Source: an uncultured Gammaproteobacteria bacterium (GTDB taxonomy: Bacteria > Patescibacteriota > Microgenomatia > Levybacterales > UBA12049). From it: 64,000 nt of DNA. The notes beneath the pieces are model-generated. The model ran no database searches. It was not told the DNA's origin and worked only from the letters and a program-made list of their open reading frames with translations. A program made the translations under genes and the position numbers. Where the stretch lies: positions 69,625-133,624 of the forward strand of contig CAZERI010000001.1 in assembly GCA_964515545.1 (NCBI GenBank), read 5' to 3'. Below, piece after piece: positions 1 to 64,000 of this stretch (positions within the stretch are counted from its first letter, which is position 1; every line of letters starts with the position of its first letter).

Positions 1-306
1 ACAAGAATTCCTACGTCATCATTTCCTGCCTACCAGTCAGCTGCTGATAAAGCATACGGAGATTATTGGAAAAATGTCGATGAGAATTATCCTTGGTTTA
101 ATAAATTTCCTATCCGTACAGATAGTTACTTTCTGTATTTTGATCTCAATAAGAAATCTTTCGTAGCTAATCTCTATCCTCAGAGCAATAACTCCCAATC
201 CATCGACTCTCAAGTTGCTCAAATGAAGCAAACGATTATTAATCAGGTTGCATCGATTACACACCAGCAAAACAATCCTATCGAATATGCAATTTTTGCC
301 CAATAA
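1..306 (+). CDS. 3' fragment of a hypothetical protein (frame 1 is open from the window edge to TAA at 304-306); preferred over the antisense ORF 37..303
   Basis: Uninterrupted frame-1 translation from nt 1 (TRIPSSFPAYQSAADKAYGDYWKNVDENYPWFNKF...AIFAQ*). Next gene starts 7 nt downstream on the same strand. Confidence 0.4.
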   Translation, partial: TRIPTSSFPAYQSAADKAYGDYWKNVDENYPWFNKFPIRTDSYFLYFDLNKKSFVANLYPQSNNSQSIDSQVAQMKQTIINQVASITHQQNNPIEYAIFAQ

Positions 307-312
307 CTGCTC

Positions 313-813
313 ATGTTTTTAAATAGAAAGCTATCACCTCAACTAATCTTGTCAGGAATTGTGGGAGTGCTCGCTCTGTTAGTAGTCTTTTTTACACTTG
401 CTTCATTCCTTAGACCCAGCTCTACCCAAAACCCAACCAGACCATCTCCCACTCTAACATCGGCAGTACTGCTTAACCAGCAAGAAAAATCCTACCCTGA
501 AGCAACCCCTCAGACATTCCAGAACAGTAAGGCTACAGAGAAAGGAACGCTTGTGGTCAATGCAAATAGTAAAGGAGGGATTGCTAAGATCGATCCGCTA
601 CCAATAGGCGAGACACAAGGGCCAAAAGACCTCAGCTCCCTTCCTAGAATCCCCGATCAAACGCTCCCTTTTATTTACAAAGACATCCCCTCAGGACAAC
701 ATACTCTTCTCGTATCGAAGCCTGGCTATCTTGCCCAAAAAGTATCTTTTACTATTAATCCAGGCCAAATCACCCGACTTATCATAAGTCTTATTCCCAT
801 TTCTCAGCAATGA
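313..813 (+). CDS. membrane-anchored secreted protein; the C-terminal beta-rich segment resembles a PEGA/carboxypeptidase-regulatory-like domain
   Basis: N-terminal TM helix (LILSGIVGVLALLVVFFTLASF), Pro/Thr-rich linker, HTLLVSKPGYLAQKVSFTINPGQITRL motif. ATGA overlap with next gene. Confidence 0.5.
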   Translation: MFLNRKLSPQLILSGIVGVLALLVVFFTLASFLRPSSTQNPTRPSPTLTSAVLLNQQEKSYPEATPQTFQNSKATEKGTLVVNANSKGGIAKIDPLPIGETQGPKDLSSLPRIPDQTLPFIYKDIPSGQHTLLVSKPGYLAQKVSFTINPGQITRLIISLIPISQQ

Positions 814-2231
814 ACAAGTCTTACTTACTCATTTTTTTAACCATCGCTTTAACCATAGGCTTTTTCTTTGTGAGAAAAAATGTTGCTCTGGCTGCAGATA
901 GTTCTTCTCCTTGTATTACTGATCCCGTCCACATCAGTACCGTTACAGAAAAATTCCTCCCGCTTGCTGCTGAATGCGTAGCTAACACCCCTTATTCCTA
1001 CTGTGGCCGTGCTGAACAAAAAGATGGCGAATATGCGCCTAGCCCTAACTGTGTTACACCAAAATACATCATCATGCATACAACTCACGGTGATTTAGAT
1101 ATCGATGGTATTTATTCTTACTTTGCTGATGGGTCAGGTGGTCGACATGTAGGATCACACTTCGGAATTGGTCAGGATGGGAAAATTATCCAGATGGTTG
1201 CCATGGGCAAGACACAAGTTGAATATGCCCAAGCAGTCGGTGGTATGAAGGAGCATATTTCCATTGAAATGGGTGCACCCGGCAACTATGGGAGTAAGAG
1301 TGACGCTCCCCCAAATCAATATACCTCTGCATTAAGGCTCGTTAAGACACTAATGCAAACATACAATATTCCTTCTGAAAACGTGCAGGGTCATTTTGAC
1401 TTCTGGCCTGTTTCAAGTGGGGGAGCTGGTGATCCAGGAGAAGGCTGGATGAAAGACTTTAAAGCAGATCTCATCAACGCTACTCCACTAGATGGGACAT
1501 CAAACCCAAGCACTTCAGGAAATGGAAGCGGTTCAACGAGCTATACAGGATGTGTCATCACGAAAGTGGGTAATCCTACTGATCCTTCTCCTCCCCTCCC
1601 TGCAGATTGTAATAAGGGAAATGGAAGCGGTGGAGGATTACCAGGCGGTCCATGCCAGGCAGCTCCGCCTCTTCCAGCAAATGTTAAACAAGCTATTATT
1701 GATAAGTGGGGGATCACCCTTAACATACCTGATGATCAGGTCGCTCTAGCTTGGGATGAATTTTACAGAATTGACTGCACTGGATTCCTGCAGGACATCA
1801 AAGGAACATTGGTAGAAAGTTGGGGGGAGGACTACGCACAACAATTCTCCTGTCCAGGGACTAGTGGAGATTACGGAGATGTTGATGTTGAATTCAGTAA
1901 CCAATGGTCAGGGAGGTTTATGCAGACAATTCTAATTCATGAGCTAACACATGTCTGGCAACATTGTAGCAGTAGAGGGGAACAGAATCTGATAGACAAC
2001 GACAGTGCTTTTGCGCAAGAAGGTGGATTAACTAAGTATTCTCGAAATGAATGCCCTAAATTTACTTCAAAAACTCCCAATAAAGAGGATCATGCTGATA
2101 CAATAGCTCTCTATCTCAATTCTGACCAAGGAGAATTAACATGTGGAGATGGAGCACCAAACCCATTTGCTGGCGGAGGACATTCTCTTCATAGAGCATC
2201 AGCTGAAAAAGGAGTTGGGAAAGCACAATGA
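810..2231 (+). CDS. secreted N-acetylmuramoyl-L-alanine amidase (Amidase_2/PGRP fold) fused to a C-terminal HExxH zinc-metalloprotease-like domain
   Basis: Signal/TM at N-terminus. Amidase_2 signature YIIMHTTHG...GRHVGSHFGIGQDGKIIQMV. Gly/Ser-rich linkers. HELTHVWQH (HExxH) in the C-terminal domain. Confidence 0.7.
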   Translation: MNKSYLLIFLTIALTIGFFFVRKNVALAADSSSPCITDPVHISTVTEKFLPLAAECVANTPYSYCGRAEQKDGEYAPSPNCVTPKYIIMHTTHGDLDIDGIYSYFADGSGGRHVGSHFGIGQDGKIIQMVAMGKTQVEYAQAVGGMKEHISIEMGAPGNYGSKSDAPPNQYTSALRLVKTLMQTYNIPSENVQGHFDFWPVSSGGAGDPGEGWMKDFKADLINATPLDGTSNPSTSGNGSGSTSYTGCVITKVGNPTDPSPPLPADCNKGNGSGGGLPGGPCQAAPPLPANVKQAIIDKWGITLNIPDDQVALAWDEFYRIDCTGFLQDIKGTLVESWGEDYAQQFSCPGTSGDYGDVDVEFSNQWSGRFMQTILIHELTHVWQHCSSRGEQNLIDNDSAFAQEGGLTKYSRNECPKFTSKTPNKEDHADTIALYLNSDQGELTCGDGAPNPFAGGGHSLHRASAEKGVGKAQ

Positions 2232-2878
2232 GAAGCAACAAGCCAGTACTTATCATTTTAGGAATAACTTTTCTTCTTGCCGTGATTGTGATGATTATGG
2301 CAATTAGCAGCCTCTTTAGTCCCTCCCATAAGAACTCCCCTGAAAATATTCCCACACCCACGCTCGTTCCTTATACCAGAGATCCAAATGGCCAGTTTAT
2401 CTTCACACCGCTTCAGAGGACAGTAATTAATAAAACGACTGACAAGGAAATCCAGGAGAAAAATCATGTTATCAGTAAATCTAGGCTTGGGGAAATAACA
2501 AGCTACATTGTTACTTCCAATACCATAGGGCAGACAGATGAGATCAGAACAAAAAATGGAGTGGTAATATTTGAAAGTATTAATATTTTCAACAAAAAGA
2601 CAGGCAGCTACCCGCCTAAAGTATCTGTCTACCAGAAAGAGTTCGGCCAACCGGAAAAGATTCTAAAGAGTGTCTCTCCTCTAGGGATATATATATCAGC
2701 CTACATTTATGCCTCTGACGGATTCACTCTTTTCGTCAATCACAATACCAACACTGTATATGTCGTTCAAAGATTTACCCCTATGAGCCTTGCTGCCTAT
2801 GAGAAAACCTATGCTGATTATATCCAGCCTGCCCCAGAGTATCCTCAAGAGGCTCCCATAACTACTGTTGTACCCTGA
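2228..2878 (+). CDS. membrane-anchored hypothetical protein (extracytoplasmic)
   Basis: ATGA overlap with upstream gene, N-terminal TM helix, no recognisable motif. Confidence 0.45.
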   Translation: MRSNKPVLIILGITFLLAVIVMIMAISSLFSPSHKNSPENIPTPTLVPYTRDPNGQFIFTPLQRTVINKTTDKEIQEKNHVISKSRLGEITSYIVTSNTIGQTDEIRTKNGVVIFESINIFNKKTGSYPPKVSVYQKEFGQPEKILKSVSPLGIYISAYIYASDGFTLFVNHNTNTVYVVQRFTPMSLAAYEKTYADYIQPAPEYPQEAPITTVVP

Positions 2879-3977
2879 TAGGCATAATCAGATGAAGATA
2901 AGAAGCGTCATCTTTGAGCTTAAATACTCCTGGATTTAATGGCCCTGTCATCTCTAAGGATAACTCTGTTTGAGGAATACCTGAAAGAACATCTAAAAGG
3001 TAGCGAGCATTAAAGGCTATTTCATTTTCCTCCCCTGTTAATTTCCCTTCAACCTCAACAGTATTCTCACCAAGAGAAGGCGTCTGGGATGAGACAATCA
3101 ACTTATCTTGTTTTAAAGAGAACTTGATAATATTTGCAGCTTCCCTGGCAAAGATAGAACAGATTTTTACTGCCTTGAGGAGTTCTTCTCGATCAAAGAA
3201 AATCCGAGAATTGTGGTCTGATGGGATAATTCTCTCATAATTGGGAAATTCTGCCTCAATTAATCTTCCAATAAGAATAGTCTCCCCCATTTCAAACATC
3301 ACTTGATTACTTCCTTTAGCAACATGGATGAGGACATCTGTTGTGTCGTCTCGAATAGAAAGAATTTCTCTCACGACACGAGCTGGAATAATAATGGTCT
3401 CCTCGTCTTTAGCTGTTGTCTCACTTCCTGAGACAAGGTGATGTTTTAAAGAAAGACGATAGCCATCAGTACCTACTAACAAAAACCCATTGCCTTCCTT
3501 TTTCACTAAAATTCCTGAGAGAGCTGGACGGGAGGTATCAGTGCTAGCAGAAAAAACTACCATTGAAGCATCTTTTTTAAGGTCTGTAAAATTAACTTTA
3601 GCGATTGTTTCCCCTTTTTCCTCATAGAGCTTAGGGTAGTCTGAGGCAGGAATTGTCTGGAACGAACTCTTGGTCTTTTTACTCTCAATAGTAACAGCAT
3701 TGTCTGTTGTGGTAAGTGTTATTTTTTCATTAGGCAGTGAATTAATTAGTTCAGAAAACGTTTTTGCAGGAATCGTGGTAGCTCCTTCTTCTTCTATCTC
3801 AGCTGCAATCTGCGTCTGAATTCCAATCTCCAAGTCAGTACTGCTAATTCGTAAGATACCATTACGTGCTTCTATAAGAATATTTAATAGAATAGGGAGA
3901 TCTGTTCTGGAAGAGATAGCATGATTGAGGTAACTTATTTTTTTTTGGAGATTTTCTGAAAGAACTGTTACCTTCAT
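2862..3977 (-). CDS. dnaN: DNA polymerase III beta subunit (sliding clamp)
   Basis: Typical clamp N-terminus MKVTVLSENLQKKISYLNHAISSR...LPILLNILIEA. 371 aa, downstream of dnaA on the same strand. Confidence 0.9.
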   Translation of the reverse strand: MKVTVLSENLQKKISYLNHAISSRTDLPILLNILIEARNGILRISSTDLEIGIQTQIAAEIEEEGATTIPAKTFSELINSLPNEKITLTTTDNAVTIESKKTKSSFQTIPASDYPKLYEEKGETIAKVNFTDLKKDASMVVFSASTDTSRPALSGILVKKEGNGFLLVGTDGYRLSLKHHLVSGSETTAKDEETIIIPARVVREILSIRDDTTDVLIHVAKGSNQVMFEMGETILIGRLIEAEFPNYERIIPSDHNSRIFFDREELLKAVKICSIFAREAANIIKFSLKQDKLIVSSQTPSLGENTVEVEGKLTGEENEIAFNARYLLDVLSGIPQTELSLEMTGPLNPGVFKLKDDASYLHLIMPIRVQQ

Positions 3978-4228
3978 ATATATTTATTTGTTGTTGTTGT
4001 AGTGTATCGGGAAAAGTGGAAAAAAGCAAGAATATACTACCCCATAATAACGATTATTTGTAGTAAAAAGACCCCAAAGACAAGCGATTGTTTTTTTAAG
4101 CGCTACAATAAGAGTTCTATAATAATAGAAATCTTTTAATGATACATGCCTAAGTAAATGTTGATAATAAGTGGAGGATTTTGGGTACAACTTAGGGATA
4201 AATAAAAAATTGGAGTTATCCGAAAGTT

Positions 4229-5608
4229 TTACCCAACAAATGCTTTAGTTATCCCCATGATATCATCAACAATTTTAGCCTTGTTTTCCACAAGACCTTC
4301 TATCTTTTCCACACCATGCATAATGGTAGTATGATCACGTCCTCCTAAGAGATTGCCTATTTCAACATAGGTGAGGCCTAGCTGCTCTTTGAGAAGATAC
4401 ATCGCTACCTGTCGGGCTTTAACAAGGCTTGCGTCACGTTTTGGTCCTTTGAGTTGAGTTGCTTTCACTCCATAGAACTCACAGACACTCTTAACTACAT
4501 CTTCAGCGTGGATATGCGAAGTCCTCTCTTCGCGCATAATCCCTAGAGCTTTTTCTGCTAGATCGAGATTGATCTCTCCCCCTGTGGTAGTAGCTTGGGT
4601 AATAACGCGAAGTAACAACCCCTCAAGGCTCCGTGTATCCTCTACTCTCTCTGCCAGAAGTGTGGCGACTTCAATTGGTAGGCTATAACCAAATTTCTCA
4701 GCTTTCATTTGGAGGATTGCAGTCTTTAGCTCAACATCAGGCTTCTCGATATCGACAGTTAATCCTCCAGCAAAGCGGGAAGAAAGACGCTTTTCCAACT
4801 TCTTTATCTCATGGGGCGGGCGATCTGAGGAGAGGCAGATTTGCGCATGGTTATCAATAAGGATATTAAATGTATGAAATAATTCTTCTTGGACTTTCTC
4901 CTTACCTTCAATAAACTGGATATCGTCAATAATAAGAAGAATTGCGGAGCGAAATCTCTTCTTCATTTGAGCGGTTGAATTAGTACGGATTGCCTCAACT
5001 ACTTCGTTAGTAAATTCTTCACTCGTAATATAGATGATCTTTTTATCAGGAGCTTGGAGATAGACTTGGTTAGCGATTGCATGCATGAGATGTGTCTTGC
5101 CTACTCCAACTGGTCCATAGAGAAAAAGGGGGTTATAAAATGTGCCGATATGCTTAGCCACTGTCGAGGCAGCTGTGAAAGCAAGCTGGTTACTGCCTGA
5201 GACAGCAAAAGTAGCAAAGGTGTACTCGGGACGGACTCGGGGAAGGTGTCCGATAGCAAGGGGCTGTGACTTAATTTTTTCTGGCTCAGCTGTGATTTCC
5301 TTTTTCTCATGAGAATCTGCAAAGAGAGGACTTTCTTCATCCTTAGATTCTTGTTTTATAGCTTTAACGATAAAGACTATTTCATTATCTCGTTTAGTGT
5401 TCTTGTCTAACAGGAGCTTTATATCAGCCTTAAAGCGTTTTTGGAGTAAGTCTGCGATCATAAGAGAAGGAGTGGCGATGGTTGCAATATTGTCATCAAG
5501 CGAAAGGAGTGCAGTACTTTTAAAAAACATGACAAAATTGCCTGTTGAGACCTTCTTTTTAATTTCTGAGAGTACGGCATTCCAAGTAGCTGTTAATTCT
5601 TTATCCAT
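4229..5608 (-). CDS. dnaA: chromosomal replication initiator protein DnaA
   Basis: Walker A GPVGVGKTHLMHAI, AAA+ domain, C-terminal DnaA DNA-binding signature (LTYVEIGNLLGGRDHTTIMHGVEKIE). Confidence 0.95.
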   Translation of the reverse strand: MDKELTATWNAVLSEIKKKVSTGNFVMFFKSTALLSLDDNIATIATPSLMIADLLQKRFKADIKLLLDKNTKRDNEIVFIVKAIKQESKDEESPLFADSHEKKEITAEPEKIKSQPLAIGHLPRVRPEYTFATFAVSGSNQLAFTAASTVAKHIGTFYNPLFLYGPVGVGKTHLMHAIANQVYLQAPDKKIIYITSEEFTNEVVEAIRTNSTAQMKKRFRSAILLIIDDIQFIEGKEKVQEELFHTFNILIDNHAQICLSSDRPPHEIKKLEKRLSSRFAGGLTVDIEKPDVELKTAILQMKAEKFGYSLPIEVATLLAERVEDTRSLEGLLLRVITQATTTGGEINLDLAEKALGIMREERTSHIHAEDVVKSVCEFYGVKATQLKGPKRDASLVKARQVAMYLLKEQLGLTYVEIGNLLGGRDHTTIMHGVEKIEGLVENKAKIVDDIMGITKAFVG

Positions 5609-5680
5609 AATTATTGTGATAGAAACCCTAAAGCAGAGATCTGTAGAGACCGGAAAGGCAGATAGTAGTCAGTCTACTCA

Positions 5681-5689
5681 TGTGGATAA
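5681..5689. promoter_or_regulatory. perfect DnaA box (TGTGGATAA = reverse complement of TTATCCACA) in the dnaA-rpmH intergenic region
   Basis: Exact 9-mer match read directly. Lies 72 bp upstream of the dnaA start codon on the other strand. Confidence 0.55.
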
Positions 5690-5766
5690 CTCCTGTCAAG
5701 ATGATCTTTTTATATCGGCTGACCCGCCTTCCCAAATGAGGATAAAACTGATATAATGTCTCCAGT

Positions 5767-5901
5767 ATGGAAAAATTTGCTACTCTTAAAAAAGTAAAAC
5801 GTCAAAGGAAACACGGTTTCTTGTCCCTTATGAAGTCTCATGGGGGGCGCAAAGTAATTGAGCGTCGACGTGCAAAAGGTCGTAAGAGTCTTACTATCTA
5901 A
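5767..5901 (+). CDS. rpmH: 50S ribosomal protein L34 (44 aa; not in the ORF track because it is under 60 aa)
   Basis: [44 protein letters not shown], a clear L34 signature. TATAAT at 5752-5757. Confidence 0.85.
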
Positions 5902-5906
5902 TTATC

Positions 5907-6236
5907 ATGCTTCCCTCAGCCTATCGTCTCCCTCATGGAAAGAGGATATCTTCCAGATTTACTTTTAGAAGTCCCATTTTTCTCCTTAAGATTGCTTCAA
6001 ATACTCAGGAGAATTCCCGTTTTGGAATTATCATTAGTAAAAAGATAGACAAGAGAGCCGTGAGGCGTAACCGTATGCGACGTTTGTTGCAGCAGTTTAT
6101 TCAAGAGCATATAGCTCTTTTTCCTAAATCATCAGACTATCTTTTTATTGTAACTACTGCTTTTGAAGATCTTCCAGACAGTATCGAGTCTGAACTGGAA
6201 CGATATTTTAAACATACCCATGAAAAGAATAGCTGA
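5907..6236 (+). CDS. rnpA: ribonuclease P protein component
   Basis: Basic protein with the RnpA motif (RLLQQFIQEH... IISKKIDKRAVRRNRMRR), immediately downstream of rpmH. Confidence 0.85.
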   Translation: MLPSAYRLPHGKRISSRFTFRSPIFLLKIASNTQENSRFGIIISKKIDKRAVRRNRMRRLLQQFIQEHIALFPKSSDYLFIVTTAFEDLPDSIESELERYFKHTHEKNS

Positions 6237-6432
6237 TTTACTCATCCGTTTTTATCAGGTTATCATCTCCCCTCTTCTTCTCCAAGTCTTGGGAGTTCCA
6301 AGTATTTGCCGGTTTGAGGAGAATTGTTCTTCCTATGCCCGAAGAGTTATTAAAGAGTATGGTATACTATACGGACTAATGCTGACAGTAAAGCGACTTG
6401 TCGCCTGTCAGCCTTTTATTCATTATGGGTAG
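6220..6432 (+). CDS. yidD: membrane protein insertion efficiency factor YidD
   Basis: ISPLL...CRFEENCSSYA...ACQPFIHYG conserved Cys pattern. The ATG at 6220 is preferred over the TTG at 6163. Confidence 0.8.
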   Translation: MKRIADLLIRFYQVIISPLLLQVLGVPSICRFEENCSSYARRVIKEYGILYGLMLTVKRLVACQPFIHYG

Positions 6433-7279
6433 TATTTTTACAACACTTCTTGTTCAGCCGATTACCAACCTGCTTGTCGTGATCTATCAGCTGTTAGTGT
6501 ATCTCCATATTCCTTCTCCATTTGGCTTCTCGATTATTCTGCTGACCATGGTTATTAGACTGGCACTCTTCCCTCTTATGGCAACCCAGTTAAAGTCCTC
6601 AAAAAAAATGCAAGAAATAGCCCCGGAGCTAAGTGCGTTGAAGGTAAAATATAAAGGTGATACTCAGCGTCAGCAAGCAGAGACGATGGCTCTTTATAAA
6701 AAGTATGGTATTAACCCAGCAGCAGGATGTCTTCCTGTTCTTATTCAGCTCCCAATTATCTGGGGTTTATATTCTGTTTTGCAAGAAGCTGTTAAGCAGA
6801 CCACTGTTGGCGGTATTAATCATCTTATCTATACTGATTCATTAAAGCTTTCTCAGATGTGGGATACTCATTTCTTTGGAATTCCCCTTGGTAAAACCCC
6901 CTCTCAATTATTAGGGACTGTAGGAGTTCTCATTTTGATACTTCCTCTCTTAACAGCGGTTACTCAATTTATCCAATCCAAGATGATGCTGCCAGCTGCT
7001 GCTCCTAAGGCCCCAACTCAAAAGAAATCAGATACGATGACTGATTTTGCTAGTGCTTTCCAGACTCAGTCTCTCTATATCTTTCCTCTTATGATCGGTT
7101 TCTTCTCCTTTCAGTTCCCATCAGGTCTCTCCTTCTACTGGATTACTTTCACTGTTTTTGGTATCATACAGCAGTATTTAATGCAGAGAGGTTCAGCTCC
7201 CCTGGAGCCTGCTTCTCCGCTTGCATTACCGAAGTCATCAACTAAAAAGAGAAAGGCTAAGAAATTACATGGCAAGTAA
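6398..7279 (+). CDS. yidC: membrane protein insertase YidC (short form)
   Basis: LYKKYGINPAAGCLPVLIQLPIIWGLY core YidC/Oxa1 motif. Multi-TM with a basic C-terminal tail. Confidence 0.85.
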   Translation: MSPVSLLFIMGSIFTTLLVQPITNLLVVIYQLLVYLHIPSPFGFSIILLTMVIRLALFPLMATQLKSSKKMQEIAPELSALKVKYKGDTQRQQAETMALYKKYGINPAAGCLPVLIQLPIIWGLYSVLQEAVKQTTVGGINHLIYTDSLKLSQMWDTHFFGIPLGKTPSQLLGTVGVLILILPLLTAVTQFIQSKMMLPAAAPKAPTQKKSDTMTDFASAFQTQSLYIFPLMIGFFSFQFPSGLSFYWITFTVFGIIQQYLMQRGSAPLEPASPLALPKSSTKKRKAKKLHGK

Positions 7280-7733
7280 GTCACCAAACGAACAACAAAT
7301 AATTCAGGAAGTAACAGAAAAACTTCTTCATGAGCTAGAGGTCTCTGGCACCGCAGACGTAGTCGTTGCTGAGGACACAGCTGATATTATCCTAGAGACA
7401 GAGGAAAGTGGGCTTATTATTGGGTACCATGGTGAGATCCTAGAGGCTTTGCAGCTGCTTATTTCTCTTATCTCTTCTCGAAAGATCGGCCGTTTTGTGC
7501 GAGTATCAGTGGAAGTTGGGGATTACAAGAAAAACCGTACTGAATATTTGGAGCGCTTAGCAGAGCAGACTAAAGAGAGAGTCCTTCAAGAAGGAAGAGC
7601 TCATACTCTTTCCTCTCTAAAATCTTGGGAGCGACGTGTTGTCCATTTGGTCCTTCAGAATGATGACGAAGTTACCTCCGAATCAATGGGTGAAGGAAAA
7701 GATCGGGTCTTGGTTGTCAAACCTCGCGACTAG
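7269..7733 (+). CDS. jag: Jag/KhpB RNA-binding protein (KH + R3H domains)
   Basis: GLIIGYHGEILEALQ (KH-like) and a C-terminal R3H-like region. Canonical position after yidC. ATG 7269 preferred over TTG 7221. Confidence 0.8.
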   Translation: MASKSPNEQQIIQEVTEKLLHELEVSGTADVVVAEDTADIILETEESGLIIGYHGEILEALQLLISLISSRKIGRFVRVSVEVGDYKKNRTEYLERLAEQTKERVLQEGRAHTLSSLKSWERRVVHLVLQNDDEVTSESMGEGKDRVLVVKPRD

Positions 7734-9105
7734 CCCAACGCGTACCCTCTTCTATCTTTTCTTATTTAGTATTTCTTCTCAGTTTGGCCGTCACTTCTGG
7801 CCAGCCTTTAGTAGTCTAAATGGATTACGAGTAGATTACCTCTCCCCCACTCTCTACTTTTCAGATATCATTATAGTCCTTCTCTTTATTGAAATGCTCC
7901 CTGTTATTGTGCGGACTGTTCCCCTCTGGAAATTAGGTATTAGTACAGCACTTCTTATCGCCTTTGGGTATCTTTCCTTTCTATCGGTCTCTCCTCTTAA
8001 TAGTCTGGTTGGTGTTCTACGATTATGTGAAATAGTAGGTATGAGTTTTGTCTGTGCCCGTTTTTTTAGTAAACAGGCTCTGATATCTTCTATCCGATTT
8101 TTGATCTCCTCTTCAGTAATACTTATAAGTCTGTTGGCTATCTGGCAATTTCTCAATCAGAGCTCTGTTGGAGGCTTATGGTATTACTTAGGGGAAAGAA
8201 GTTTTACTTCACTTACCCCCGGTATAGCCAATGCTTCGCTAAACGGGACACTTATTCTCCGTCCTTATGCAACCTTTCCTCACCCTAATGTCCTGGCAGG
8301 ATTTATGGTAGTAATGAGCATTTACCTTCTCTATTTTATTCCTCAGGGCATGGAGGTCCGGTATAGAAGATGGCTAAGTATCATTGCCCTTTTTCTAGGA
8401 ATGGTGACAACCTTACTAACCATGAGCAGGACAGGGATAGTTGTTTTAGCCTTTGTGTATGTGGTGTGGTTAATAAAAAAAGCTTTCTCCCGAAAAATCC
8501 TTTTCAGCCTAGTGATAGCCTCAATTATTGGAATAGCGGGATTTCTTTTTCAGACCGGCATTTATCTTCGGTTTACTGCTCTTAGTTTTTCAGACGAGGC
8601 AATTACATTGCGAGAATTTTTACTCATAAGAGCATGGGAGCTCTTTCATTCGCATATGCTAACAGGAGTCGGGCTACAAAATTTTCTTCCGGCACTTGCT
8701 CTCCTTCTTCCTCAGGCTACTCCGCTTATGTATTTCCAGCCTGTCCACTCTGTCTATTTTCTGTTGTTGAGTGAGACAGGTTTGGTAGGAAGTTCCCTGG
8801 TGCTTCTTTTCTTGTTTTATCTTATGTGGCGTATTCTCACTTCTTCTCAAAAGCTAGGGAAAACAGTACTCCTTTTTTCACTCCTTCTCCTTTTTTTGAC
8901 TGATCATTATTTTTATACACTCCATCAAGGACAACTACTTCTCTCATTTTCTCTCGGTTTATTATTAGCTCAGACATCACCTTTCACAAGACAAGAAGCG
9001 AAAAATTTGAGAAAAGACACAGGACACAGGAAGGCGAAAAAAAGCTTGAGCCATCGGCCTGTGAAAATTTCCCGAAATGGTAAATCAAGCGTGAAAAGAA
9101 AATAA
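7636..9105 (+). CDS. O-antigen ligase-like (Wzy_C superfamily) polytopic membrane protein; start uncertain (GTG 7636, ATG 7660 or ATG 7894)
   Basis: At least 10 TM helices. Wzy_C signature HSHMLTGVGLQNF ... HSVYFLLLSETGLVGS. Basic C-terminal tail. Confidence 0.65.
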   Translation: MLSIWSFRMMTKLPPNQWVKEKIGSWLSNLATSPTRTLFYLFLFSISSQFGRHFWPAFSSLNGLRVDYLSPTLYFSDIIIVLLFIEMLPVIVRTVPLWKLGISTALLIAFGYLSFLSVSPLNSLVGVLRLCEIVGMSFVCARFFSKQALISSIRFLISSSVILISLLAIWQFLNQSSVGGLWYYLGERSFTSLTPGIANASLNGTLILRPYATFPHPNVLAGFMVVMSIYLLYFIPQGMEVRYRRWLSIIALFLGMVTTLLTMSRTGIVVLAFVYVVWLIKKAFSRKILFSLVIASIIGIAGFLFQTGIYLRFTALSFSDEAITLREFLLIRAWELFHSHMLTGVGLQNFLPALALLLPQATPLMYFQPVHSVYFLLLSETGLVGSSLVLLFLFYLMWRILTSSQKLGKTVLLFSLLLLFLTDHYFYTLHQGQLLLSFSLGLLLAQTSPFTRQEAKNLRKDTGHRKAKKSLSHRPVKISRNGKSSVKRK

Positions 9106-9146
9106 CTTCAGAGAGATAAGGATGATGTACAATAGACATACTGCCT

Positions 9147-11807
9147 ATGTCTCAATCCTCTCTCAAACCAATCCTTGTTGTTGATAAAAAAGGAACACTA
9201 GGAAGCGCATTAGTTACTAAACTGTCTTCTCTATCTCTTACTGTTTTTGTCAGTAGTCAAGACCACCCAGGTAAGAATGTCATCGCTATCCCTTTCTATA
9301 AAAAGATTCCGCGTATTCCAAATAATTCTTTTTCGACAATAATTATTTTCTATACAGGTGAGTTAGAGCTAGAGCAGGCTATCCCCTCTTTTATTAAGAA
9401 GGCTCAAGAGACTCAGGCAAAACTTATCCTAATAACTTCGATCTTTTACTACAAAGAGAAAATGGCAGAAGTACTTTTTGCGCACTATGAACATTCGGAG
9501 GTTGTGGTCATCGGAGATGTTTTTGATGAAGGAGAGTCACATAAGACTCCAGTCAACCATCTTTTATGGAGTACAAAGACTCAGGGACGTGTTGAGCTCT
9601 TGCATGATGGCCTGAACTTATTATATCCAGTCTCTCTCGCCGATACGGTAAAAGGTATTGAAGCAGCTCTTTTCACTCTTGCCGAGGACAGGCAGATATT
9701 TGCCGTTATGCCTGTACATCCGATGACTGAGTTGTCATTTGTGAGGATCCTTCAAAAAAAATATCCTCTGCTTCAGATAGATTTTCTTAAAGGCAGTTCC
9801 CATCCTAACTACCTCCTGCCTCATTCAGCAGTACCGACCTTGGATGAATATAATCTAGAAAAAGACTTAGCTAAGCTGGATCTTAATCCACCAGTGAAAA
9901 AGCCAAGTATTGCTCTTAAAAAGGATAAAAGGAACCAAGGAGGAAGGAAGACAAGGACATCTTATCGCTCTGTCTTTTTTATTTTTTCTCTCGTTTTTTT
10001 CTTGCTGGCTCTCCCTTTTATAATTACTATTACAACCGCAATCGGAGGAGGCATTCTCCTTAAGCAAGCGAAGGGACATGCGGAGAAAGGAAAACTTACC
10101 GAGGCACTTCATTCGTCTCAATCAGCCGTAACGTTCTTAACACTGTCTGACGAGACTGTTACTACAGTAAACGCAGTTGTGAGTGTGATGGGGTTATCAA
10201 AGGAGGTATCTCCTCTTCAGCGTCTTGTTCATTCAGGAAAAGAAATTGCTGAAGCTTCGACAGAATTTCTTCAGGCAGGTGTACAGCTTCAGAGGATCCT
10301 GACGTCTTCACAAGCTGCAAGCAGAGACGATTTTATGCTGGCGATAGGAACTCTTAAAGAAGCTGCCTTGAGTCTTCAGGCTATTGAGGCAGAGGGGGAG
10401 TTACCAGACACTTATAAGAAATCCTTAGCCTCTTTTGATAAACCGCTTGGATTACTAGTAAACCTGGTAGATGCTTCCCCTAAGCTCTTGGGATTTGAAG
10501 GCAAACAGCAATACCTTCTCCTTTTTCAAAATAATTTTGAACTTAGACCTGGCGGAGGGTTTATTGGGTCATATGGACTTTTACAGGTTGACCACGGCAA
10601 AATTATTGATCTAAAGATTAATGATGTCTATGATGCTGATGGAAGATTAAAGGCAAACATCGAGCCTCCATTCGGATTAAGAAGGTATATGGGTGCTCCT
10701 CATTGGTTTTTGCGGGATAGTAACTTCGATCCGGATTTTGTCAAAAGTGCCTCAAGTGCTGCCTCTTTTCTTAAGCTTGAGACAGGGGAGAATGTGAATG
10801 GTGTTATAGGTCTTGATGTTAGTTTTTTAAGTTCTCTTTTGGAGGCGACAGGCCCGCTTACCTTACCTGATTACAAGAAAACGTTAACAAAAGATAATTT
10901 TTATCTTCTCACGCAGTCTCAGGTAGAAGATAATTTCTTCCCGGGCTCAACACAGAAAAAGGATTTTCTCCGTGCAGCAGAGGCTGAGCTGATGAAGAGA
11001 ATTGAAAAGAGGAATTTTTCCTATCAAAAAATGGTTAGCCTTCTCACTACTGCAATAGGAGAAAAACACCTCCTTTTCGCCTTTTCAGATCCTGCGATCC
11101 AAAAGCTCTTTGCTGTTAATAATCTTTCCGGTACTCTCCAAGAAAAAAGGCTAGTGACCCCTACAGTATTCTTAGACAGTGTGGGAATTAACGAGGCCAA
11201 TATTGGACAAAATAAAAGTAATTACTATCTCAAGCGGAATATTGATCAGGATATAACAATTGATGGGGAGGGAGTGGTGCGTGGTGTAACTACAGTGACT
11301 TACGCGAACCAAAGTTCAGAGAAGACTCCATTTGGGGGAGATTATAAAGCGTACCTACGTCTTATCGTACCGCAGGGAACAACGTTAACGGATATTTCCC
11401 TTGATCACAAGAAAGTGCCGATAGAAGAGGCAGTGACAGATCCGAATCGTTATCTATCTTCCTCATTCCGTCCTCCTGGAGGGGTTGAAGTCGATACCTT
11501 AGAATCAGAAGATAATACACAGTATGGATTATTCATCAATGTTCCTGCTGGAAAGACGAAAACAGTTAGTCTCTCTTATACTCTTTTACATAAAATAAAT
11601 GTAGATCTCCCTAAATGGACATACGCTCTGCACACGATAAAACAACAGGGAACTCTTAATGATCCCTATAAATTGACTATTCATTACCCTCTGGCTGTAC
11701 GTCTTTTCACTACAACAAAAGGAGTTAATGATTTGGGAGGAAAGGCTACTTTGGAGACAACCCTTAATGAAGATAAGGATAGTAATTTTACCTTCATAAG
11801 TAAGTAG
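9147..11807 (+). CDS. large membrane protein: cytoplasmic Rossmann-like N-domain, one TM helix, extracellular DUF4012-like domain
   Basis: 886 aa. TM at about residues 270-300. Segment FQNNFELRPGGGFIGSYGLLQVDHGKIIDLKINDVYDADG recalled as typical of DUF4012 proteins. Confidence 0.55.
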   Translation: MSQSSLKPILVVDKKGTLGSALVTKLSSLSLTVFVSSQDHPGKNVIAIPFYKKIPRIPNNSFSTIIIFYTGELELEQAIPSFIKKAQETQAKLILITSIFYYKEKMAEVLFAHYEHSEVVVIGDVFDEGESHKTPVNHLLWSTKTQGRVELLHDGLNLLYPVSLADTVKGIEAALFTLAEDRQIFAVMPVHPMTELSFVRILQKKYPLLQIDFLKGSSHPNYLLPHSAVPTLDEYNLEKDLAKLDLNPPVKKPSIALKKDKRNQGGRKTRTSYRSVFFIFSLVFFLLALPFIITITTAIGGGILLKQAKGHAEKGKLTEALHSSQSAVTFLTLSDETVTTVNAVVSVMGLSKEVSPLQRLVHSGKEIAEASTEFLQAGVQLQRILTSSQAASRDDFMLAIGTLKEAALSLQAIEAEGELPDTYKKSLASFDKPLGLLVNLVDASPKLLGFEGKQQYLLLFQNNFELRPGGGFIGSYGLLQVDHGKIIDLKINDVYDADGRLKANIEPPFGLRRYMGAPHWFLRDSNFDPDFVKSASSAASFLKLETGENVNGVIGLDVSFLSSLLEATGPLTLPDYKKTLTKDNFYLLTQSQVEDNFFPGSTQKKDFLRAAEAELMKRIEKRNFSYQKMVSLLTTAIGEKHLLFAFSDPAIQKLFAVNNLSGTLQEKRLVTPTVFLDSVGINEANIGQNKSNYYLKRNIDQDITIDGEGVVRGVTTVTYANQSSEKTPFGGDYKAYLRLIVPQGTTLTDISLDHKKVPIEEAVTDPNRYLSSSFRPPGGVEVDTLESEDNTQYGLFINVPAGKTKTVSLSYTLLHKINVDLPKWTYALHTIKQQGTLNDPYKLTIHYPLAVRLFTTTKGVNDLGGKATLETTLNEDKDSNFTFISK

Positions 11808-11834
11808 CAGTTCTTTGCTATAATAAAGAGTCTA

Positions 11835-12749
11835 ATGCCAATTTTTTCTATTATTCTTACCGTTGTAGGTCTGTGCCTATTTGAAATCATTAGCAGTATT
11901 GATAACGCTATCATTAATGCTGAAGTTCTCGGGACTATGGGTGCAAAGGCACGAAAGTGGTTCCTTGTATGGGGGCTTTTGTTTGCAGTCTTTGTAATGA
12001 GAGGATTACTCCCATGGGCCATTATCTGGGCTACCACTCCTACACTCGGGCCGATTGGTGCACTTACCGCAACATTTAGTAATGATCCTCGAGTACATCA
12101 GGCAATTAGCAACTCATCGCCTATTCTTCTCACAGGAGGAGGAGTCTTTTTGGTTTTCCTTTTCTTCCATTGGTTATTTATGGAGCCTAAAAATTATGGT
12201 TTAAAAGGTGAGCGGTTTTTTAGATCTCAATCAGTATGGTTCTATGCTATTGTATCGACGCTGCTTGCAGGAATTGTCTATGCAGGGCTTAAGATCCATC
12301 CTTTGATGGCGTTTAGTGCATGTCTTGGCTCGACTGCATTTTTTATTACTCACGGTTTTAGTCAGCAGGCTGAGCAGGCTGAGAGGAATCTTACGAAAAG
12401 TAATATGTCTGATCTGAGTAAGATTCTCTATCTTGAGGTTATTGATGCTACGTTTTCCATTGATGGAGTCTTAGGAGCCTTTGCCTTTACTTTATCTGTG
12501 CCGTTAATTCTTTTAGGAAATGGGATTGGTGCCATTGTACTTCGTCAGCTCACAGTAGGGAATATTGAGAGAATTAAGCAATATAAGTATCTAAAAAATG
12601 GGGCAATGTATTCGATTTTGTGTCTAGGCATAATTATGTTACTTGATGCTTTCGATTTTCATATTCCAGAATGGATCTCCCCAAGTATTACCTGTGTAGT
12701 AGTAGGATTCTTTTTCATTAAATCCAGAAGAGAGCTGACGAGTAAGTAA
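11835..12749 (+). CDS. TerC/DUF475 family integral membrane protein
   Basis: N-terminal EIISSIDNAIINAEVL motif. Multi-TM. Confidence 0.5.
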   Translation: MPIFSIILTVVGLCLFEIISSIDNAIINAEVLGTMGAKARKWFLVWGLLFAVFVMRGLLPWAIIWATTPTLGPIGALTATFSNDPRVHQAISNSSPILLTGGGVFLVFLFFHWLFMEPKNYGLKGERFFRSQSVWFYAIVSTLLAGIVYAGLKIHPLMAFSACLGSTAFFITHGFSQQAEQAERNLTKSNMSDLSKILYLEVIDATFSIDGVLGAFAFTLSVPLILLGNGIGAIVLRQLTVGNIERIKQYKYLKNGAMYSILCLGIIMLLDAFDFHIPEWISPSITCVVVGFFFIKSRRELTSK

Positions 12750-12751
12750 TA

Positions 12752-13390
12752 TTACTTTGACCGTTTGAGAAGGCTCTTAAGAGTCTTTCTTGTATCTTCC
12801 GACTTGAGTGCATGATAAATAGCAGGAAGTAGAGAAATAAGAATAACCAAAAATATAACCGGCTCGAAATATTTGTCAGGAATATACCTTCCTAAATAAA
12901 ACCCTGCTAAACATAATCCAACTGCCCACAATAGACTCCCGATGATATTAAAGAGAAGGAAGGTACGAAATTCCATATCTGCAATTCCTGCGACAATTGG
13001 TGCAAATGTTCTAATAATTGGCATGAAGCGTGCAATAATGATTGCCTTACCGCCATATCTCTTATAAAAAGCTTGTGCGCTTTCAACGTATTTCTTTTTA
13101 AAGAGGACAGAGTCTTCCTTGTGAAAGAGTCTCTTTCCAACTTTATGGCCAAAGAAATAACCAACAATATTACCGATAGTAGCTGCCAAAAAGAGGAGTA
13201 TGCAAAGTGTGACGATATTAAGATCTCCTTTAGCAGCAAAGATTCCAGCAGTAATAAGTAGGCTATCTCCAGGCAGGAAAAATCCTAGCATTAGGCCTGT
13301 TTCAGCAAAAATAACAGCCGTAATACCAGGATAGCCAAATGCCTGAACAAGGACATGAACATCAAGAAGATCTTTAATAAAACTAACCAT
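12752..13390 (-). CDS. DedA/SNARE-associated family membrane protein
   Basis: GYPGITAVIFAETGLMLGFFLPGDSLLITAG motif. Four TM helices. Confidence 0.75.
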   Translation of the reverse strand: MVSFIKDLLDVHVLVQAFGYPGITAVIFAETGLMLGFFLPGDSLLITAGIFAAKGDLNIVTLCILLFLAATIGNIVGYFFGHKVGKRLFHKEDSVLFKKKYVESAQAFYKRYGGKAIIIARFMPIIRTFAPIVAGIADMEFRTFLLFNIIGSLLWAVGLCLAGFYLGRYIPDKYFEPVIFLVILISLLPAIYHALKSEDTRKTLKSLLKRSK

Positions 13391-13434
13391 AAAACAATTA
13401 TAAAGTTTTTTTTAGAGTAAAGCTAGCCATCTAG

Positions 13435-13746
13435 CTAGAGGTCCTCTTGGGTAAAGAGAGTAGTAGGGGGGAATTCCCCTTCATCCGAAGTATCTGAATA
13501 AATATCTTCTGCTGATTTTTTTCCTCTCCTTGCTTGATCGATATGTTCTACAGGATACATGGCTGTAGTGATAGGTGAATTCAGAGATAGTGGCCTTTGA
13601 GGAAGGGACTGATCCTCAGGGGGTTGGTCAGGAGAAAGAGAACGATAGAATTCGGCTAGATCAGGAGCGTAGATTTCCTCCTGAGTAGGAATAGTGATTT
13701 TTCTAGCAGGCGGATTTTCAGTCGATGGTATGCGAGTCTCAATCAT
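13435..13746 (-). CDS. acidic Pro-rich hypothetical protein (likely disordered)
   Basis: ORF only. Compositionally biased (P/E/D/S/T). Confidence 0.3.
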   Translation of the reverse strand: MIETRIPSTENPPARKITIPTQEEIYAPDLAEFYRSLSPDQPPEDQSLPQRPLSLNSPITTAMYPVEHIDQARRGKKSAEDIYSDTSDEGEFPPTTLFTQEDL

Positions 13747-13771
13747 TTTTTATCAAAAAAACAATTAGTAG

Positions 13772-13963
13772 TTAAGCATCAGGACATGTCTCATCAGGAG
13801 TATTTACTTGACTATCATAATAGTCCTCAGTTTGAATGAAATTAATATCTACTGGTACTCCTTCAACAAGCTCACCAAAAAGAGGTAGGCGGAGAGAAGG
13901 AGGACTACTTATCTCTTTGAGATCCTCGATGGGAGTGAATTCGGTTTCCGGTGAAATTGGCAT
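13772..13963 (-). CDS. acidic Pro-rich hypothetical protein
   Basis: ORF only. Shares an LRLxxFxxxVEGxP-like motif with ORF 49759..50298. Confidence 0.25.
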   Translation of the reverse strand: MPISPETEFTPIEDLKEISSPPSLRLPLFGELVEGVPVDINFIQTEDYYDSQVNTPDETCPDA

Positions 13964-14027
13964 ACTGTATTTATAGATGAGAAGAGAAACCTCAGCATGA
14001 CGGGGGAGCTACCAAAAGCCTGACAGA

Positions 14028-15209
14028 TTAAAGACTTTCTGAATGATTGAGCGCATCAATTCCTGGAAGTGAGTCTTTCTCAATATAAGAAAGCATTGCG
14101 CCTCCACCAGTAGAGATGTGAGTAATCTTAGCAAGATTTTCTTTATGCGTTAGGGCTGCCAAGGTTTCACCACCTCCCACGAGCGATACAGCGTCCTTGT
14201 TAGCAATGATCGCATAGTAAATGAAATCAGTTCCTCTCTGATAGATAGGTTCTTCGAAAAGCCCCACAGGGCCATTCCAGATAATAGTTTTGGCCTGTAA
14301 AATAGCTTGAGCAAAGATAGCCTGTGTTTCAGGCCCAATATCATAGATGGTGTCATGCTGAGAAAGCATATGAACTGGCTTGATTACTGCATGACGGCCA
14401 TCTTTATCTCCCACAACAACATCGCTAGGTAATAGCAGTCGGCAGTGTTTTTTACTTGCATGGGTAATGATCTGGAGAGCCTGATGCAGCTCATTTTTCT
14501 CAACCAGACTTCTCCCGATCTCATTTTTTAAAGCTAGAAGTAATGTATTAGCCAAGCCACCACCAAGTAAAATGAAGTCAGATACCTCTATGAGACGTTC
14601 TATAAGATGAAGCTTGGTCGAGATTTTTGCTCCTCCTAAAATAGCAACTACTGGATGCTTAGGATCTTTAATTATTTTATTAATTGCTTCAACCTCTTTC
14701 TTCATAAGAAGACCTCCATATGAGGGGAGAAGAGAGGGGAGGCCTACCACAGAGGCGCTTGACCTGTGGGATACACTAAAGGCGTCGTTCACATAGACAT
14801 CTCCATAAGTGGCCAATTCCTTGGCAAAGCTCAGTTGATTCTTTTCTTCGCCTTTATAGTAGCGGATATTTTCTAGAAGGAATATCTTATTTAGGTTGCC
14901 CGTTCGGGTAATTTCTATTGGTAGATGTTCTAAATCGGACACAAAGACGACCTCATAATCTGGCAAAAGATCTTGAAGATCTTTTGCGACAGGTTTAAGG
15001 GAAAGTGATGCCTCATGAGAGTGAGGCCTGCCGAGATGAGAAAGAAGAATAACAGTATTGTTATTTTTAAGAAGATGGAGAATGGTGGGAAGAGACTGCT
15101 GTATTCTTTCATCGTTTACAATATGGTGTCTCTTATCGAGGGAGATGTTGTAATCAACCCGCAGGAGGACACGTTTGTTTTTGATGGTAACCTCATCAAT
15201 ATATTTCAT
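14028..15209 (-). CDS. pgk: phosphoglycerate kinase
   Basis: VLLRVDYN...LLSHLGRP N-domain and a GGGA-containing C-domain. Confidence 0.9.
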   Translation of the reverse strand: MKYIDEVTIKNKRVLLRVDYNISLDKRHHIVNDERIQQSLPTILHLLKNNNTVILLSHLGRPHSHEASLSLKPVAKDLQDLLPDYEVVFVSDLEHLPIEITRTGNLNKIFLLENIRYYKGEEKNQLSFAKELATYGDVYVNDAFSVSHRSSASVVGLPSLLPSYGGLLMKKEVEAINKIIKDPKHPVVAILGGAKISTKLHLIERLIEVSDFILLGGGLANTLLLALKNEIGRSLVEKNELHQALQIITHASKKHCRLLLPSDVVVGDKDGRHAVIKPVHMLSQHDTIYDIGPETQAIFAQAILQAKTIIWNGPVGLFEEPIYQRGTDFIYYAIIANKDAVSLVGGGETLAALTHKENLAKITHISTGGGAMLSYIEKDSLPGIDALNHSESL

Positions 15210-16168
15210 GACAGGAAGCTTTTGAATAATTGTATATTCTCAGGACTCCCCATAGCCACAGGGAGTTGTTGGTGAACATGTTCGGGGAGTATCTCAAGGG
15301 CAGGAAGGTTATTGGCAAGTGCAATACCTCCTGCTTGCTCTAGGACAAAGGAAAGAGGATTAATCTCATACATGAGACGGAGTTTACCTTGGGGATTTCT
15401 TTTACTTTGGGGGTGGAGAAAGATGCCTCCCTGCAGGAGAATGCGATGGATTTCCGCTATCATAGCTCCATAATACCTAAGTTTATAAGGTCTTTTAGAG
15501 TCGGGATCTTCTTCTTTAATGTAGGTAAGGAATTTTCTCGTCTGTTCATTATAGGAATTATACTCACCTTCATTGATACTATAAGAAGCCTTAAAGGATG
15601 GAATTCTGATATCTGGATGAGAGAGGAGAAATGCACCGATTTGAGGATCTAGTGTGAAGCCATTTACTCCATTTCCCGAGGTATAGACAAACATAACGCT
15701 TGCCCCATAAAAAATGTATCCACTGGCAACTTGATCGGAACCTTTCTGGAGGAGTGATCCCTTATTGTGATAAATAGAGAAAATAGTACCAATAGGAGCG
15801 TTAATATCTATATTGGAGGATCCATCTAGAGGGTCAAAAAAAACAGCATATGGAGCCTCTTTATCCAAGACAAGGGGTTCACTGAGCTCTTCAGAGCCAA
15901 TTGTGGACACAACATGAGATTCTTTGAGGACTTGGATAAGCAGGTTATTGCTAAATACATCAATTTTTTTAACTTCGTCTTGGAATGTGTTACGTTCTCC
16001 CGTAACTCCTAAAATATCAATAAGCCCTGCTTGCCGGACATGACTGGCTATAATCTTCCCTGCATATTCAAGAGATGCCATAAGAAGAGAGAAATCCCCA
16101 TGAGCACGGGGGTGATTCTTTTCCTGTCTTAAGATAAACTCTGTAAGATTAAGCGGTCTGGTTGACAT
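15206..16168 (-). CDS. fbp: fructose-1,6-bisphosphatase class 1
   Basis: FDPLDGSSNIDINAPIGTIFSIY metal-binding motif. ATGA overlap with pgk. Confidence 0.85.
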   Translation of the reverse strand: MSTRPLNLTEFILRQEKNHPRAHGDFSLLMASLEYAGKIIASHVRQAGLIDILGVTGERNTFQDEVKKIDVFSNNLLIQVLKESHVVSTIGSEELSEPLVLDKEAPYAVFFDPLDGSSNIDINAPIGTIFSIYHNKGSLLQKGSDQVASGYIFYGASVMFVYTSGNGVNGFTLDPQIGAFLLSHPDIRIPSFKASYSINEGEYNSYNEQTRKFLTYIKEEDPDSKRPYKLRYYGAMIAEIHRILLQGGIFLHPQSKRNPQGKLRLMYEINPLSFVLEQAGGIALANNLPALEILPEHVHQQLPVAMGSPENIQLFKSFLS

Positions 16169-17492
16169 AGGTGTCTATAGTCTTTACTGTTGAGAAAATC
16201 TGCAATTTTTGAAAAATAGTTGTAAGCTGATCTGAAAGCTTGGCAATTATTGGATCTTTCTCTTCTTGAGAGAGATTCCAAAGTTTTTGTTTAAAGGGTC
16301 CCAAAGCTTTTTTACGCGTCTTATACAAAAATTGTTCTTCCGTCCAATCGGGATCTCTCTCTTTCTGAAGGTTCTCTTGAATCCAATTATACATACTTTC
16401 TTTTAGTAATTGTGGCATAGTTTCATAGACGATATTTTGAAGGCCAGTTGCCAGATGAATTTCCAGGGTATCATTATCAACAAAATGATCAAAATCAGAG
16501 AGGGGAAGAGTAGATGCTCCATGCTGGACAGCTCCTCCTAATTGGTATTCTTTGCGTGCATGGGTACTAATCTCTTTCAGGACAGAGAAATCTAATTGGA
16601 CTTGCTGAATTGTCCCATTTGGTAGTGGTGTCCCCCCGTGAGTAGAGCCTGTTTGGACGCTAACTTTTGTAATTCCATTAGTAGAGATATGTGCTTGGTA
16701 GCCTTTCATAAATGCATCAAAGTCTGCTACTGTACTATTTTTTCCACCAATATGGCCGATTTCACCACCGATTGAGATGGTTACTCCTTCTGGTTCGTGC
16801 TCCCTGATATAGGTGGTTAAAAGAGCAGTCATTTCACTGTTAAGTTGCTGCTGAGAAGCGAGCGTATTTTGGCTAAGATCAACCAGTGTCGATGCATCAA
16901 TATCAATATTATAAAATTTCGCTTTAATAGACTCATCAATGAGTGACTTAATTCGTTGTATCTCTTGTTCTTTATCGATACTAAATTTGTTTTTACTGAA
17001 TTGATAGTGATCTCCTTGGAGAAATACTGGACCCTGATATCCTTCCTTGATGGCTGCAGCCAGAACTGCTACAGCAAACTGCTGTGGTCGTTGATTGGTA
17101 TATTCAATTTCTGAACGTGCGATTTCAAAAATAACACTTCCTATCTCGTATTTCTGCATAATCCGGAAAATAAGTCGTGCGGTGTCATAGGTTAAAGCTC
17201 GAATATTGACAGCAGGTACGGTAAAGCCCTTAATATCACCTTTACCAAATGCTTGATAGAGTGAGTAAATAGAAGTTGAAGCACAGTTGGTTAATTCAGA
17301 GAGGCTGTAAATCAATCCAGTACAAGCTGCTGTAAGAGTCGGATCGGTGGCAAATTCTGCAGTATAGATAAGATCATCGATAAGACTTTCCCTAAGTTTA
17401 TCCTGATTTAACAAAGTTGGAGCGGAGATATCACTGAGAATTCCTTCCGATGCTACTTCTAGGTCAGTGAATGAAGGTAAAACTCGTCCCAT
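16149..17492 (-). CDS. fba: class II fructose-bisphosphate aldolase, long form with N- and C-terminal extensions. The ORF runs to 17648; start 17492 is preferred because it removes an 80-nt divergent overlap
   Basis: Alignment by eye to E. coli FbaA: TVPAVN / VFLQGDHY / ISIGGEIGHIGG / TGSTHGG / AVQHGAST, matching the Zn-binding His motifs. Confidence 0.65.
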   Translation of the reverse strand: MGRVLPSFTDLEVASEGILSDISAPTLLNQDKLRESLIDDLIYTAEFATDPTLTAACTGLIYSLSELTNCASTSIYSLYQAFGKGDIKGFTVPAVNIRALTYDTARLIFRIMQKYEIGSVIFEIARSEIEYTNQRPQQFAVAVLAAAIKEGYQGPVFLQGDHYQFSKNKFSIDKEQEIQRIKSLIDESIKAKFYNIDIDASTLVDLSQNTLASQQQLNSEMTALLTTYIREHEPEGVTISIGGEIGHIGGKNSTVADFDAFMKGYQAHISTNGITKVSVQTGSTHGGTPLPNGTIQQVQLDFSVLKEISTHARKEYQLGGAVQHGASTLPLSDFDHFVDNDTLEIHLATGLQNIVYETMPQLLKESMYNWIQENLQKERDPDWTEEQFLYKTRKKALGPFKQKLWNLSQEEKDPIIAKLSDQLTTIFQKLQIFSTVKTIDTYVNQTA

Positions 17493-17538
17493 TGGAAAGA
17501 GTATAGCATAGCCTTTAAACTCATTTATGAAGTATTTC

Positions 17539-17567
17539 TTGCCAACGGGAGTAAAAATCTTTAGAAT
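17539..17567 (+). promoter_or_regulatory. sigma70-like promoter (TTGCCA-17-TAGAAT) with -10 ending 6 nt before ATG 17574; predicted leaderless transcript
   Basis: Hexamers and spacer counted from the sequence. Confidence 0.4.
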
Positions 17568-17573
17568 GTGGCC

Positions 17574-18878
17574 ATGGTGTATCAAGCAACTGAGAGTGCA
17601 TATCAGCTTACCTTCCGTGAGGATGATGCGAAGGCTCTTGGTGAACATTTACATAGACGCCACTCAGTGGATCTTATTGGTATGAAGAGAGTAGGAATTA
17701 GTAACTTCTTACGTTATTTTCTCTATCATAAAGATCTCAAAGAAACCTTTATTAGTCCTTCAGAAAATCACCTTCTTATCTCAGTTGATCTTAATGATCT
17801 TGTTGAGCGGGAGCTCTATGCTTTTTGGACGCTTACCTTCAAGCGTGTTATCGACAGCGTGGAAGAAGCGGACGTATCACCTGAGCTTAAGCAAAAAATC
17901 TCAACGGCTTTCCTTTCATCAATCCAGACGCAAGATTTGTTTCTGCTTCTTGATGCATTACGGAAAAGCATGGGACTTCTCGTCCAATCAGGTGTCTTAC
18001 CAACCGTGTTTTTCCTCCGTTTTGATCGCATTAAAGATGCGGTTACCCCCGAATTTGTTGATAATCTGCAGGGATTACGCGATGCGACTCATGAGAAGCT
18101 TTGTTATGTCTTTACGAGTTATAGAAGTCTCGATGTTTTGTGTCCCCAAGCATTTACAAAGGCAAGCCTTAATGCTTTCTGCCAGCTGATGTATATCCGT
18201 CCTCTCAGAGATGCAGATATGCGAATTATTATCCAAGAGTATAAAAAACGTTATGCTTTGGATATTAATGAAGACCTAGAGAGTCACCTCATAAAATTAG
18301 TAGGTGGGAATGTCCAGTATATGCAGGTAGTCCTAGTTATCCTTAGTGAACAAAAAGAAATGACACCTCTTACTAAAGAAAATCTTGAAGATATCATTAG
18401 GCAAGATGAGCGTATCTCCCTTCTAGGAGAAGAGTTATGGGAGAGTCTGAGTAGTTCAGAAAAAGAAGCCCTTGCCAAAATTGAGACCCAAGAAATCCTT
18501 ACTGACGATGAAAAAAAAGTAGCTAGTTATATCTTCGAGACTGGGATAGTAAGGGAGGGGAAGCCATTACAGGTATTCAATCCCTTATTTGCTGAATATG
18601 TGCAGGGGGTTCTTCAGCATGTCTCCCGAGAAAGGGAGCTTGTTTTTAGCAAGAAAGAGCATCTTCTTTTTACCCTTTTACAAAATCATGTGGGAGAGAT
18701 TTGTGAACGGGATTTAATTATCGAGGCAGTATGGCCTGAGTATCGGGAATTTGGAGTATCTGATTGGTCAATTGATCGTTTAGTAGCAAGAGTTCGCAGT
18801 AAACTGAAAAAGCAAGCAAGCCCTTTTGAAATTCGAACGATCCGTACGCGCGGATATATGCTCACCGAGCGAAGTTAA
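17574..18878 (+). CDS. transcriptional regulator: N-terminal degenerate P-loop/AAA-like domain plus C-terminal OmpR/PhoB-type winged-helix DNA-binding domain
   Basis: C-terminal trans_reg_C signature ICERDLIIEAVWPE...SIDRLVARVRSKLKK...IRTIRTRGYML. N-terminal GMKRVGIS (Walker-A-like without Lys). No receiver domain. Confidence 0.6.
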   Translation: MVYQATESAYQLTFREDDAKALGEHLHRRHSVDLIGMKRVGISNFLRYFLYHKDLKETFISPSENHLLISVDLNDLVERELYAFWTLTFKRVIDSVEEADVSPELKQKISTAFLSSIQTQDLFLLLDALRKSMGLLVQSGVLPTVFFLRFDRIKDAVTPEFVDNLQGLRDATHEKLCYVFTSYRSLDVLCPQAFTKASLNAFCQLMYIRPLRDADMRIIIQEYKKRYALDINEDLESHLIKLVGGNVQYMQVVLVILSEQKEMTPLTKENLEDIIRQDERISLLGEELWESLSSSEKEALAKIETQEILTDDEKKVASYIFETGIVREGKPLQVFNPLFAEYVQGVLQHVSRERELVFSKKEHLLFTLLQNHVGEICERDLIIEAVWPEYREFGVSDWSIDRLVARVRSKLKKQASPFEIRTIRTRGYMLTERS

Positions 18879-18909
18879 TTCCCGACTATCTCCCGACCTA
18901 TTCCCGAAG
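18879..18909 (+). repeat. three direct repeats (T/C)TCCCGA(C/A) starting at 18879, 18890 and 18901 (exact 11-bp phasing), occupying the -35 region of the valS promoter
   Basis: TTCCCGAC, CTCCCGAC, TTCCCGAA read from the sequence. They begin at the first nt after the regulator stop codon. Confidence 0.5.
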
Positions 18910-18920
18910 AAAGTCTGATC

Positions 18921-18929
18921 TGCTACAAT
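18921..18929 (+). promoter_or_regulatory. extended -10 element TGCTACAAT, 17 nt upstream of the valS ATG
   Basis: TGn+TACAAT. No canonical -35 (replaced by the direct repeats). Confidence 0.4.
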
Positions 18930-18946
18930 TAGCCTCAACTACTACT

Positions 18947-21184
18947 ATGGATAAAGCCTACAACTTCAAAGATAAAGAAAAAGAAATCTATACTAATTGG
19001 GAAGAAAAAGGTTATTTTAAGCCTAAGATTGATCCCAAAAAGAAGCCTTTTACCATCGTACTTCCTCCCCCCAATGCCAGTGGCAAGATGCACACAGGGA
19101 ATGTCTTAATGGTTGCGATAGAGGATCTCCTTATTAGATGGCACCGAATGAAAGGGGATCCTACTTTGTGGGTGCCAGGCACAGATCACGCGGGGACTGA
19201 GACGCAGATAACTTTTGAAAGAGAACTAAAAAAACAAGGTAAATCTCGTTTTAATTACAGCAGGGAAGAACTCTATGAAGCTATTTGGGATTTTGTCCAG
19301 AATAATAAAGGACAAATTGAGGGTCAATTACGTCAAATGGGGGCAAGTGTCGACTGGAGTCGTTATACCTTTACTCTGGACGATAAGGTTATCACTACTG
19401 TTCATAATACTTTTAAGAAGATGGTGGAGGAGGAGTTAGTCTATAGAGGCAACTATATGGTTAATTACTGCCCGAAATGCGGTACAACGTATGCAGACGT
19501 TGAATTAAAGCACGAGGAGCGGAAAGATCCCCTGTATTATATGAAGTATGGACCCTTTGTCCTCGCAACTGTCCGGCCTGAAACAAAATTTGGTGATACA
19601 GCGGTAGCAGTTAACCCCAAAGATAAACGATATAAGGAATGGGTTGGGAAAGAGATTGAATTTGATGGGTTGAATGGAATCGTAAAGCTTAAAGTAATCG
19701 CTGATGATTTCGTCGATATGGAATTTGGGACGGGAGTTGTAAAAGTAACACCCGCCCATGATAAAAACGACTATGAAGCTGGAATTAGGCATAACTTAGA
19801 AGTAAAACCAGTCATTGATCTTAATGGCAAGCTTAATGAGAAAGCAGGTCCATATGCAGGTCTCTCAGTTTTTGAGGCTCGTAAGCAAGTAGTAGCAGCT
19901 CTCAAAGAAAAAGGGCTCATGGATCATATTGATGAGCATTACGTTCATACTGTGGCTCTGTGTAAGGCAGGACATGAGATTGAACCAATGGTACTACCTA
20001 ATTGGTTTGTTAAAGTTGATGCACCCCATAAATCTTTTAAGAGACCTGCGTTAGATGCAGTCAAATCAGGGAAAGTGAAGATTTTTCCTAAATGGCAGGA
20101 GATTACGTATGTACGCTGGATGGAGGAGATGCGAGACTGGCCGATTAGTCGCCAAAATGTTTGGGGAATTCGTATTCCTGTGTGGTATTCCCTCGAGAAA
20201 AACCCCACGCTCCAGGTATCGTATCTAAAGAGTGATGGTACGAGAGTTATACGCAGTGGAGAAGAGCTAGTAAAAGAAAATGAATTTGAAGAGGCAGAAA
20301 AAGGACTCCAGAAAATTATTGCTCCAATTGAGTGTGTCCCTGAGTTTGAAAAATCATCCTCCAAGGATCATTATCTTCAAGAAACAGATACGTTTGATAC
20401 GTGGTTCTCCTCAGGACAATGGCCATTAGTTACTCTTGGTTATCCAGACTCAGAGGACTTTAAGTATTTCTACCCAACATCTGTCCTTGAGACAGGATGG
20501 GAGATTATTCGTCTCTGGGTTTCACGTATGATTATGTTTGGAATTTATCTTACAGGAGAGGCTCCATTTGAGTATGTATACCTTCATGGTATTGTACGAG
20601 CGCTTGATGGAAGAAAAATGAGTAAATCATTAGGGAATGTGATTAACCCAGAGGACTATATTAATGAATACGGTGTAGATGCACTTCGAATGGGGCTTAT
20701 CTCAGGTACAGCTAATGGGAAAGACTTTGTTTTCCCTAAAGATCGCGTAATAGCCTACAAACATTTTGGCAACAAAATTTGGAATATGGGGAGATTTATT
20801 CTTATGATGCGTGATCAATGGGGTAAAGAGGTTCCTGAGTTCGCAAAGGTAGAGAGCTCCCAGCTTAAAGATGAAGATAAAGCAGTGCTTGGAGAACTCT
20901 CTACAGTTATTAAGACAGTGGACCTAGAACTCGAAAAGTTCCGTTTTGCTGATGCATCTGAGGCAATTTATCAATTTATGTGGCATACACTTGCTGACAA
21001 GTATATTGAGCAAGTAAAAATGAGAGATGACAAAGAGGTGGCTTTAGCTGTCTTACAACATGTCTATATGACTTCTTTAAAGCTTTTGCATCCTTTTATG
21101 CCTTTTGTCACGGAGGAAATCTATCAGAAGATGCCTGGCTCGGGTGAGTCGATTATGATTGAGCCCTGGCCCACTAATAGCTGA
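18947..21184 (+). CDS. valS: valine--tRNA ligase (compact form, 745 aa)
   Basis: Class I aaRS: PPPNASGKMHTGN (HIGH-like), KMSKSLGN, ValRS-type C-terminal motif LHPFMPFVTEEIYQ. Confidence 0.8.
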   Translation: MDKAYNFKDKEKEIYTNWEEKGYFKPKIDPKKKPFTIVLPPPNASGKMHTGNVLMVAIEDLLIRWHRMKGDPTLWVPGTDHAGTETQITFERELKKQGKSRFNYSREELYEAIWDFVQNNKGQIEGQLRQMGASVDWSRYTFTLDDKVITTVHNTFKKMVEEELVYRGNYMVNYCPKCGTTYADVELKHEERKDPLYYMKYGPFVLATVRPETKFGDTAVAVNPKDKRYKEWVGKEIEFDGLNGIVKLKVIADDFVDMEFGTGVVKVTPAHDKNDYEAGIRHNLEVKPVIDLNGKLNEKAGPYAGLSVFEARKQVVAALKEKGLMDHIDEHYVHTVALCKAGHEIEPMVLPNWFVKVDAPHKSFKRPALDAVKSGKVKIFPKWQEITYVRWMEEMRDWPISRQNVWGIRIPVWYSLEKNPTLQVSYLKSDGTRVIRSGEELVKENEFEEAEKGLQKIIAPIECVPEFEKSSSKDHYLQETDTFDTWFSSGQWPLVTLGYPDSEDFKYFYPTSVLETGWEIIRLWVSRMIMFGIYLTGEAPFEYVYLHGIVRALDGRKMSKSLGNVINPEDYINEYGVDALRMGLISGTANGKDFVFPKDRVIAYKHFGNKIWNMGRFILMMRDQWGKEVPEFAKVESSQLKDEDKAVLGELSTVIKTVDLELEKFRFADASEAIYQFMWHTLADKYIEQVKMRDDKEVALAVLQHVYMTSLKLLHPFMPFVTEEIYQKMPGSGESIMIEPWPTNS

Positions 21185-21229
21185 GGGTGACAAGAAAAAT
21201 AAAATTTACTATGCTTATAGAACCCTGCT

Positions 21230-21631
21230 ATGCCTGATATTAAAAAGTATCTATCTAAATTCCCGAGGATTCCACGATTTATTACCGAATTGCCGAAAAA
21301 TAAGTGGTTTTTCTATAGTAAAATTGCTTGTTTTAGCCTCATTACGACAGTACTCTTAGTTACGATCATCCTTCGGGGGTATGAGTTATTTCAAGGCATT
21401 CAGGTACTTGAGGCAGCGACCACAAAATACGATGATATCGTAAAGGAAAGAGAGTATTGGATAGGTGTAGCTAGCCGTCACCCTGGCTATCGAGACGCTG
21501 AGTTCAAGTTAGCTGTATTGTCTTACCAATTAGGAGAGAAAGATAAGGCCAGAGAGTATTTAAATGAAGTATTAACAATCGATCCGAATTTTAAAGAAGG
21601 AAGAGAGTTTGCCAAGCAAGTAGGACTCTAA
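21230..21631 (+). CDS. membrane-anchored TPR-repeat protein
   Basis: TM helix plus TPR-like LGEKDKAREYLNEVLTIDPNF. Confidence 0.5.
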   Translation: MPDIKKYLSKFPRIPRFITELPKNKWFFYSKIACFSLITTVLLVTIILRGYELFQGIQVLEAATTKYDDIVKEREYWIGVASRHPGYRDAEFKLAVLSYQLGEKDKAREYLNEVLTIDPNFKEGREFAKQVGL

Positions 21632-21634
21632 AGA

Positions 21635-22324
21635 TTACTCAGCTTTTTCCTCAGAAGATTCTTGACTATCACTAGGTTTTTCTTCACTAGATTCACCACT
21701 TTCAGCTGCTTCACCCTCAGGTGTTTCGCCTTCAGCACCTTCTTCTGTTACTGGTTCTGGTTCTTCTTCAACAACAATTTCAGCAATCTTTGCTACGACC
21801 TGTGACTCATCAGTTAGAATAGTTACGCCTTCTGGAACAGTAAGTTCAGAAATCATAATCTGATCGTCTACCTGAGCTAGATTTTCAATATTAACTTCAA
21901 TATTTTCTGGAAGTGCCTCAGGAAGTGCTTCTACCTCTACTTCATTGAGAGTCTGGAGAAGAGTACCTACATTCTCAGTAACAGCTTTTGCTTCACCAGC
22001 GAGAACAAGAGGTACCATAGCTTTAACTTTTTCTTTCAAGTTAACCTCATAGAAGTCTACATGAAGAGGAGTACTGGATGCATAATTCATTTGGAGGTTC
22101 TTAACAAGAACGGGATGCTTTTTCTCTCCCACCATCAGGTCAATAAGGCCAGTTTCTCCTACCTCAGAAAATACTTCTTTAAAATCATTGCTTGCTACCT
22201 GGATTGATGTGGAAGCCAAGCCCTTACCATAGACATTGGCTGGAAGTTGGCCTTCACGACGGAGTTTTTTAACTTGCTTGCCAAGGACTGTGCGGGGAGT
22301 TGCGTTAAGTACTGGGTGTTTCAT
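21635..22324 (-). CDS. rplY: 50S ribosomal protein L25 / general stress protein Ctc with acidic C-terminal tail
   Basis: N-terminal L25 fold signature (RTVLGKQVKKLRREGQLPANVYGKG...). Glu-rich tail. Confidence 0.8.
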   Translation of the reverse strand: MKHPVLNATPRTVLGKQVKKLRREGQLPANVYGKGLASTSIQVASNDFKEVFSEVGETGLIDLMVGEKKHPVLVKNLQMNYASSTPLHVDFYEVNLKEKVKAMVPLVLAGEAKAVTENVGTLLQTLNEVEVEALPEALPENIEVNIENLAQVDDQIMISELTVPEGVTILTDESQVVAKIAEIVVEEEPEPVTEEGAEGETPEGEAAESGESSEEKPSDSQESSEEKAE

Positions 22325-22449
22325 GTGTTTTAAATAGTACAGGACATAGAAGATCTACGTCCATGCATTACATATTACGCAAGTATAAACTAAATTGCAA
22401 CCCCTGTCAAACTATAGGGTTAATCGAGGTGTGCTAGTATAGAAAAAGT

Positions 22450-22941
22450 ATGCGGATTTTAGGAATAGATCCAGGCCTGGGGAGACTAGGATGGGGTGTA
22501 ATTGACACCCAGGGGTTAAAGAATATCCCACAAGGCTTTGGTTGTATTGAAACAGAGGCAAAATTACCTGAAGAACAGAGAATAAAGCAGGTATTTGATG
22601 GATTACAGGAAATTGTTCAGAGATATCATCCAGAGGTAGTCTCTTTGGAAGAGCTATTTTTCAGCCGTAATGTAACGACTGCATTTATGGTCGGCCAAGC
22701 CAGAGGGGTAGTACTTCTCATTGCTGCCCAGCACAATCTTCCCATTGCTTCCTATAATCCGGCTCAAGTTAAATTAGCGGTAACAGGGTATGGTAAAGCA
22801 GATAAGAAGCAGATTAGCCAGATGGTAAAAGTTATTTTAAAGCTAGATAAAATGCCCCGGCTTGATGATACCACTGATGCCCTTGCTATAGCCCTCACCC
22901 ATGCTTTCACAGGTAAAATAAGCGAGGATATAGTGAAGTAA
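22450..22941 (+). CDS. ruvC: crossover junction endodeoxyribonuclease RuvC
   Basis: MRILGIDPGLGRLGWGVID and a conserved acidic catalytic residue pattern. Confidence 0.9.
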   Translation: MRILGIDPGLGRLGWGVIDTQGLKNIPQGFGCIETEAKLPEEQRIKQVFDGLQEIVQRYHPEVVSLEELFFSRNVTTAFMVGQARGVVLLIAAQHNLPIASYNPAQVKLAVTGYGKADKKQISQMVKVILKLDKMPRLDDTTDALAIALTHAFTGKISEDIVK

Positions 22942-22980
22942 TAAATTGTCAGAGATGCTATAATCATCTGACTTTCCTCT

Positions 22981-23556
22981 ATGATAGGCATGCTCCGCGG
23001 TACTATTGCTCTTAAAAATGCTCCCTCACTTATTCTTGATGTTTCTGGAGTTGGATATAAAGTCTTTGTTCCTCATAGCCTGCTTACTAATTCCTCGGTG
23101 GGGGACTCCCTTACTCTCTATATCCATACCTACGTCAGGGATGATGCTTTAGAGCTCTACGGATTTTTATCTGGTGAAGATTTAAAACTGTTTGAAATGC
23201 TGATTAGTGTCTCAGGAGTAGGGTGTAAATCTGCTTTAGGTGTTTTTTCTGTTGGAAATCGCAGCAGTATTGTTAATGCTGTTATTACAGGAGACGTAGG
23301 CTTTTTTACAACTGTTCCTCGACTTGGCAAGAAAAATGGTCAGAAGATTATTATTGAGTTAAAAAATAAGCTTGGCGGAGTTGAAGATTTAGATCTATCC
23401 TCAGGTGAGAGTACAGAACAGCAAGAGGCAATTACTGCTCTCCAAAGCTTTGGTTATAGTCATCACGAGGCAGAGCTTGCAATAAGTGGATTAAAAGGTG
23501 AGAATTTGAAGACTGAAGATATGGTTCGTCAAGCACTCAAGGCTTTGGGTAAATAG
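22981..23556 (+). CDS. ruvA: Holliday junction DNA helicase RuvA
   Basis: MIGMLRGTI...[12 protein letters not shown]-terminal OB domain plus HhH domain. Confidence 0.85.
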
Positions 23557-23557
23557 T

Positions 23558-24589
23558 ATGGATACAGCACTCGTTAGATCAGAATTAGATGAAAAGTCTC
23601 CTGAAGAAGAAGTAATATTTACTTCCCTTAGAGCTAGCAGTTGGCAGGAGTTTCATGGTCAAGAGGGTATCAAAAAATCCGTCAAGATCGCGATCGAAGC
23701 AGCGAAGAAGCGCAGTGAGGCATTAGAGCATGTTCTGCTGTACGGGCCTCCTGGTCTGGGAAAGACTACTCTTTCTCATATTATTGCCCGTGAAATGGGA
23801 AGCAATATTCGGGTAACATCAGGTCCTGCCATTGAAAGAGCAGGAGATTTAGCCTCAATTTTGACTAATCTAGAAAAAGGAGATGTTCTCTTTATCGATG
23901 AGATTCATCGGCTGAATAAAGTTGTCGAAGAGACTCTTTATCCAGCGATGGAGGATTACGCCTTAGACATTATTTTAGGGAAAGGGCCATCTGCGAGGAC
24001 GTTACGATTAGATCTTCCCCAATTTACGATTGTAGGCGCTACAACAAGGGTAGGGCTTATAGCAGCTCCTCTGCGGGATCGTTTTGGTGTGGTTCATAGG
24101 CTTAATTTTTACTCGCCAGAAGAATTAAGCGATATCATTAAAAAAGCTGCCAGTAAGCTTAGTGTTACGATTGATAAAGAAAGTATTCAGGAAATTGCTA
24201 TACGTGCACGTGGGACGCCACGTATTGCTCTTAAGCTCCTTAAACGAGTGAGAGACTATGCTCAGGTGCATAATGATGGGAAAGTAACTCAGAATGTCAC
24301 TACAGAGGCTCTAAGCCTTCTTGAAATTGATACGTTGGGACTAGATCCGTTGGATAAGAAATACTTACTAGCCATTATTGAAAAGCACAGTGGCGGTCCG
24401 GTGGGTATTGAGACTATTGCCTCAACCATCGCTGAGGATATCGGAACACTTGAGGATATGGTCGAGCCGTATTTGCTCCAGGTCGGCTTTCTTAAGCGGT
24501 CTCCACGAGGAAGAGTAGCTACCTCTCTTGCCTATAAGCATTTAGGTCTCGATATTCCGCCTTCATCTGATCAGCAGCCTCTACTTTAA
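23558..24589 (+). CDS. ruvB: Holliday junction DNA helicase RuvB
   Basis: [18 protein letters not shown] Walker A. AAA+. RuvB-specific C-terminal winged helix. Confidence 0.95.
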
Positions 24590-26947
24590 TCCGATTTTAA
24601 ATAACTCTTGGGTAAAAGGAAGAAGAGTAATTATTCCTTGAACAAGAAGTGTAAGAAAAATCGTGGTGAGAAAGAAAGGAGAGATTGTCCGTAATGATCT
24701 GCCCCGGATAAGAAGTGCTAGGCCAAGGTGAGAGAGAACAAGTCCATTAAAAATAATAGTTCTTGCCAGAGTTGAGCTCACTATATCTAGCAGGAGAACG
24801 TAGATCAAACCAAGGAGAAGAGCAAGTCCTAGGCCTCCACCTACTATTTTCCCTAGTCGCTTAGTGGTAATAAGAGGCAGTTTGGTATTTCGGGGTGGTT
24901 TACTCAGGACTGCGTGTGAAGTAGAATCAGTGGCAAGGCCCAGGGCAGGAAAGCCATCTGTTGCTAGATTAATCCATAAAATTTGTGTAGGGAGAAGCAC
25001 AGCAGGCAGATTTAGTATTGTTGAGAAGATAACCAGGGCAAGTTCTGAAAGATTACTCATTAACAGATAAAGAATTGCCTGGAGAATATTGTGATAAATG
25101 GTACGTCCTTCCTCAATTGCTCTCACAATAGTGTGAAAATTATCATCAGTTACGATAATATCGCTTGCTTCTTTAGCAACGTCAGTCCCCGATTCCCCCA
25201 TAGCAATTCCTACGTGAGCTTTTTTTAGGACAAGAGCGTCATTAACTCCATCTCCTGTCACTCCTACAATAAAACCTTGTTTTTCAAGAAGTGTGGCAAT
25301 ACGAAGTTTGTCTTCAGGTTCTGAACGAGCGATAATTTGGACTTTACTCAGGTCTCGAATTAATTGATCATCAGAGAGAGCTTTTAGTTCCTCTCCTGTT
25401 ATTACCTCTTGAGAGGTCTCAAGAAGGCCTATCTCTTTAGCGATAGTAAGAGCAGTCAGCTCATTGTCACCAGTTACCATAATTGTTCTAATTCCTGCTT
25501 TATGTGCTTGGCTTATAGCTAAGCTTACTTCTTCTCGAGGAGGATCATATAGTCCAGCAAAGCCAAGGAAGGTTAGTTCTCTTTCTTGCTCTTCTCTAGC
25601 AGCTTTTTGGGAGGAGAGACCACTGCGGTAGCCAAAAGCAATAACCCTTAGGCCCTCTCGAGCAAACTTCTCATATTCTTTTTCAATTTCTTGCCTTTCA
25701 TCTTTTGAGAGTATTGATCGGTTTATAATTGCTTCTGGTGCTCCTCTAACAAAAATTGAGCGTTTATTATTACCTTCCCAAACCGTTGAGATTGTTTTGG
25801 CAGTTGCATCAAAGACAAATTCATCAATAATTTTCCCTTCTTTAATAAGAGAGGGAAGTTCAGGATGATTCTCCCCAACCCAGATGAGGAGGGCTCCATC
25901 TGTACGATCACCCAGAATATCAATTTTTCCGTCTTCTTTCTTGGATATTGTTGCAGTATTTCCTAAGAGTGCAGCCTGAAGCATCTCAGTTGGAACCTTT
26001 CCATTTTTAGTCCAAATATGTTTTACCCGCATGTTATTTTGGGTGAGCGTACCTGTCTTATCAACGAGGAGAACATTAATTGCTCCTAGTGTCTCAACAG
26101 CTTGCATTTTCCTCACGATTGCCTTTTTATGAGCTAATCGATTTGTTCCAATGGCGAGAGCAATAGTGAGAACAAGAGGTAATCCTTCAGGAATTGCTGC
26201 AACTGCAATACTCACAGCAGTTAGAATAACCGTTGTCTGGGGATGTCCTTGCCAAAGCCCGATAGGAATAATAAGTGTTGCAATAGCGAGTGCAAGGAAG
26301 GTAAGGAGTTTACCTAGGTGGGAAAGCTGTCTCTCAAGAGGGGTTTTACCAACAGAAATAGTTGTCAGAGTCTGCGCAATTTGGCCAAAGCGTGTCTTAG
26401 CTCCAGTTTTCTCAATTAAAAGAGTACCATTGCCTTTAGTAACAAGGGTCCCCATAAGACAAAGTGTATTCAACTCTTTATTAACAGGCAGAGATTCCCC
26501 TGTAAATGCAGACTCATCAACTTCAAAAGTAGTGGCCTTAATCAGTTTTCCGTCTGCAGGGATCCTATCGCCCTCAGCTACGATGACTACATCTCCCGGT
26601 ACCAACTGGCTGGCAGCGATTGATTTTTCTTCATGATCACGGATAACTCGTACCTGATGGGGGGTATAGGTTACTAATGCTTGGAGTGATTTTTCTGCTT
26701 TGTATTCCTGGATAAAGCTAAAAATACCATTAAGGAGTATAGTTACAAGAATAAAGATTCCATCAATTACATCGCTAAAGAAAAATGAAAAAATTGCTGC
26801 TGCGAGCAATAAGCCATTCATGAGGGAGGGGAACTGTTGAATAAGGAGGAGAAGAGGAGTCTTGTCAGCGTGGAGGGGAAGGGTATTGGGACCTTCTTGG
26901 GAAAGACGTAGTCTCGCTTCCTCTGTTCTTAATCCAGGGGCAGTCAT
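24581..26947 (-). CDS. P-type cation-transporting ATPase (type II-like, 788 aa)
   Basis: DKTGTLTQN phosphorylation motif, VTGDGVNDA hinge motif, 8-10 TM helices. Confidence 0.9.
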
Positions 26948-26964
26948 TAGGCTATTTTAGCAAA

Positions 26965-28761
26965 TTAGCGTTGGCATGTGGCAGTGAATTGCTTGCTATA
27001 GCTTTCAGCAGCAGGGTTATTAGTTTGCGTATAAAGAACTGCTAGTGTGCGAAGAGTAGAGCAATCATGGGGAGTGCGTGCAAGAAGCTGGTGGAGAACT
27101 CTTTCAAGCTGAGGGAAAGCGCCAATAATACTATAAAAATGTCCAAACTGTCTCAGGCCGTTCTCGTTGTGGGGCAAGACAAGGGATTTGTGGACGACGT
27201 CAATGCCATAGTTTTGAATAAGCAGGGCATTCTCAGGAGAATTCTTAACAAGGATAAGCATAGTGCTATCCAAATACACAGTACTCCAGCTTGAATTACT
27301 AATAATAGATTTTATGAATTGCTCTCCCCAAGGGGTTTGGTCTGTATGAGAAAATATAATGCTATTGAAGTGATATTGCTGAGCGACTTTATTAAATAGT
27401 GCAGGGTCTTCTTGCATTTTGATGTAGGTATCCTGAATAAATGAGGCAGGATATGCTTCAGGCCTCCCATCAATAAAGACTTTTTCCTGCGGGTAAAGCC
27501 TATATTCAATATAACTTCCAATATCAAAATTATTGAAAATTGGGCCCTTAATATTATGTGAAATGGCAAAATCTAATGCATTTTTCCCTCCTTCTTCGAC
27601 TCCATACTGTAGGGGGATAAGCGAATGAATAGTTTTTACTTGCCATATAAAAAAGCTGAGAAGTAAAAGCCAAAGAGTGAGCAAGTAAATAGGAGGTCTA
27701 CTTTTCATCCACTTCATTATTGGCTCTAGAGCTCTATTGAACGCAAGACTTGCGGGGATAAAAGTAGCAAAGACAAAAAGAGGGAAATTTCTTACCGCAG
27801 AAAGGGCAATAATTGTGAAGACAATGCTAAGTAACCAATCAATGATAAAGGTCTTTTTCCAGGAAATAAAGAGTGAAACAAAAAGAAGTGCCAGAGAGAT
27901 TTCAAGATAGAAAAAAGAAGGTTTGAGAAACCCTAAGCTCTGAAGAAGAAATGGTGTTTGGTTTTCCTCGATCGTGTAACCATAATTCTGAAAAACTTTC
28001 AAAGGATAGAGCGCACCTTCGAGGAAATGAGGATTAAGAAGCGTTATCCCTCCCATGGCTAAAAAAACAAAGAAAAGAGTCTTGGTATGGGTATTGAGGA
28101 GGTTTTTGCGATGGAGGATCACCTCGTCAACGAGAAAAAGTAAGGTGATAAGGAGTCCAATAGGAAAGTAGATATGCATATTCACCCAGAGCAGCTGGAG
28201 AGGGATAAGAAAATAAATAAATCTGGTAAATTTTCGATGAAATGAATAAAGGATCGTTACCATAAGGGATAGAAAAAGAAAACTAAATAGCTCAGGTCGA
28301 AGATCTGTGCGTTCAAAAAGAATTCGTAAGTATAGGAGAGCTACAAAAACGAGGGGAATACTTGCTGTTTTCCTGGCAGAGTAAAGAAAAATTACTGTAC
28401 AAGCAGTACCTATGATAAAAAGAGATAGAATGAAGAGTCCCACGTTACCACTCAATGACTTGATAAGATAAAACACGACTTCAGAACCCCAATGGTGGTT
28501 AATAAAAGTGAAAGTAGGGTAGGTGTAGGAAAAGAGGTTAATTTCTGGAACAGAAAATGTTTGTACGATAATCTGTCCAGTTAAAAGATGCCTTCCCAAG
28601 TCTTGATTGTAGGCAGTAATGGGGTGGAAAAACCCCATCACAAGGATGATAAGAGGTAATAAATAGAGTAAGCGGGAAAGCATACTGAATCTAGTATGAA
28701 TCAAAAACAGTTTTGGCGATACTCCCGATTGTTTGTTTAGTCGTTTCCTCATCAGATCCAA
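26965..28761 (-). CDS. polytopic membrane protein with a C-terminal soluble domain, possibly a GT-C-type glycosyltransferase. Alternative start at 28683 avoids overlap with the upstream gene
   Basis: About 11 TM helices followed by an approx. 200-aa hydrophilic domain. No definitive motif. Confidence 0.4.
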   Translation of the reverse strand: MDLMRKRLNKQSGVSPKLFLIHTRFSMLSRLLYLLPLIILVMGFFHPITAYNQDLGRHLLTGQIIVQTFSVPEINLFSYTYPTFTFINHHWGSEVVFYLIKSLSGNVGLFILSLFIIGTACTVIFLYSARKTASIPLVFVALLYLRILFERTDLRPELFSFLFLSLMVTILYSFHRKFTRFIYFLIPLQLLWVNMHIYFPIGLLITLLFLVDEVILHRKNLLNTHTKTLFFVFLAMGGITLLNPHFLEGALYPLKVFQNYGYTIEENQTPFLLQSLGFLKPSFFYLEISLALLFVSLFISWKKTFIIDWLLSIVFTIIALSAVRNFPLFVFATFIPASLAFNRALEPIMKWMKSRPPIYLLTLWLLLLSFFIWQVKTIHSLIPLQYGVEEGGKNALDFAISHNIKGPIFNNFDIGSYIEYRLYPQEKVFIDGRPEAYPASFIQDTYIKMQEDPALFNKVAQQYHFNSIIFSHTDQTPWGEQFIKSIISNSSWSTVYLDSTMLILVKNSPENALLIQNYGIDVVHKSLVLPHNENGLRQFGHFYSIIGAFPQLERVLHQLLARTPHDCSTLRTLAVLYTQTNNPAAESYSKQFTATCQR

Positions 28762-29533
28762 TATCTGAAGTGAGGACTCCTAGGAAAAAGACATGGTTAT
28801 TTTTAACAATTATGCCTACGTCATGCAGGAAACCTACTCCATCTCCTGTTTTATGTTCGACAAGTGTAGAACTCGGAAGGAGAGCAGGGAGTCTATCCTC
28901 GATATCAGTATGAGTCATAAAGCTTAGCATCTCTTTTGTTTTGCCGGGTGTGGTTATTTCATTGTTGTAGATTTTCTTAAAAAGAATAGCCATATCAGAA
29001 CTTGTCGTTTGATTATTTCCCATATCAGTTTGAGTCATCCCCCACGAGGTAATTATTTCCTGGATAGTATCCATACCAACCTTATCAGCGAGGATATGGG
29101 CAGCTGTGTTGTCTGATTGTTGGAGCGTTAACTTAATAAGACTTTTTAAGGAGTAGGTTGTCCCTGGTTTTTGATAACGCAGACTGCCTGTTCCATAATC
29201 TTGGATATCACTCTCTTGGAGAGTAATCTGATCATTAAAGTTAATCTTTCCGTGATTCTCTAAGTCATATAATGCAGCAATAATAGGGACTTTATTGACG
29301 GAGGCAGCTGTCATCATCATCGTGTCATTTATCCCGAATGTCTTACCAGTGGTAAGGTCAAGGTAGGTTATACCATAGTTGCCCTTTTTGCCTGCAATAA
29401 CTTTTTCGACTTTTTGCTTTACATCAGTTGCATCGGGTATGTGTTCTTCTGAAAAATTGGGGAGGAAAGAAAGATTACGACCTGCCAAAAGGAGGATAAA
29501 GCTATAAATAATAACGGTTGTGAGCTTACGCAT
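28691..29533 (-). CDS. secreted class A beta-lactamase-like serine hydrolase
   Basis: Signal peptide. SVNK (SxxK), SDN and KTG motifs at class A spacing. Confidence 0.7.
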   Translation of the reverse strand: MRKLTTVIIYSFILLLAGRNLSFLPNFSEEHIPDATDVKQKVEKVIAGKKGNYGITYLDLTTGKTFGINDTMMMTAASVNKVPIIAALYDLENHGKINFNDQITLQESDIQDYGTGSLRYQKPGTTYSLKSLIKLTLQQSDNTAAHILADKVGMDTIQEIITSWGMTQTDMGNNQTTSSDMAILFKKIYNNEITTPGKTKEMLSFMTHTDIEDRLPALLPSSTLVEHKTGDGVGFLHDVGIIVKNNHVFFLGVLTSDIGSDEETTKQTIGSIAKTVFDSY

Positions 29534-29593
29534 AAAGGGTAGGAAATTCTATACTAAGCAATTCTTAAGGAGCCTGTCAAACTCATTGATACC

Positions 29594-31117
29594 TTAGGAC
29601 AATGTGTTTTTAGAGCGATATTGGAGCGCTTCTGCAATATGAGAAGGAAGAATCGCTTCCGATCCAGCCAGGTCTGCAATAGTCCTCGCTACTTTAATCG
29701 TTCTGCTGTAGGCTCTGCCTGAGAGATGGAGAGTGCTTACTGCCCTCGTCAGAAGATCGACAGAGTCAGAAGAGAGAGGACAATACTTTTTGAGATCCTT
29801 GTTATTTAATTCAGAGTTACTGATAATCTTACTTCCCATATAACGGTCTGTCTGGGTATTGCGAGCCTTTTGTACTCTTTGTCGGATTGTTGCTGAATTC
29901 TCACTGGATACATCATGACTCTCAACTAATTTCTCAACTTTAACAGCTGGAACTTCAAGATGGATATCGATGCGGTCAAGAAGAGGTCCGGAGATTTTTT
30001 TATGATATCTACTTATTTGGGAAGGGCTACAGATGCATTCTTTAAGGGTGTCTCCTAAAAATCCGCAAGGACATGGATTTTGGGCAGCAATCAGCATGCA
30101 TTTTGCAGGAAAAGAAACTTTACTTTGCGCTCTGGCGATATGGACAATCCCATCTTCAATTGGCTGTCGAAGCGTTTCAAGAACACTCCTTGGGAATTCA
30201 GGAAATTCATCCAAGAAGAGAACTCCTCTGTGGGCAAGCGTAATCTCGCCTGGACGGGGATTGCTACTCCCACCAATCAGACCGACCAGGGAAGTAGTGT
30301 GATGAGGAGAGCGGAATGGCCGGGCGCGTACGAGTCCTTGAGAAGGTAGCATGCCAGCGATACTATAAATTTTTGTTACCTCTACGGCTTCCTGGAAAGT
30401 GAGAGTAGGAAGAATAGAAGGAAGAGTGCGTGCAAGAAGCGTCTTGCCAGCACCAGGTGGTCCTTTCATAAGGATGTTATGCCCTCCAGCTGCTGCTATC
30501 TCTAAGGCTCTTTTGGCTTGGTGCTGACCTTTAATATCAGCCATATCAAAGTCAAAAAGTTCTTCTTCAAAGGAAGAGGGGACTCGTGTATAGGGCAGTA
30601 CTTCTTTCTCTTTACTCAGATGCTTAAAGAGAGAGAGGAGGGTTGGGAAAGCAAAGATGGTAATGGAATCAATACAGGATGCTTCATACGCATTGTCTTC
30701 TGGAACAAAAAAAGCTTTGAAGCCATGATCGCGGGCAAGAATTGCTTGAGACAAGATGCCTGTAACTGGCCGAATTCGTCCATCAAGCGCAAGTTCTCCT
30801 GACACTAAAATTTTTGAGATGTCTATTTGCAACTGCCCTGATCCCAGTAAAATTCCAAGTGCAATTGGGAGATCGTAAGAGGGACCTTCTTTAGGTAGAT
30901 CAGCCGGAGCTAGATTAACAGTTATTCGTCTTGCGGGGAAATCCGCACCGCTATTACGAATAGCAGATCTAACGCGTTCTTTAGCCTCCTCAACAGCTTT
31001 ATCGGGAAGGCCGACAATCGTAAAGCTGGGAAGACCTTGAGAAGCGATATCTACTTCAACTTCTATAGCTACAGCATCCAGGCCGACAATCGCACAAGAT
31101 GCAACCTTAGCCACCAT
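29594..31117 (-). CDS. comM: YifB/ComM family Mg-chelatase-like AAA+ ATPase
   Basis: N-terminal Lon-like domain (MVAKVASCAIVGLDAVAIEVEVD). Walker A GPPGAGKT. C-terminal Mg-chelatase domain. Confidence 0.85.
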   Translation of the reverse strand: MVAKVASCAIVGLDAVAIEVEVDIASQGLPSFTIVGLPDKAVEEAKERVRSAIRNSGADFPARRITVNLAPADLPKEGPSYDLPIALGILLGSGQLQIDISKILVSGELALDGRIRPVTGILSQAILARDHGFKAFFVPEDNAYEASCIDSITIFAFPTLLSLFKHLSKEKEVLPYTRVPSSFEEELFDFDMADIKGQHQAKRALEIAAAGGHNILMKGPPGAGKTLLARTLPSILPTLTFQEAVEVTKIYSIAGMLPSQGLVRARPFRSPHHTTSLVGLIGGSSNPRPGEITLAHRGVLFLDEFPEFPRSVLETLRQPIEDGIVHIARAQSKVSFPAKCMLIAAQNPCPCGFLGDTLKECICSPSQISRYHKKISGPLLDRIDIHLEVPAVKVEKLVESHDVSSENSATIRQRVQKARNTQTDRYMGSKIISNSELNNKDLKKYCPLSSDSVDLLTRAVSTLHLSGRAYSRTIKVARTIADLAGSEAILPSHIAEALQYRSKNTLS

Positions 31118-31196
31118 AAATCCATAATAACACTGTTGAGCTTGATGTAAAGAGAGAATCGTATGAAGGATAGATCGTTTTTGCTACAATACAGGT

Positions 31197-33844
<2,648 letters not shown>

Positions 33845-33845
33845 T

Positions 33846-33873
33846 TTGACAATTTTTAGCTTTGAGGTATAAT
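33846..33873 (+). promoter_or_regulatory. consensus sigma70 promoter TTGACA-16-TATAAT driving the T-box leader
   Basis: Exact consensus hexamers at 33846-33851 and 33868-33873. Confidence 0.55.
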
Positions 33874-33879
33874 AAACAT

Positions 33880-34208
33880 AGCGTTGATCCGGAATTTTGG
33901 AACCGGGGAGTAATAGCAAAATACATCACATCAAACGTGATTGGAATAATGCACGGAGGCGAAACCGATAAAGTCTGCAACGTGAATTGTCTCGAAAGAG
34001 AATTACGCACGTCAAGGAATAAGGTTTTCTTATAGACGTGCTCCCTAAAGGAGCATTTTTTATGCCTTCCTTCGCATACAGCTACGGAAGGGTTAAATAA
34101 GAAAATAAAGCAAGGTGGCACCGTCCTTCGGTGAACTCAGGATAAACCTAGTTTGAGAGGGCCCTTGTGAGATCACGACTCGTTTTGTGGTTTCACAAGG
34201 GCTTTTTT
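33880..34208 (+). promoter_or_regulatory. T-box riboswitch leader, Trp-specific: specifier loop with UGG-A (33898-33901), T-box core GGUGGCACCG (34114-34123) with a UGGC bulge, antiterminator/terminator switch
   Basis: Hairpin CCGG-AAUUUUGGAA-CCGG exposes UGG followed by A. AAGCAAGGUGGCACCGUC resembles the T-box consensus AAUUAGGGUGGNACCGCG. The CAAGG/CCUUG helix flanking the 7-nt bulge overlaps the terminator 5' arm. Confidence 0.6.
34161..34208 (+). terminator. intrinsic terminator of the T-box leader (GCCCUUGUGA...UCACAAGGGC + U6)
   Basis: 10-bp stem plus a run of six T at 34203-34208. Confidence 0.55.
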
Positions 34209-34320
34209 AATGCCCTCAGAGGAGATGAGGTGAGGACACTAAGCGTCCAAAACCGCGTTGAATCTGTCGCACATTTTATGAGGAGGATAGAGCACAGCTC
34301 TATCTTAACAGGAGAAAAAA

Positions 34321-34614
34321 ATGCTAACTGTCAGCTTTGGGCATGAAGAGATTTCAGTCACGGGAATCAGTGTCGAGGATTTTTCGCAACCTACTCCCTA
34401 CGTTCTGTGCTCACAGGACGGACGGATACAAGGTGTCGATTCCGAGACCGAACACTACCTGAAGGCACATCGTCGCGTTTTCATCACGCTTGATGAACAA
34501 GACGGGAGAGTCTTTCTCGCCAATGCTCACCTATTTCGTGGCGTATTGTATTGTACGCCAGCTCCGTTGACATTCGTACCAGAACCAACTGATGGCTGTC
34601 TTTGGCAAAGCTAG
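34321..34614 (+). CDS. small hypothetical protein (97 aa) downstream of the T-box, with a good SD (AGGAG 8 nt upstream)
   Basis: ORF plus RBS. GC content higher than surroundings. No recognisable domain. Confidence 0.4.
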   Translation: MLTVSFGHEEISVTGISVEDFSQPTPYVLCSQDGRIQGVDSETEHYLKAHRRVFITLDEQDGRVFLANAHLFRGVLYCTPAPLTFVPEPTDGCLWQS

Positions 34615-34700
34615 CAACTGGATCTGCCGGGGAAATGCCCGGCAGATCAGATTCTATCCTCCTCATTTTTAAAGCGGTAGTATATAATGCAAACAATAAT

Positions 34701-35687
34701 ATGAAGAAAAAAGTGTATTCAGGAATACGGGCAACCGGAAGGCTCCATCTAGGCAACTATATGGGAGCTGTTAAGGGGATGCTTGCGGTACAAGACGAGT
34801 ATGACTGCGTCTTTTCTGTCGTGGACTTACACGCGATCACCACTCCTTATGATAAAGATACGCTTTCTGAGGCAACCCGCAGTGTTATCCTTGACTACTT
34901 AGCTGCAGGACTTGATCCAGAAAAATGTTTGATTGAGGTACAGTCACTCGTCCCTGAGCATATGGAACTGGCCTACTATTTAGGTACGATTTACCCAGTC
35001 AGTCGCCTCGAGGATCTTCCTACCTATAAAGATAAAAAAGCTCAGCATCCAGAATACATCAACATGGGACTTTTATATTACCCAATCCTTATGGCTGCTG
35101 ACATCATGCTTTATAAAGGTGAGTTAGTGCCAGTTGGTATTGATCAGGAACCCCATTTAGAGGTTACCCGTGAGATTGCCAGGAAGTTTAACCGAATGTT
35201 CGGCGAGACTTTTCCTGAGCCAAAACGATTTAAAACAGTTGGAGAGTATGTGCCATCCCTTACAGGAGAGGGGAAAATGAGTAAGTCAGTTGAAGGGAGT
35301 TTTATTAACTTAACGGATTCTCTAGATGAGATTAAAGGAAAGCTTGCAAAAGTTCCAACAGATAGTGGACAAATCGGCGGACAAATTCCTCAAGTGGGAG
35401 GAGTAGCTAATCTATTTACCCTTATGTATCTTTTCGGCGGTAAGGAGTTACATCACAACTATGTCATTGACTATAAAGACAAGAAGATCAGATATAGTGA
35501 CATGAAGGCGGAATTAGCGGAGGTAATATATAAAGAATTAGCACCTATCCAAGAAAAACGGAAGTATTATGAAGACCATCCTGAGATTGTGGATCAGATA
35601 CTTCGTGAACACACCGATCGTTGCCGAGCCCAAGCACAGCTTGTCATCCGTGAAGTTAAGAGTAAAATGGGCTTTTTTAGTTTGTAA
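34701..35687 (+). CDS. trpS: tryptophan--tRNA ligase
   Basis: MKKKVYSGIRATGRLHLGNYMGA (HIGH-type) and KMSKS. TATAAT at 34683-34688. The start at MKKKV is preferred over the upstream in-frame start of the ORF track. Confidence 0.9.
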   Translation: MKKKVYSGIRATGRLHLGNYMGAVKGMLAVQDEYDCVFSVVDLHAITTPYDKDTLSEATRSVILDYLAAGLDPEKCLIEVQSLVPEHMELAYYLGTIYPVSRLEDLPTYKDKKAQHPEYINMGLLYYPILMAADIMLYKGELVPVGIDQEPHLEVTREIARKFNRMFGETFPEPKRFKTVGEYVPSLTGEGKMSKSVEGSFINLTDSLDEIKGKLAKVPTDSGQIGGQIPQVGGVANLFTLMYLFGGKELHHNYVIDYKDKKIRYSDMKAELAEVIYKELAPIQEKRKYYEDHPEIVDQILREHTDRCRAQAQLVIREVKSKMGFFSL

Positions 35688-35693
35688 TTCTTC

Positions 35694-36509
35694 ATGGATG
35701 TAACCCCTGAGCATATTTTTCAATTTCAAGAAAAGATTCTTACCTGGTATAGCCACAACAAGCGTGATTTGCCTTGGCGAAAGACCAGGAACCCTTATCA
35801 CATTCTTATCTCTGAGGTGATGTCGCAGCAGACACAGCTTGCTCGGGTAATTCCAAAATATGAAGCCTGGATTACGAAGTTCTCACGAGTAGATGAGCTG
35901 GCTAATGCAGCTACCAGCGATGTGTTGCGGATGTGGTCGGGGCTTGGCTATAACAGAAGAGCTCTTAATCTGCAGAAAACAGCGCAAGTTATTGTGAAAG
36001 AGTATGGAGGAGTGTTCCCAAAAGAGGTCGAAGAGTTGGTTAAACTCCCCGGATTAGGAAAATATACAGCCTCAGCGGTGGCCTGCTTTGCTTTTGATGT
36101 CCAGATCCCAGTAATTGACACCAATATTCGTAAAGTCATTACCCATGAATTCTTTCAAGGAGTATTGCCAGAGGAGAAGATGATTGAAAAAATAGCACTC
36201 CATATTCTTCCGTTAGGCAAGGCTTATGAGTGGAATCAAGCGTTAATGGACTATAGCGCTCTTATGATGAAAGGTAAAAAAATTCCTGTTCCTAAACAAT
36301 CCCACTTCCTAAGTTCTAATAGGTATTATAGGGGACAGACAATAAAGCTTTTACTGAGCGTGTCTGAGATATCTCTTTCAGGGCTCTGGGATTTTTTCGA
36401 TGAGCGAAATCCAATTGAGAGAGGAAGGCTAGAAGAGCTCTTATTATCGATGGAGAAGGATGGTCTTATTATTGTAAGGAAAGGGAGAATTTCTCTGCCA
36501 GCAGGGTAA
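35694..36509 (+). CDS. HhH-GPD DNA glycosylase, MutY-like catalytic domain, lacking the 4Fe-4S cluster loop and the C-terminal NUDIX-like domain
   Basis: SEVMSQQTQ (MutY-type), HhH LPGLGKYTASAVACFAF, catalytic Asp in PVIDTNIRKV. No Cys cluster. Confidence 0.7.
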   Translation: MDVTPEHIFQFQEKILTWYSHNKRDLPWRKTRNPYHILISEVMSQQTQLARVIPKYEAWITKFSRVDELANAATSDVLRMWSGLGYNRRALNLQKTAQVIVKEYGGVFPKEVEELVKLPGLGKYTASAVACFAFDVQIPVIDTNIRKVITHEFFQGVLPEEKMIEKIALHILPLGKAYEWNQALMDYSALMMKGKKIPVPKQSHFLSSNRYYRGQTIKLLLSVSEISLSGLWDFFDERNPIERGRLEELLLSMEKDGLIIVRKGRISLPAG

Positions 36510-36561
36510 GCTGGCTGACAGAAACTATAAGGTAATAAGGGCTAGCATCAGGATACATTAT

Positions 36562-38466
36562 TTGCTATACTCGATGGATTCTATGGCTTCAAATGGCAGG
36601 AAAAATACCTCAGGTAAAAAAAATAAGATTGTTAAGTTCAAGGTAAAATCATCTTGGAAAAACATTCTCCTCTATGGGTTTTTGATCGTTTTGGGCCTCC
36701 TCATCATTGGTGCTTTTAGTACTCCTTATAGCAACGCAAAGACAGTAGCGGTCTCAGACATTATTAACAATGTTAAGAAAGGTAATATTACCCAAATTGT
36801 TGTTGATGGAGATAAGCTGGTAGCAACTGAAAAAAATGGTACACAAATTGAAGCGTACAAAGAATCTTCTGCTGATGTCTATTCTCTTTTTAATAACGCC
36901 GGAGCTTCTCTAAAAGATAAAAATATTAAAGTAGTCGTCAAAGATCTCTCAACCATGAGTGGCTGGGTTAATTTAATCGGTGCAGTTTTGCCAGTTCTTC
37001 TGATGGTAGGCTTTTTCTATTTTATTTTTCGCCAGGCACGAGGAACTCAGGAAAGTATTTTTTCTTTTGGCCAATCCAAAGCCAAGCTTTATAACAAAGA
37101 TACCCCCAAGGTGACATTTAATGATGTGGCGGGCGTAGATGAGGCGAAGCAGGAGCTAACTGAAATTGTCGATTTCCTGCGCAATCCTCAGAAATATAAA
37201 GCGATTGGTGCACGAACGCCTAAAGGAGTTCTGATGATTGGTCCGGCAGGAACAGGTAAGACGCTTCTAGCCCGCGCAACAGCAGGAGAGGCAAATGTAA
37301 CGTTTTTCAGCATGGCAGGTTCAGAATTTATGGAGATGCTAGTTGGAGTGGGAGCCAGCCGTGTTCGCGATCTTTTTAATACAGCAAAGAAAGCACAGCC
37401 TGCCATTATTTTTATCGATGAAATCGATGCTATTGGCCGTCAGCGTGGTATGGGACTTATGGGAGGGCATGACGAAAGAGAGCAGACGCTGAATCAGATC
37501 TTAGTTGAGATGGATGGGTTTACTCCTAATGAGCAGATTATTGTTATGGCAGCGACTAATAGACCTGATGTCTTGGATCCAGCGCTCGTTCGTCCAGGCA
37601 GGTTTGACCGTCGAGTAAGTCTGGAGTTGCCTGATGTCGAAGGGAGAAAAGATATTCTTATGATTCATGCGAAAGGCAAGCCGTTTGAGAAAGAAGTTAA
37701 TTGGGACAAGGTTGCCAAGAGAACAGTAGGCTTTTCTGGAGCGGACTTGGAAAATATGCTTAATGAGGCAGCAATTCTTGCAGCACGGCTTAATAAAAAG
37801 GCAATTGATATGGATGATCTGGAGGAAGCAGCTACGAAGGTGAAATTAGGCCCTGAGAAGAAACGTCTTCAGTCAGATGAGGATCGTCGGATGACTGCAT
37901 ACCACGAAGCAGGGCATGCGCTGGTTTCCTGGCAGATGCCTCATATGGATCCAGTGCACAGAATCTCCATTGTCTCTCGCGGAATGAGTCTGGGGCACAC
38001 AATGATGGAGAACATTGATAGGGTACACGAGACCAAGTCCCGTCTTATCGAGCAGATTGCAGTCATGATGGGAGGACGTGCTGCTGAAGATATGATCTTT
38101 GGTGAGGTAACAACCGGTGCATCAAATGATATCGAGAAAGCAACTCAAGTAGCACGAGCTATGGTCATGAAGTTTGGGATGTCAGATCTAGGGCCACTAA
38201 CACTAGAAATTGAGAAATCTTCTCCCTATGAAGAAGGAGAGCTCTCAGATGAGATGAGGGCGAATATAGATCGTGAAGTGAGTAAAATCATAGATGCAGG
38301 ATACAAATCAGCTGTCACGGTGCTTAAGAGTCTCCATGATAAATTGGATATGATTGCCGAAGAGCTTCTTAAACAAGAGACACTGGATGCAGAAGACTTC
38401 ATTAAACTCATTGGACCTAAAGTTCAGCCAGCTGCTGTTACCGCAAAAAGTCGAAAAAGTAGGTAG
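36562..38466 (+). CDS. ftsH: ATP-dependent zinc metalloprotease FtsH
   Basis: Two N-terminal TM helices. [13 protein letters not shown] Walker A. SRH. HEAGHAL zinc motif. Confidence 0.9.
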
Positions 38467-38495
38467 GACCTCTATGCTACAATGACAATATCTTC

Positions 38496-39425
38496 ATGAA
38501 AAAACTCGTTCTCATTGACGGCTCCGCACTTTTGCATCGTGCCTTTCATGCCATGCCAGGTCTTACTAATAGTAACGGTCAGATAGTCAATGCAGTGTAT
38601 GGCTTTTTCTCCATGTTTTTAGGAGTTTTGCATGATCAGAATCCTGACTATATCGTCGTTGCTTTTGATCGTTCTAAGCCTACAATAAGACAAGCAATGT
38701 TCGCTGGGTATCATGAGCATCGTCCGCCTATGGACAGCTCTCTCTCAGATCAGGTAGGGCTTATCGATGAACTTCTTGAAAAAATGAAGGTAAAAGTTGT
38801 CTCAAGTGATGGATATGAGGGTGATGATGTCATAGGTACATTTGCCCATCAGGCGGTAGCATTAGATCCTGAAATGGAGGTAGTTATCGTAACGGGGGAT
38901 CGCGATATGCTTCAGTTAGTTACCAGTCAGACGAAAGTCCTTATGCTTATTACTGGTATGACGAAGACAGCTCTCTTTGATGAAGCACTTGTGGAGGAGA
39001 AATACGGGGTAAAGTCTTCTCAATTTATTGATTATAAGGCGCTCATTGGAGATGCATCTGATGGTTATCCAGGTATTACAGGGATTGGTCCAAAGACTGC
39101 AGCAAGTCTTCTGAGGGAATATGGAACATTTGAGGCGTTGTATGAAAAGATCAGTAGTCTCCCGGAAAAAACTGCTTTAAAGTTAGCAACAGATGCTGAG
39201 CAGGGAGCTCTCGCCAAAAAACTGGCAACCATTATCACCGATGCCCCTGTCCACCTGCGTTTAGAGGAATGTAGGGTAAGTGATCTGGACATTGAGGGAG
39301 TACGAGCTGGCTTTGAGAGCCATAGTTTTAAGAGCCTTATAACCAGGCTTGATGCGAGATATCCGCGGACACCAAAATCCAGTAAAAAAACGCCTGAAGA
39401 TAACGGGCAGATGGGACTCCTATGA
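38496..39425 (+). CDS. standalone 5'-3' exonuclease / flap endonuclease (Pol I N-terminal domain homolog)
   Basis: MKKLVLIDGSALLHRAFHA... acidic metal-binding residues. H3TH region. Confidence 0.8.
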   Translation: MKKLVLIDGSALLHRAFHAMPGLTNSNGQIVNAVYGFFSMFLGVLHDQNPDYIVVAFDRSKPTIRQAMFAGYHEHRPPMDSSLSDQVGLIDELLEKMKVKVVSSDGYEGDDVIGTFAHQAVALDPEMEVVIVTGDRDMLQLVTSQTKVLMLITGMTKTALFDEALVEEKYGVKSSQFIDYKALIGDASDGYPGITGIGPKTAASLLREYGTFEALYEKISSLPEKTALKLATDAEQGALAKKLATIITDAPVHLRLEECRVSDLDIEGVRAGFESHSFKSLITRLDARYPRTPKSSKKTPEDNGQMGLL

Positions 39426-40549
39426 GAGTAGCCTTAGTGCATGATTATATTAAGGAATATGGGGGGGCAGAAAGAGTCTTAGAGGCTCTCCACGAGGCCT
39501 TTCCTCAAGCAGATGTCTACACCACAGTCTATTTGCCTTCCTATTTAGGCCCACACAGAGAGCGATTCAAGGATTGGAAGATTCATACGAGCTTTCTTAA
39601 TTATATTCCTGGCAAAGCTAAACTGATCAGTCCTTTTCGCCTCTTATCACCCTTAGCATTCAGGTCGTTTGATCTCTCGAAATATGACGTTATTATCACT
39701 TCAGCAACAGGTGCTTATTTCCCCAATACTCTCCATAAGAAAAAGGCAAAACTTATTTGTTACTGTCATACACCCCCTCGTTATCTCTATGGCTATGCTA
39801 CTGCCAGAGAATGGAAGAAAAATACCTTTTTGAAGATAGTAGGAGAGACAGCTAATCATTTTTTGCGAATTGTTGATTTTAATGCCTCTCAAAATGTTGA
39901 TCAGTATATAGCCAATTCTGAGGAAGTAAGGGCGCGTATCCAGAAGTTTTATCGTAAAGACGCAAAGGTTATTTATCCTCCAGTTGAGGTAGATAAAAGA
40001 GATAATAAAGCAGTAAAGCGAAGTTATTACCTCACCGGAGGTAGGCTCGCGCGGGCTAAGCATGTCGATCTTATTGTCAAAGCATGTCGTGAGTTGGAAC
40101 TCCCTCTTAAAGTCTTTGGTAAGGCTTTTGCGGGTTATGGGGAGGAATTACAGCAAATGGCAAATGGCAAATGGCAAATAGTAAATGGAGAAAAAAAACC
40201 ATTGATTGAGTTTGTGGGGGAAGTATCAGATAAAGAAAAACTGGATTTGATGCGGGGAGCTAAAGCCTTTCTCTTTGCCTCAGAGGATGAGGATTTTGGC
40301 ATCACACCAGTGGAGGCGATGGGGCAAGGAACACCGGTTATTGCCTATCGTTCAGGTGGAGTGAAAGAGACTGTGGTTGAAAATAAAACAGGCCTTTTTT
40401 TTGATCAGCTTTCGGTAGAAAGCTTGAAAGAGCAGCTTAAAGTATTTAGCAGAAAAAGTCTAAAAGCAGAAGATTGTGAGAAGAGGGCGAAAGATTTCTC
40501 CAAAGAAAAGTTCCTTAAATCAATTACTTCTTTTATCAACTCCCTCTAA
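39422..40549 (+). CDS. glycosyltransferase family 4 (GT-B, retaining)
   Basis: N-terminal MRVALVHDYIKEYGGAERV. C-terminal EX7E motif EDFGITPVEAMGQGTPVIAY. ATGA overlap with the exonuclease gene. Confidence 0.8.
   Translation: MRVALVHDYIKEYGGAERVLEALHEAFPQADVYTTVYLPSYLGPHRERFKDWKIHTSFLNYIPGKAKLISPFRLLSPLAFRSFDLSKYDVIITSATGAYFPNTLHKKKAKLICYCHTPPRYLYGYATAREWKKNTFLKIVGETANHFLRIVDFNASQNVDQYIANSEEVRARIQKFYRKDAKVIYPPVEVDKRDNKAVKRSYYLTGGRLARAKHVDLIVKACRELELPLKVFGKAFAGYGEELQQMANGKWQIVNGEKKPLIEFVGEVSDKEKLDLMRGAKAFLFASEDEDFGITPVEAMGQGTPVIAYRSGGVKETVVENKTGLFFDQLSVESLKEQLKVFSRKSLKAEDCEKRAKDFSKEKFLKSITSFINSL
40155..40189 (+). repeat. heptanucleotide tandem repeat (AAATGGC)x3 plus two degenerate units, followed by an A8 tract (40191-40198), inside the GT4 coding sequence
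   Basis: Units at 40155-61, 40162-68, 40169-75 (perfect); 40176-82 AAATAGT; 40183-89 AAATGGA. Confidence 0.6.
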
Positions 40550-40553
40550 AATA

Positions 40554-40573
40554 GGAGGGCGCGTTCACCCTCC
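40554..40573 (-). terminator. GC-rich hairpin GGAGGG-CGCGTTCA-CCCTCC followed on the minus strand by UAUUUUA; probable terminator of minus-strand transcript(s) from the GC-rich island
   Basis: 6-bp stem read from the sequence. A U-rich tract only on the minus-strand side. Confidence 0.4.
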
Positions 40574-40622
40574 AGAAGGTGAGCAAACGCGCCGAAAATT
40601 TCGTATCAGATGACCTGCTTCG

Positions 40623-40808
40623 TTACTGCGGAGCACATTGCGGACAGCGTCCGCTGCCCCGACTGTGGGTGGGACACACCCTCCGCGTGCACTTGGGAGA
40701 GTGACATTCATATCCCGGGTTTTTGCACCCGGAGACGCAGCATCTCGCCTCGTAAGCCTTTCGGATCGCCTTACGTTCAGTGGAACTATAGCGCTTTGAT
40801 TTGGCCAC
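40623..40808 (-). CDS. small basic Cys-rich (zinc-ribbon-like) ORF, 61 aa, within the GC-rich island
   Basis: MAKSKRYSSTERKAIRKAYEARCCVSGCKNPGYECHSPKCTRRVCPTHSRGSGRCPQCAPQ: four Cys pairs. Could be a chance ORF of GC-rich DNA. Confidence 0.3.
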   Translation of the reverse strand: MAKSKRYSSTERKAIRKAYEARCCVSGCKNPGYECHSPKCTRRVCPTHSRGSGRCPQCAPQ

Positions 40809-41008
40809 AGTAGGCTCCTCTCATGGGTAGGATCGTGGTACGACCTGTACCCTTCTAAGGAGATATCTCCTCACAAGGGTACAGATACATACCTCTGATA
40901 TGAAATAAAAGTTCTCAATTAAAAAGACCATCAGGCAATTCTGGAGGTTTTCAAATTGATGGGAAGATTGTAACAGAAGAGGTAAGAGAGAGTAAAGATG
41001 CTATAGGA

Positions 41009-41234
41009 TGGGTTTGCGCCTCCCCGACAACGTTGTCGGGGAGGACGCTCGCCTGTGTGAACTCAGTGGGTGGGCTGCGCTGCAGCCCTTTCTTCGGTTG
41101 TCGGCATCCGTTGAATGGGGCAGAGCCCCAATCGGACGCGGGCTGCGTCCAGACGCTTTTCGATGGCTTCCCGCTCCCCGGGGAGCCAATTGCGTCCGTC
41201 GCGGAGCATCCGCGTAAGGACGATCGGATCGTCC
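41009..41234. repeat. cluster of six perfect GC-rich palindromes/hairpins (26, 17, 17, 12, 15 and 17 nt)
   Basis: CCTCCCCGACAACGTTGTCGGGGAGG (41009-41034); GGGCTGCGCTGCAGCCC (41062-78); GGACGCGGGCTGCGTCC (41144-60); CTCCCCGGGGAG (41174-85); CGCGGAGCATCCGCG (41200-14); GGACGATCGGATCGTCC (41218-34). Confidence 0.6.
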
Positions 41235-41573
41235 TCAGACTTCTTGATGCCCTTTCTGTGTTTCATTGCCCTGGCCCTCCTGGACGATAGGCATGAGATA
41301 CGAGATGGTTGTTCTTTTCCCCTCGAGGGGCGGTTTGATCACCAAGGTATGCGTACCCTGGTTGACGAGTTGACGAATTCTGTGGACGGAGAACTCCTCC
41401 ATGTTGAGGACACGTCTGTGTTTACGGCATAACGTATCACCTGACTCAGCGAGTCGGTGACAGCCGTCCTCAAAACAAACGTGTCGCGTAGGATCGAACA
41501 TACGAGAGACTTCCTTCCCTGAACAACGGATAAATAGCGCGATGTGCCTACCAAACACTCTTTCCACTGACAT
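41235..41573 (-). CDS. hypothetical Cys/His-containing ORF (112 aa) in the GC-rich island; may continue by frameshift into ORF 41063..41266
   Basis: HVCFEDGCHRLAESGDTLCRKHRR segment (zinc-finger/HNH-like flavour). Frame ends 1 nt out of phase with the next ORF. Confidence 0.25.
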   Translation of the reverse strand: MSVERVFGRHIALFIRCSGKEVSRMFDPTRHVCFEDGCHRLAESGDTLCRKHRRVLNMEEFSVHRIRQLVNQGTHTLVIKPPLEGKRTTISYLMPIVQEGQGNETQKGHQEV

Positions 41574-41793
41574 CCATAAGTCGTGGAGAAGGAGTGTAAC
41601 CCCAAAAGAATCTCTTTGGGTTGGCTACAGCGCCACGAGAAAAAACATAGTTTTACCCATGACGCCATAGCCAAGACTCTCTCGCAAATGAGAGAGTAAA
41701 GAAATAATAAGTTCACAACAAGCTGTTAAAGGTCTAAAGTTGAGAGCCGTCTCACCCATGCGTAACGGGTGAGCGTATCTCAGCTTTATGTGG

Positions 41794-41802
41794 ATTATAG
41801 CA
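41794..41802 (-). promoter_or_regulatory. extended -10 element (TGCTATAAT on the minus strand) pointing into the GC-rich island
   Basis: Reverse complement of ATTATAGCA at 41794-41802. Confidence 0.3.
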
Positions 41803-41941
41803 CTCATTAATTGAGGCTACCTGACAAAAAAAAGACATGGAAATCCATGCCTGTAGAGTCAATTTTAGCAAAGAGAAATAAAGATTGCAAACTATAGGTT
41901 ATTGATGGGGTAGATTTAAGCTATGCTACAATCGAGCAGCT

Positions 41942-42796
41942 ATGCCGGAACTACCAGAAGTTGAGACTATACGCAAAGGTTTGGAGAAGTATATTGTCGG
42001 TAAAGCGATCGAAGGAGTTGAGGTAAGACGTGAAAAGCTCTTTACAGGGGAGGCCCATGAGGTGATAGGAGCACAAATTGAAGCTGTCAGGCGCTTTGGG
42101 AAAGGCTTAGTCATTGATCTATCAAATGGCTATAGCATTACAGCCCATGTCAAAATGACTGGGCAGTTCGTCTATGTGGGGCAGGAGACAAAGAATCTTC
42201 ATCCTACGTTGGATATCCCGCAGAAATTACCCCATAAGCATACTCATGTTATTGTTACGCTTAGGGATGAGAGTGGAGAAAAGAGCCAGCTTTTTTATAA
42301 TGACATCAGACAGTTTGGCTGGCTGAGAGTGGTTAAGACAAGTGAAGTTAAAAATCAGCCATTCTTTAAGTCGCTTGGCCCGGAGCCTTTTTCAGATTTA
42401 ACGTTGTCGATATTCAAAAAGATCCTCTTGTCATCAAATATGCCCATCAAACCGCTTCTAATGGATCAAGCCAAAATAAGCGGTATTGGCAATATTTATG
42501 CTAATGACGCGCTGTATGCATCCTTCATCGATCCTCGGCGTAAAAGTAATAGATTGGCCGACCACGAGCAACAAAGTCTCTTTACAGCTATTCTAGAGGT
42601 CTTGGAAAGAGCTTTAACATACGGCGGAGCGAGTGAAACCAACTACATCCAGGTAGATGGCGGAAAAGGTGAGTATCAGCATCATTTTTTGGTATACGGC
42701 AAACAAGGAGAAAAGTGTATTCGCTGCGGAACTAGTATTGAGCGAATCAAACAAGGAGGCAGGAGTACGTTTTTCTGTCCCACCTGCCAAAAGTAA
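41942..42796 (+). CDS. mutM: formamidopyrimidine-DNA glycosylase (Fpg/MutM)
   Basis: N-terminal MPELPEVE (catalytic Pro2/Glu3). H2TH. C-terminal zinc finger CIRCG...CPTCQK. Confidence 0.9.
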   Translation: MPELPEVETIRKGLEKYIVGKAIEGVEVRREKLFTGEAHEVIGAQIEAVRRFGKGLVIDLSNGYSITAHVKMTGQFVYVGQETKNLHPTLDIPQKLPHKHTHVIVTLRDESGEKSQLFYNDIRQFGWLRVVKTSEVKNQPFFKSLGPEPFSDLTLSIFKKILLSSNMPIKPLLMDQAKISGIGNIYANDALYASFIDPRRKSNRLADHEQQSLFTAILEVLERALTYGGASETNYIQVDGGKGEYQHHFLVYGKQGEKCIRCGTSIERIKQGGRSTFFCPTCQK

Positions 42797-42859
42797 TTTT
42801 GTCAGGCTATTGTCTGAAAGAAAGTGGTGTGATACGATACAAGATAGACTAATTAGCCT

Positions 42860-43567
42860 ATGACGAGTACCTATCAAGAAAAAATTGTGATGTCTGTTGG
42901 CGGATCTCTCATCGCCACCGATAAAGGAATTAATACTGAATTCCTTAAGGAACTCAATACGTTTCTGAGAAAGCAAATTGCCGAACATCCACACCGGCAA
43001 TTTTTTTTGGTCTCAGGAGGGGGAACCATCGCTCGGCGTTATCGTGATGCAGGAAGGGATGTCGTCGGACATGAGCTGACACGTGATGACTTAGACTATC
43101 TAGGAATCCATGCGACTAAGCTTAATGCTCATCTGATTAGGACAATCTTCCGCGACATCGCTCACCCCTATATCCTCAAACACTATGAAATCATCCGTAA
43201 AGTTACAGAACCCATTGTCGTTGCTGCCGGGTGGAAGCCGGGCTGGTCGACTGATTACTGTGCCTTACTTCTTTGCGAGGACTATGATGTACGGACAGTT
43301 ATTAATATGAGTAATATCAAACAAGTCTATGATAAAGATCCAAAAGCCTTTCCAGATGCGAGGCCGATTGAACATACTAATTGGGCAGATTTTAGAAAGA
43401 TAGTAGGGGATGAATGGATTCCTGGTCTGAACGCTCCTTTTGATCCTATTGCTGCTAAAAAAGCACAAGAGTTAGGTGTTAAAGTAATTGTCCTCCATGG
43501 AGAAGACTTTGCTAACTTAGAGAATTATTTTAACGGGAAAGAGTTCGTCGGCACGGTTATTGAATGA
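42860..43567 (+). CDS. pyrH: UMP kinase, archaeal-type (amino acid kinase family)
   Basis: MSVGGSLIA...FFLVSGGGTIARRY...AAGWKPGWSTD aligns by eye to archaeal UMPK (VVGGGKLARKY / GGTHPGHTTD). Confidence 0.65.
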   Translation: MTSTYQEKIVMSVGGSLIATDKGINTEFLKELNTFLRKQIAEHPHRQFFLVSGGGTIARRYRDAGRDVVGHELTRDDLDYLGIHATKLNAHLIRTIFRDIAHPYILKHYEIIRKVTEPIVVAAGWKPGWSTDYCALLLCEDYDVRTVINMSNIKQVYDKDPKAFPDARPIEHTNWADFRKIVGDEWIPGLNAPFDPIAAKKAQELGVKVIVLHGEDFANLENYFNGKEFVGTVIE

Positions 43568-44631
43568 GTATCACATCACTCTCTCTTCAGCATTTCAGAA
43601 GCTATACGCAGTCTACTTTCCACTTCTCGCCTCAAGTAACGGTAATTATCGGCCCCAACACCGCAGGGAAAAGTAACCTTATTGAAGGAATCAATTTACT
43701 CGCAACGGGAAAAAGTTTTAAGGCAGAAAAAGACCTTCAGATGATCCAATTTGGGGAAAGTATCGGGAGAGTAAAAGGACTTGTGGCTATGGATGGGGAG
43801 AAAGATACCTTAGAAGTGGTAATCGCTGAGGCTCCACAATCACTAACGAGCAGATCTTATACCAAGCGATTTTTAGTTAATAATGTCCCCAAGCGACGTG
43901 TTGATTTTACCGGAAAATTGCCAGCGCTTCTTTTTGTTCCTTCAGATCTGGATATTATTATTAGTTCTCCCTCACAGCGGAGAGACTTTTTAGATATGGT
44001 ATTAGAGATTACTGACAGGCAGTATCGTATCAGTAGTATTGCTTATGATAAAGCCCTTCGTCACCGCAATGCGTTACTAGATGTAGTGAAAGAGACTGGA
44101 ATCCGTAATGAAGAGCAGTTTGTTTATTGGGACCATCTGCTTATTGAGCATGGTAATTATGTAACTAAAAAAAGAGAGGAATTGCTTGTCTATATGAATA
44201 CACAGGAGCATACGCTGCAGGAGTGTCATATTACTTATGATAAAAGTATAGTATCAGCTGAGCGGTTGGAGCATTATAAAGGACCAGAACTCGGGGCTGG
44301 CGTAACCTTAGTTGGGCCTCATAGGGATGATTTTTTTGTTGAGATTACAAAAAGTGGAGAGAAGAGAAATGTTAAGTCGTATGGGTCACGTGGCCAGCAG
44401 CGACTGGTGGTCCTCCAGCTCAAGCTCCTTCAGCTTTCCTATATGGAGCAGGAGCTGGGTGAGAGACCACTCCTCCTTCTGGATGATATTTTTTCTGAAC
44501 TGGATGAGGAGCATATAGCAGATGTCTTAGGTATTGTTGATAGGCAGCAGACTATCCTCACCACAACTCACAAAGAATTTATACAAAGCGGGGTAGGTAA
44601 GAAGGCTGAGGTTATAGAGCTTAGCCTTTAG
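43564..44631 (+). CDS. recF: DNA replication and repair protein RecF
   Basis: GPNTAGKSNLIEGI Walker A. SMC-like signature. LLLLDDIFSELD Walker B. Confidence 0.85.
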   Translation: MSITSLSLQHFRSYTQSTFHFSPQVTVIIGPNTAGKSNLIEGINLLATGKSFKAEKDLQMIQFGESIGRVKGLVAMDGEKDTLEVVIAEAPQSLTSRSYTKRFLVNNVPKRRVDFTGKLPALLFVPSDLDIIISSPSQRRDFLDMVLEITDRQYRISSIAYDKALRHRNALLDVVKETGIRNEEQFVYWDHLLIEHGNYVTKKREELLVYMNTQEHTLQECHITYDKSIVSAERLEHYKGPELGAGVTLVGPHRDDFFVEITKSGEKRNVKSYGSRGQQRLVVLQLKLLQLSYMEQELGERPLLLLDDIFSELDEEHIADVLGIVDRQQTILTTTHKEFIQSGVGKKAEVIELSL

Positions 44632-44806
44632 GAACTTTAAAACCAAAATAGGCAAAAATAACTGTTGCTATAAAGGCAGTTCCCATAATATTGGTAACGT
44701 CAGTATTCTTTGCATAGATCACGGTAAAGGCAGTAGCGATCCATTGCATCACAAGAACTATTGCGACCCACGGGTACTTGCTATAGAAATTAAGAAATTT
44801 ATCCAT
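44621..44806 (-). CDS. small two-TM membrane protein (start MDKFLNFY preferred over upstream start overlapping the kinase gene)
   Basis: KYPWVAIVLVMQWIATAFTVIYAKN...FIATVIFAYFGF. Paralogous to ORF 46325..46477. Confidence 0.4.
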   Translation of the reverse strand: MDKFLNFYSKYPWVAIVLVMQWIATAFTVIYAKNTDVTNIMGTAFIATVIFAYFGFKVPKG

Positions 44807-44813
44807 AAGACTC

Positions 44814-46301
44814 TTAGTTATCGATCTGATTATACTTATTGATGTACCCTTGCACAAGCGTATAAATTGCCGGGTCTACTTCAAGCAGGTATGCTAACCA
44901 ACTATTCAGCCTTTCCATAGCCCTTTCCCGACTAATACGCTTTGCAGAAGGACGGCTGTGAAGAAGAGGAAAAGTCTCTTCTGGATGATGATCAAAAAAG
45001 TATTTAATCTCTTTTTGGAGACTATAGTCATTACTAAGCTCTTTTGAGACCAGACCTAACGTACTAAGCGCCTTGATAAAAATAGCCATTTCTTTAGGAA
45101 TTTTGATCTTATAACTCTTGGTGGTGTTGATTATCTGTAAAAGAAGAGTTGTATAGTCTTTCTTCATGTCTCGAAGGTCCTTTACACTGCCTCCTACAAT
45201 TACTTCAACAGATTCAGCAAAATGATCCGTGACAAGCCGAAGAAATTCATCAATCTCTTTTTGTTCAACGCTTGCAGGAAATGCACTTTGGATCATTTGC
45301 TTAAGATCGGTACTGACAACATCAGCAAAGTAGTAGGTGGCTTCTTTAAAGGAATAGTCGCCTACACTTTTCATAAATCGGATAAGCGAGAGTTGATTGG
45401 CAGGAATCCATTCGCCCATAATTCCGTAGTCAATGAGTGCAATTTTATTCTCAGGAAGGAGGATAATATTCCCGGGATGGAGATCCGCATGGAAAAAGCC
45501 AAAGAAAAAGTATTGGCGAAGAATTTCCTGAGTGAGGTTATGAGTGAAGGCCGTAATATCAACACCATATTCTTTGAGAGAATGATGGTCTAGTCTGCCA
45601 TCCTTAAAACCCCGGAGTACACGACTCAGATGAAATCCCTCAATATACTCCTGGACAAGAATACGTTTCGTTGAGAGCCTCTCATATACTTTGGGAATAA
45701 CGATAATAGGGTTATCTGCCATATTCTTTGCCATACGCTCTGCGTGTTCTGCTTCTATCTGGTAGTCCAATTCCTTAAGTGTCCACTGCTTAAATTCATC
45801 AGCAAATTCACGCCAGGAAAGCCCAGAGATACGGAAAAAGTAATCTGCTAAAAAGGCAAGAACTGTAATAGTGATGAAGTCTGCCTGAACTCTCTCTTCA
45901 ATTCCCGGGCGCATTATCTTAACTGCAACAATGGTGCCATCTTCTAGTTTTGCTGCATGGACCTGTCCAAAAGAACCTGAAGCAAATGGCTCTTTTTGAA
46001 AGTCTTTAAAGATTTTTTCAGGTGCTGCCCCTAGATCAGCCAGGAAGACTTCTTTTACATCTCCATAGGAAAAAGGCTTAACGTTATCTAAAAGGTCGAT
46101 CATATCAAGGGAGTATTCCTTAGGCAGAATATCTACTCGAAGCGCTAATAGTTGCCCAAATTTAATAAATGAACCTCCAGCTTCTTCAAAAAAACGTTTA
46201 ATTACTTTATTTTGGGGAACATGATACAGACCAATCCGCATGAGGAGGTAAAGAAAGGCATATTTGATAATAATGCCACCTATGTAGAAAAAACGCAGCA
46301 T
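44814..46301 (-). CDS. ABC1/UbiB family atypical protein kinase
   Basis: SGSFGQVHAAKLEDGTIVAVKIMRPG (Gly-rich loop plus catalytic Lys), HADLHPGN and DYG-like motifs. Confidence 0.8.
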   Translation of the reverse strand: MLRFFYIGGIIIKYAFLYLLMRIGLYHVPQNKVIKRFFEEAGGSFIKFGQLLALRVDILPKEYSLDMIDLLDNVKPFSYGDVKEVFLADLGAAPEKIFKDFQKEPFASGSFGQVHAAKLEDGTIVAVKIMRPGIEERVQADFITITVLAFLADYFFRISGLSWREFADEFKQWTLKELDYQIEAEHAERMAKNMADNPIIVIPKVYERLSTKRILVQEYIEGFHLSRVLRGFKDGRLDHHSLKEYGVDITAFTHNLTQEILRQYFFFGFFHADLHPGNIILLPENKIALIDYGIMGEWIPANQLSLIRFMKSVGDYSFKEATYYFADVVSTDLKQMIQSAFPASVEQKEIDEFLRLVTDHFAESVEVIVGGSVKDLRDMKKDYTTLLLQIINTTKSYKIKIPKEMAIFIKALSTLGLVSKELSNDYSLQKEIKYFFDHHPEETFPLLHSRPSAKRISRERAMERLNSWLAYLLEVDPAIYTLVQGYINKYNQIDN

Positions 46302-46324
46302 AAAGTATTAGTAGTAATTCTTCG

Positions 46325-46477
46325 TTAGCCGCGGGCAAAGCCTAGGAAAAATAAAATAAGAACCGTAACAGTGGCATAGATATAAATAGTTGCGGGTTCA
46401 ACGATATTAACAAAGAGGACAGCCATGGTAGCGATCCATACTCCGGCAATTGATATACAAACCCAAGGATATCTCAC
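46325..46477 (-). CDS. small membrane ORF paralogous to 44621..44806 (GTG start; shorter ATG start at 46426)
   Basis: Hand translation: (V/M)RYPWVCISIAGVWIATMAVLFVNIVEPATIYIYATVTVLILFFLGFARG. Shared KYPWV...WIAT motif. Confidence 0.3.
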   Translation of the reverse strand: MRYPWVCISIAGVWIATMAVLFVNIVEPATIYIYATVTVLILFFLGFARG

Positions 46478-46531
46478 GGGGCCATTATAGAAGAGAGAAT
46501 CGGTTTATGCAAGGAAAGCAGAAAACTGATG

Positions 46532-46867
46532 TTAATCTTCCTGGGAGTCAGAAGAATTTTTTTTAGGGAAATACTTATCAATAAAGAGAATCCCTGAGCT
46601 TGCAAGGAGCGCAGTCATATCTACTGTGGTTCTTTCTTTATAAAATATATCCTCATGGAGTGTCCGTCTCAGATCTTCAGAATAGGTAGGGGGAATAGCA
46701 GGAGAGTGAGATTCTATAGCTTCTGCTTGCCTAACCTTTCTATCAATATTTCGATCTGCAATGCGGAGAAGCCCCTGATCGCCAAGCCCCATTACACTAA
46801 GGCCCAACGCTATAGCTTGCCTTCTGTTCATGAGAGGGCCTCGAGAAGATGGATCTTTGTCTTTCAC
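46532..46867 (-). CDS. hypothetical protein
   Basis: ORF only. Confidence 0.3.
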   Translation of the reverse strand: MKDKDPSSRGPLMNRRQAIALGLSVMGLGDQGLLRIADRNIDRKVRQAEAIESHSPAIPPTYSEDLRRTLHEDIFYKERTTVDMTALLASSGILFIDKYFPKKNSSDSQED

Positions 46868-46896
46868 AGATGAGTTTATACTCTATTGTTTAACAA

Positions 46897-48003
46897 ATGT
46901 CAAAACCAGCACTTGCATCAATTCGGGAATTATGCGAGAATCTTGAAACGATGTACGAGCCTCATTATCAGATTACCAATAGAATGCTGAAATTTATTGG
47001 CATAATTGAGGCTGCCAAACAGTACATTGATCATGCGCCACTCCTGCCTTATTACGAGAAGAAGTTCCGTGAAGACGCAATGCTTCGTGCTGCCCATCAT
47101 GGCACCCACTTGGAAGGAAATGAACTTAATCTTACTCAGGCAGAGAAAGTGCTTCAGGGAGAAGAGGTAGTTGCTAGACAACGTGATGTTCAGGAGGTAA
47201 TCAATTATCGAAAAGCCATGGAATTTATAGGACAGCTGCATACGGAGGATGCTGCCTGGCGACTTAAAGAAGATGATCTTTTAAAGCTTCATAGTCTAAC
47301 AGTAGACAGAACTCTTGCTCATGAAAAGGTAGGGAAGCTGCGTCAAACCCAGGTCGTAATCAGAAATAGTTTTACAGGTGAAGTATCGTTCCGTCCTCCT
47401 GAAGCAAGTCTTGTCCCCAAGCAAATAGCCGATTTAATTGCGTTTGCGAATACATCATTAGATGAAGATATCCACCCACTGTTGAAATCAGGAGTTGTTC
47501 ATTATGAATTTGTCAGGATACATCCTTTTATTGATGGGAATGGAAGAGTGGGCAGGTGCCTTTCAACACTTTTTCTTTATCAAGGAGGATATGATATCAG
47601 GAAATTTTTTTCTCTTGAGGAATATTTTGATAAACATGCTTCTGATTATTATGCTGCACTTCAAAGTGTTGCCAAAAAAAATGGTGACCAGACTGAGTGG
47701 CTAGAATTCTTCGTAGAATCGCTTGCCGTAGAACTGGTTAAGATAAAAGAAAAGGTTGAGCGAATTTCAGTAGATGCACGATTAAAACAGAAATTAGGAG
47801 GAGCTCCTGTACTTTTAAGTGAGCGCCAGCTTAAAATCATCGAGTACCTGCAGGCAACAGGTTACCTGCAGAATAATGCATTTAAGCAATTATTTCCTTT
47901 TGTTTCTGAGGATACAGTTCTGAACGAACTTAAGAGTCTGATAGAATCAGGAATTATTAAAAAAGTTGGGAAAACTAAGGCTGCCAAATATGTAATGGCA
48001 TAA
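46897..48003 (+). CDS. Fic family protein (AMPylation-type Fic/Doc domain) with C-terminal winged-helix domain
   Basis: Canonical Fic motif HPFIDGNGRVGR. N-terminal THLEGN resembles the inhibitory helix motif. Confidence 0.85.
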   Translation: MSKPALASIRELCENLETMYEPHYQITNRMLKFIGIIEAAKQYIDHAPLLPYYEKKFREDAMLRAAHHGTHLEGNELNLTQAEKVLQGEEVVARQRDVQEVINYRKAMEFIGQLHTEDAAWRLKEDDLLKLHSLTVDRTLAHEKVGKLRQTQVVIRNSFTGEVSFRPPEASLVPKQIADLIAFANTSLDEDIHPLLKSGVVHYEFVRIHPFIDGNGRVGRCLSTLFLYQGGYDIRKFFSLEEYFDKHASDYYAALQSVAKKNGDQTEWLEFFVESLAVELVKIKEKVERISVDARLKQKLGGAPVLLSERQLKIIEYLQATGYLQNNAFKQLFPFVSEDTVLNELKSLIESGIIKKVGKTKAAKYVMA

Positions 48004-48006
48004 TAT

Positions 48007-49758
48007 ATGAATGTTTCAGAATTTGCAGTTTATTTGGATAAATTAGAAGAGACCTCATCTCGCCTTACTCTCATAGACATTTTGTCGGAGATTTTTAAGA
48101 AAATTCATAAAGACGAAATAGATAAAGTAATTTATCTTATGCAAGGGCGAGTGGCTCCTTTTTTCGCACCTATTGAGATGGGTATGGCAGATAAAATGGT
48201 CGCCTCAAGCCTGGCAATTGCCTTTAATGAAGAGAAAGAGGATGTATTAAAAGCCAATACTAAAAAAGGTGATTTAGGACTTGTTGCCTTTGAGCTTCGT
48301 AAAAAGCACCACGAGAAGGCAAAAGAATTATCAATAGATGAAGTCTTTGAGGTCTTACTTACTATTGCTAAGACTTCAGGAGAAGGATCAGTTGAAAAAA
48401 AGACTTCTCAATTCGCCACACTCATCACTCATCTTGATGCCACATCGGTAAAGCATGTGGTAAGAATTGCGCTTGGCAACGCACGGCTTGGAATCGGCGA
48501 TCCGACAGTTCTTGACGGGCTTTCTCTAGCATTTCTTGGAGATAAATCAAAGCGTAGTTTTTTGGAAAAAGCATATAACGAGACCTCAGATATGGGACTA
48601 ATAGGGAAGACACTTATGGATAAAGGGTTATCCGAAGTTGAGAAGCTGACAGTAACGGTGGGACGACCTATCAGATCAGAACTCTGTGAACGCTTACCGA
48701 ATCCAACTAAGGTTTTTGAAAAGATGGGGGATTCTGTCCATGCAACCTATAAATACGATGGCTTTCGAGTCCAGATTCATAAAAATGGTGAAGAAGTAAC
48801 AATGTACTCCCGTAATTTAGAGGATATGACTCACATGTTCCCAGAGTTGATAGAAGCTACTCGAAAGCAAATAAAAGTGAAGACTGCAATCCTTGATACT
48901 GAAGCTATGGCATACCAGCCTGAATCTGAGGAGTTTTTGCCTTTTCAGGAGACGACTAAGAGACGAAGAAAACATAATATCGAAGAAGTTGCTAAGACGT
49001 TACCCTTAAAAGCATTTGTCTTTGATATTCTTTACGCAGATGGGAAGTCACTTATCGATACTCCGCTTATGGAGAGGCGCGAGATCATGCAAAAGATTAT
49101 TCATGGTGATGAAACGCTGATTCCATCTCCGGGAGTAATTCTTCATAAGGCTGAAGATCTCCAAATCATGCTTGATGACGCAATTTCCAAAGGATTAGAA
49201 GGTGTTGTCGTTAAAAAACCTGACTCAGTGTATATCGCAGGAGGGCGTAACTTTAGTTGGGTGAAGCTTAAACGCCACTCAGCTGGTAGTATGAATGACA
49301 CGATTGACTGTGTCATTCTTGGTTATATTTTAGGTCGTGGGAAAAGGACAGAGTTTGGTGCAGGGGCGCTTCTTGTCGGAGTCTATGATGATAAGAACGA
49401 TGAATTTGTTTCAGTAACTCGAATCGGAACAGGATTATCAGATGACGAGTGGCGAAGTATTAAAGAAAAAGCAAAAGGATTAGAAGTATCGCATAAGCCC
49501 GCCCGGGTTAATTCTCGGATTGAACCTTCTGTCTGGCTGAGGCCAGAGATAGTCATAGAAGTCTTGGCAGATGAAATAACGAGAAGTCCCAATCATACTG
49601 CTGGGATGAGGGTCGAAGATGGAAAGGTAATTGATCCAGGATATGCTCTCCGCTTCCCACGGCTTCTCAAGTTCCGTGATAGTGACAAAAAGCCAGAAGA
49701 TGCAACAACAGTGAAAGAGCTTGTAGAGATGTACGATTCACAAGGGAAAAAGGAATAA
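48007..49758 (+). CDS. ATP-dependent DNA ligase (DBD + adenylation + OB domains)
   Basis: Motif I KYDGFR (KxDG) and later ligase motifs (EGVVVK, LKR). 583 aa. Confidence 0.85.
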   Translation: MNVSEFAVYLDKLEETSSRLTLIDILSEIFKKIHKDEIDKVIYLMQGRVAPFFAPIEMGMADKMVASSLAIAFNEEKEDVLKANTKKGDLGLVAFELRKKHHEKAKELSIDEVFEVLLTIAKTSGEGSVEKKTSQFATLITHLDATSVKHVVRIALGNARLGIGDPTVLDGLSLAFLGDKSKRSFLEKAYNETSDMGLIGKTLMDKGLSEVEKLTVTVGRPIRSELCERLPNPTKVFEKMGDSVHATYKYDGFRVQIHKNGEEVTMYSRNLEDMTHMFPELIEATRKQIKVKTAILDTEAMAYQPESEEFLPFQETTKRRRKHNIEEVAKTLPLKAFVFDILYADGKSLIDTPLMERREIMQKIIHGDETLIPSPGVILHKAEDLQIMLDDAISKGLEGVVVKKPDSVYIAGGRNFSWVKLKRHSAGSMNDTIDCVILGYILGRGKRTEFGAGALLVGVYDDKNDEFVSVTRIGTGLSDDEWRSIKEKAKGLEVSHKPARVNSRIEPSVWLRPEIVIEVLADEITRSPNHTAGMRVEDGKVIDPGYALRFPRLLKFRDSDKKPEDATTVKELVEMYDSQGKKE

Positions 49759-50298
49759 CTAGTCGCCAGGATATGGCTCATAATTGCTCTCTTGAGTCTG
49801 GGAAGAAAAACGACTTATTACTGTTCCTAAGCGATCCCGTATCCGAGAGGCGAACGAGAGACTGGCTGGTTCGGATGAAGCTCTCTTCAAAATCTGTTCT
49901 TCTAAAGGGTAATTTACTAAGTTAGGATTTGGGGCTCCTTTAACAAAGTCAGTATAAAGTCGTAAACCTCCAGGAGGTAGATCATCAGGAAGAGTGGCGA
50001 TAAAGGACGTATCGATGACAGAAGGCTCTTCTGTCTTCACGATAGGTTTAGGGGAAGCTTCGGGTTCGGAGGAAGGTATTTCCGTATCTTTAACCACAAG
50101 CGTTCCGTATTGAATATAAGTACCTGAGGGTGCTTCTTTGCCAGGTTTCCAATGGATAACCTGATCAGTCCAATTACTCGGCAGTGGGTCACTTTTTGCA
50201 TCTTGTAATAATTCTGAGGTGGCATCAGGATCTTCCACATGAGTATTTGGGGAGCGGAAATTGATAGCCTCCTCAGGTAGAGCTCTTAAGTCTTCCAT
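49759..50298 (-). CDS. acidic Pro-rich hypothetical protein
   Basis: ORF. Compositional bias. Shares a motif with 13772..13963. Confidence 0.4.
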   Translation of the reverse strand: MEDLRALPEEAINFRSPNTHVEDPDATSELLQDAKSDPLPSNWTDQVIHWKPGKEAPSGTYIQYGTLVVKDTEIPSSEPEASPKPIVKTEEPSVIDTSFIATLPDDLPPGGLRLYTDFVKGAPNPNLVNYPLEEQILKRASSEPASLSFASRIRDRLGTVISRFSSQTQESNYEPYPGD

Positions 50299-50380
50299 AG
50301 GAGATAAGTAAAGTATATAAATACTCTCGTGAAAAGTCCAACTCTTTTTTTATAGATTCTGGGAGTGTAGAATAACTCTC

Positions 50381-51703
50381 ATGCAGATAACTTCTGATTT
50401 GCATCTTCATTCTAAATATAGCCGTGCTGTGTCTCCACAGATGATTCTTCCTACCATGAGCCAGGTAGCTTTAGAAAAGGGTTTGCAGCTTCTTAGTGCT
50501 TCTGACTGGACCCATCCGGTCTGGTTTAAAGAAATCTCAGGCCTTTTGGATGAGGCAGGGGAGGGGGTTTATAAACTGAATATAGGGACAGAACAAATGC
50601 AGTCAATACGCTTTGTCCTTTCAACTGAAATCTCCTCAATTTACAAACAGGGAGGAAAATTGCGCCGTATCCATAATCTCATCTTTGTCTCCTCTCTTGA
50701 GAGAGCAGAAGCATTTAGTAAGGCCCTTATTGCTAAGGGATGTAATATCTCCTCAGATGGAAGGCCAATTGTAGGTCTTACGAGTAAGCAGGTTCTTGAG
50801 TTAGTACTTGAAATTGATGAAAAGGGATTTTTGATTCCTGCTCATGTCTGGACGCCACATTTTGGCATCTATGGTTCCGCAAGTGGGTTTGACTCATTAG
50901 AGGAGGCTTTTGGGGATCTTAGTAACTATATTTATGGGATTGAGACGGGGTTATCAAGTGATCCGGAGATGAACTGGCAAATTCCGGAACTCCATAACCG
51001 TTCTATTCTATCTTTCTCAGATGCTCATAGCCTGCCGAAAATGGCTAGAGAAGCAACTGCCTTGGAACTTGAAGAGATAGATTTTCCTCATCTTAAAAAG
51101 GCGATTCAAAAAGGGAGCAGTGAGAAGAATAAGGTAATTTATACTGTTGAATTTTATCCTGAGGAAGGCAAATATCATTTCTCGGGGCATAGAGCCTGTA
51201 AAACGCGTTTTACGCCTGAGGAGATAGCTGAGAAAGGGAACATCTGTCCAGTCTGCAGACGTCCCTTTACGGAAGGCGTTTTTGTGAGGCTTTCACAGCT
51301 GGCAGGCAAGAGCCAGCTTGATTCAGCTCTTATTAAGCCAAATGAAAAAGGCCTCCATTGGTTTACTGATCCGAAAAAAGTCCATCCGCCATACGTAAAA
51401 CTAGTCCCCCTCCTGGAGATTATTGCTGAAGCACTTGAGTCTACAGTAATGAGTCAAAAAGTCAGAGTACAGTACAATAAAGCTATTAAGCTTATAGGTT
51501 CAGAGCTGGATATCTTATTAAAGGCTGATATCTCTACTATTTCCCATACATTAGGGGAGAAAGTCGCCGAAGGAATCGAAAAGGTGAGAAGGGGAGAAAT
51601 AGTTATCGAGCCTGGTTTTGACGGAGAATATGGCGTAGTTAAGATATGGAATCCAGATGGTAAGACTCCCTCAGCTCTTTCTCAGACTGCCTTAGATTTT
51701 TAA
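50381..51703 (+). CDS. PHP-domain metal-dependent phosphoesterase with a C-terminal Cys4 zinc-ribbon-like segment
   Basis: PHP motif I DLHLHSKYS at the N-terminus, later His/Asp motifs, CPVCRRPF. Confidence 0.6.
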   Translation: MQITSDLHLHSKYSRAVSPQMILPTMSQVALEKGLQLLSASDWTHPVWFKEISGLLDEAGEGVYKLNIGTEQMQSIRFVLSTEISSIYKQGGKLRRIHNLIFVSSLERAEAFSKALIAKGCNISSDGRPIVGLTSKQVLELVLEIDEKGFLIPAHVWTPHFGIYGSASGFDSLEEAFGDLSNYIYGIETGLSSDPEMNWQIPELHNRSILSFSDAHSLPKMAREATALELEEIDFPHLKKAIQKGSSEKNKVIYTVEFYPEEGKYHFSGHRACKTRFTPEEIAEKGNICPVCRRPFTEGVFVRLSQLAGKSQLDSALIKPNEKGLHWFTDPKKVHPPYVKLVPLLEIIAEALESTVMSQKVRVQYNKAIKLIGSELDILLKADISTISHTLGEKVAEGIEKVRRGEIVIEPGFDGEYGVVKIWNPDGKTPSALSQTALDF

Positions 51704-51764
51704 TTCTTCTTCTAGCAAAAGTGCTAAAGCCTCGATATAATAAGGTTGAGTTTGTTGGAAGGAG

Positions 51765-52211
51765 GTGAATGAAATGAAGGATCTCAATAAATCAATAAGT
51801 GGTGTTGTTGCAAGTATGGAGGAGTTCTTTAAGAAGGCTCCTGCACTTCCTGTTGGTGTTAAGGATTTTATCGTAAAGGTAGCTCCTTACTTGGTAGTAT
51901 TAGGAGGTATTTTTGGTATTCTAGGTGGGCTGAGTAATCTATTTATGCCTCAGTCAACCTTTGTTCCAGTAGTATTAGGCAATTCATGGGCCTTCAAACT
52001 GAGTGCGCTTTTAAACATTGTCGCATCTGTTCTGATGGTAGTTGCCTTTCCTAAGCTTAAAGCACGTAAAGCAGAAGGTTGGTTACTTTTATTCTGGATT
52101 GAGATGATTAATTTACTTTCAATTCTTGTTTTTGGAGGAATAATCTCGGCAGTAATTGGAGGGTTAATCGGGTTTTATCTTCTCTTCCAGGTTAAATCTT
52201 ACTATCGTTAA
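51765..52211 (+). CDS. small multi-TM membrane protein
   Basis: Four hydrophobic helices, no motif. Confidence 0.45.
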   Translation: MNEMKDLNKSISGVVASMEEFFKKAPALPVGVKDFIVKVAPYLVVLGGIFGILGGLSNLFMPQSTFVPVVLGNSWAFKLSALLNIVASVLMVVAFPKLKARKAEGWLLLFWIEMINLLSILVFGGIISAVIGGLIGFYLLFQVKSYYR

Positions 52212-52237
52212 GATTTAATACGAATTTATTTATCAGA

Positions 52238-52270
52238 AAAGGGCAGCTCGCCTTGCGGGTTGCCTTTTCT
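52238..52270 (+). terminator. possible intrinsic terminator after the membrane protein gene
   Basis: GC-rich imperfect hairpin (AAAGGGCAGCTCGCCTTGCGGGTTGCC) followed by TTTTCT. Confidence 0.35.
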
Positions 52271-52283
52271 GTAACCTAACTTA

Positions 52284-52312
52284 TTGCCAACTTTTTTAAA
52301 ATGGCTTACAAT
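52284..52312 (+). promoter_or_regulatory. sigma70 promoter TTGCCA-17-TACAAT, 14 nt upstream of the pth ATG
   Basis: Hexamers and spacer counted from the sequence. Confidence 0.5.
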
Positions 52313-52326
52313 GCGAGTCATAGATT

Positions 52327-52968
52327 ATGAAATTAGTGATAGGATTAGGGAATCCCGGTGATAAATATGATAATACGCGCCATAATTTAGGCTTCATGGC
52401 TGTTGATCGCTTCCTCAAAGACTTCGCCCCCGTTGAAAATACTACATGGTCTGATGAAAAAAAACTAAAAAGTGATATTGCACTCATTAATTGGCAGCCA
52501 AAAACAGGACAAATGGAACGTATAATTCTTGCGAAACCTAAGACTTATATGAACAACTCGGGGATGGCAGTTCAGATGGTTGCAGATTATTACAAAGTCA
52601 AGCCTGAGGATATCTGGGTAGCCTACGATGATTTGGATCTTCCAACAGGCAGTATGAAAATCCGTTTTGGAGGAGCAGCTGCAGGGCATCATGGGGTGGA
52701 GTCGATCATGGCATCACTCAATACAGATAAATTTTGGCGGTTTAGGATGGGGATAGGACTTCCTCATGGTCATAGAGTTGATGGCGATGGTGTGGAACAT
52801 GTGCAGAGTAGACGAGCAGTTGGGAACGTCGAGGATTATGTTCTAGGTACTTTTGGTACTAAAGATCGTAATAAGATTCGCGAAGTGATTAAGGCTTGCT
52901 CCAAGGCCTTTGAAGTGGCACTTGAGAAAGATATGACAAGTGCCATGAACCGCTTTAATACAAAATAA
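52327..52968 (+). CDS. pth: peptidyl-tRNA hydrolase
   Basis: MKLVIGLGNPGDKYDNTRHNLGF and a catalytic His pattern. Confidence 0.9.
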   Translation: MKLVIGLGNPGDKYDNTRHNLGFMAVDRFLKDFAPVENTTWSDEKKLKSDIALINWQPKTGQMERIILAKPKTYMNNSGMAVQMVADYYKVKPEDIWVAYDDLDLPTGSMKIRFGGAAAGHHGVESIMASLNTDKFWRFRMGIGLPHGHRVDGDGVEHVQSRRAVGNVEDYVLGTFGTKDRNKIREVIKACSKAFEVALEKDMTSAMNRFNTK

Positions 52969-52995
52969 AGAGTACTCCTCCTGTATAATAGTCTC

Positions 52996-53289
52996 ATGCA
53001 GTCGATTAAATCTGTTTTAGATAAGTTTAATCCAGCCACGGATAAATACATTTCTCGAGAATTTCAGACGTTTGGTATTCATCTCTCAGAAGAGCTGGAT
53101 GATCATAAACACAAATCGCTCTATATAAAACTAGCTAAGACGACCAATCGTGCCTTGCTAGAGAAAGCTCTGAGCTTTGCCTGCGATAGTAAGGCAAAGA
53201 ATAAAGGAGCTCTTTTTATGTGGAAGCTGAAAGAGTTAAAGGACCTCCAGAAAAAAAATACACCAGTTCTTCAGGAGAAATTAGTGTAA
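52996..53289 (+). CDS. hypothetical protein (97 aa)
   Basis: ORF only. TAATG overlap with the next gene. Confidence 0.4.
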   Translation: MQSIKSVLDKFNPATDKYISREFQTFGIHLSEELDDHKHKSLYIKLAKTTNRALLEKALSFACDSKAKNKGALFMWKLKELKDLQKKNTPVLQEKLV

Positions 53290-53666
53290 TGTCAGATTTT
53301 AAAGACAAAGTTATCCGTGTTGTAGGCAGTATCCCTAAAGGGAAAGTAGTTAGTTATGGCCAAGTGGCTTCGTACATTGGATTACCTCGAGCTGCCCGAG
53401 AAGTAGGATGGGTAATGAGTGAAGTTGGAGAGCTTACGCCGTGGTGGAGAGTGGTGAATAACAAGGGATATATTTCAATTCGCGGTACTATGAGTGCTGA
53501 TAAAGAGAGGCAAGCGAGCCTCCTTATTATGGAAGGAGTGCCAGTTGATGAAGAATTTAAGCTCCCTATAGAAGAATACCGGTTTCGTCCAACCAAGGCG
53601 GAGTTAAAGGATTTTCAATTGGAAGATAGCTATATCCATACCCTTATTGAGAAGTATGGGGTGTAA
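53289..53666 (+). CDS. alkyltransferase-like protein (ATL): MGMT-fold DNA-binding domain with Trp replacing the catalytic Cys
   Basis: VSYGQVASYIGLPRAAREVGWVM ... PWWRVVN (the PCHRV motif of Ogt replaced by PWWRV). Confidence 0.65.
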   Translation: MSDFKDKVIRVVGSIPKGKVVSYGQVASYIGLPRAAREVGWVMSEVGELTPWWRVVNNKGYISIRGTMSADKERQASLLIMEGVPVDEEFKLPIEEYRFRPTKAELKDFQLEDSYIHTLIEKYGV

Positions 53667-53669
53667 TTA

Positions 53670-54026
53670 TCAGAGGAACCACTTCAACCGCATTACAATC
53701 TCATGGGGGGACTTTCCCCGTTGTACATAAGATTGAGCGATGAGCCGTAATTGATAACGGGTAGCTAAGAGCTGCTCCTGGTGAGAGTAAATATTTCCAT
53801 CAGCTTTTTTCTTGTGTTCAAACCCGCGAATAGGGCGGGAGATATGTTGGTCTATCCATGAAGAAATTTCATGAGGAATTTGGGTAGAAGCATCCATGGC
53901 TTCTTTTAGCATACCAAGATAGGATAAGCCCTGTGTGTAAAAGAAGTGTAATAATTTCTTATCCCGTGTCTGAGGTAGGTTTGATACAATAGAGAGACTC
54001 GAGATTCTTACAGAGTATGTCAACAT
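53670..54026 (-). CDS. hypothetical protein
   Basis: ORF only. Confidence 0.35.
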   Translation of the reverse strand: MLTYSVRISSLSIVSNLPQTRDKKLLHFFYTQGLSYLGMLKEAMDASTQIPHEISSWIDQHISRPIRGFEHKKKADGNIYSHQEQLLATRYQLRLIAQSYVQRGKSPHEIVMRLKWFL

Positions 54027-54775
54027 TTGTACTCATCATTTTTTTTACGTTTCTTGTCTCTGTCTCTTCACTTCTTTTAGTGGGGTCGCTTCTTTTGCAT
54101 AGATCATTAATGCATAAGATCTCATTCTCCCTGGTATCATTTGCTGCCGGTGCGCTTCTGGCAACGGGATTTCTTGATACTATGCAGGAAGCAGTAGAGC
54201 AGGCAGGAGGTCATAATATTTTCCTTTGGGTCACACTCTCTTTCTCGGGGTTTTTTATTATTGAGCGACTTTTTCTCCACCTCCATCATCATGATGAAGA
54301 TGATGAGGAACATAAGGAGGATCTCCAACTGCCCACAGGCCTGCTCCTTTTTGGTGATGGATTACATAATTTCATTGACGGCGCTTCGATTGCAGCAAGT
54401 TTTATGGTAAGTATACCAATGGGAATTATTACTAGTCTAACTGTCTTTATTCATGAGATTCCCCACGAGCTAGGGGATTTTGGGATTCTACTTCATAAAG
54501 GCTGGGGAAGAAAAAAAGTATTTATTTTTAATGCCCTTACAGGCTTAACGGCTTTAGGAGGTGCAATTCTGGCTTATATAGTAGGTGCTACTTTTAAAGA
54601 TGCAGTACCAATACTCCTGGCTATCACGACTGGCAATTTTATCTATCTCTCAGCCACAGATCTCCTCCCTGAGATTCACCACCATTCAAAGAAGAATCCA
54701 GCTCTTCCTCATGCTCTGCTTTTCTTAGCGGGGATTTTTACTATCTGGCTATTAACGACTTTTCTGAAGGGGTAA
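54017..54775 (+). CDS. zupT: ZIP family metal (zinc) transporter
   Basis: His/Asp/Glu-rich loop HHHDEDDEEH and the ZIP signature IHEIPHELGDFGILL. Confidence 0.8.
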   Translation: MSTFVLIIFFTFLVSVSSLLLVGSLLLHRSLMHKISFSLVSFAAGALLATGFLDTMQEAVEQAGGHNIFLWVTLSFSGFFIIERLFLHLHHHDEDDEEHKEDLQLPTGLLLFGDGLHNFIDGASIAASFMVSIPMGIITSLTVFIHEIPHELGDFGILLHKGWGRKKVFIFNALTGLTALGGAILAYIVGATFKDAVPILLAITTGNFIYLSATDLLPEIHHHSKKNPALPHALLFLAGIFTIWLLTTFLKG

Positions 54776-55300
54776 GGAGCAGGCAAAGCTTCCTTCTATT
54801 CGTTTGAGGCTGTACAAAACAGAAAAAATGAGTACTGCAAGAATAGCTGCTTGAATGAGTGGACTATGCAGCGTTATTGCTAAGACGCTTGTGGATGGTC
54901 CGAGAAGAGAAAGAAGTGTTAGACCACAGCCTGGGCAGCCAGTACTTACTAAGGCAGCTACACCTACACCACCAAGAGAAAATTTCATGTTCCCTGAACT
55001 CCTCATACGCTGCATTAAAACTATCATGAGGGTAAGGTTAAGACCCACAAGAAGAGCTACAGCTACTGTAAAAAAAACTTGGGATAGCGGGAACATGACA
55101 AAGTATCCTGTGAGAAGATCAAAGCTAAGATGGAATTTATACTCAAGAGGGAAATTCCCAAGGAGTGTGTGTGAGATGAGTGAGTGATTGAGGAAATAGA
55201 TTTGAATTAAGACGTAAGCTATTCCTAAAAGGATTGTAATTAGTGCAACCCTCCGATTGGTGAGGAGAGAGAAAGATAGCGACGTTGGCAGAAGAGACAT
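54752..55300 (-). CDS. integral membrane protein with a CPGC motif, possible thiol-disulfide redox partner of the adjacent DsbA-like protein
   Basis: Five TM helices. STGCPGCG plus an additional Cys. Adjacent to a DsbA-like gene on the same strand. Confidence 0.4.
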   Translation of the reverse strand: MSLLPTSLSFSLLTNRRVALITILLGIAYVLIQIYFLNHSLISHTLLGNFPLEYKFHLSFDLLTGYFVMFPLSQVFFTVAVALLVGLNLTLMIVLMQRMRSSGNMKFSLGGVGVAALVSTGCPGCGLTLLSLLGPSTSVLAITLHSPLIQAAILAVLIFSVLYSLKRIEGSFACSLPLQKSR

Positions 55301-55302
55301 AG

Positions 55303-56136
55303 TTATTTTTTTAGCTCTTGGTCAATGATGGTCTTGAAGGAATCATAGGGAAGTGCTCCGACAAGCATCTGCCCATTAATATAGAAGGTAGGAGTAGAGG
55401 TAACATTAACTTTTTGGCCGTCAGCCATATCAGAATCAACTTTCTTCGCCTCTTTTTTATTACTAAAGCAGTCAGTAAAGGTAGCCATATCAAGACCCAG
55501 ACTGCTTGCCCAATTAGAGATGTCAGTAGTTGAGACAGGGATAGTTCCTGCGCCTTGAGCTGCCTGCTCTGCGAATGCTTTATCATGGAACTCCCAGAAT
55601 TTGCCTTGATCGTTGGCACATTCAGAAGCTTCTGAGAGATCACGGGCAGCCGGATGAACCTCAGCCGGCAGAGGGTACTGGCGATAAGCTAGCTTTACTA
55701 AACCTTTATCAATATAGTCCTTTTTTAGCTGGGGTAGGGTATCTTCCCAGAATTGACGACAGAACAAGCATTGGAGATCAGAGAACTCAACAATTGTTAC
55801 TTTAGCGTTTGATTTGCCCATGATAGGGAGGTGTCCATTGCCGACTTTATAAAATGAAGGCGTAGGGGTGGGGACTGCTCCTTGGGCTCCTGATAAGGCG
55901 GTTCCCAGGGCTTTCTCCTTCTGCTCCCAATAGGTAATTTTGGCAGTTTGGTAGCCTGCTAAGAATGAAGCGCCTACTAATCCTAAAACAAAGATGGTAA
56001 GAAGTAGCTTAACATTTGCACGAGGGATACGCGGAAGCTTAAATTCAATATAGTCGTTTTGGGGAGTTATTTTAGGAGTAGCTTTTTTAACCGCCATATA
56101 GCATTTATTGTACGCAAATTGCGAAAAGCTTGTCAA
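55303..56136 (-). CDS. membrane-anchored DsbA-like thioredoxin-fold oxidoreductase (CLFC active site)
   Basis: N-terminal TM helix. VTIVEFSDLQCLFCRQFW CxxC thioredoxin motif. Confidence 0.7.
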   Translation of the reverse strand: MTSFSQFAYNKCYMAVKKATPKITPQNDYIEFKLPRIPRANVKLLLTIFVLGLVGASFLAGYQTAKITYWEQKEKALGTALSGAQGAVPTPTPSFYKVGNGHLPIMGKSNAKVTIVEFSDLQCLFCRQFWEDTLPQLKKDYIDKGLVKLAYRQYPLPAEVHPAARDLSEASECANDQGKFWEFHDKAFAEQAAQGAGTIPVSTTDISNWASSLGLDMATFTDCFSNKKEAKKVDSDMADGQKVNVTSTPTFYINGQMLVGALPYDSFKTIIDQELKK

Positions 56137-56319
56137 TCCAGCTAATTAGCAACAATTATAGTCGTACTATACCTAGTAGGTAATACCTGAAAGCAGTATT
56201 ATATTTCTTTTATGCAGATTTAATTAAGTCTAATAGATAAGACTTATTTTGTATATAGGTTAATAAAGTTGTTCATGTCTGTTTGATACTTGTCCTGCTG
56301 CTTGGTAGTGTATAATAAA

Positions 56320-57957
56320 ATGATGACTGACACTCAACCCACTTCCTCTTCGGTCGAGTCTCCCAGTATTAGCCTGGATTCCCCGCAGAACCCTGTAGTA
56401 ACGCATCGTGATCTTTCCGCTCTTTCGCTCTTGGTAGTAGAACAATTCGAACATCAGCATGCTGCAAACCATGAGCGTAAAATAACAGTTAATCCCTTTG
56501 TTTCTAAAGTTGCTTCAGCCTATGAAAAGCTCCGCAATGCTATGGAGTATCGAGAAGATGAAGTCATCCTCCGTTCGACAATTGAGCGTATTTTACGGCG
56601 GAGACTTCTCCTTGGGGGAACTGCAGAGACAACAGCCGAGCCTCTTGTTCGCGAGTTAATCTGGGCACGTTATCTTTCAGATAATACCGTGCCAGTCAGT
56701 GCAGTTGCTAAGGTAGAGGAGACTATTGATTTGTATTTACAGCTTCGGCTTAAAGTACTAGAAAAACACAGGGTCAAATTAAATGAAATTAATGAGTGGA
56801 CGTATCATTTGATGTCTAGTGCATTAGAGCATATTGTTAACCCTAATATGGAGAGACAGATGATAGGGAACTTTATGTATCAAGTCATGAAGGATGATGT
56901 GGTGATCGTTGATGACAAAGAGCAGACCCGCGATGCCCAAGTATATTTAGCTGTCAGGCGTGCTTTTGCCAGGGATGATCTAGCATTTCTCAGATTTCAC
57001 CTGTTTCAGCTTTATTTTGGTGAAGTTACTCTTGAGTCCCTTGACCATATTGTCTCTTCCTTTAAAGAAGGAGTTAAAGAGATTGATACCCAGCTGTCCT
57101 ATCCTCGTAAAGATCGTATCTATACATACGTCAAGAGAAGAGCTGCTGTATTTTTTATCTTAGAGGATATCTTACGTGAGCATAAGGGTTCCTTAAAAGA
57201 TGTACTGCGCGATGAAGAGAAGGTACGCCAGGCAGTGGAAAGTGCCTGTCGGACGAGGTACCAGAGTATTTCACGAAAAGTGAGGACAGCAATCATCCGT
57301 AGTTTTGTTTTTATCCTAACTACAAAGCTCATTTTTGCTTTTGCGATCGAAGGAACCTATGAGAAGATGGTCTACGGCAGTATCCAATGGGCATCACTCG
57401 CTATTAATACGACTATGCCACCTCTTTTGATGGTGATTGTAAGTCTTTTTATCAGAACGCCGGGAGAGGACAATACCAGAAGGATCACAGCCTATGTCAA
57501 GCAGTTACTTTATGATGAATCTCCTCGCTTGGGGGATCAGCTAGTCGTGAAGAAGCAAAATGAGAAGCCAAATATTATCTTTACTGCATTATGGCTATCT
57601 GCTTTCCTTATTTCATTCGGTGCAATTATTTATATCTTATATCAGCTTCATTTCAGCGTAGTGAGTATGGGCATCTTCCTCTTCTTTGTAACTATTGTCT
57701 CTTTCTTGGCTTATCGCATCAGTATGCTGGCCCATCTCTACTCAGTGGGAGAAAAACAAAACGTCCTTACACCATTTATTGATTTCTTATTTGTGCCTAT
57801 TATCAGAGTAGGAAGAAAATTAACTCAAAGTATCTCCCAAATTAATATATTTCTCTTTCTCTTCGACTTCTTAATAGAGACACCTTTTAAGGTTTTCTTT
57901 GCCTTTGTGGAGCAGTGGTTTAAATTCCTTCATGAGAAGACAGAGGACTTAGGATAG
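56320..57957 (+). CDS. hypothetical protein: approx. 330-aa soluble N-domain plus C-terminal 4-5 TM helices; TATAAT at 56311-56316 lies 3 nt before the ATG (leaderless)
   Basis: ORF with start MMTDTQP. -10 read directly. Confidence 0.5.
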   Translation: MMTDTQPTSSSVESPSISLDSPQNPVVTHRDLSALSLLVVEQFEHQHAANHERKITVNPFVSKVASAYEKLRNAMEYREDEVILRSTIERILRRRLLLGGTAETTAEPLVRELIWARYLSDNTVPVSAVAKVEETIDLYLQLRLKVLEKHRVKLNEINEWTYHLMSSALEHIVNPNMERQMIGNFMYQVMKDDVVIVDDKEQTRDAQVYLAVRRAFARDDLAFLRFHLFQLYFGEVTLESLDHIVSSFKEGVKEIDTQLSYPRKDRIYTYVKRRAAVFFILEDILREHKGSLKDVLRDEEKVRQAVESACRTRYQSISRKVRTAIIRSFVFILTTKLIFAFAIEGTYEKMVYGSIQWASLAINTTMPPLLMVIVSLFIRTPGEDNTRRITAYVKQLLYDESPRLGDQLVVKKQNEKPNIIFTALWLSAFLISFGAIIYILYQLHFSVVSMGIFLFFVTIVSFLAYRISMLAHLYSVGEKQNVLTPFIDFLFVPIIRVGRKLTQSISQINIFLFLFDFLIETPFKVFFAFVEQWFKFLHEKTEDLG

Positions 57958-58012
57958 TATTCAGCTCTTCTTCAGGTTGGCTGCATAGAGTTATGATATA
58001 CTCTCTTGCTAT

Positions 58013-58450
58013 ATGAAGCTTGTTAAAGAAAATAGTCATTATTTAGCCTTAGCCGTTGCAATTGCAGCTACGTGTGGAAGCCTATATTTTAGCGAGATAC
58101 TTAAATTCCCCCCCTGTGTTTTGTGCTGGTACCAAAGAATCTTTATGTATCCTCAGGTTGGAATTATCGTTTTAGGAATTTATTTCAAAGATAGGTACTT
58201 TTATCGGTATTCATTACTTTTTGCCAGTATTGGTATTATTATCTCTCTTTATCATAATCTCCTCTATTACAAGATTTTGCCGGAATCCGTGGCTCCTTGC
58301 ACCTTTGGAATATCCTGTACAACTAAATTTATTGAGTGGGGAGGCTTCATAACCATTCCATTCCTTTCAGGGTTAGCATTTGCAATTATTATTTTCTTTA
58401 TGCTACTCTACAGAAATTCTGTGGGGAAGAAAGAAGGGAAAAAGAAATAA
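58013..58450 (+). CDS. DsbB-like disulfide bond formation protein (BdbC type)
   Basis: Four TM helices. CVLC pair in loop 1 (PPCVLCWYQR). Second Cys pair APCTFGISC. Confidence 0.7.
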   Translation: MKLVKENSHYLALAVAIAATCGSLYFSEILKFPPCVLCWYQRIFMYPQVGIIVLGIYFKDRYFYRYSLLFASIGIIISLYHNLLYYKILPESVAPCTFGISCTTKFIEWGGFITIPFLSGLAFAIIIFFMLLYRNSVGKKEGKKK

Positions 58451-58453
58451 CCT

Positions 58454-59122
58454 ATGCGTAAAGAAGGAATTATTTTAGTCGGAATTGGAGTTATCACCCT
58501 CCTTATAGTTGTAGGAGCAGCATTTTTCCTTAGTGGTCCTTCAACTCCAAATACTCCCAAAGGAGAGGGTAAGGTATCAGACACTCAGCTTCTCTTAGGC
58601 CCAGAACAAGAACGGATGACTGAGGGAACTCCATCAGCCAAGGTAACCATGGTTGAATTCGGCGATTTTCAATGTCCAGCCTGCGGAGCAGTCCACCCAG
58701 CTGTTAAGCAAATTGTTTCTGAGTATAAAGATAAAGTCTACTTTGTCTTTAGGAATTTTCCTCTTCCTATGCATCCCAATGCACCACTCGCTGCACAAGC
58801 TGCTTATGCAGCTGGACAGCAGGGAAAATTCTGGGAAATGCATGACAAATTGTATGAATCTCAAGATGAGTGGTCTGAAAAACCAAGCGGACAGGCCAAA
58901 GATATCCTTACGTCTTTTGCTAAGGACTTAGGCCTCGATATGACGAAATTTGAGAGTGATCTTACTAAAAATGCTGGCAATACAAAAATTCAAAAAGATC
59001 AAAACGATGGCTACCAGCTGGGAGTTGACTCAACGCCTACTTTTTATATCAATGGGACAAAGTTTTCTGCAGTCCTATCTTATGATCAGCTGAAAAAAGA
59101 GATAGATTCCCGCTTGAAATAG
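58454..59122 (+). CDS. DsbA-like thiol:disulfide oxidoreductase (BdbD type, CPAC active site), membrane anchored
   Basis: VTMVEFGDFQCPACGAVHP. Immediately downstream of the DsbB-like gene. Confidence 0.75.
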   Translation: MRKEGIILVGIGVITLLIVVGAAFFLSGPSTPNTPKGEGKVSDTQLLLGPEQERMTEGTPSAKVTMVEFGDFQCPACGAVHPAVKQIVSEYKDKVYFVFRNFPLPMHPNAPLAAQAAYAAGQQGKFWEMHDKLYESQDEWSEKPSGQAKDILTSFAKDLGLDMTKFESDLTKNAGNTKIQKDQNDGYQLGVDSTPTFYINGTKFSAVLSYDQLKKEIDSRLK

Positions 59123-59209
59123 TACTTTCTTATTTCATAGTATTGACACTCAAGTAACCCTACTGGTAGTATTAAATTCTTATAACAAAACACTACGTTT
59201 TGGTAATAT

Positions 59210-59536
59210 ATGGCAGATCTAGTTATCACCGATTCTAATTTTTCTCACGAAGTTGAACAGAGTAAAACACCTGTTCTGGTAGATTTTTGGGCACCTTGGT
59301 GTGGTCCATGTAAAGTTATTGGACCTATTGTTGAGGAGCTGGCACACGAATTTGCAGGAAAAGTAAAAGTAGGGAAGTTAAATGTAGATGAAAATCAGCA
59401 GACAGCTGGGCAATTTGGTGTGATGTCTATCCCGACTCTTCTTTTTTTCAAAAATGGTAAGCCCGTTGACTCAATAGTTGGAGCACAAAGTAAAGAAACT
59501 ATCAAGCAAAAGATGGCCAAGCTTCTTACGGCCTAA
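59210..59536 (+). CDS. trxA: thioredoxin
   Basis: WAPWCGPCK active site. 108 aa. Confidence 0.9.
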   Translation: MADLVITDSNFSHEVEQSKTPVLVDFWAPWCGPCKVIGPIVEELAHEFAGKVKVGKLNVDENQQTAGQFGVMSIPTLLFFKNGKPVDSIVGAQSKETIKQKMAKLLTA

Positions 59537-59557
59537 CTTTTTAATGTCTTCCCTTAT

Positions 59558-60502
59558 ATGGACAATATATATGACGTAATCATCATAGGCTCAGGGCCTG
59601 CTGGGTTAACGGCTGCTATTTATACAACACGGGCAGCTCTTAAGACTCTAGTTATTGCTGGAGAAAAGTGGGGAGGACAACTCCAATTAACTTCTTTAGT
59701 TGAAAACTTCCCTGGTTTTCCTGAAGGTATTCAAGGACCAGATCTTATGCTCAATATGCGTAAGCAGGCTGAGCATCATGGTGCAGTAATTAAAGATAGT
59801 AATTTTACTACTGGTAATTTTACTAAACGACCTTTTACGATCCAGGCAGGCGGAGAAGAGTTCAAGGCGAAGTCTGTTATTCTTGCCTCAGGGGCTGACG
59901 CACGATGGTTAGGAGTTCCTGGAGAAGAAGAGCGGATTGGCAAAGGAGTTTCAAGCTGTGCGACGTGTGATTCGATGTTTTTTAGAGGGAAAAATGTCTT
60001 TGTCGTTGGAGGAGGCGATAGTGCTATGGAGGAAGCATTAGTACTCGCAAAAGTCGCTAACTCAGTAACGGTAATCCATAGACGTGATGCCTTTCGTGCC
60101 AGTGAGATCATGCAGGAGAGAGCAAAGAAAGATCCCAAAATTACTTTTCTCTTCAACTCTGAGGTGACTGAAATTAAAGGAGATATGCGGGTGCAGTCAG
60201 CTACTGTTAAGAATACCAGTACAGGAGAAATAAAAGAGATACCGGTTGATGGAATTTTTGTAGCAATTGGCCACATCCCAAACACCAAAGCCTTTCAAGG
60301 AATTGAACTGGATAATGATGGCTACATCAAAGTTCAGAATCACTACCATACCAATATCCCAGGCGTATTCACCGCAGGAGATGTACACGACAGAGCATAT
60401 CGGCAGGCTATAACTGCCTCAGGCTTTGGTGCTGCTTCGGCACTTGAGGCAGAACGCTGGCTTACTACTGACGGCTTGAATGAAGAATTTAAAGCTAACT
60501 AG
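59558..60502 (+). CDS. trxB: thioredoxin-disulfide reductase
   Basis: FAD site IIGSGPAGLTAAIY. Redox-active CATCD. NADPH site GGGDSA. Confidence 0.9.
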   Translation: MDNIYDVIIIGSGPAGLTAAIYTTRAALKTLVIAGEKWGGQLQLTSLVENFPGFPEGIQGPDLMLNMRKQAEHHGAVIKDSNFTTGNFTKRPFTIQAGGEEFKAKSVILASGADARWLGVPGEEERIGKGVSSCATCDSMFFRGKNVFVVGGGDSAMEEALVLAKVANSVTVIHRRDAFRASEIMQERAKKDPKITFLFNSEVTEIKGDMRVQSATVKNTSTGEIKEIPVDGIFVAIGHIPNTKAFQGIELDNDGYIKVQNHYHTNIPGVFTAGDVHDRAYRQAITASGFGAASALEAERWLTTDGLNEEFKAN

Positions 60503-60506
60503 GAAT

Positions 60507-61295
60507 TTAAAAAAGAAGAGATCCAACTGTTACGTTAAAGCGTTTGGCTGCACTCTTCCCCTGGGCAACGACCTCGAGGAATCGATTCTCACCATATCCA
60601 GAACTTCCAATAATAAGTCCTGCTTCCTCATTTGGAACATCCTTTAACCGGTTATAACAGGTAAGTTCTCCGATAGTGGTGGCAACTATCTTTCCTGGAG
60701 AGAAGAGGATATCATCAGCAAAAAGTGTGGTTTTGCAATTTCCAAAATTATCAATAAACCAGATCGCCTTAGGAATGTCAGGGATGTTCTCAAGAGGGTA
60801 ATCAGTACTGGGAAGATCCTTTCCTTCTTTTAGCCAATGTGCTACTCGAGGGAGGAAGTCATAGCTGCGAAACTGCGTATGAACAATATGATTTCTTTCA
60901 TTCTCTGTGAGATCTCCAGACTCAACCAGGAGAGAAGTGACAGCTGGTATATCAAAGAGATTGAACTCTCTGAGAAGTCCTAACTTTTTGACTAAAGAAA
61001 GAGTTACTCCATCAACGCTTGCAACAACTAAAGTGTTTTTGAGGGTAAAGTATCCAAAAGGTGTTCCATTAGGCCATTTTTTACCTCTACCGTGACGAGG
61101 AGCAACGTTTACCAAAATAACACCTTCTTGCCCCTCAGAGGCATCAAGCATGTCAACTAAGTTTCCGCTTGCTTCTAACTCATCCTGCTCTATCCCTACT
61201 GTGGTAACAGGAGAGTTAAAAAGCGCCATCGCGCGGGTAGCTTGACGACCAAAAGCATTTTGGTCCCGACAATCATTAATAATGGTAACAAACAT
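60507..61295 (-). CDS. possible SAM hydroxide adenosyltransferase / fluorinase-chlorinase family (DUF62-like) protein
   Basis: Weak by-eye alignment of N-terminal TIINDCRDQNAFGRQATRAMALFNSPVTTVGI to fluorinase-family [20 protein letters not shown]...PDVTVVDV. Confidence 0.35.
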   Translation of the reverse strand: MFVTIINDCRDQNAFGRQATRAMALFNSPVTTVGIEQDELEASGNLVDMLDASEGQEGVILVNVAPRHGRGKKWPNGTPFGYFTLKNTLVVASVDGVTLSLVKKLGLLREFNLFDIPAVTSLLVESGDLTENERNHIVHTQFRSYDFLPRVAHWLKEGKDLPSTDYPLENIPDIPKAIWFIDNFGNCKTTLFADDILFSPGKIVATTIGELTCYNRLKDVPNEEAGLIIGSSGYGENRFLEVVAQGKSAAKRFNVTVGSLLF

Positions 61296-61712
61296 AGATT
61301 AAAATAAAAAAACCTCGTAAAGAGGATCAAAGGGAGAAGACCGGTTCCTTCTGTAGTATACAACGTGCCTTGGCAAAGTCAAGGTGAGGAATCTTAAATG
61401 CATGGTTTTTAGGGGTAAGGGGGAGATTTTCTTTCCTCTTGACAGCCTCGAGGAAGCTATGGTACTATAGCTTTTACAGTAAATCGAAAAATTCGTTTTT
61501 TATGCCTAGATTTTCACATAGATTTTCTACTCCCAATTAGGGACTCTACTGGCCTCCAAAACGCTTTTTTTGTTTTACTTTCTTCCGATTAAATCGGAAT
61601 TCGCACCTTTTGAAGTTTTTTTACTGGCCAACTTAGTTATTAGTCTATAGCGTATAGCGGTTAGTTTTAGGGTGCAACTAAGTACTAATGGCTAAGAACT
61701 ATATCTAAATAC

Positions 61713-61785
61713 GGGCCGGTAGCTTAGTTGGTAGAGCGTCGCTTTTGCACAGCGAAGGTCGAGAGTTCGAATCTCTTCCGGTCCA
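61713..61785 (+). tRNA. tRNA-Ala (anticodon UGC), with a G3:U70 wobble pair; no encoded CCA
   Basis: Cloverleaf folded by hand: acceptor GGGCCGG/CCGGTCC with G3-T70, D-arm TAGCTTAGTTGGTAGAGC, anticodon loop TTTGCAC, T-arm GAGAGTTCGAATCTCTT, discriminator A. Confidence 0.9.
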
Positions 61786-61874
61786 CACTTTGGCAAATTC
61801 AGCAAAGCTGAAATTTGGCAAAGAGATCGAAGAGATGAGAAGCAAGCAACGCAAGTTGCAGTCCCCGTAGGGGA

Positions 61875-61891
61875 AATCTCTTCCGGTCCAC
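61875..61891 (+). repeat. exact 17-nt direct repeat of the tRNA-Ala 3' end (AATCTCTTCCGGTCCAC; first copy 61770-61786), 105 nt downstream
   Basis: Both copies read from the sequence; identical over 17 nt, and over 19 of 20 including flanks. Confidence 0.65.
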
Positions 61892-61954
61892 CCATTCGAC
61901 TCGCTTTGCTCGCTCAGGGCAAGCCAGCTAGTTTAGCTTGTCAATTTGGACAAG

Positions 61955-61977
61955 CCCCCTAGTTAGAGGGGGTTTTT
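61955..61977 (+). terminator. intrinsic terminator-like hairpin CCCCCT-AGTTAG-AGGGGG + T5 between tRNA-Ala and the 23S rRNA
   Basis: 6-bp G/C stem followed by TTTTT. Confidence 0.5.
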
Positions 61978-62089
61978 CCAAATTTGATAAGAGAGCTCTT
62001 TAACAAGTGAAGAGAATATTCCGTCCACAGCCGTGGATGGAATAAATGTTTTTGTCTAGTCCCATGAAAATTGGGACAAAATAAAAATC

Positions 62090-64000
62090 TACTCATAATG
62101 CCATTAATGGATGCCTAGGCAATGATGACCGAGGAAGGACGCACACGGCGGCGATACTCGTCGGGGAGGGGCCACGACCCTTTGATCCGGCGGTCTCCGA
62201 ATGGGGCAACCCACCAGCTTGTCTGGTAGCCTGCAGTAAACATTAGTCGTAAGACTATAATAGCTGTTGAGCTGGGAACGGCGTGAACTGAAACATCTTA
62301 GTAGCGCCAGGAATATAAATCATATGAGATTCCGTCAGTAGCGGTGAGCGAAAGCGGAACAGTCTAAACCACTTTATGTGGGGTTGTAGGGCAGACGATA
62401 TGTGATGAAGTATAGATAGCAGAAGGACTCGGAATAGTCCTCCAAAGAACGTGAAAGACGTGTATGCGAAATATATACTTCCGCTAGTTTGTACCTAAGT
62501 ACCATGGAGCACGATAAACTCTGTGGGAATCCGGGTCGACCACGATCCAAGACTAAATATCAGCATTGACCGATAGTGAACTAGTACCGCGAGGGAAAGG
62601 TGAAAAGCACCCCGGGAGGGGGATGAAATAGAACTGAAATTAATGGCTAACAAGCAGCGAAAGTCTCAGCAATGGGATGATCGCGTGCCTATTGAAGAAT
62701 GAACCGGTGAGTTATTGTTTGCAGCGTTAGTTTAAGCAAGTTTCCTTGCGTAGACAGAGTGAAAGCGTGCCCTAACCGGGCGATAGTTGCAAGTAATAGA
62801 CCCGAAACTGGGTGAGCTAACCTTGAGCAGGTTGAGTCCTACAGAAATGTAGGAGGAGGACCGCACTCGTTACCGTAGCAATGGTATGAGATGACTTGAG
62901 GTTAGGGGCAATATGCCAATCGAACCCAGAGATAGCTGGTTCTCCCCGAAATATATTATGGTATAGCGCTATGTATACTCTTACGGGGTAGAGCACTGAA
63001 TGGTTCGTGGGGGAGCAATCTCTCGCAACCAATCAAACTCCGAATACGTAAGATTTAGCATAGTAGTCAGGCTGGTCGGGCTAAGCTGATCAGTCAAAAG
63101 GGAAACAGCCCAGACTCCCATTTAAGGCCTCTAAATCAAAGCTAAGTTTTGAAGGAAGTCAAGATCCTTAGACACCCAGGAAGTTGGCTTAGAAGCAGCC
63201 ATCTTTTAAAGATAGCGTAACAGCTCACTGGCGGATGGTTCTTGGCGCCGAAAATTTATCGAGGATTAAGCTTTGTGCCGAAATTGGAGATTTGTTAGTA
63301 ATAACAAGTGGTAGGGGAGCGTTCTATTTGCAGTGAAGTTGGAGTGTAAACTCTGGTGGAGCGGATAGAAGTGAGAATGCCGGTATGAGTAGCGATAGAT
63401 AGGTGAGAAACCTATCCACCGAAAGCCCAAGGTTTCCTCCGCAATGTAAGTCAGCGGAGGGTTAGTCGACCCTAAGGGTATTCCTCGTTAAAGGGGATTA
63501 GCCCGATGGATAATCCGTTAAAATTCGGATACAGATTATATGTATGTAAGGGAGTTTCGGAGTTGGAAAAGCAGAGCTGGCTCCGGCCAGTCCAAGCAGT
63601 GAGATAGTGATGATCGGCAAATCCGTCTGTCACGTTTAATTAAGCTGTGAGTGAAAGTTTCCTAGTAATAGGGGATAATTTTGTAGTTTTCAGTTCCCAA
63701 GAAACGCTTCATTACGATCCGTAAGGATCAAAACATATAGTTTTTCGTACCGTATTACCGACACAGGTGGGCTGGTCGAGTAGACTAAGGTGATCGGGAG
63801 ACAGAGGTTTAAGGAACTCGGCAAAAAAGCTAGGCGTAACCTATGGGAGATGCCTTTCCGCAATGAGATTTGCGGACACAGCAAAAGAGTATTTAGCGAC
63901 TGTTTATCTAAAACACAGGTCCCTGCAAAGCTGAAAAGCAACGTATAGGGGCTGACACCTGCCCAGTGCCGGTAAGTCAATGATTGTCGGCTGATCCAAG
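62090..64000 (+). rRNA. rrl: 23S ribosomal RNA, 5' approx. 1.9 kb (continues beyond the window); no 16S gene upstream within the window
   Basis: Conserved 23S blocks GGATGCCTAGGC, GAACTGAAACATCTTAGTA, GATTCCGTCAGTAGCGGTGAGCGAA, CCGACACAGGTGG, CTGCCCAGTGCCGGTAAG at the expected spacing. Confidence 0.9.

Follow-up and report, generated by a model that had tools for sequence, protein, structure and literature searches.

The T4SS of Patescibacteria are essential for epibiotic growth and lack relaxases (PMC10633639, PMC12102498), which suggests that they deliver proteins; no substrate or mechanism is known for them (PMC10633639, PMC12102498, PMC12857230). Their arrangement near dnaA, dnaN, rnpA and rpmH was described previously (PMC12102498). 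In Southlakia epibionticum, virB4 is followed by analogous genes for a peptidase, a lysozyme plus Cys-proteinase and a PEGA protein, none of which is dispensable (PMC10633639 supplement). VirB1-like hydrolases and SEML1_0006/0007 of this organism are exported multi-domain proteins that pair a peptidase with a domain cutting glycan or amide bonds, and the genes for PrgK (pCF10), TraG (pIP501), TcpG, CD419/TrsG and SEML1_0006/0007 lie shortly after virB4 in MPF-FATA-like loci and share its strand. Both properties were found in ORF2, the second of three reading frames (ORF1 to ORF3) examined here. Epibiotic growth requires its S. epibionticum counterparts SEML1_0006/0007 (PMC12102498, PMC10633639), and SEML1_0005, an essential exported PEGA protein, occupies a position analogous to that of ORF1 (PMC10633639). 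The pairing of Amidase_2 and zincin domains found in ORF2 is not mentioned in PMC12102498 and PMC10633639, from which the words 'amidase' and 'metalloprotease' are absent.

The window, i.e. the whole stretch of DNA that was analysed (64,000 nt), is identical across 12,878 nt to contig L008, which reaches further left. On L008 the genes are ordered PrgI (match with E = 2.7e-9), TraC-like, VirB4 (695 aa), p455, p528, p161, ORF1, ORF2 and ORF3, followed by convergent dnaN/dnaA, and this locus matches the published Patescibacteria arrangement. Judged from the locus architecture and a single bin label (BH09PAT1), the genome is probably one of the Patescibacteria. ORF2 comes fifth after virB4, in the same orientation, and is the second-to-last gene of the T4SS cluster, the end of which is marked by dnaN. 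The original prediction had described ORF1, ORF2 and ORF3 as a three-gene operon. The coordinates of all three frames were exact, and the genes are co-oriented and translationally coupled through overlapping stop/start codons (ATGA). The coupling therefore stands, but the operon is not self-contained: the three genes form the 3' end of a T4SS-like operon of about 10 genes that starts outside the window. A scan of the operon for promoters and terminators gave nothing above shuffled expectation. The fragment at the left edge of the window was considered as part of a post-VirB4 protein of about 1000 aa; this was rejected, since it is the end of the separate gene p161, which is present as a whole on L008 (7594-8079). 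All features are listed in Table 1.

Table 1. Features of the T4SS operon end and the adjoining replication genes (window positions).
Feature	Position	Strand	Basis
p161, 3' end of a 161-aa N-terminally anchored protein of the same operon	1..306	+	frame 1 open from base 1
ORF1, 166-aa bitopic membrane protein: TM helix, Ser/Thr/Pro linker, PEGA-like beta domain	313..813	+	
ORF2, amidase-zincin fusion, 473 aa, predicted to be exported	810..2231	+	ORF list, Pfam, homologue alignments
ORF2, predicted Sec signal peptide, residues 1-28, cleavage after ALA	810..893	+	inspection; classical leaders in homologues
ORF2, Amidase_2 (MurNAc-L-Ala amidase) catalytic domain, residues 83-210	1056..1439	+	Pfam match
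ORF2 amidase, putative zinc ligands H90, H195, D208	1077-1079, 1392-1394, 1431-1433	+	
ORF2 amidase, putative catalytic residue E153	1266-1268	+	
ORF2, conserved Cys-bracketed stub 'CxTKVGxP...C', residues 244-267	1539..1610	+	alignment A1
ORF2, zincin metallopeptidase domain (gluzincin-type, PPEP/lethal-factor-like), residues 282-471	1653..2222	+	
ORF2 zincin, HELTH motif, residues 377-381	1938-1952	+	
ORF2 zincin, candidate third zinc ligand E426	2085-2087	+	
ORF3, 216 aa, predicted N-terminal anchor, ectodomain with tandem helix+4-strand (BLIP/DUF4309-like) repeat	2228..2878	+	
dnaN, convergent with ORF3, 3' ends overlapping by 17 nt	2862..3977	-	Pfam DNA_pol3_beta, identical L008 gene
dnaA, DnaA-box-like sites on either side (4159-4313, 5601-5745)	4229..5608	-	

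The 64 kb window contains 23 DnaA-box-like sites, seven of them at 4159-5745, and its cumulative GC skew reaches a minimum at about 8-10 kb. Both fit a nearby origin, and the dnaA neighbourhood is likely the oriC region, in agreement with the earlier placement of the cluster beside a replication origin.

The same gene order was found in L001, L003, L004, L006, L013, L016 and one JGI contig. In all loci long enough to judge (8/8, with zincins as little as about 30% identical), virB4 precedes the zincin gene by no more than a few genes, with both on one strand and minimal gaps. p455 and p528 together correspond to the large post-VirB4 protein, which is split in the genome of the window. In related loci, its C-terminal module varies and is SLT-like (L001, L004, L006) or M23-like (L007) by motif inspection, or a zincin (L003, L013, L015) by HMM. 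By the same kind of inspection, p455 and p528 look SLT-like, CHAP-like and DPBB-like in character, p528 being SLT-like plus CHAP-like. In Pfam, p455 matched DUF11 alone, below threshold, and p528 matched nothing; phmmer searches of the PDB gave no meaningful match for either. By sequence inspection, all the hydrolases carry Sec leaders, and the small proteins have anchors without a cleavage site; the small proteins of the operon all share a homologous module of TM and 'PTPTP'-type linker. In accordance with their proposed membrane anchoring, ORF1 and ORF3 each have a single strongly hydrophobic segment at the N-terminus. ORF1 had also been called PEGA-like, which was confirmed narrowly (Pfam PEGA, E = 2e-4, 21.6 bits, cut-off 20.8). 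The ORF1 slot varies among related loci, and the sole detectable orthologue, with 30% identity, is encoded in L007. The description of both flanking proteins as cell-wall-active found no support: ORF1 is a variable, anchored PEGA-like protein, and ORF3 has an inhibitor-like fold and is the constant partner of the zincin domain.

The N-terminus of ORF2 reads MNKSYLLIFLTIALTIGFFFVRKNVALA up to the predicted cleavage site and continues with AD; by inspection it looks like a Sec leader, with a cleavage site of the AxA kind. Textbook leaders were found in homologues (e.g. ...VPVFA/AG, with the slash at the cleavage site), so that export, as previously proposed, is predicted on both grounds. The Gly/Ser/Pro linkers expected between the amidase and the C-terminal HExxH domain are present and lie on either side of the Cys-bracketed stub. 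In standalone zincin relatives this stub follows directly after the signal peptide (alignment A1), and L013_p434, another secreted hydrolase, carries the motif at its own N-terminus. Taken together, the sequence data support ORF2 as an exported protein in which an intact-looking Amidase_2 domain is joined to a true zincin-fold HExxH domain.

For the N-terminal half, an Amidase_2/PGRP zinc-amidase core had been claimed. Amidase_2 (PF01510) matched ORF2 with E = 1.6e-14 and 54.8 bits over model positions 4-130 of 131 (curated Pfam cut-off 26 bits), and zinc ligands and catalytic Glu are kept. H90, E153, H195 and D208 (in DPG) are invariant across 9 fused amidase-zincin homologues, all obtained by exhaustive representative search only; with the amidase half alone as query, a word-index search returned no matches. 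A profile search of the PDB retrieved PlyG (4.6e-12) and also PlyL, and the nearest solved relatives are the endolysin amidase domains of PlyG, PlyL and XlyA. H90 and E153 align with the PlyG/PlyL ligand and with the Glu mutated to Ala in entry 2ar3, which we take to be PlyL E90. H195 and D208 were assigned as zinc ligands from motif position. The zinc-ligand His and the catalytic Glu are shared with the endolysin amidases (PlyG 2l47, PlyL 1yb0, XlyA 3hmb) and AmpD, and the third zinc ligand of AmpD is an Asp within a DPG motif, as in ORF2. Unlike these enzymes, ORF2 has a Sec leader and a Cys-rich N-terminal extension, lacks a cell-wall-binding domain, is fused to a zincin and has the pre-ligand Lys replaced. 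This catalytic Lys is located two residues before the third ligand in T7 lysozyme (K128) and PlyL (K135). In the ORF2 amidase it is absent, with Gly/Ala in its place (GGAGDPG); more distant fused homologues have R/K-x-DPG at the equivalent position. Owing to the replacement, full activity of the amidase is not assured. PGRP-type amidases accept Thr at the Lys position, and the ORF2 domain may therefore still be active.

The C-terminal domain has the features of a gluzincin, namely an HExxH helix, a third-ligand Glu on the following helix and an upper subdomain with a mixed beta-sheet. The H, E, H and downstream Glu are (near-)invariant in alignments of 25, 88 and 57 members of a family that comprises 222 representatives (representative clusters). 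The HELTHVWQH segment, first noticed as zincin-like, is consequently not incidental, and with a signal peptide predicted as well, neither of the two weaknesses conceded in the original prediction was encountered. The ORF2 zincin also contains conserved Y410/R412 and six conserved Cys. Among the matches listed in a GTDB genome scan was one HELTHVWQ protein, encoded in a high-GC MAG and unrelated to the zincin.

No family in Pfam or NCBIfam reached threshold for the zincin; the sub-threshold matches were mostly to other zinc-peptidase families. PF07737 (ATLF) was matched by 1 of 57 family members (E = 0.096), and the family profile found PPEP-1 in the PDB with E = 0.05. For this reason, ORF2 was not filed under M34/ATLF; in fold and ligand geometry its zincin is similar to M34/ATLF/PPEP. 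As in PPEP-1/Zmp1, PPEP-2, PPEP-3 and lethal factor (M34), the active-site helix carries HExxH and a later helix provides the Glu ligand. In the ORF2 zincin the second His and this Glu are 45 residues apart, as they are in lethal factor (ligands H690 to E735). In a profile alignment, E426 fell on the second Glu of PPEP-1 PEEFFAE, presumably the third ligand E185 by our own count. PPEPs are, moreover, secreted and functionally tied to an adjacent gene, as is proposed for the ORF2 zincin. Identity to PPEPs and lethal factor is about 14-19%, and the family differs from them in its six conserved Cys, W-Q-x-C after HExxH, Y-x-R and NEDHADTIA, and further in its T4SS context and peptidoglycan-hydrolase fusion partners. 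PPEPs and lethal factor, the closest relatives of the zincin, cut proteins and not peptidoglycan, which is a counterpoint to a substrate in the wall.

Pfam partners among the multidomain zincin members (n = 88) included SLT (11), SLT_2 (1), SLT_3 (1), Amidase_2 (8) and M23 (2), together with Amidase_3, glucosaminidase and M14; DUF11, GDSL lipase and glycosyl-hydrolase matches occurred likewise. In relatives, the zincin stands alone, is fused to Amidase_2 or forms the C-terminus of the large post-VirB4 protein. The proposed amidase-protease fusion is thus real, but it is one of several architectures, and the closest zincin relatives of ORF2 lack an amidase. Compared with VirB1-like hydrolases, ORF2 is without SLT, lysozyme, CHAP or M23 domains and has Amidase_2 plus a zincin-fold peptidase instead; it is also an additional hydrolase, p528 being encoded upstream, and has a dedicated partner gene, ORF3. 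Domain-family searches gave no SLT or CHAP match in ORF2, with SLT present in other members of the zincin family, and ORF2 would therefore be a functional analogue and not a homologue of VirB1. Its gene is close to virB4, as are those of the VirB1/PrgK/TraG class of hydrolases.

An ORF3-family gene directly follows 9 of the 10 evaluable zincin-domain genes, and a zincin gene directly precedes every ORF3-family gene (9/9). L003 encodes two zincin domains and two ORF3 paralogues. Conserved adjacency of this kind is a property of effector-immunity or enzyme-inhibitor pairs. ORF3 proteins are conserved at 42-71% identity, and no family in Pfam or NCBIfam reaches threshold for ORF3. By its AF2 model, ORF3 shares a fold class with BLIP and with TsiN and BtiO, two immunity proteins of T6SS, which would be compatible with an inhibitor. 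Like BLIP/DUF4309 (YjgB), TsiN and BtiO, ORF3 is predicted to be extracytoplasmic and is encoded immediately after an exported enzyme; it differs from them in having no family match at the sequence level and in its N-terminal TM helix and Pro/Thr stalk. ORF3 was also considered as the 'missing' VirB8/PrgL, which was discarded because the model is not NTF2-like.

On balance, ORF2 is probably a wall hydrolase with two activities that is associated with the T4SS and whose zincin is bound or inhibited by a partner protein. ORF2 would be a Sec-exported, two-headed envelope hydrolase of a Gram-positive-type (MPF-FATA-like) T4SS locus. The Amidase_2 domain (PlyG/PlyL type, H-H-D zinc site plus Glu) would cut the MurNAc-L-Ala bond of peptidoglycan, and the zincin (HExxH and a Glu 45 residues on) would hydrolyse a peptide bond. 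The substrate of the latter may be peptidoglycan stem peptides or cross-links, because the zincin of relatives takes the SLT/M23-like slots on the post-VirB4 protein. Together with the neighbouring hydrolase-like proteins, ORF2 would open or remodel the wall locally for building of the T4SS or a pilus, a role like that of VirB1, PrgK or TraG, and the wall of the host may be a further target where the two cells are in contact. ORF3 would bind the zincin and either restrain it (inhibition or self-protection) or tether it at the membrane. The data establish which domains are present, that their catalytic residues are conserved, that the locus is a T4SS one and that zincin and ORF3 genes are linked; from these we infer the substrates, the binding by ORF3 and the role in T4SS assembly.

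A host-directed lytic weapon acting at or through the T4SS contact site, with ORF3 as the cognate immunity protein against the zincin, is rather unlikely. The strict 1:1 tandem of zincin and ORF3-family genes with overlapping stop/start codons, the two-by-two pairing in L003 and the presence of BLIP, TsiN and BtiO in the ORF3 fold class would all suit such a weapon, as would a T4SS that is essential epibiotically and has no relaxase (PMC10633639, PMC12102498). On the other hand, the Sec leader of ORF2 resembles the VirB1 type, whereas classical T4SS substrates use cytoplasmic C-terminal signals, and some zincin domains form the C-terminal end of the large post-VirB4 protein, which looks structural. 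Immunity proteins usually diverge fast, in contrast to the conservation of ORF3, and polymorphic-toxin-style diversity is absent at the ORF2 position. With similarly low confidence, zincin and ORF3 may be seen as an unrecognised protease-inhibitor (effector-immunity-like) module found in T4SS loci of Patescibacteria alone, in which ORF2 would breach or remodel the host wall and ORF3 would protect the producer.

The directly adjacent substrate genes of PPEP-1 and PPEP-2 (PMC8610288) and the homologous TM and 'PTPTP'-type linkers of the small operon proteins raise the idea of a PPEP-like sheddase or maturase. The zincin would then cut the Ser/Thr/Pro-rich stalks of ORF3, ORF1 or p161, or T4SS pilins or adhesins, while the amidase clears peptidoglycan. 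This is doubtful: the linkers lack the conserved Pro-Pro site of the PPEP consensus P/P-x-P, sequence similarity to PPEPs is marginal, Pfam ATLF was not matched, and the zincin is fused to many peptidoglycan hydrolases, with which a wall substrate fits better than protein stalks.

Amidase_2 enzymes often serve wall turnover, and Sec export would suit a housekeeping autolysin for cell separation or turnover that stands beside the T4SS genes with no functional tie. Given the zincin gene within few genes of virB4 in each of the eight loci and its physical fusion to the large post-VirB4 protein in some lineages, this is highly improbable. The original prediction had likened ORF2 to phage endolysins, and the nearest solved relatives of the amidase domain are endolysins of phages and prophages (PlyG, PlyL, XlyA). 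That the chromosome captured such an amidase-endopeptidase from a phage or prophage has a negligible probability and was rejected for the gene as a whole: the neighbours are T4SS and replication genes with no phage genes among them, the gene codes for a Sec leader and its synteny within the T4SS operon is conserved, and no zincin relative was found by an IMG/VR scan with the family alignment or by a BFVD fold search (E<=1e-3).

A conserved position at the end of the Patescibacteria T4SS operon thus holds a zinc-peptidase family that has not been filed. Zincin and ORF3 provide two new families for the annotation of T4SS loci, which are now drawn largely in grey. The amidase, the protease and the candidate regulator are three reagents for the question of how a secretion machine can cross the wall of the ultra-small cell that makes it, and perhaps the wall of the host as well. 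If the effector-immunity-like module were true, it would provide a concrete candidate effector for the essential and functionally unexplained T4SS of Patescibacteria.

The HExxH motif in the C-terminal domain of ORF2 (HELTH, residues 377-381) follows Gly/Ser/Pro-rich linkers C-terminal to the amidase domain and proved not to be incidental. Its H, E and H were invariant in all three alignments of this zincin domain (25, 88 and 57 sequences), and E426, the Glu of 'EDxAxxIA', was invariant in two of them and at least 90% conserved in the other. The best PDB match of the family profile was the Pro-Pro endopeptidase (PPEP) PPEP-1/Zmp1 (E=0.05). E426 was aligned opposite the second Glu of its motif PEEFFAE, which we take to be E185, the third zinc ligand (residue counted on the printed alignment). 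The second His of HExxH and E426 are 45 residues apart, as are H690 and E735 of lethal factor. Because of the conserved HExxH and Glu, the PPEP-1 profile alignment and the lethal-factor-like spacing, the domain is regarded as a genuine gluzincin with a PPEP/M34-like fold; its sequence puts it outside the PPEP/M34 family. Among Pfam and NCBIfam models nothing reached threshold, and weak sub-threshold matches were mostly to other zinc-peptidase families (e.g. DUF6782, M78, eCIS_core).

When 1.84 billion representatives were searched exhaustively with the family profile, 222 zincin clusters scored E<=1e-3, 160 of them E<=1e-10. A protein of locus L005 ('LIHELTHVWQ', high-GC 'Proteobacteria bacterium' MAG), the only GTDB-scan match among the matches listed, was assigned to an unrelated HExxH family, since its HMM match spans only 20 positions and the motif alone is common to both. 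A word-index search with ORF2 residues 279-473 retrieved 24 relatives (44-66% identity) and missed ORF2 itself, though it is present in the protein collection. All 24 are 240-305 aa long and lack Pfam domains. Their leader is followed by a Cys-bracketed stub ('CxTKVG...C'), which a Gly linker connects to the zincin. As the same stub is internal in ORF2 (residues 244-267), ORF2 looks like a standalone zincin protein with an amidase inserted behind the leader. In standalone proteins P0001-P0024 the stub motif ('S..C.T.VG.P....P..C') comes after the signal peptide, and it was also seen behind the leader of L013_p434, a secreted SLT-like/M23-like protein that is otherwise unrelated. The stub may serve in sorting or docking or as a pro-segment.

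Fusion partners were surveyed in one Pfam pass over the best 150 of the 222 family representatives. The 88 with at least 350 aa mostly carried the zincin C-terminally, and most had no Pfam match beyond it. Recognized partners included the peptidoglycan hydrolases SLT (11 members, plus one each of SLT_2 and SLT_3), Amidase_2 (8), Peptidase_M23 (2) and Amidase_3, Glucosaminidase and Peptidase_M14 (1 each); partners not specific to peptidoglycan were DUF11 (5 members), GDSL lipase, two glycosyl-hydrolase families and CarboxypepD_reg. The C-terminal module of the large protein encoded after virB4 varies between lineages. Motif inspection points to an SLT-like module in L001, L004 and L006 and to an M23-like one in L007, and HMMs identify the zincin in L003 (E ~1e-63), L013 (~1e-78) and L015 (~1e-82), the last with SLT upstream. 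Hydrolase fusions and module swaps are the main argument for a zincin substrate in the cell wall; we infer this with reserve, because the nearest structural relatives cut proteins.

The predicted Amidase_2 core was confirmed at ORF2 residues 83-210 (Pfam E=1.6e-14, 54.8 bits vs a cut-off of 26), and the closest solved structures are the endolysin amidase domains of PlyG, PlyL and XlyA. H90, E153, K163, H195 and D208 (DPG motif) were unchanged across ORF2 and eight fused homologues (identity 34-58%). In a profile search against the PDB, H90 fell on the His that is the first zinc ligand in PlyG and PlyL, and E153 opposite the Glu replaced by Ala in entry 2ar3, the E90A mutant of PlyL. The H-H-D triad is similar to that of AmpD. 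The domain looks catalytically competent, with the caveat that the canonical Lys two positions before the third ligand is missing in ORF2 (GGAGDPG); more distant fused homologues keep R/K-x-DPG there.

ORF2 begins with MNKSYLLIFLTIALTIGFFFVRKNVALA followed by ADSSSPC. By inspection this appears to be a Sec-type leader with an AxA site, in line with the original prediction of a signal/TM anchor, and fused homologues carry textbook leaders (e.g. MKKILIFTSVLFFFLTAVPVFA followed by AGQPSTC). ORF1, ORF2 and ORF3 are co-oriented with ATGA stop/start overlaps at both junctions. ORF1 and ORF3 each have a single strongly hydrophobic N-terminal segment, and the PEGA match of ORF1 is narrowly over the Pfam threshold. 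The protein collection has an exact copy of ORF2 in a two-member cluster (NCBI and Logan), encoded on a contig of 420,909 nt, and near-identical locus copies (0-9 mismatches) occur in at least 4 sequencing runs (SRR12487046, DRR784974, SRR16642448, SRR35198427).

Features of the ORF2 locus, its surroundings and related loci
Feature	Location	Strand	Description
PrgI	L008		406 aa; PF12666, E=2.7e-9
TraC-like	L008		219 aa
VirB4	L008		695 aa; 72-80% identity to VirB4 of other loci
p455 and p528	L008 4611-7570		directly left of the window
p161	window 1-306		end of gene; basis: L008
ORF1	window 313-813	same as ORF2, ORF3	166 aa
ORF2	window 810-2231	same as ORF1, ORF3	473 aa
ORF2 stub	window 1539-1610		Cys-bracketed
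ORF3	window 2228-2878	+	216 aa
ORF3/dnaN overlap	window 2862-2878	+/-	17 nt, 3' ends
DnaA-box-like clusters	window 4159-4313, 5601-5745		either side of dnaA
Exact DnaA box	window 5681-5689		sole exact match
Envelope-related block	window 7636-12749 (L008 15463-20522)		after yidC/jag
tRNA-Ala(TGC), 23S rRNA	window 61713-64000		first ~1900 nt of 23S gene
L013_p434	L013 6897-8201		stub behind leader
Zincin and pilin genes	L015 3883-4635 and 6285-7064 (both - strand); L015 4709-6283		interleaved
L005 protein	L005 9659-10282		rejected candidate

The prediction of a three-gene operon stood as to orientation and coupling and failed as to a self-contained cluster. An exact ORF3 match led to contig L008, which equals the window over 12,878 nt with no differences and adds 7.8 kb on the left. 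There the gene series runs from a protein of 440 aa, truncated at the edge of the locus, through PrgI, TraC-like, VirB4, p455, p528 and p161 to ORF1, ORF2 and ORF3, so the three genes are the tail of a type IV secretion system (T4SS) operon. One gene order is common to loci of standalone relatives (L001, L003, L004) and of fused ones (L006, L007): PrgI, TraC-like, VirB4 ATPase, ~1000-1200-aa protein, small anchored protein, zincin protein and ORF3 homologue, next the convergent dnaN and dnaA, and after these rpmH, rnpA, yidD, yidC, jag and Wzy_C. This architecture agrees with the MPF-FATA-like Patescibacteria T4SS near dnaA, dnaN, rnpA and rpmH, without relaxase (Quinonero-Coronel et al. 2025, PMC12102498); together with one bin label (BH09PAT1) it suggests a Patescibacteria affiliation. 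In Southlakia epibionticum every analogous gene is essential for epibiotic growth. Their products are a protein of 1113 aa, encoded downstream of virB4 and with a DD-peptidase-type domain at its end, a protein that combines two lysozyme-like domains with a Cys-proteinase domain, a PEGA protein that is exported, and a small protein of prealbumin-like fold (PMC10633639 supplement).

Two proteins are encoded after virB4 and ahead of the small anchored ones. The first, p455, combines an Ala/Gly-rich region and a TM segment with a weak sub-threshold DUF11 match and, by eye, an RlpA/DPBB-like C-terminus ('KSVVVITIDQGP...IIDLGVDALKAIG'). p528 matches the middle of the ~1000-aa post-VirB4 proteins of other loci; its motifs 'AIENSG' and 'GYGMQV' are SLT-like, and its C-terminus ('YWCTY...EHTGLV...ESNSN') is CHAP-like. 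Neither p455 nor p528 gave a significant Pfam or meaningful PDB sequence match, so their domain character is read at motif level only. All small proteins of the operon (p161, ORF1, ORF3, L013_p177 and others) have homologous N-termini, an uncleaved TM helix with a 'PTPTP'-type Ser/Thr/Pro stalk, which may serve them all for anchoring or processing; the ORF3 HMM matched positions 4-57 of the operon's other small proteins (1e-5 to 1e-8).

ORF3 and its homologues (44-71% identity) have no Pfam match. In the AF2 model of ORF3 (pLDDT 82), a disordered Pro/Thr stalk leads from the TM helix to a tandem repeat whose unit is one helix plus four strands. Six-frame HMM scans of nine non-redundant loci detected 11 zincin-domain genes, one of which was set aside (contig end 120 nt past the gene). 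In the suggested co-occurrence check, an ORF3-family gene came next in 9/10 evaluable cases, and all nine ORF3-family genes lay directly behind a zincin-domain gene. L003 encodes two zincin domains and as many ORF3 paralogues. The sole evaluable case without an ORF3-family gene directly downstream is the second zincin protein of L015 (524 aa), where zincin genes alternate with T4SS pilin genes (PF18895). Judged by gene linkage and fold class, ORF3 reads as a dedicated zincin binding partner, a candidate inhibitor or membrane tether.

The proposed position beside the replication origin was supported by convergent dnaN/dnaA after ORF3 and DnaA-box-like sites (TTATCCACA, <=1 mismatch) flanking dnaA. 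Of 23 such window matches, 7 lie within 1.6 kb around dnaA; the cumulative GC skew minimum is at ~8-10 kb. Because ORF3 and dnaN overlap, no intergenic terminator can fit where the T4SS operon and the replication genes converge. Genes for Wzy_C (O-antigen-ligase-like), an 886-aa DUF4012 protein and a TerC/DUF475 membrane protein are present too in the distantly related L006, so this envelope-related block by the origin is conserved beyond the T4SS. At the other window end, rRNA genes appear unlinked, because no 16S rRNA was detected across the window and protein-length ORFs fill the region just upstream of tRNA-Ala(TGC).

The T4SS locus has already been published, as have its near-origin position and its wall hydrolases. 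In the literature searched, no description was found of the zincin family, of the way it is repeatedly fused to peptidoglycan hydrolases (among them Amidase_2, as in ORF2) or of its almost invariable association with an anchored BLIP-like protein.

ORF2 is exported, has two intact-looking metallohydrolase active sites and holds a conserved position in the T4SS operon beside oriC with a fixed partner gene. That it is a host-directed weapon with ORF3 as immunity is unlikely, since the Sec leader points to a VirB1-like extracytoplasmic assembly role and less to a classical T4SS substrate. Somewhat less probable still is that it works as a PPEP-like sheddase on the anchored, Pro/Thr-stalked proteins encoded nearby; in favour of this, PPEP substrates are encoded next to the PPEP gene (PMC8610288). 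A housekeeping autolysin is very doubtful, and the phage endolysin brought up in the original comparison can practically be dismissed. In the favoured assembly role, the amidase would strip stem peptides from MurNAc, the zincin would cut stem peptides or cross-links, and ORF3 would restrain or position the enzyme. Together with p528, both domains would open a local gap for the T4SS/pilus or, alternatively, would act on the host wall.

Follow-up and report, generated by a model that had tools for sequence, protein, structure and literature searches.

Triple TTCCCGA arrays as putative operators of a regulator–valS–TPR gene module in Levybacteria

The pho box is a row of 11-bp direct repeats in which 7 bp are conserved and the other 4 form an A/T-rich spacer, and it occupies the place of the −35 element. 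Control of an aminoacyl-tRNA synthetase (aaRS) gene by a transcription factor is unusual, the T-box being the usual form of aaRS control in many bacteria. To our knowledge, little is known about gene regulation in the Patescibacteria (CPR), and our literature search returned nothing on the regulator family described below, on CPR promoters or on leaderless mRNAs. Binding to 11-bp direct repeats in a 7+4 layout is a known mode of both OmpR/PhoB and SARP domains, and SARPs bind direct repeats 11 or 22 bp apart over a poor −35 element and contact RNA polymerase (PMC10936776). The large SARPs of Streptomyces, such as AfsR, combine an OmpR-type winged helix and a STAND/NOD module in one polypeptide, as does the regulator analyzed here.

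The window, which is the whole 64-kb stretch of DNA analyzed, comes from a tiny-genome bacterium of the Patescibacteria/Levybacteria in which a regulator gene, valS and a TPR gene lie in a row on the + strand. The regulator gene (17574..18878; ATG at 17574, stop codon TAA at 18876–18878) encodes a protein of 434 aa. The next gene, valS (18947..21184), encodes a short-form valine--tRNA ligase of 745 aa (NCBIfam PRK05729, 810 bits; TIGR00422, 801 bits). It is followed directly by the TPR gene (21230..21631), whose 133-aa product has a Lys-rich N-terminal tail, one TM helix predicted from the hydrophobic stretch FFYSKIACFSLITTVLLVTIIL, and a C-terminal TPR (Pfam TPR matches at aa 78–125). Of 80 species-level loci, 55 have valS downstream of the regulator gene in the same orientation, with the identity of the regulator falling as low as 47%, and homologues of the TPR gene follow valS in 38–40 loci.

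Residues 1–345 of the regulator were found to form a STAND/ORC-like NOD, in which the succession of nucleotide-binding domain, helical lid and small winged helix that marks the STAND fold is complete; its fold matches include NLR, CED-4 and MalT. The two nucleotide-binding motifs are degenerate. In the Walker A segment GMKRVGIS (aa 36–43; 17679..17702, + strand) an Ile stands in place of the P-loop Lys, and alignment of 34 homologues showed this replacement to be near-invariant, with G36, R39 and G41 invariant and I42 and S43 conserved in at least 90%. The segment FFLRFDR (aa 146–152; 18009..18029, + strand), which we take from its position and the alignment to be the probable Walker B strand (141–148 in the model), retains the Asp, but its catalytic Glu is replaced by Arg; F146, R149, F150, D151 and R152 are invariant in the homologues. 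Neither GxxxxGK[ST] nor hhhhD[DE] is therefore present, and the replacements are family-wide; the family has more than 120 full-length members. The C-terminal part matches Trans_reg_C (PF00486) at aa 354–430 (18633..18863, + strand) with an E value of 1.4e-12, above the gathering score; it has the winged-helix fold, and its PDB sequence matches are PcoR, RstA, WalR and ToxR. The residues of the predicted recognition helix, SDWSIDRLVARVRSKL, are nearly invariant in the family. No Response_reg or other receiver domain was matched in Pfam, and the NCBIfam response-regulator models cover only the C-terminal 80 residues, far under their cut-offs. Searches for a repeat sensor domain (TPR, WD40, LRR) gave no match, the winged helix following the NOD directly, and no BTAD (PF03704) was matched at E values up to 5. 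The protein has no TM segment and is modelled as entirely soluble alpha/beta. A preliminary description of this DNA, made from its letters, had proposed a P-loop/AAA-like N-terminal domain with a Walker A lacking its Lys, joined to an OmpR/PhoB-type domain without a receiver; the fold matches, the homologues and Pfam bear this out, and its coordinates for the reading frame, the repeats, the −10 element and the promoter all proved correct on the sequence.

That description had also likened the regulator to SARP/AfsR or CadC. The domain types are indeed those of SARP/AfsR, but their order is reversed: AfsR has an OmpR-type DNA-binding domain followed by BTAD, NOD and TPR, whereas here the DNA-binding domain is C-terminal and neither BTAD nor TPR was detected. 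In addition, AfsR is an ATP-binding and ATP-hydrolysing protein, whereas throughout the present family the Lys of Walker A and the Glu of Walker B have been replaced. The likeness to CadC has to be given up, since CadC/ToxR-like proteins have an N-terminal winged helix, a TM segment and a periplasmic sensor, and the regulator shows the opposite order and lacks a TM segment. With PhoB it shares the Trans_reg_C winged helix, and the arrays share the 11-bp 7+4 operator layout. In contrast to PhoB, the regulator has no receiver or phosphorylation site, and oligomerisation would come via the STAND module; the PhoB motif CTGTCAT is unrelated to TTCCCGA, and one of the arrays here sits within a coding region. 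MalT and other LAL proteins have a LuxR-type HTH, a large sensor and an active ATP site, whereas the regulator has an OmpR-type helix, no sensor and a degenerate P-loop. The archaeal PF01637 ATPases (PABY2304, 2qen; SSO1545, 2fna) and Orc1/Cdc6 keep GK[ST] and are without an OmpR-type domain. The same full-length architecture was found in uncharacterised nSTAND1/AAA_35 plus Trans_reg_C proteins (P0218, P0224, P0227 and P0252; 23–27% identity over the N-domain), none of which has been named or studied. These four have an intact Walker A, GxGKS, which the regulator does not; the DE of Walker B is retained in P0224 and P0252, and hhhhDEFD is found in P0224, P0238 and P0252. The nSTAND1/AAA_35 plus Trans_reg_C proteins are likely the parent family of the regulator.

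The first base after the regulator stop codon is also the first base of an array, A1 (18879..18911, + strand), made of three 11-bp units, TTCCCGAC (18879–18886), CTCCCGAC (18890–18897) and TTCCCGAA (18901–18908), at exact 11-bp spacing. Their cores read TTCCCGA (18879–18885), CTCCCGA (18890–18896) and TTCCCGA (18901–18907). A1 is conserved in about 30 related genomes, down to a regulator identity of 47%; counted by locus it is present in 35, 15 direct and 20 inverted. It abuts the regulator stop codon in 30 loci and is still there despite insertions in about 8. When 7 close loci were aligned, the cores and the −10 element were invariant and the 10-nt linker was free to vary, with no indels. 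The valS −10 hexamer lies 23 nt downstream of the start of the proximal unit, a distance fixed in these 7 loci of the window's clade; in other clades A1 is farther upstream, inverted or absent. The −10 element is of the extended type, TGCTACAAT (18921..18929, + strand), and the valS ATG at 18947 leaves room for a leader of at most about 11 nt. A consensus scan for a canonical −35 element of valS found none, nor had any been noticed before; the hexamer at that position, TTCCCG, matches TTGACA at 3 of 6 bases. It had been suggested that the array substitutes for the −35 element. However, an extended −10 of the form TGCTAnAAT without a −35 element is the normal promoter type in the window, so a replaced −35 is no proof of activation, and A1 is absent from eight or more lineages in which valS has the extended −10 alone. 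The suggestion is therefore weak.

A second array, A2 (21260..21288, + strand), was revealed by the array scan within codons 11–20 of the TPR gene. It reads TTCCCGA, TCCACGA and TTACCGA with spacers GGAT and TTTA, in the same 11-bp phase as A1, and is conserved in 37 loci. These two are the only triple arrays of 11/11 spacing with at least 18/21 matches in the window, compared with 1 in 300 simulated windows (about 0.003 per window). Single units, as 8-mer or 6-mer motifs, were not over-represented in the window, so only the phased triple is informative. One logo, 3 × (A)TT[C/A]CCGA-N2-W, describes non-coding A1, direct or inverted, as well as coding A2, and every conserved array, like those in the window, has the 11/11 spacing, its units made of a conserved heptamer plus 4 bp of spacer. 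Arrays were present in 43 of the 55 valS-linked loci vs effectively none of the 25 that lack valS. Over the 670 kb of related loci, arrays with at least 17/21 matches fell in the A1 and A2 contexts, apart from two exceptions, an extra array in the valS–TPR intergenic region of L005 and one CTGACA-type match in L084. The three phased repeats first noticed are thus real, being conserved in relatives and above simulated chance; A2, the inverted arrays and the YTGACA repeats considered below, which other lineages have ahead of the regulator gene, are additions to what had been described. Judged by this conservation, the arrays are functional DNA elements.

That the repeats are instead an RNA element, a peptide motif in the case of A2, or an 11-mer tandem repeat arisen by chance is extremely improbable and may be regarded as effectively refuted. 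Tandem arrays of perfect TTCCCGAnnnn 11-mers turn up often, among the matches listed, in metagenome contigs that are unrelated, and A2 is coding and always lies on the + strand in one frame, as such readings would have it. However, an RNA element is ruled out by A1, whose logo is the same in its two orientations. No Rfam family was matched, neither the T-box nor any other (E values up to 1 in 17300–21700), and no stable fold was found (z-scores −0.7 and +0.7). Against a peptide motif, the peptides encoded by A2 differ in all 37 loci, while the choice of synonymous codons is frozen: Pro is CCG in 36/36 (background 21%), Arg is CGA in 33/34 (14%) and Thr is ACC in 27/27 (15%), and codon 5 specifies 8 different amino acids yet has C as its third base in 36/37. 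This codon usage shows that selection acts on the DNA and not on the peptide. The arrays are also unlike slippage-type tandem repeats, in that their spacers vary and their cores are invariant, and the simulated rate given above leaves little room for chance. In the metagenome pattern scan, the Levybacteria type made up only 11 of 120 among the matches listed. Tandem repeats of perfect but unrelated 11-mers, together with TTCCCGAAC clusters of a Bacteroidota-like kind, swamped it, so that the scan carries little information on how large the regulon is.

The most likely binder of the arrays is the product of the adjoining upstream gene. From adjacency and geometry, there is about an even chance that this neighbouring regulator binds them head-to-tail and modulates valS and the TPR gene, and we give similar weight to the triple TTCCCGA arrays being operators of a small module, conserved across the Levybacteria, of regulator, valS and TPR membrane-protein gene. 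We infer the regulator as binder, the stoichiometry and the sign of regulation alike. The NOD with its dead ATPase may serve as a scaffold, or as a ligand-controlled switch, that gathers several winged helices, and three of these would line up head-to-tail on as many half-sites, spaced by one helical turn. Each half-site would comprise 7 conserved bp and a 4-bp A/T-rich spacer, like that of the pho box; the pho-box-like geometry already pointed out is upheld by the conserved 7+4 layout and 11-bp phase. Alongside the invariant array motif, the recognition helix is nearly invariant. If transcription starts about 7 nt after the −10 element, A1 in the window's clade would be centred near −41.5, and its fixed distance to the extended −10 would suit the class-II contact geometry of OmpR/PhoB-type proteins with RNA polymerase. 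In other clades the inverted array stops, on the upstream side, about 10 nt before the −35 position is reached, and this placement would be class-I-like. SARP sites differ in that their 3′ repeat lies 8 bp from the −10 element, whereas the −10 here comes 12 bp after the 11-bp unit of A1 and 16 bp after the 7-bp core; they also have two units, not three, and the present case involves a Patescibacterium host and a housekeeping aaRS as putative target. A2, which lies downstream of the TPR gene start, might act as a roadblock, a downstream operator or a partner of A1.

The arrays could alternatively be roadblocks or insulators placed after the regulator and valS stop codons, metering read-through and not controlling promoters, a reading to which we give a small probability. 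In many loci A1 either follows directly on the stop codon or shares bases with the last few codons, and the arrays occur in either orientation. A scan of the two intergenic intervals, before and after valS, found no intrinsic terminator, and on this reading such terminators would be few in the genome; at A2, which lies after the TPR gene start, nothing but a roadblock-type effect would be plausible. However, in the 25 loci where valS does not follow the regulator gene, there is no array at the regulator 3′ end, for which reason control by the regulator of its own read-through, as once proposed, is not favoured. In L026 and L065 the array lies near the valS promoter, a long way from the stop codon, in L032, L034 and L151 it travels with valS, and in the window's clade there is the fixed distance of 23 nt to the valS −10. 

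Some observations count against binding of the arrays by the neighbouring regulator. The TTCCCGA arrays track valS and the TPR gene, not the regulator gene, and are missing beside the latter where valS is non-adjacent. In about 30 of 80 loci, moreover, YTGACA repeats in 11-bp phase (TTGAC-N17-CCTGACA-N4-CCTGACA) lie just upstream of the regulator promoter, 50–100 nt upstream of the ATG. TGACA-like half-sites are typical of the OmpR/PhoB family. Another factor might thus bind the TTCCCGA operators while the regulator reads YTGACA for autoregulation and owes its adjacency to valS to mere synteny, which we consider unlikely, at perhaps one chance in four. Distant relatives also carry YTGACA, with four copies in L206 and variants in L205, L208, L209, L211 and L213. 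However, the element is absent from the whole 64-kb window, the upstream region of the regulator gene included, and the only phased repeats near this gene here are the TTCCCGA arrays. YTGACA is identical to the sigma-70 −35 consensus at 5 of 6 bases and is found ahead of other genes as well; it may therefore be a global element or one of promoter type. The OmpR-type domain of the regulator is the only one that turned up in the 64-kb window, with no second gene of this type. Co-variation of recognition-helix residue 402 (R/S/Q/K) with an upstream YTGAYA was considered and rejected, being suggestive in L205 and inconsistent in L208 and L210–L214.

The regulator gene is preceded by a promoter of its own on the + strand, TTGCCA (17539–17544), a 17-nt spacer and TAGAAT (17562–17567), which scored 10/12 in the consensus scan. 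Its −10 element ends 6 nt ahead of the ATG, which predicts a leaderless mRNA, as had been proposed; the layout TTGCnA-17-TAnAAT-N6-8-ATG recurs in most of the 80 related loci. Autoregulation through a TTCCCGA-type array upstream of the gene was rejected, there being no conserved site of this kind.

It is a tentative proposal, held at somewhat below even confidence, that a dead, nucleotide-independent STAND-OmpR protein is the dedicated regulator of valS, an essential aaRS gene, and of the membrane TPR gene across the Levybacteria, reading two operators that bracket valS. If so, the operator at A2 would have frozen synonymous codons within the first 20 codons throughout the history of the lineage. 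The pair would be the first regulator and operator defined for the Patescibacteria, and would show clearly how an operator can override codon choice. A2 would then represent dual coding, a predicted DNA-binding signal laid over the protein code with a measurable codon-usage signature. In organisms whose mRNAs are leaderless, the aaRS control envisaged would stand in for the T-box or attenuation. The module, obtained from comparative genomics alone, offers an entry to CPR regulation with a 29–33-bp operator, a sharp logo and two candidate targets, and the regulator offers a test case of an inactive STAND protein, in which the ATPase site is lost and the fold is under strong selection, with a bearing on switching without hydrolysis.

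Several further candidates were set aside. The Orc/Cdc6-like fold next to iteron-like arrays might suggest a replication initiator. However, the window has a canonical dnaA-rnpA-yidC origin region at 4.2–7.3 kb, with dnaA at 4229–5608, so that the regulator is not needed in this role; the GC-skew minimum lies near 8–10 kb and not at 18–21 kb, and the arrays flank a gene and not an AT-rich unwinding element. Transposon ends or an invertible segment were rejected, as the orientation of valS is constant while A1 flips. The genes inserted between regulator and valS in some loci vary, and include toxin-antitoxin pairs, NUDIX, acyl-CoA dehydrogenase-like and glycosyltransferase genes; their content is too variable for them to be a regulon.

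Two triple arrays of a TTCCCGA-type heptamer form a cis-regulatory module that is real, conserved and so far undescribed, with the neighbouring regulator as its candidate binder. The first array (A1) directly follows the stop codon of the regulator gene and lies 5' of valS. The second (A2), which makes the module richer than the preliminary description saw, lies inside the TPR gene (21230..21631, plus strand), the next gene after valS. The three repeats of A1 had been placed exactly (TTCCCGAC at 18879, CTCCCGAC at 18890 and TTCCCGAA at 18901), as had TGCTACAAT at 18921-18929 and the valS ATG at 18947.

One genome per species was scanned, which gave 80 related loci with regulator homologues of 47-87% identity; all homologues with a source name are labelled Patescibacteria or Levybacteria. 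In 55 of the 80 loci valS lies 3' of the regulator gene on the same strand (within 300 nt in 38), and a triple array with 11/11-bp spacing occurs at or near the regulator stop codon in 30, so the repeats are conserved in relatives. Among 35 A1 copies collected, 15 are direct and 20 inverted. The logos of direct A1, inverted A1 and A2 agree: three units (A)TT[C/A]CCGA, each with a 4-bp spacer whose 3' end is mostly A/T. The array cores and ATCTGCTACAAT are invariant in the seven closest loci, and the 10 nt separating them vary in sequence while remaining constant in length. At least eight lineages without A1 have a 25-40-nt intergenic region with the extended −10 only, and A2 is still kept there. 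Chance was excluded as the origin of the arrays by a simulation, by their confinement to two contexts and by the invariant cores in the seven loci. At a threshold of at least 18 of 21 matches at 11/11 spacing, two arrays were found in the window, versus one in 300 simulated windows. In 670 kb of related loci, arrays with at least 17 of 21 matches were confined to the A1 and A2 contexts with two exceptions: L005 has an additional array in the valS-TPR intergenic region, and L084 has one CTGACA-type match.

A2 (21260-21288, plus strand) was found by the array scan and consists of the cores TTCCCGA, TCCACGA and TTACCGA separated by GGAT and TTTA. It starts 76 nt after the valS stop, within codons 11-20 of the TPR gene, whose 133-aa product has a TPR, one predicted TM helix and a Lys-rich tail. 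In all 37 loci with A2, the array lies on the plus strand and in one frame; the encoded decapeptides all differ (37/37), while the codons stay frozen. With valS of the same loci as background, the Pro codon is CCG in 36/36 cases (background 21%), the Arg codon CGA in 33/34 (14%) and the Thr codon ACC in 27/27 (15%); codon 5 specifies eight different amino acids and has C as third base in 36/37. The codon usage indicates that the constraint on A2 acts on the DNA and not on the peptide. Because of the 11-bp period, the three cores stand in three different codon phases, and A1 is non-coding and occurs inverted; both peptide-level and RNA-level explanations are therefore excluded. No Rfam family matched around the arrays, terminator-like hairpins between the genes were absent, and RNA folding did not rise above background; non-protein explanations as a whole deserve very little credence. 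A promoter-like TTGCCG-18-TATAGT (21290-21319) directly follows A2 within the TPR gene; it is probably a chance match, since it is absent from the conserved A2 logo.

At least one array is present in 43 of the 55 valS-linked loci, but in none of the 25 where valS does not follow the regulator, the sole match there being CTGACA-type. Therefore, the arrays belong to the valS and TPR-gene control regions and not to the regulator 3' end as such. Where genes (toxin-antitoxin pairs, NUDIX and others) are inserted between regulator and valS, the array position differs: at the regulator stop in some loci, with valS in others, or both. Toxin-antitoxin-like small gene pairs lie there in L052, L062, L082 (~5310-5880, minus strand) and L021 (5355-5952), and L052 and L082 carry a second array copy just 5' of valS. 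Among the metagenome contigs listed, one (L147) keeps A2 in the TPR gene though valS is not upstream. Another metagenome contig, L201, with no regulator, valS or TPR match, has a Levybacteria-type array TTCCCGAAGATTTCCCGAATTATTCCCGA (2230-2258); the ComM/YifB-like gene ~90 nt 3' of it may be an additional target. L213 encodes a regulator homologue of 33% identity, and within 1.3 kb 3' of it lie two weak TTMCCG-type triple arrays (5911 and 6427; 17 of 21, borderline scores), one of them between two minus-strand genes. The intergenic clusters of at least five TTCCCGAAC(A/G)C-type units at 11-12-bp spacing on the unrelated contigs L092 (~8700-8830) and L108 (~3000-3130, upstream of groES-groEL) are a different repeat phenomenon sharing the heptamer.

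The consensus scan yielded no canonical promoter for valS, which agrees with the −35 reported as absent. It had been proposed that the repeats replace this −35. Most recognisable promoters in the window, however, are extended −10 elements (TGCTAnAAT) that end 5-10 nt 5' of the start codon and have no recognisable −35 (e.g. for genes starting at 11835, 31197, 38496 and 41942, and for 16149-17492 and 24581-26947 on the minus strand), so the missing −35 is ordinary here and is no argument for replacement. Few window genes have a Shine-Dalgarno sequence, and expression in this organism seems, as a rule, to be leaderless or nearly so. The regulator promoter TTGCCA-17-TAGAAT (17539-17567) was recovered by the same scan, and its layout, −35, −10, 6-8 nt and ATG, is kept in most of the 80 loci; the predicted leaderless status is therefore well supported. 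In most relatives (L006, L017, L020, L024 and L026 were compared) valS is also leaderless, starting 7-8 nt after the −10 (TGCTACAAT-TAGCCTC-ATG); a 10-nt ACTACTACT-like insertion gives a short valS leader in the window (18930-18946), L005, L007, L009 and L170. The valS product (18947-21184) is a short ValRS of 745 aa that matches TIGR00422 only over positions 1-713 of 863; thus the C-terminal extension typical of bacterial ValRS appears to be missing. The window has a G+C content of ~41%. Its genes dnaA (4229-5608, minus strand), rnpA (5907-6236) and yidC (6398-7279) mark the classical origin region. Cumulative GC skew is lowest near 8-10 kb and climbs steadily from there, and the chromosomal origin probably lies in the first 10 kb.

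The regulator ORF was confirmed by sequence check (ATG 17574, TAA 18876-18878), and gene callers annotated the identical 434-aa product in four independent assemblies. Pfam places Trans_reg_C at residues 354-430 (E 1.4e-12) and gives no match N-terminal of it; the C-terminus matches the OmpR-family DNA-binding domains of AdeR, ArlR and CssR. The fold assigns the protein to the STAND/ORC-like AAA+ group. Its N-terminal part is a NOD of the STAND type, made up of a nucleotide-binding domain, a helical lid and a small winged helix; the OmpR-type winged helix comes directly after it, and the protein has no receiver domain, BTAD, sensor repeats or TM segment. The ATPase was rightly called degenerate. 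Its P-loop sequence is GMKRVGIS, with Ile for Lys, and at the expected Walker B position the strand is FFLRFDR, with Arg for Glu; across the family both replacements are invariant or almost invariant.

The neighbouring regulator is predicted, with about an even chance, to be the binder of the TTCCCGA arrays. It has the sole OmpR-type domain in the 64-kb window, its adjacency is kept over deep divergence, and its nearly invariant recognition helix matches the invariant motif. The array geometry is also typical of OmpR/PhoB and SARP domains, whose sites are direct repeats spaced 11 or 22 bp that overlap a poor −35 (PMC10936776). A more doubtful reading is that the regulator recognizes a YTGACA-type repeat 5' of its own gene as an autoregulatory site, and that something else therefore binds TTCCCGA. 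Indeed, ~30 of the 80 loci, and distant relatives too, have a phased TTGAC-N17-CCTGACA-N4-CCTGACA directly 5' of the regulator promoter. It lies 50-100 nt 5' of the ATG in L008, L013, L017, L021, L027, L032-L035, L042, L051, L056, L058, L063, L064, L066, L070, L077-L080 and L084, and was also located in L206 (282-320) and L205 (~4885-4930), with variants such as CTGATA (L205) or (C)CTGACA after the N17. However, this element was found nowhere in the 64-kb window, the repeat resembles a sigma-70 −35 hexamer and also precedes other genes (L021 688 and 1096, L025 2573, L078 406), and the recognition helix does not co-vary consistently with it. The window has a single CTGACA-type pair, TCAGACAATAGCCTGACA (42800-42817, minus strand; 12 of 14), between the closely spaced ORFs 41942-42796 and 42860-43567.

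In the window's clade A1 keeps a fixed offset of 23 nt to the valS −10, which points to direct interplay with RNA polymerase; that the arrays are a pure roadblock or insulator is quite improbable. If transcription is assumed to start ~7 nt after the −10, the 33-bp A1 would have its centre near −41.5, where class-II sites classically lie. Most often, 31-35 nt separate the end of an inverted array from the −10, which puts that end ~10 nt 5' of the −35 position, a placement that resembles class I. With the regulator as binder, the closest parallel to the working of the module would be a pho box or SARP box that an OmpR-type domain reads.

Literature searches yielded nothing on the regulator family, nor on how transcription is controlled in Patescibacteria. 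The suggested SARP/AfsR likeness holds for the domain types, but the regulator falls outside the SARPs, having the reversed domain order and no BTAD. It is not of the CadC/ToxR type, as had also been suggested, for it has no TM segment, and without a receiver domain it is no response regulator. Its Walker A and B sequences set it apart from active STAND NTPases; in AfsR or MalT the STAND module supplies oligomerisation, and the same is proposed here. With the N-domain as query, 464 relatives were retrieved from 1.8 billion cluster representatives. The regulator's closest relatives in sequence, all unnamed, combine nSTAND1/AAA_35 with Trans_reg_C and have intact P-loops. Distant relatives (23-27% identity) share the layout of two domains, nSTAND1/AAA_35/AAA_16 and Trans_reg_C, and keep GxGKS, P0224 and P0252 also keeping the DE of Walker B, which indicates that the Levybacteria family is an offshoot, with degenerate ATPase, of a STAND-OmpR family that is itself uncharacterised. 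In another distant relative, P0238 (642 aa), an N-terminal Ser/Thr protein kinase domain replaces the OmpR winged helix, and the NOD is intact (GAGKS and DEFD).

Follow-up and report, generated by a model that had tools for sequence, protein, structure and literature searches.

T-boxes serve as the model for the recognition of one structured RNA by another. The locus described here, from a Levybacteria (CPR) genome, raises the question of whether the leader in front of a small open reading frame and trpS is such an element with specificity for tryptophan, as a first-pass annotation of the DNA had proposed, and which of the two genes it would control. The window, as used below, is the whole stretch of 64,000 nucleotides that was analysed. 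Positions 33846-34209 very probably comprise a promoter and a tRNA-Trp-sensing T-box leader, in which the choice between an antiterminator and a terminator would control transcription.

Architecture of the leader

The features of the leader, in order along the forward strand, are as follows.

33846..33873, + strand: sigma-70 promoter TTGACA-16-TATAAT, 12 of 12 consensus matches
33879..33913, + strand: K-turn (AGC-GUU-GA ... GA-GUA) and ultrashort Stem I (UCCGG/CCGGG), from covariation and the model R1 match
33889-33906: specifier hairpin CCGG-AAUUUUGGAA-CCGG, better drawn as UCCGG/CCGGG at 33888-33907
33915..33952, + strand: mini Stem II-like hairpin, GCA 33916-18 / UGC 33950-52, from alignments and the RF00230 alignment of L103
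33925-29 / 33937-41: inserted hairpin AUCAC/GUGAU within mini Stem II, window-specific
33954..33970, + strand: Stem IIA-like hairpin CGG-AGGCGAAA-CCG followed by the F-box-like CCGAUA, from covariation
33980..34012, + strand: family-specific hairpin P2c, ACGUG 33980-84 / CACGU 34008-12, with an apical GAAA loop
34016..34109, + strand: purine string GGAAUAAG (34016-23) and composite Stem III, from the fold and a partner-swap control
34108-34125: T-box sequence AAGCAAGGUGGCACCGUC, read from the sequence
34110..34168, + strand: T-box antiterminator, with helix A1 GCAAGG 34110-15 / CCUUGU 34163-68 (6 bp)
34116-22: 7-nt bulge UGGCACC between A1 and A2
34123-26 / 34159-62, + strand: helix A2, GUCC/GGGC, from covariation
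34127-58: inserted hairpin in the A2 loop, common to the window and L082
34159..34209, + strand: intrinsic terminator, its 5' arm formed by the antiterminator 3' half (3' strands of A2 and A1), then U6 at 34203-08

Every sequence feature listed in the first-pass annotation was found where it had been placed: the perfect promoter, the CCGG hairpin with UGG and then A in its loop, the T-box consensus with its UGGCACC bulge, the CAAGG/CCUUG helix overlapping the 5' arm of the terminator and, further downstream, a 97-aa ORF with elevated GC and its own Shine-Dalgarno (SD) sequence as the first cistron, and trpS at 34701 with TATAAT 12 nt upstream. A promoter scan identified the promoter as the only perfect consensus site in 33000-36000. 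Transcription is predicted to start at ~33880, and TTGACA-N16/17-TATAAT occurs at the equivalent place in the related leaders L001, L002, L081, L082 and L204.

Stem I consists of 5 bp and a 10-nt terminal loop, in which the Trp codon UGG (33898-33900) is followed by A33901, and the K-turn strands occupy 33880-87 and 33908-12. Over 29 distinct family sequences, 88% of the cells of Stem I and the K-turn are paired and 53 double-sided changes are present, a result as high being obtained in none of 500 shuffles. The C-stem of the K-turn covaries (GC 15, CG 8, GU 4; AU 10, UA 8, CG 5); in the window it reads AGC/GUA, with one mismatch. UGG-A and both GA dinucleotides are retained in all 29 leaders, which is partly a matter of selection, the search having required UGG. 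The T-box of the first-pass annotation is not of the classical form: Stem I is ultrashort, the codon and its purine are displayed in a terminal rather than an internal loop, and there is no distal Stem I platform (AG bulge, distal loop, IDTM) for binding of the tRNA elbow. An alternative specifier, UUGGAA at 33942-47, was rejected because it lies inside an insertion that is specific to the window and missing in L001, L002 and L082.

In the antiterminator, the family core is CAAGG[UGGCACC]A2...CCUUG. The free positions of A2 covary (UA 23, CG 9, AU 8; CG 41, UA 4), and A2 is compact in L001 and L002, where it has the form GCC-loop-GGC. A single copy of GGTGGNACCG is present in the 64 kb window, where 0.13 would be expected by chance. 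Folded alone, 34107-34170 reaches its minimum free energy (-17.8 kcal/mol) in the T-box topology, in which UGGCACC stays unpaired between the 6-bp A1 and A2. The competing terminator (34159-34204 plus U6) has 20 pairs and a T-run at -35 kcal/mol (z = -8.1), so that both states called for by the first-pass annotation are predicted to fold. Across the family 97.8% of the terminator cells are paired, and 6 pairs (64 cells) carry double-sided changes, with none of 500 shuffles as high.

Between these two ends lies a middle domain. The equivalent of the mini Stem II-like hairpin in L103 is placed by RF00230 on Stem II and its AGUA, and to Stem II the mini hairpin of the relatives, with an AAGUA loop, also aligns; the alignments further reveal a 21-nt insertion in the window copy that is missing from L001, L002 and L082. 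The Stem IIA-like helix covaries (GC 14, AU 5, GU 1 at one pair; RNAalifold, 20 sequences), and RF00230 maps the L103 equivalent, ACGG..CCGUAA, onto Stem IIA plus the F-box CCGUUA. P2c shows compensatory changes at all five pairs in the family; RF00230 has no counterpart to it and handles it as inserted sequence. Pairing of the IIA loop AGGC with a downstream GUCU into a Stem IIB pseudoknot, inspected by eye in L119 and L121, showed no covariation and was rejected. Neither pseudoknot pairing nor an S-turn came out of these comparisons.

The composite Stem III helix pairs GUUUUCUUAU (34024-33) with AUAAGAAAAU (34097-106), and the flank AAA (34107-09) leads from it into A1. It encloses a terminator-like hairpin, T1 (34038-34056, U-run to 34061), and the window-specific insert hairpin (34065-34091). 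A fold of 34014-34110 contains the helix (-28 kcal/mol, z = -3.4), and the complementarity summed over 26 leaders is 223 nt, compared with 165 +/- 7 after partner swapping and 153 +/- 6 after shuffling (0/500 as high). The purine flank in the window only approximates 5'-RRRxG ... AA-3', and the enclosed hairpin has an unusual U-run. Covariation is seen in all proposed helices.

We also note two kinds of feature beyond those of the first-pass annotation. One is T1 itself with its U6 (34038-34062), a second terminator-like hairpin inside the leader, which was flagged by the terminator scan, is conserved with its U-run in all long-form leaders and could stop transcription ahead of the discriminator. 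The other is a set of three lineage-specific hairpin insertions in the window leader, at 33925-41, 34065-91 and 34127-58. The palindromic insert CCGCCAGCTGGCGG has no further copies in the window. A three-way attenuator, with GCACGUC (34007-13) and GACGUGC (34035-41) pairing as an antiterminator of T1, was rejected, the pairing not being conserved in L008, L096 and L103.

Homology, codons and tRNAs

About 50 related leaders were obtained from Levybacteria genomes and metagenomes; those homologous to the window copy are L001, L002, L008, L012, L034, L081, L082, L204 and about 40 metagenomic contigs. The parts common to the family are the K-turn, the 5-bp hairpin with its 10-nt UGG-A loop, the Stem II- and IIA/F-box-like hairpins, the antiterminator and the overlapping terminator. 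Short and medium members pass from Stem I to the T-box within 22-118 nt with no T1 between, and the shortest (L104, L110, L085) consist of Stem I, a purine-rich linker, in some cases Stem III, and the antiterminator.

The first-pass annotation had named the absence of a significant T-box covariance-model hit as evidence against its proposal, and for the window itself this absence was found: RF00230 gave no match in 33800-34750 even at E<=10 and none at the gathering score, and it gave none in the closest relatives L001, L008 and L012. The miss is not decisive because L103 aligns over its full length and a Stem I/K-turn model (R1), built excluding the window and its close relatives, matches the window. 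L103 is aligned by RF00230 end to end in a local search (34.7 bits, E=2e-6), with the K-turn, Stem II, IIA/F-box and antiterminator recognised and 8 nt in place of 74 model positions of the distal Stem I. R1 has a single match in the window, at 33879-33913 (36.5 bits, E=3.9e-7), the next best having E=2.1. T-box homology is upheld by these two results.

The model itself works, as indicated by the canonical control L090 (78.7 bits, E=1.6e-17). Rfam at the gathering score found no T-box in the window and 60 loci, which is uninformative because the cut-off of RF00230 is 93 bits and the canonical control also falls below it; only the E-value mode (E<=10) gives a valid negative. The family members L091 (45.5 bits), L097 (40.2), L103 (34.7) and L085 (29.5) all score below 93, and annotation at the Rfam threshold misses all family members tested.

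Specifier codons agree with the genes behind them. UGG leaders are located upstream of trpS, tRNA-Trp genes and trpE/trpG/trpD, leaders with a GAC or AAC loop upstream of class II D/K/N (Asp/Asn-type) synthetases, and a CGC-loop leader upstream of ornithine carbamoyltransferase, an arginine-pathway gene. The C of the bulge predicts a tRNA with discriminator G73. G73, which matches UGGC, is carried by 8 of the 10 tRNA-Trp genes found on related contigs, L035 (trpS identity 62%) among them; the other two (L117 and L192) have A73 beside a UGGC bulge. The only tRNA gene in the 64 kb window is one for tRNA-Ala.

The proposal of a Trp-specific T-box upstream of ORF97 and trpS is accordingly supported by helix covariation, codon-gene concordance and G73 in most related tRNA-Trp genes. 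With the sequence elements and the RF00230 homology via intermediate family members, these comparisons identify the leader as a T-box homologue. The element is a member of a class that had not been annotated before, has no distal Stem I platform and is abundant in the metagenome scan. A literature search returned no relevant paper linking T-boxes to CPR/Patescibacteria, including Saccharibacteria, Parcubacteria and Microgenomates, and the stripped-down type of the window leader was found in none.

ORF97, trpS and the possible reach of the control

The region behind the terminator contains the following features.

34210..34320, + strand: structured spacer, conserved in L001, L002, L081, L082 and L204
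34278-34291: SD-like element U, AUGAGGAGGAUAGA, in the spacer
34288-34307: local hairpin in the spacer
34310-14: SD of ORF97, AGGAG, in the spacer
34321..34614, + strand: ORF97, a small orphan protein, first cistron after the leader
34618..34666, + strand: strong hairpin 34621-31 / 34638-48, then element D, UCUAUCCUCCUCAU (34653-66), complementary to U (34278-91)
34683..34688, + strand: -10-like TATAAT, 12 nt before the trpS start, read from the sequence
34701..35687, + strand: trpS, tryptophanyl-tRNA synthetase (Pfam PF00579, tRNA-synt_1b, E=2.1e-59)

The first-pass annotation had suspected that ORF97 might be a mis-called piece of a longer leader. This suspicion was not confirmed: differences between family members accumulate at third codon positions (17/15/31 and 27/22/41 for the three positions), synonymous changes exceed non-synonymous ones (30 vs 25), and by these sequence signatures ORF97 is a genuine coding gene. 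Its GC content is 49.7% compared with 41.7% for the window. ORF97 matches no Pfam family, and its own family comprises only 3 proteins in 5.8 billion clusters; a profile search added four more small members (96-138 aa) and otherwise matched, and that weakly, only the beta-strand repeats (DUF5018) of giant surface proteins, a result that carries no information on function. AlphaFold2 returned a mean pLDDT of 50. Its conservation behind T-boxes, which had been suggested as a check, was borne out, as the leader precedes ORF97 in every member with readable DNA, and there ORF97 occurs only downstream of this leader type; for P0006 the arrangement is known by gene order and a 393-nt gap alone.

The spacer is highly conserved among the five relatives listed for it and contains compensatory changes. 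The U:D helix, which spans ORF97, is present in both the minimum free energy and the centroid folds of 34205-34705, and it covaries, with A-U in the window, L081 and L001, G-C in L082 and L002, and G.U in L200.

Homologues of trpS, 94-56% identical, are found in Levybacteria/Patescibacteria genomes. The window gene has no SD and no good -35 element, and its TATAAT at 34683-34688 was not listed by the promoter scan. In most Levybacteria relatives, whether or not they have a leader, a TATAAT-like box is found ~6-14 nt upstream of trpS. With a conserved -10 box of its own, trpS depends on the T-box to an uncertain degree, and the T-box may control it in part or not at all.

It is quite possible, if somewhat less than probable, that the T-box is functional but regulates ORF97 alone, as an 'ORF97 riboswitch', and that trpS is transcribed from its own promoter at 34683-88 as a short-leader or leaderless mRNA. 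The boxes before trpS, which stand there without an SD in most relatives, among them L004, L009 and L027, in which tgt abuts trpS and the leader is missing, point in this direction. An internal AUG lacking an SD on a read-through transcript would be poorly translated, and the conserved U:D helix with the U-run after ORF97 could insulate or terminate the upstream transcript, favouring independent expression of trpS. Set against this, trpS in the wider family is often the first gene directly after the leader (L084 at +62, L106 at +110). In L001 there is no space for a separate promoter, because trpS overlaps the BtpA gene, itself directly after an ORF97-family gene. The terminator scan found no terminator-like site between ORF97 and trpS, and the separate promoter would have a poor -35.

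Proposed mechanism and relation to known T-boxes

For the tRNA-sensing leader, binding of tRNA, sensing of its charging and read-through are proposed by analogy with the established T-box mechanism. Transcription would begin near 33880, and the K-turn and 5-bp Stem I would form, allowing the loop UGG-A to pair with the CCA anticodon of tRNA-Trp. The Stem II- and IIA/F-box-like hairpins, P2c and the composite Stem III would fold next. The 3' GCCA of an uncharged tRNA could then pair with the UGGC of the bulge, stabilising the weak antiterminator (~-18 kcal/mol) against the strong terminator (~-35 kcal/mol), and RNA polymerase would continue into ORF97 and possibly trpS. With charged tRNA, the terminator would form and transcription would end at the U-run 34203-08.

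It is very unlikely that its three hairpin insertions and imperfect C-stem have instead left the window copy as a decaying or inactive remnant of a T-box. The insertions at 33925-41, 34065-91 and 34127-58 are indeed additions relative to L001 and L002, the AGC/GUA mismatch is real, L035 has retained the Stem I domain and lost the bulge, and the leader is dispensable, since some relatives have none. However, the insertions are confined to loops and form independent hairpins, none of the core elements is damaged, the promoter matches the consensus perfectly, and the antiterminator and terminator fold as expected. The insert in the A2 loop is old and tolerated because it is also present in L082/L083, whose ORF97 is only 64% identical. 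A comparable lineage-specific insertion, 'stem Sa', is described for the antiterminator/terminator domain of staphylococcal glyS T-boxes (PMC9177973); host lineage, amino acid and insertion sequence differ, and the likeness to 34127-58 is one of position.

A pair of separate elements, namely a ~180-nt small RNA ending at the first terminator (33880-34061) and an unrelated downstream attenuator, is hardly credible: T1 with its U6 does resemble an intrinsic terminator and is conserved with its U-run in all long-form leaders, but short and medium members join the same Stem I to the same T-box without T1, a covarying long-range helix encloses T1 and makes it the tip of Stem III, and RF00230 aligns L103 over both halves as a single leader.

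Like canonical class I T-boxes (B. subtilis tyrS/glyQS; RF00230), the T-box leader of the window has a K-turn at the base of Stem I, a codon with its purine, a IIA-like hairpin that precedes an F-box-like sequence, helices A1 and A2 on either side of the 7-nt bulge UGGNACC, a terminator in competition with the antiterminator, and a match between its codon and the downstream genes. It differs from them in lacking the distal Stem I, in displaying its codon in a 10-nt terminal rather than an internal loop, in a Stem II of only 3-4 bp, in the extra P2c, and in a composite Stem III that encloses a U-run hairpin. The first A2 pair in the window is G-C, not the G.U wobble described (PMC7583486). T-boxes of the glyQS type lack Stem II and IIA/B, as do the shortest family members L104, L110 and L085; they keep a long Stem I with its platform, unlike the family, and the window copy is a long form with a middle domain.

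Actinobacterial ileS T-boxes with an intermediate or 'ultrashort' Stem I (Sherwood et al. 2015, as cited in PMC7583486; TBDB class II) also have a truncated Stem I that keeps the K-turn and lacks the elbow platform, and in both the affinity for tRNA presumably comes from the Stem II region further downstream. They are Ile-specific and translational, acting through SD sequestration, whereas the window leader is Trp-specific, from CPR, and combines a 20-bp terminator and U6 with a much smaller Stem II.

According to a review (PMC7583486), transcriptional T-boxes generally depend on a long Stem I whose platform (IDTM) grips the tRNA elbow, and truncation is tolerated in translational ones alone. 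The present family, in which a classical terminator accompanies an ultrashort Stem I, puts this rule directly to the test. The element would also indicate riboswitch-based amino-acid sensing in CPR/Patescibacteria, and the family offers a handle on uncharacterised genes, among them ORF97, a racemase gene and those for proteins of 353 and 394 aa. That these genes lie behind a Trp sensor suggests that they serve in obtaining tryptophan or in starvation for it, in organisms whose amino acids mostly come from a host.

A tentative and rather doubtful wider reading joins these observations. CPR would carry a distinct, widespread class of transcriptional T-boxes that sense tRNA without the elbow platform, the anticodon being read by a hairpin loop beside a K-turn. 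The U-run hairpin in the composite Stem III would be a programmed pause or a first checkpoint, giving the slow capture of tRNA more time, and the regulon would include synthetase and biosynthesis genes, a tRNA-Trp gene and orphan 'cargo' genes such as ORF97. If this were true, such cargo genes would be unrecognised players in the tryptophan-starvation response.

With regard to the mode of output, the window does not have the platform of an SD sequestrator: a 20-bp hairpin is followed by U6, and the next SD lies ~100 nt downstream. In some other members of the family, the 3' arm CAAGGG is situated 5-11 nt before a start codon and could double as an SD.

Elements of the window leader

Judged by its sequence and by that of its relatives, the leader at 33846-34209 belongs to the T-box superfamily as a divergent member. 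It very probably acts as a tRNA-Trp-responsive transcription attenuator. The trpS relatives place the window in a genome of Candidatus Levybacteria (CPR/Patescibacteria). The steps that involve tRNA would follow the established T-box paradigm, from which we infer them. The first-pass annotation had proposed a Trp T-box from sequence alone, and this interpretation is supported by covariation, by the concordance of codon and downstream genes, and by the alignment of a related leader to the Rfam T-box model RF00230. The promoter, the UGG-A hairpin, the T-box sequence and the antiterminator/terminator pair are all present as it described, in sequence and in folding.

Features of the leader and the genes behind it
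33846-33873, + strand: promoter TTGACA-16-TATAAT, the sole 12/12 match within 33000-36000
33888-33907, + strand: specifier hairpin UCCGG-AAUUUUGGAA-CCGGG, with UGG at 33898-33900, then A
34108-34125, + strand: T-box sequence AAGCAAGGUGGCACCGUC, read from sequence
34321-34614, + strand: ORF97, with an AGGAG Shine-Dalgarno (SD) sequence and 49.7% GC (window, 41.7%)
34701 (start), + strand: trpS (PF00579, E=2e-59), with TATAAT 12 nt upstream

The 64 kb of the window hold a single GGTGGNACCG, where chance would give 0.13. Folding of 34107-34170 alone gives the antiterminator topology, in which UGGCACC is unpaired between the 6-bp helix A1 and the helix A2 (-17.8 kcal/mol), and the predicted overlapping terminator (34159-34204 + U6) reaches -35 kcal/mol with z = -8.1. 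The window leader carries three hairpin insertions, every one in a loop (33925-41, 34065-91 and 34127-58), the last of which is common to the window and L082 (L numbers denote the genomic loci and metagenomic contigs compared). A compact antiterminator, CAAGG[UGGCACC]GCC-loop-GGC-CCUUG, is found in L001 and L002.

Comparative evidence and relation to known T-boxes

The absence of a significant RF00230 hit had been named as refuting the T-box, and formally this is the result: no match at gathering score in the window and none at E<=10 on 33800-34750. The hypothesis was therefore put to comparative data. The gene order in relatives is murD-tgt-[variable]-trpS-HhH-ftsH, and tgt almost adjoins trpS in L004, L009 and L027, so the leader region is accessory. 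Leader homologues were found in L001 and L002, in L008, L012 and L034, in L204, and, via ORF97 homologues, in L081, L082 and L083. When metagenomes were scanned for the antiterminator/terminator core, 120 contigs were obtained, in which canonical T-boxes are mixed with many short-Stem-I leaders.

The Stem I/K-turn pattern NNNN-NNN-GA-[5 bp]-[10-nt loop ending UGG-A-N]-[5 bp]-GA-NNNN is present in 29 distinct leaders, whose selection demanded the stem and UGG and left the K-turn C-stem unconstrained. Pooled over stem and C-stem, 88% of cells are paired with 53 double-sided changes, a level reached by 0/500 shuffles. R1, a covariance model of this module trained without the window and its close relatives, places one significant hit in the window, at 33879-33913 (E=3.9e-7, 36.5 bits; runner-up E=2.1). 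A2 covaries at positions outside the search pattern (UA 23, CG 9, AU 8), and the terminator is 97.8% paired with 64 double-sided changes (shuffles as high, 0/500). RNAalifold on 20 leaders identifies two covarying middle-domain helices, CGG/CCG (33954-56 / 33965-67) and ACGUG/CACGU (33980-84 / 34008-12).

All long-form leaders keep, ahead of the T-box sequence, a GC-rich hairpin with U5-7 behind it (window 34038-34061). In the predicted fold, this hairpin sits within a longer helix, 34024-33 / 34097-106. Equivalent enclosing complementarity of differing sequence (e.g. GUUAGC/GCUAGC, GUUGCC/GGCAAC, AAUUAUC/GAUAAUU) is present in 26 long-form leaders and sums to 223 nt, compared with 165 +/- 7 for swapped partners and 153 +/- 6 for shuffled sequences. 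We read the enclosing helix and the hairpin as a composite Stem III, with the purine string GGAAUAAG and AAA at its flanks; the hairpin looks like an intrinsic terminator or pause signal, yet appears to occupy the Stem III tip.

Gathering-score scans of 60 related loci with RF00230 gave no match, which is uninformative because the control L090, a textbook-looking T-box, itself scores 78.7 bits (E=1.6e-17), under the gathering score of 93. Detection of this control shows RF00230 to be operational, and the window leader lies beyond its reach. In E-value mode, the family members L091 (45.5 bits), L097 (40.2), L103 (34.7) and L085 (29.5) are recovered. L103, identical in architecture to the window leader, aligns over the K-turn and Stem I base, a mini Stem II with an AGUA-like loop, the Stem IIA hairpin and F-box (CCGUAA vs model CCGUUA), and the antiterminator; 8 nt stand in for the 74 positions that the model assigns to distal Stem I, and the family-specific hairpin P2c (33980-34012) is handled as an insertion. 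By this alignment, the short-Stem-I class is therefore a T-box homologue that has lost the tRNA-elbow platform; it joins an ultrashort Stem I with a terminator. No T-box link to CPR bacteria was found in the literature searched, and the TBDB paper yielded no CPR lineage under the phylum and candidate-taxon names searched.

Two further elements were observed. L035 (207-516) retains a Trp-type Stem I with its K-turn, scored by R1 at 33.7 bits, and a Stem II/IIA-like domain; behind these come two terminators of the hairpin-U-run type, tRNA-Trp (400-471) and trpS (516); the UGGNACC bulge is absent from this leader, which is either a decayed T-box or another read-out. In L070 (Parcubacteria, 2385-2470), AAAAAGGUGGUACCGCGGGG...CCUCGUCCUUUUUU resembles a T-box, overlaps a terminator and precedes a small ORF and trpS; its bulge base is U, and Rfam at gathering score does not report it.

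Codon, downstream genes and discriminator

Leaders with a UGG loop precede trpS and, by Pfam, trpE-trpG-trpD operons. Same-build leaders with a GAC or AAC loop precede class II D/K/N synthetases, and one with a CGC loop precedes ornithine carbamoyltransferase. At eight loci, a tRNA-Trp(CCA) gene lies 10-20 nt past the UGG-leader terminator on the same strand, with trpS further downstream; in L103 the distance is ~480 nt.

Loci with leader and tRNA-Trp gene
L087, 2291-2452
L105, 4156-4300
L123, 2407-2564
L136, 1105-1261
L117, 2405-2562, - strand
L192, L169 and L201

The riboswitch therefore appears, from this arrangement, to govern the gene of its own ligand. The UGGC of the bulge predicts discriminator G, as had been anticipated; G73 is present in 8/10 tRNA-Trp genes, all on related contigs, and A73 in L117 and L192, while the 64 kb window does not contain the tRNA-Trp gene of its source genome.

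Asp/Glu/hydantoin-racemase-family genes recur immediately downstream of Trp leaders (L012 2208-2909, and first ORFs in L193 and L169), accompanied by uncharacterised 353- and 394-aa proteins (L008 1289-2350, L012 1021-2205); these are candidates for tryptophan salvage functions. In L008, a TrpR-family gene (778-1035, PF01371, E=8e-21) lies between promoter and T-box leader, all co-oriented, and a protein repressor homologue and a riboswitch therefore share one transcription unit.

In many family members, no SD-like sequence other than CAAGGG, the 3' arm of the terminator, precedes the start codon, which follows the CAAGGG-U-run by 5-11 nt in L110, L104, L121, L202, L191, L012 and L008. This proximity suggests joint transcriptional and translational control.

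ORF97, trpS and inserted palindromes

ORF97 was correctly placed as the first cistron, SD-preceded and elevated in GC. The alternative that it is a mis-called part of a longer leader is contradicted by its differences from homologues, which are commonest at codon position 3 (17/15/31 and 27/22/41), with 30 synonymous and 25 non-synonymous changes; on this coding signature ORF97 is a real gene. It has no Pfam family, three relatives among 5.8 billion clusters and four further small family members by profile search, an AlphaFold2 model with pLDDT 50, and similarity beyond its family to beta-strand repeats only. Its conservation behind T-boxes, proposed as a check, holds for every member with readable DNA (window, L081, L082/L083, L001, L002, L194/L200, L204); by gene order, the gene of the family protein P0006 likewise lies between tgt and trpS, after a gap of 393 nt. 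Alternative cargo of this slot in other Levybacteria comprises BtpA, an uncharacterised 353-aa protein with a histidine phosphatase, an uncharacterised 394-aa protein with a racemase, and a sulfotransferase-like protein upstream of an editing-domain-TrpS fusion. In L034 (1521-3068), TrpS carries at its N terminus a fused aminoacyl-tRNA editing domain of YbaK/ProX type (PF04073, E=2e-17).

The trpS start and its TATAAT were found as annotated. The terminator scan found no terminator-like site between ORF97 and trpS, and in L001 the leader-slot genes run into trpS without gaps. A TATAAT-like box ~6-14 nt upstream of an SD-less trpS ATG is kept in relatives with and without a leader (L003, L005, L008, L016, L020, L025, L027; window 34683-34703), which suggests that trpS owns a promoter and that Levybacteria trpS mRNAs are leaderless or very short-leadered. 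A conserved long-range helix of 14 bp around ORF97 (AUGAGGAGGAUAGA 34278-91 : UCUAUCCUCCUCAU 34653-66, then a U-run) pairs SD-like GAGGAGG with anti-SD-like CCUCCUC in MFE and centroid folds and covaries at one position (A-U, G-C, G.U; L082, L002, L200, L001); this predicted helix could serve processing, insulation or termination.

We also note two palindromes that look like small insertion elements. A ~30-nt hairpin, CCUUCCUUCGC...CGGAAGG, occurs at varying sites (window 34065-34091; L081 ~4403-4430, where it displaces the trpS start; L004, upstream of trpS; L198), with one further CCTTCG...CGGAAGG copy in the window (17611-17634, - strand). The second, UCCGCCAGCUGGCGGA, lies in leader loops of L081, L087, L105, L113 and L121.
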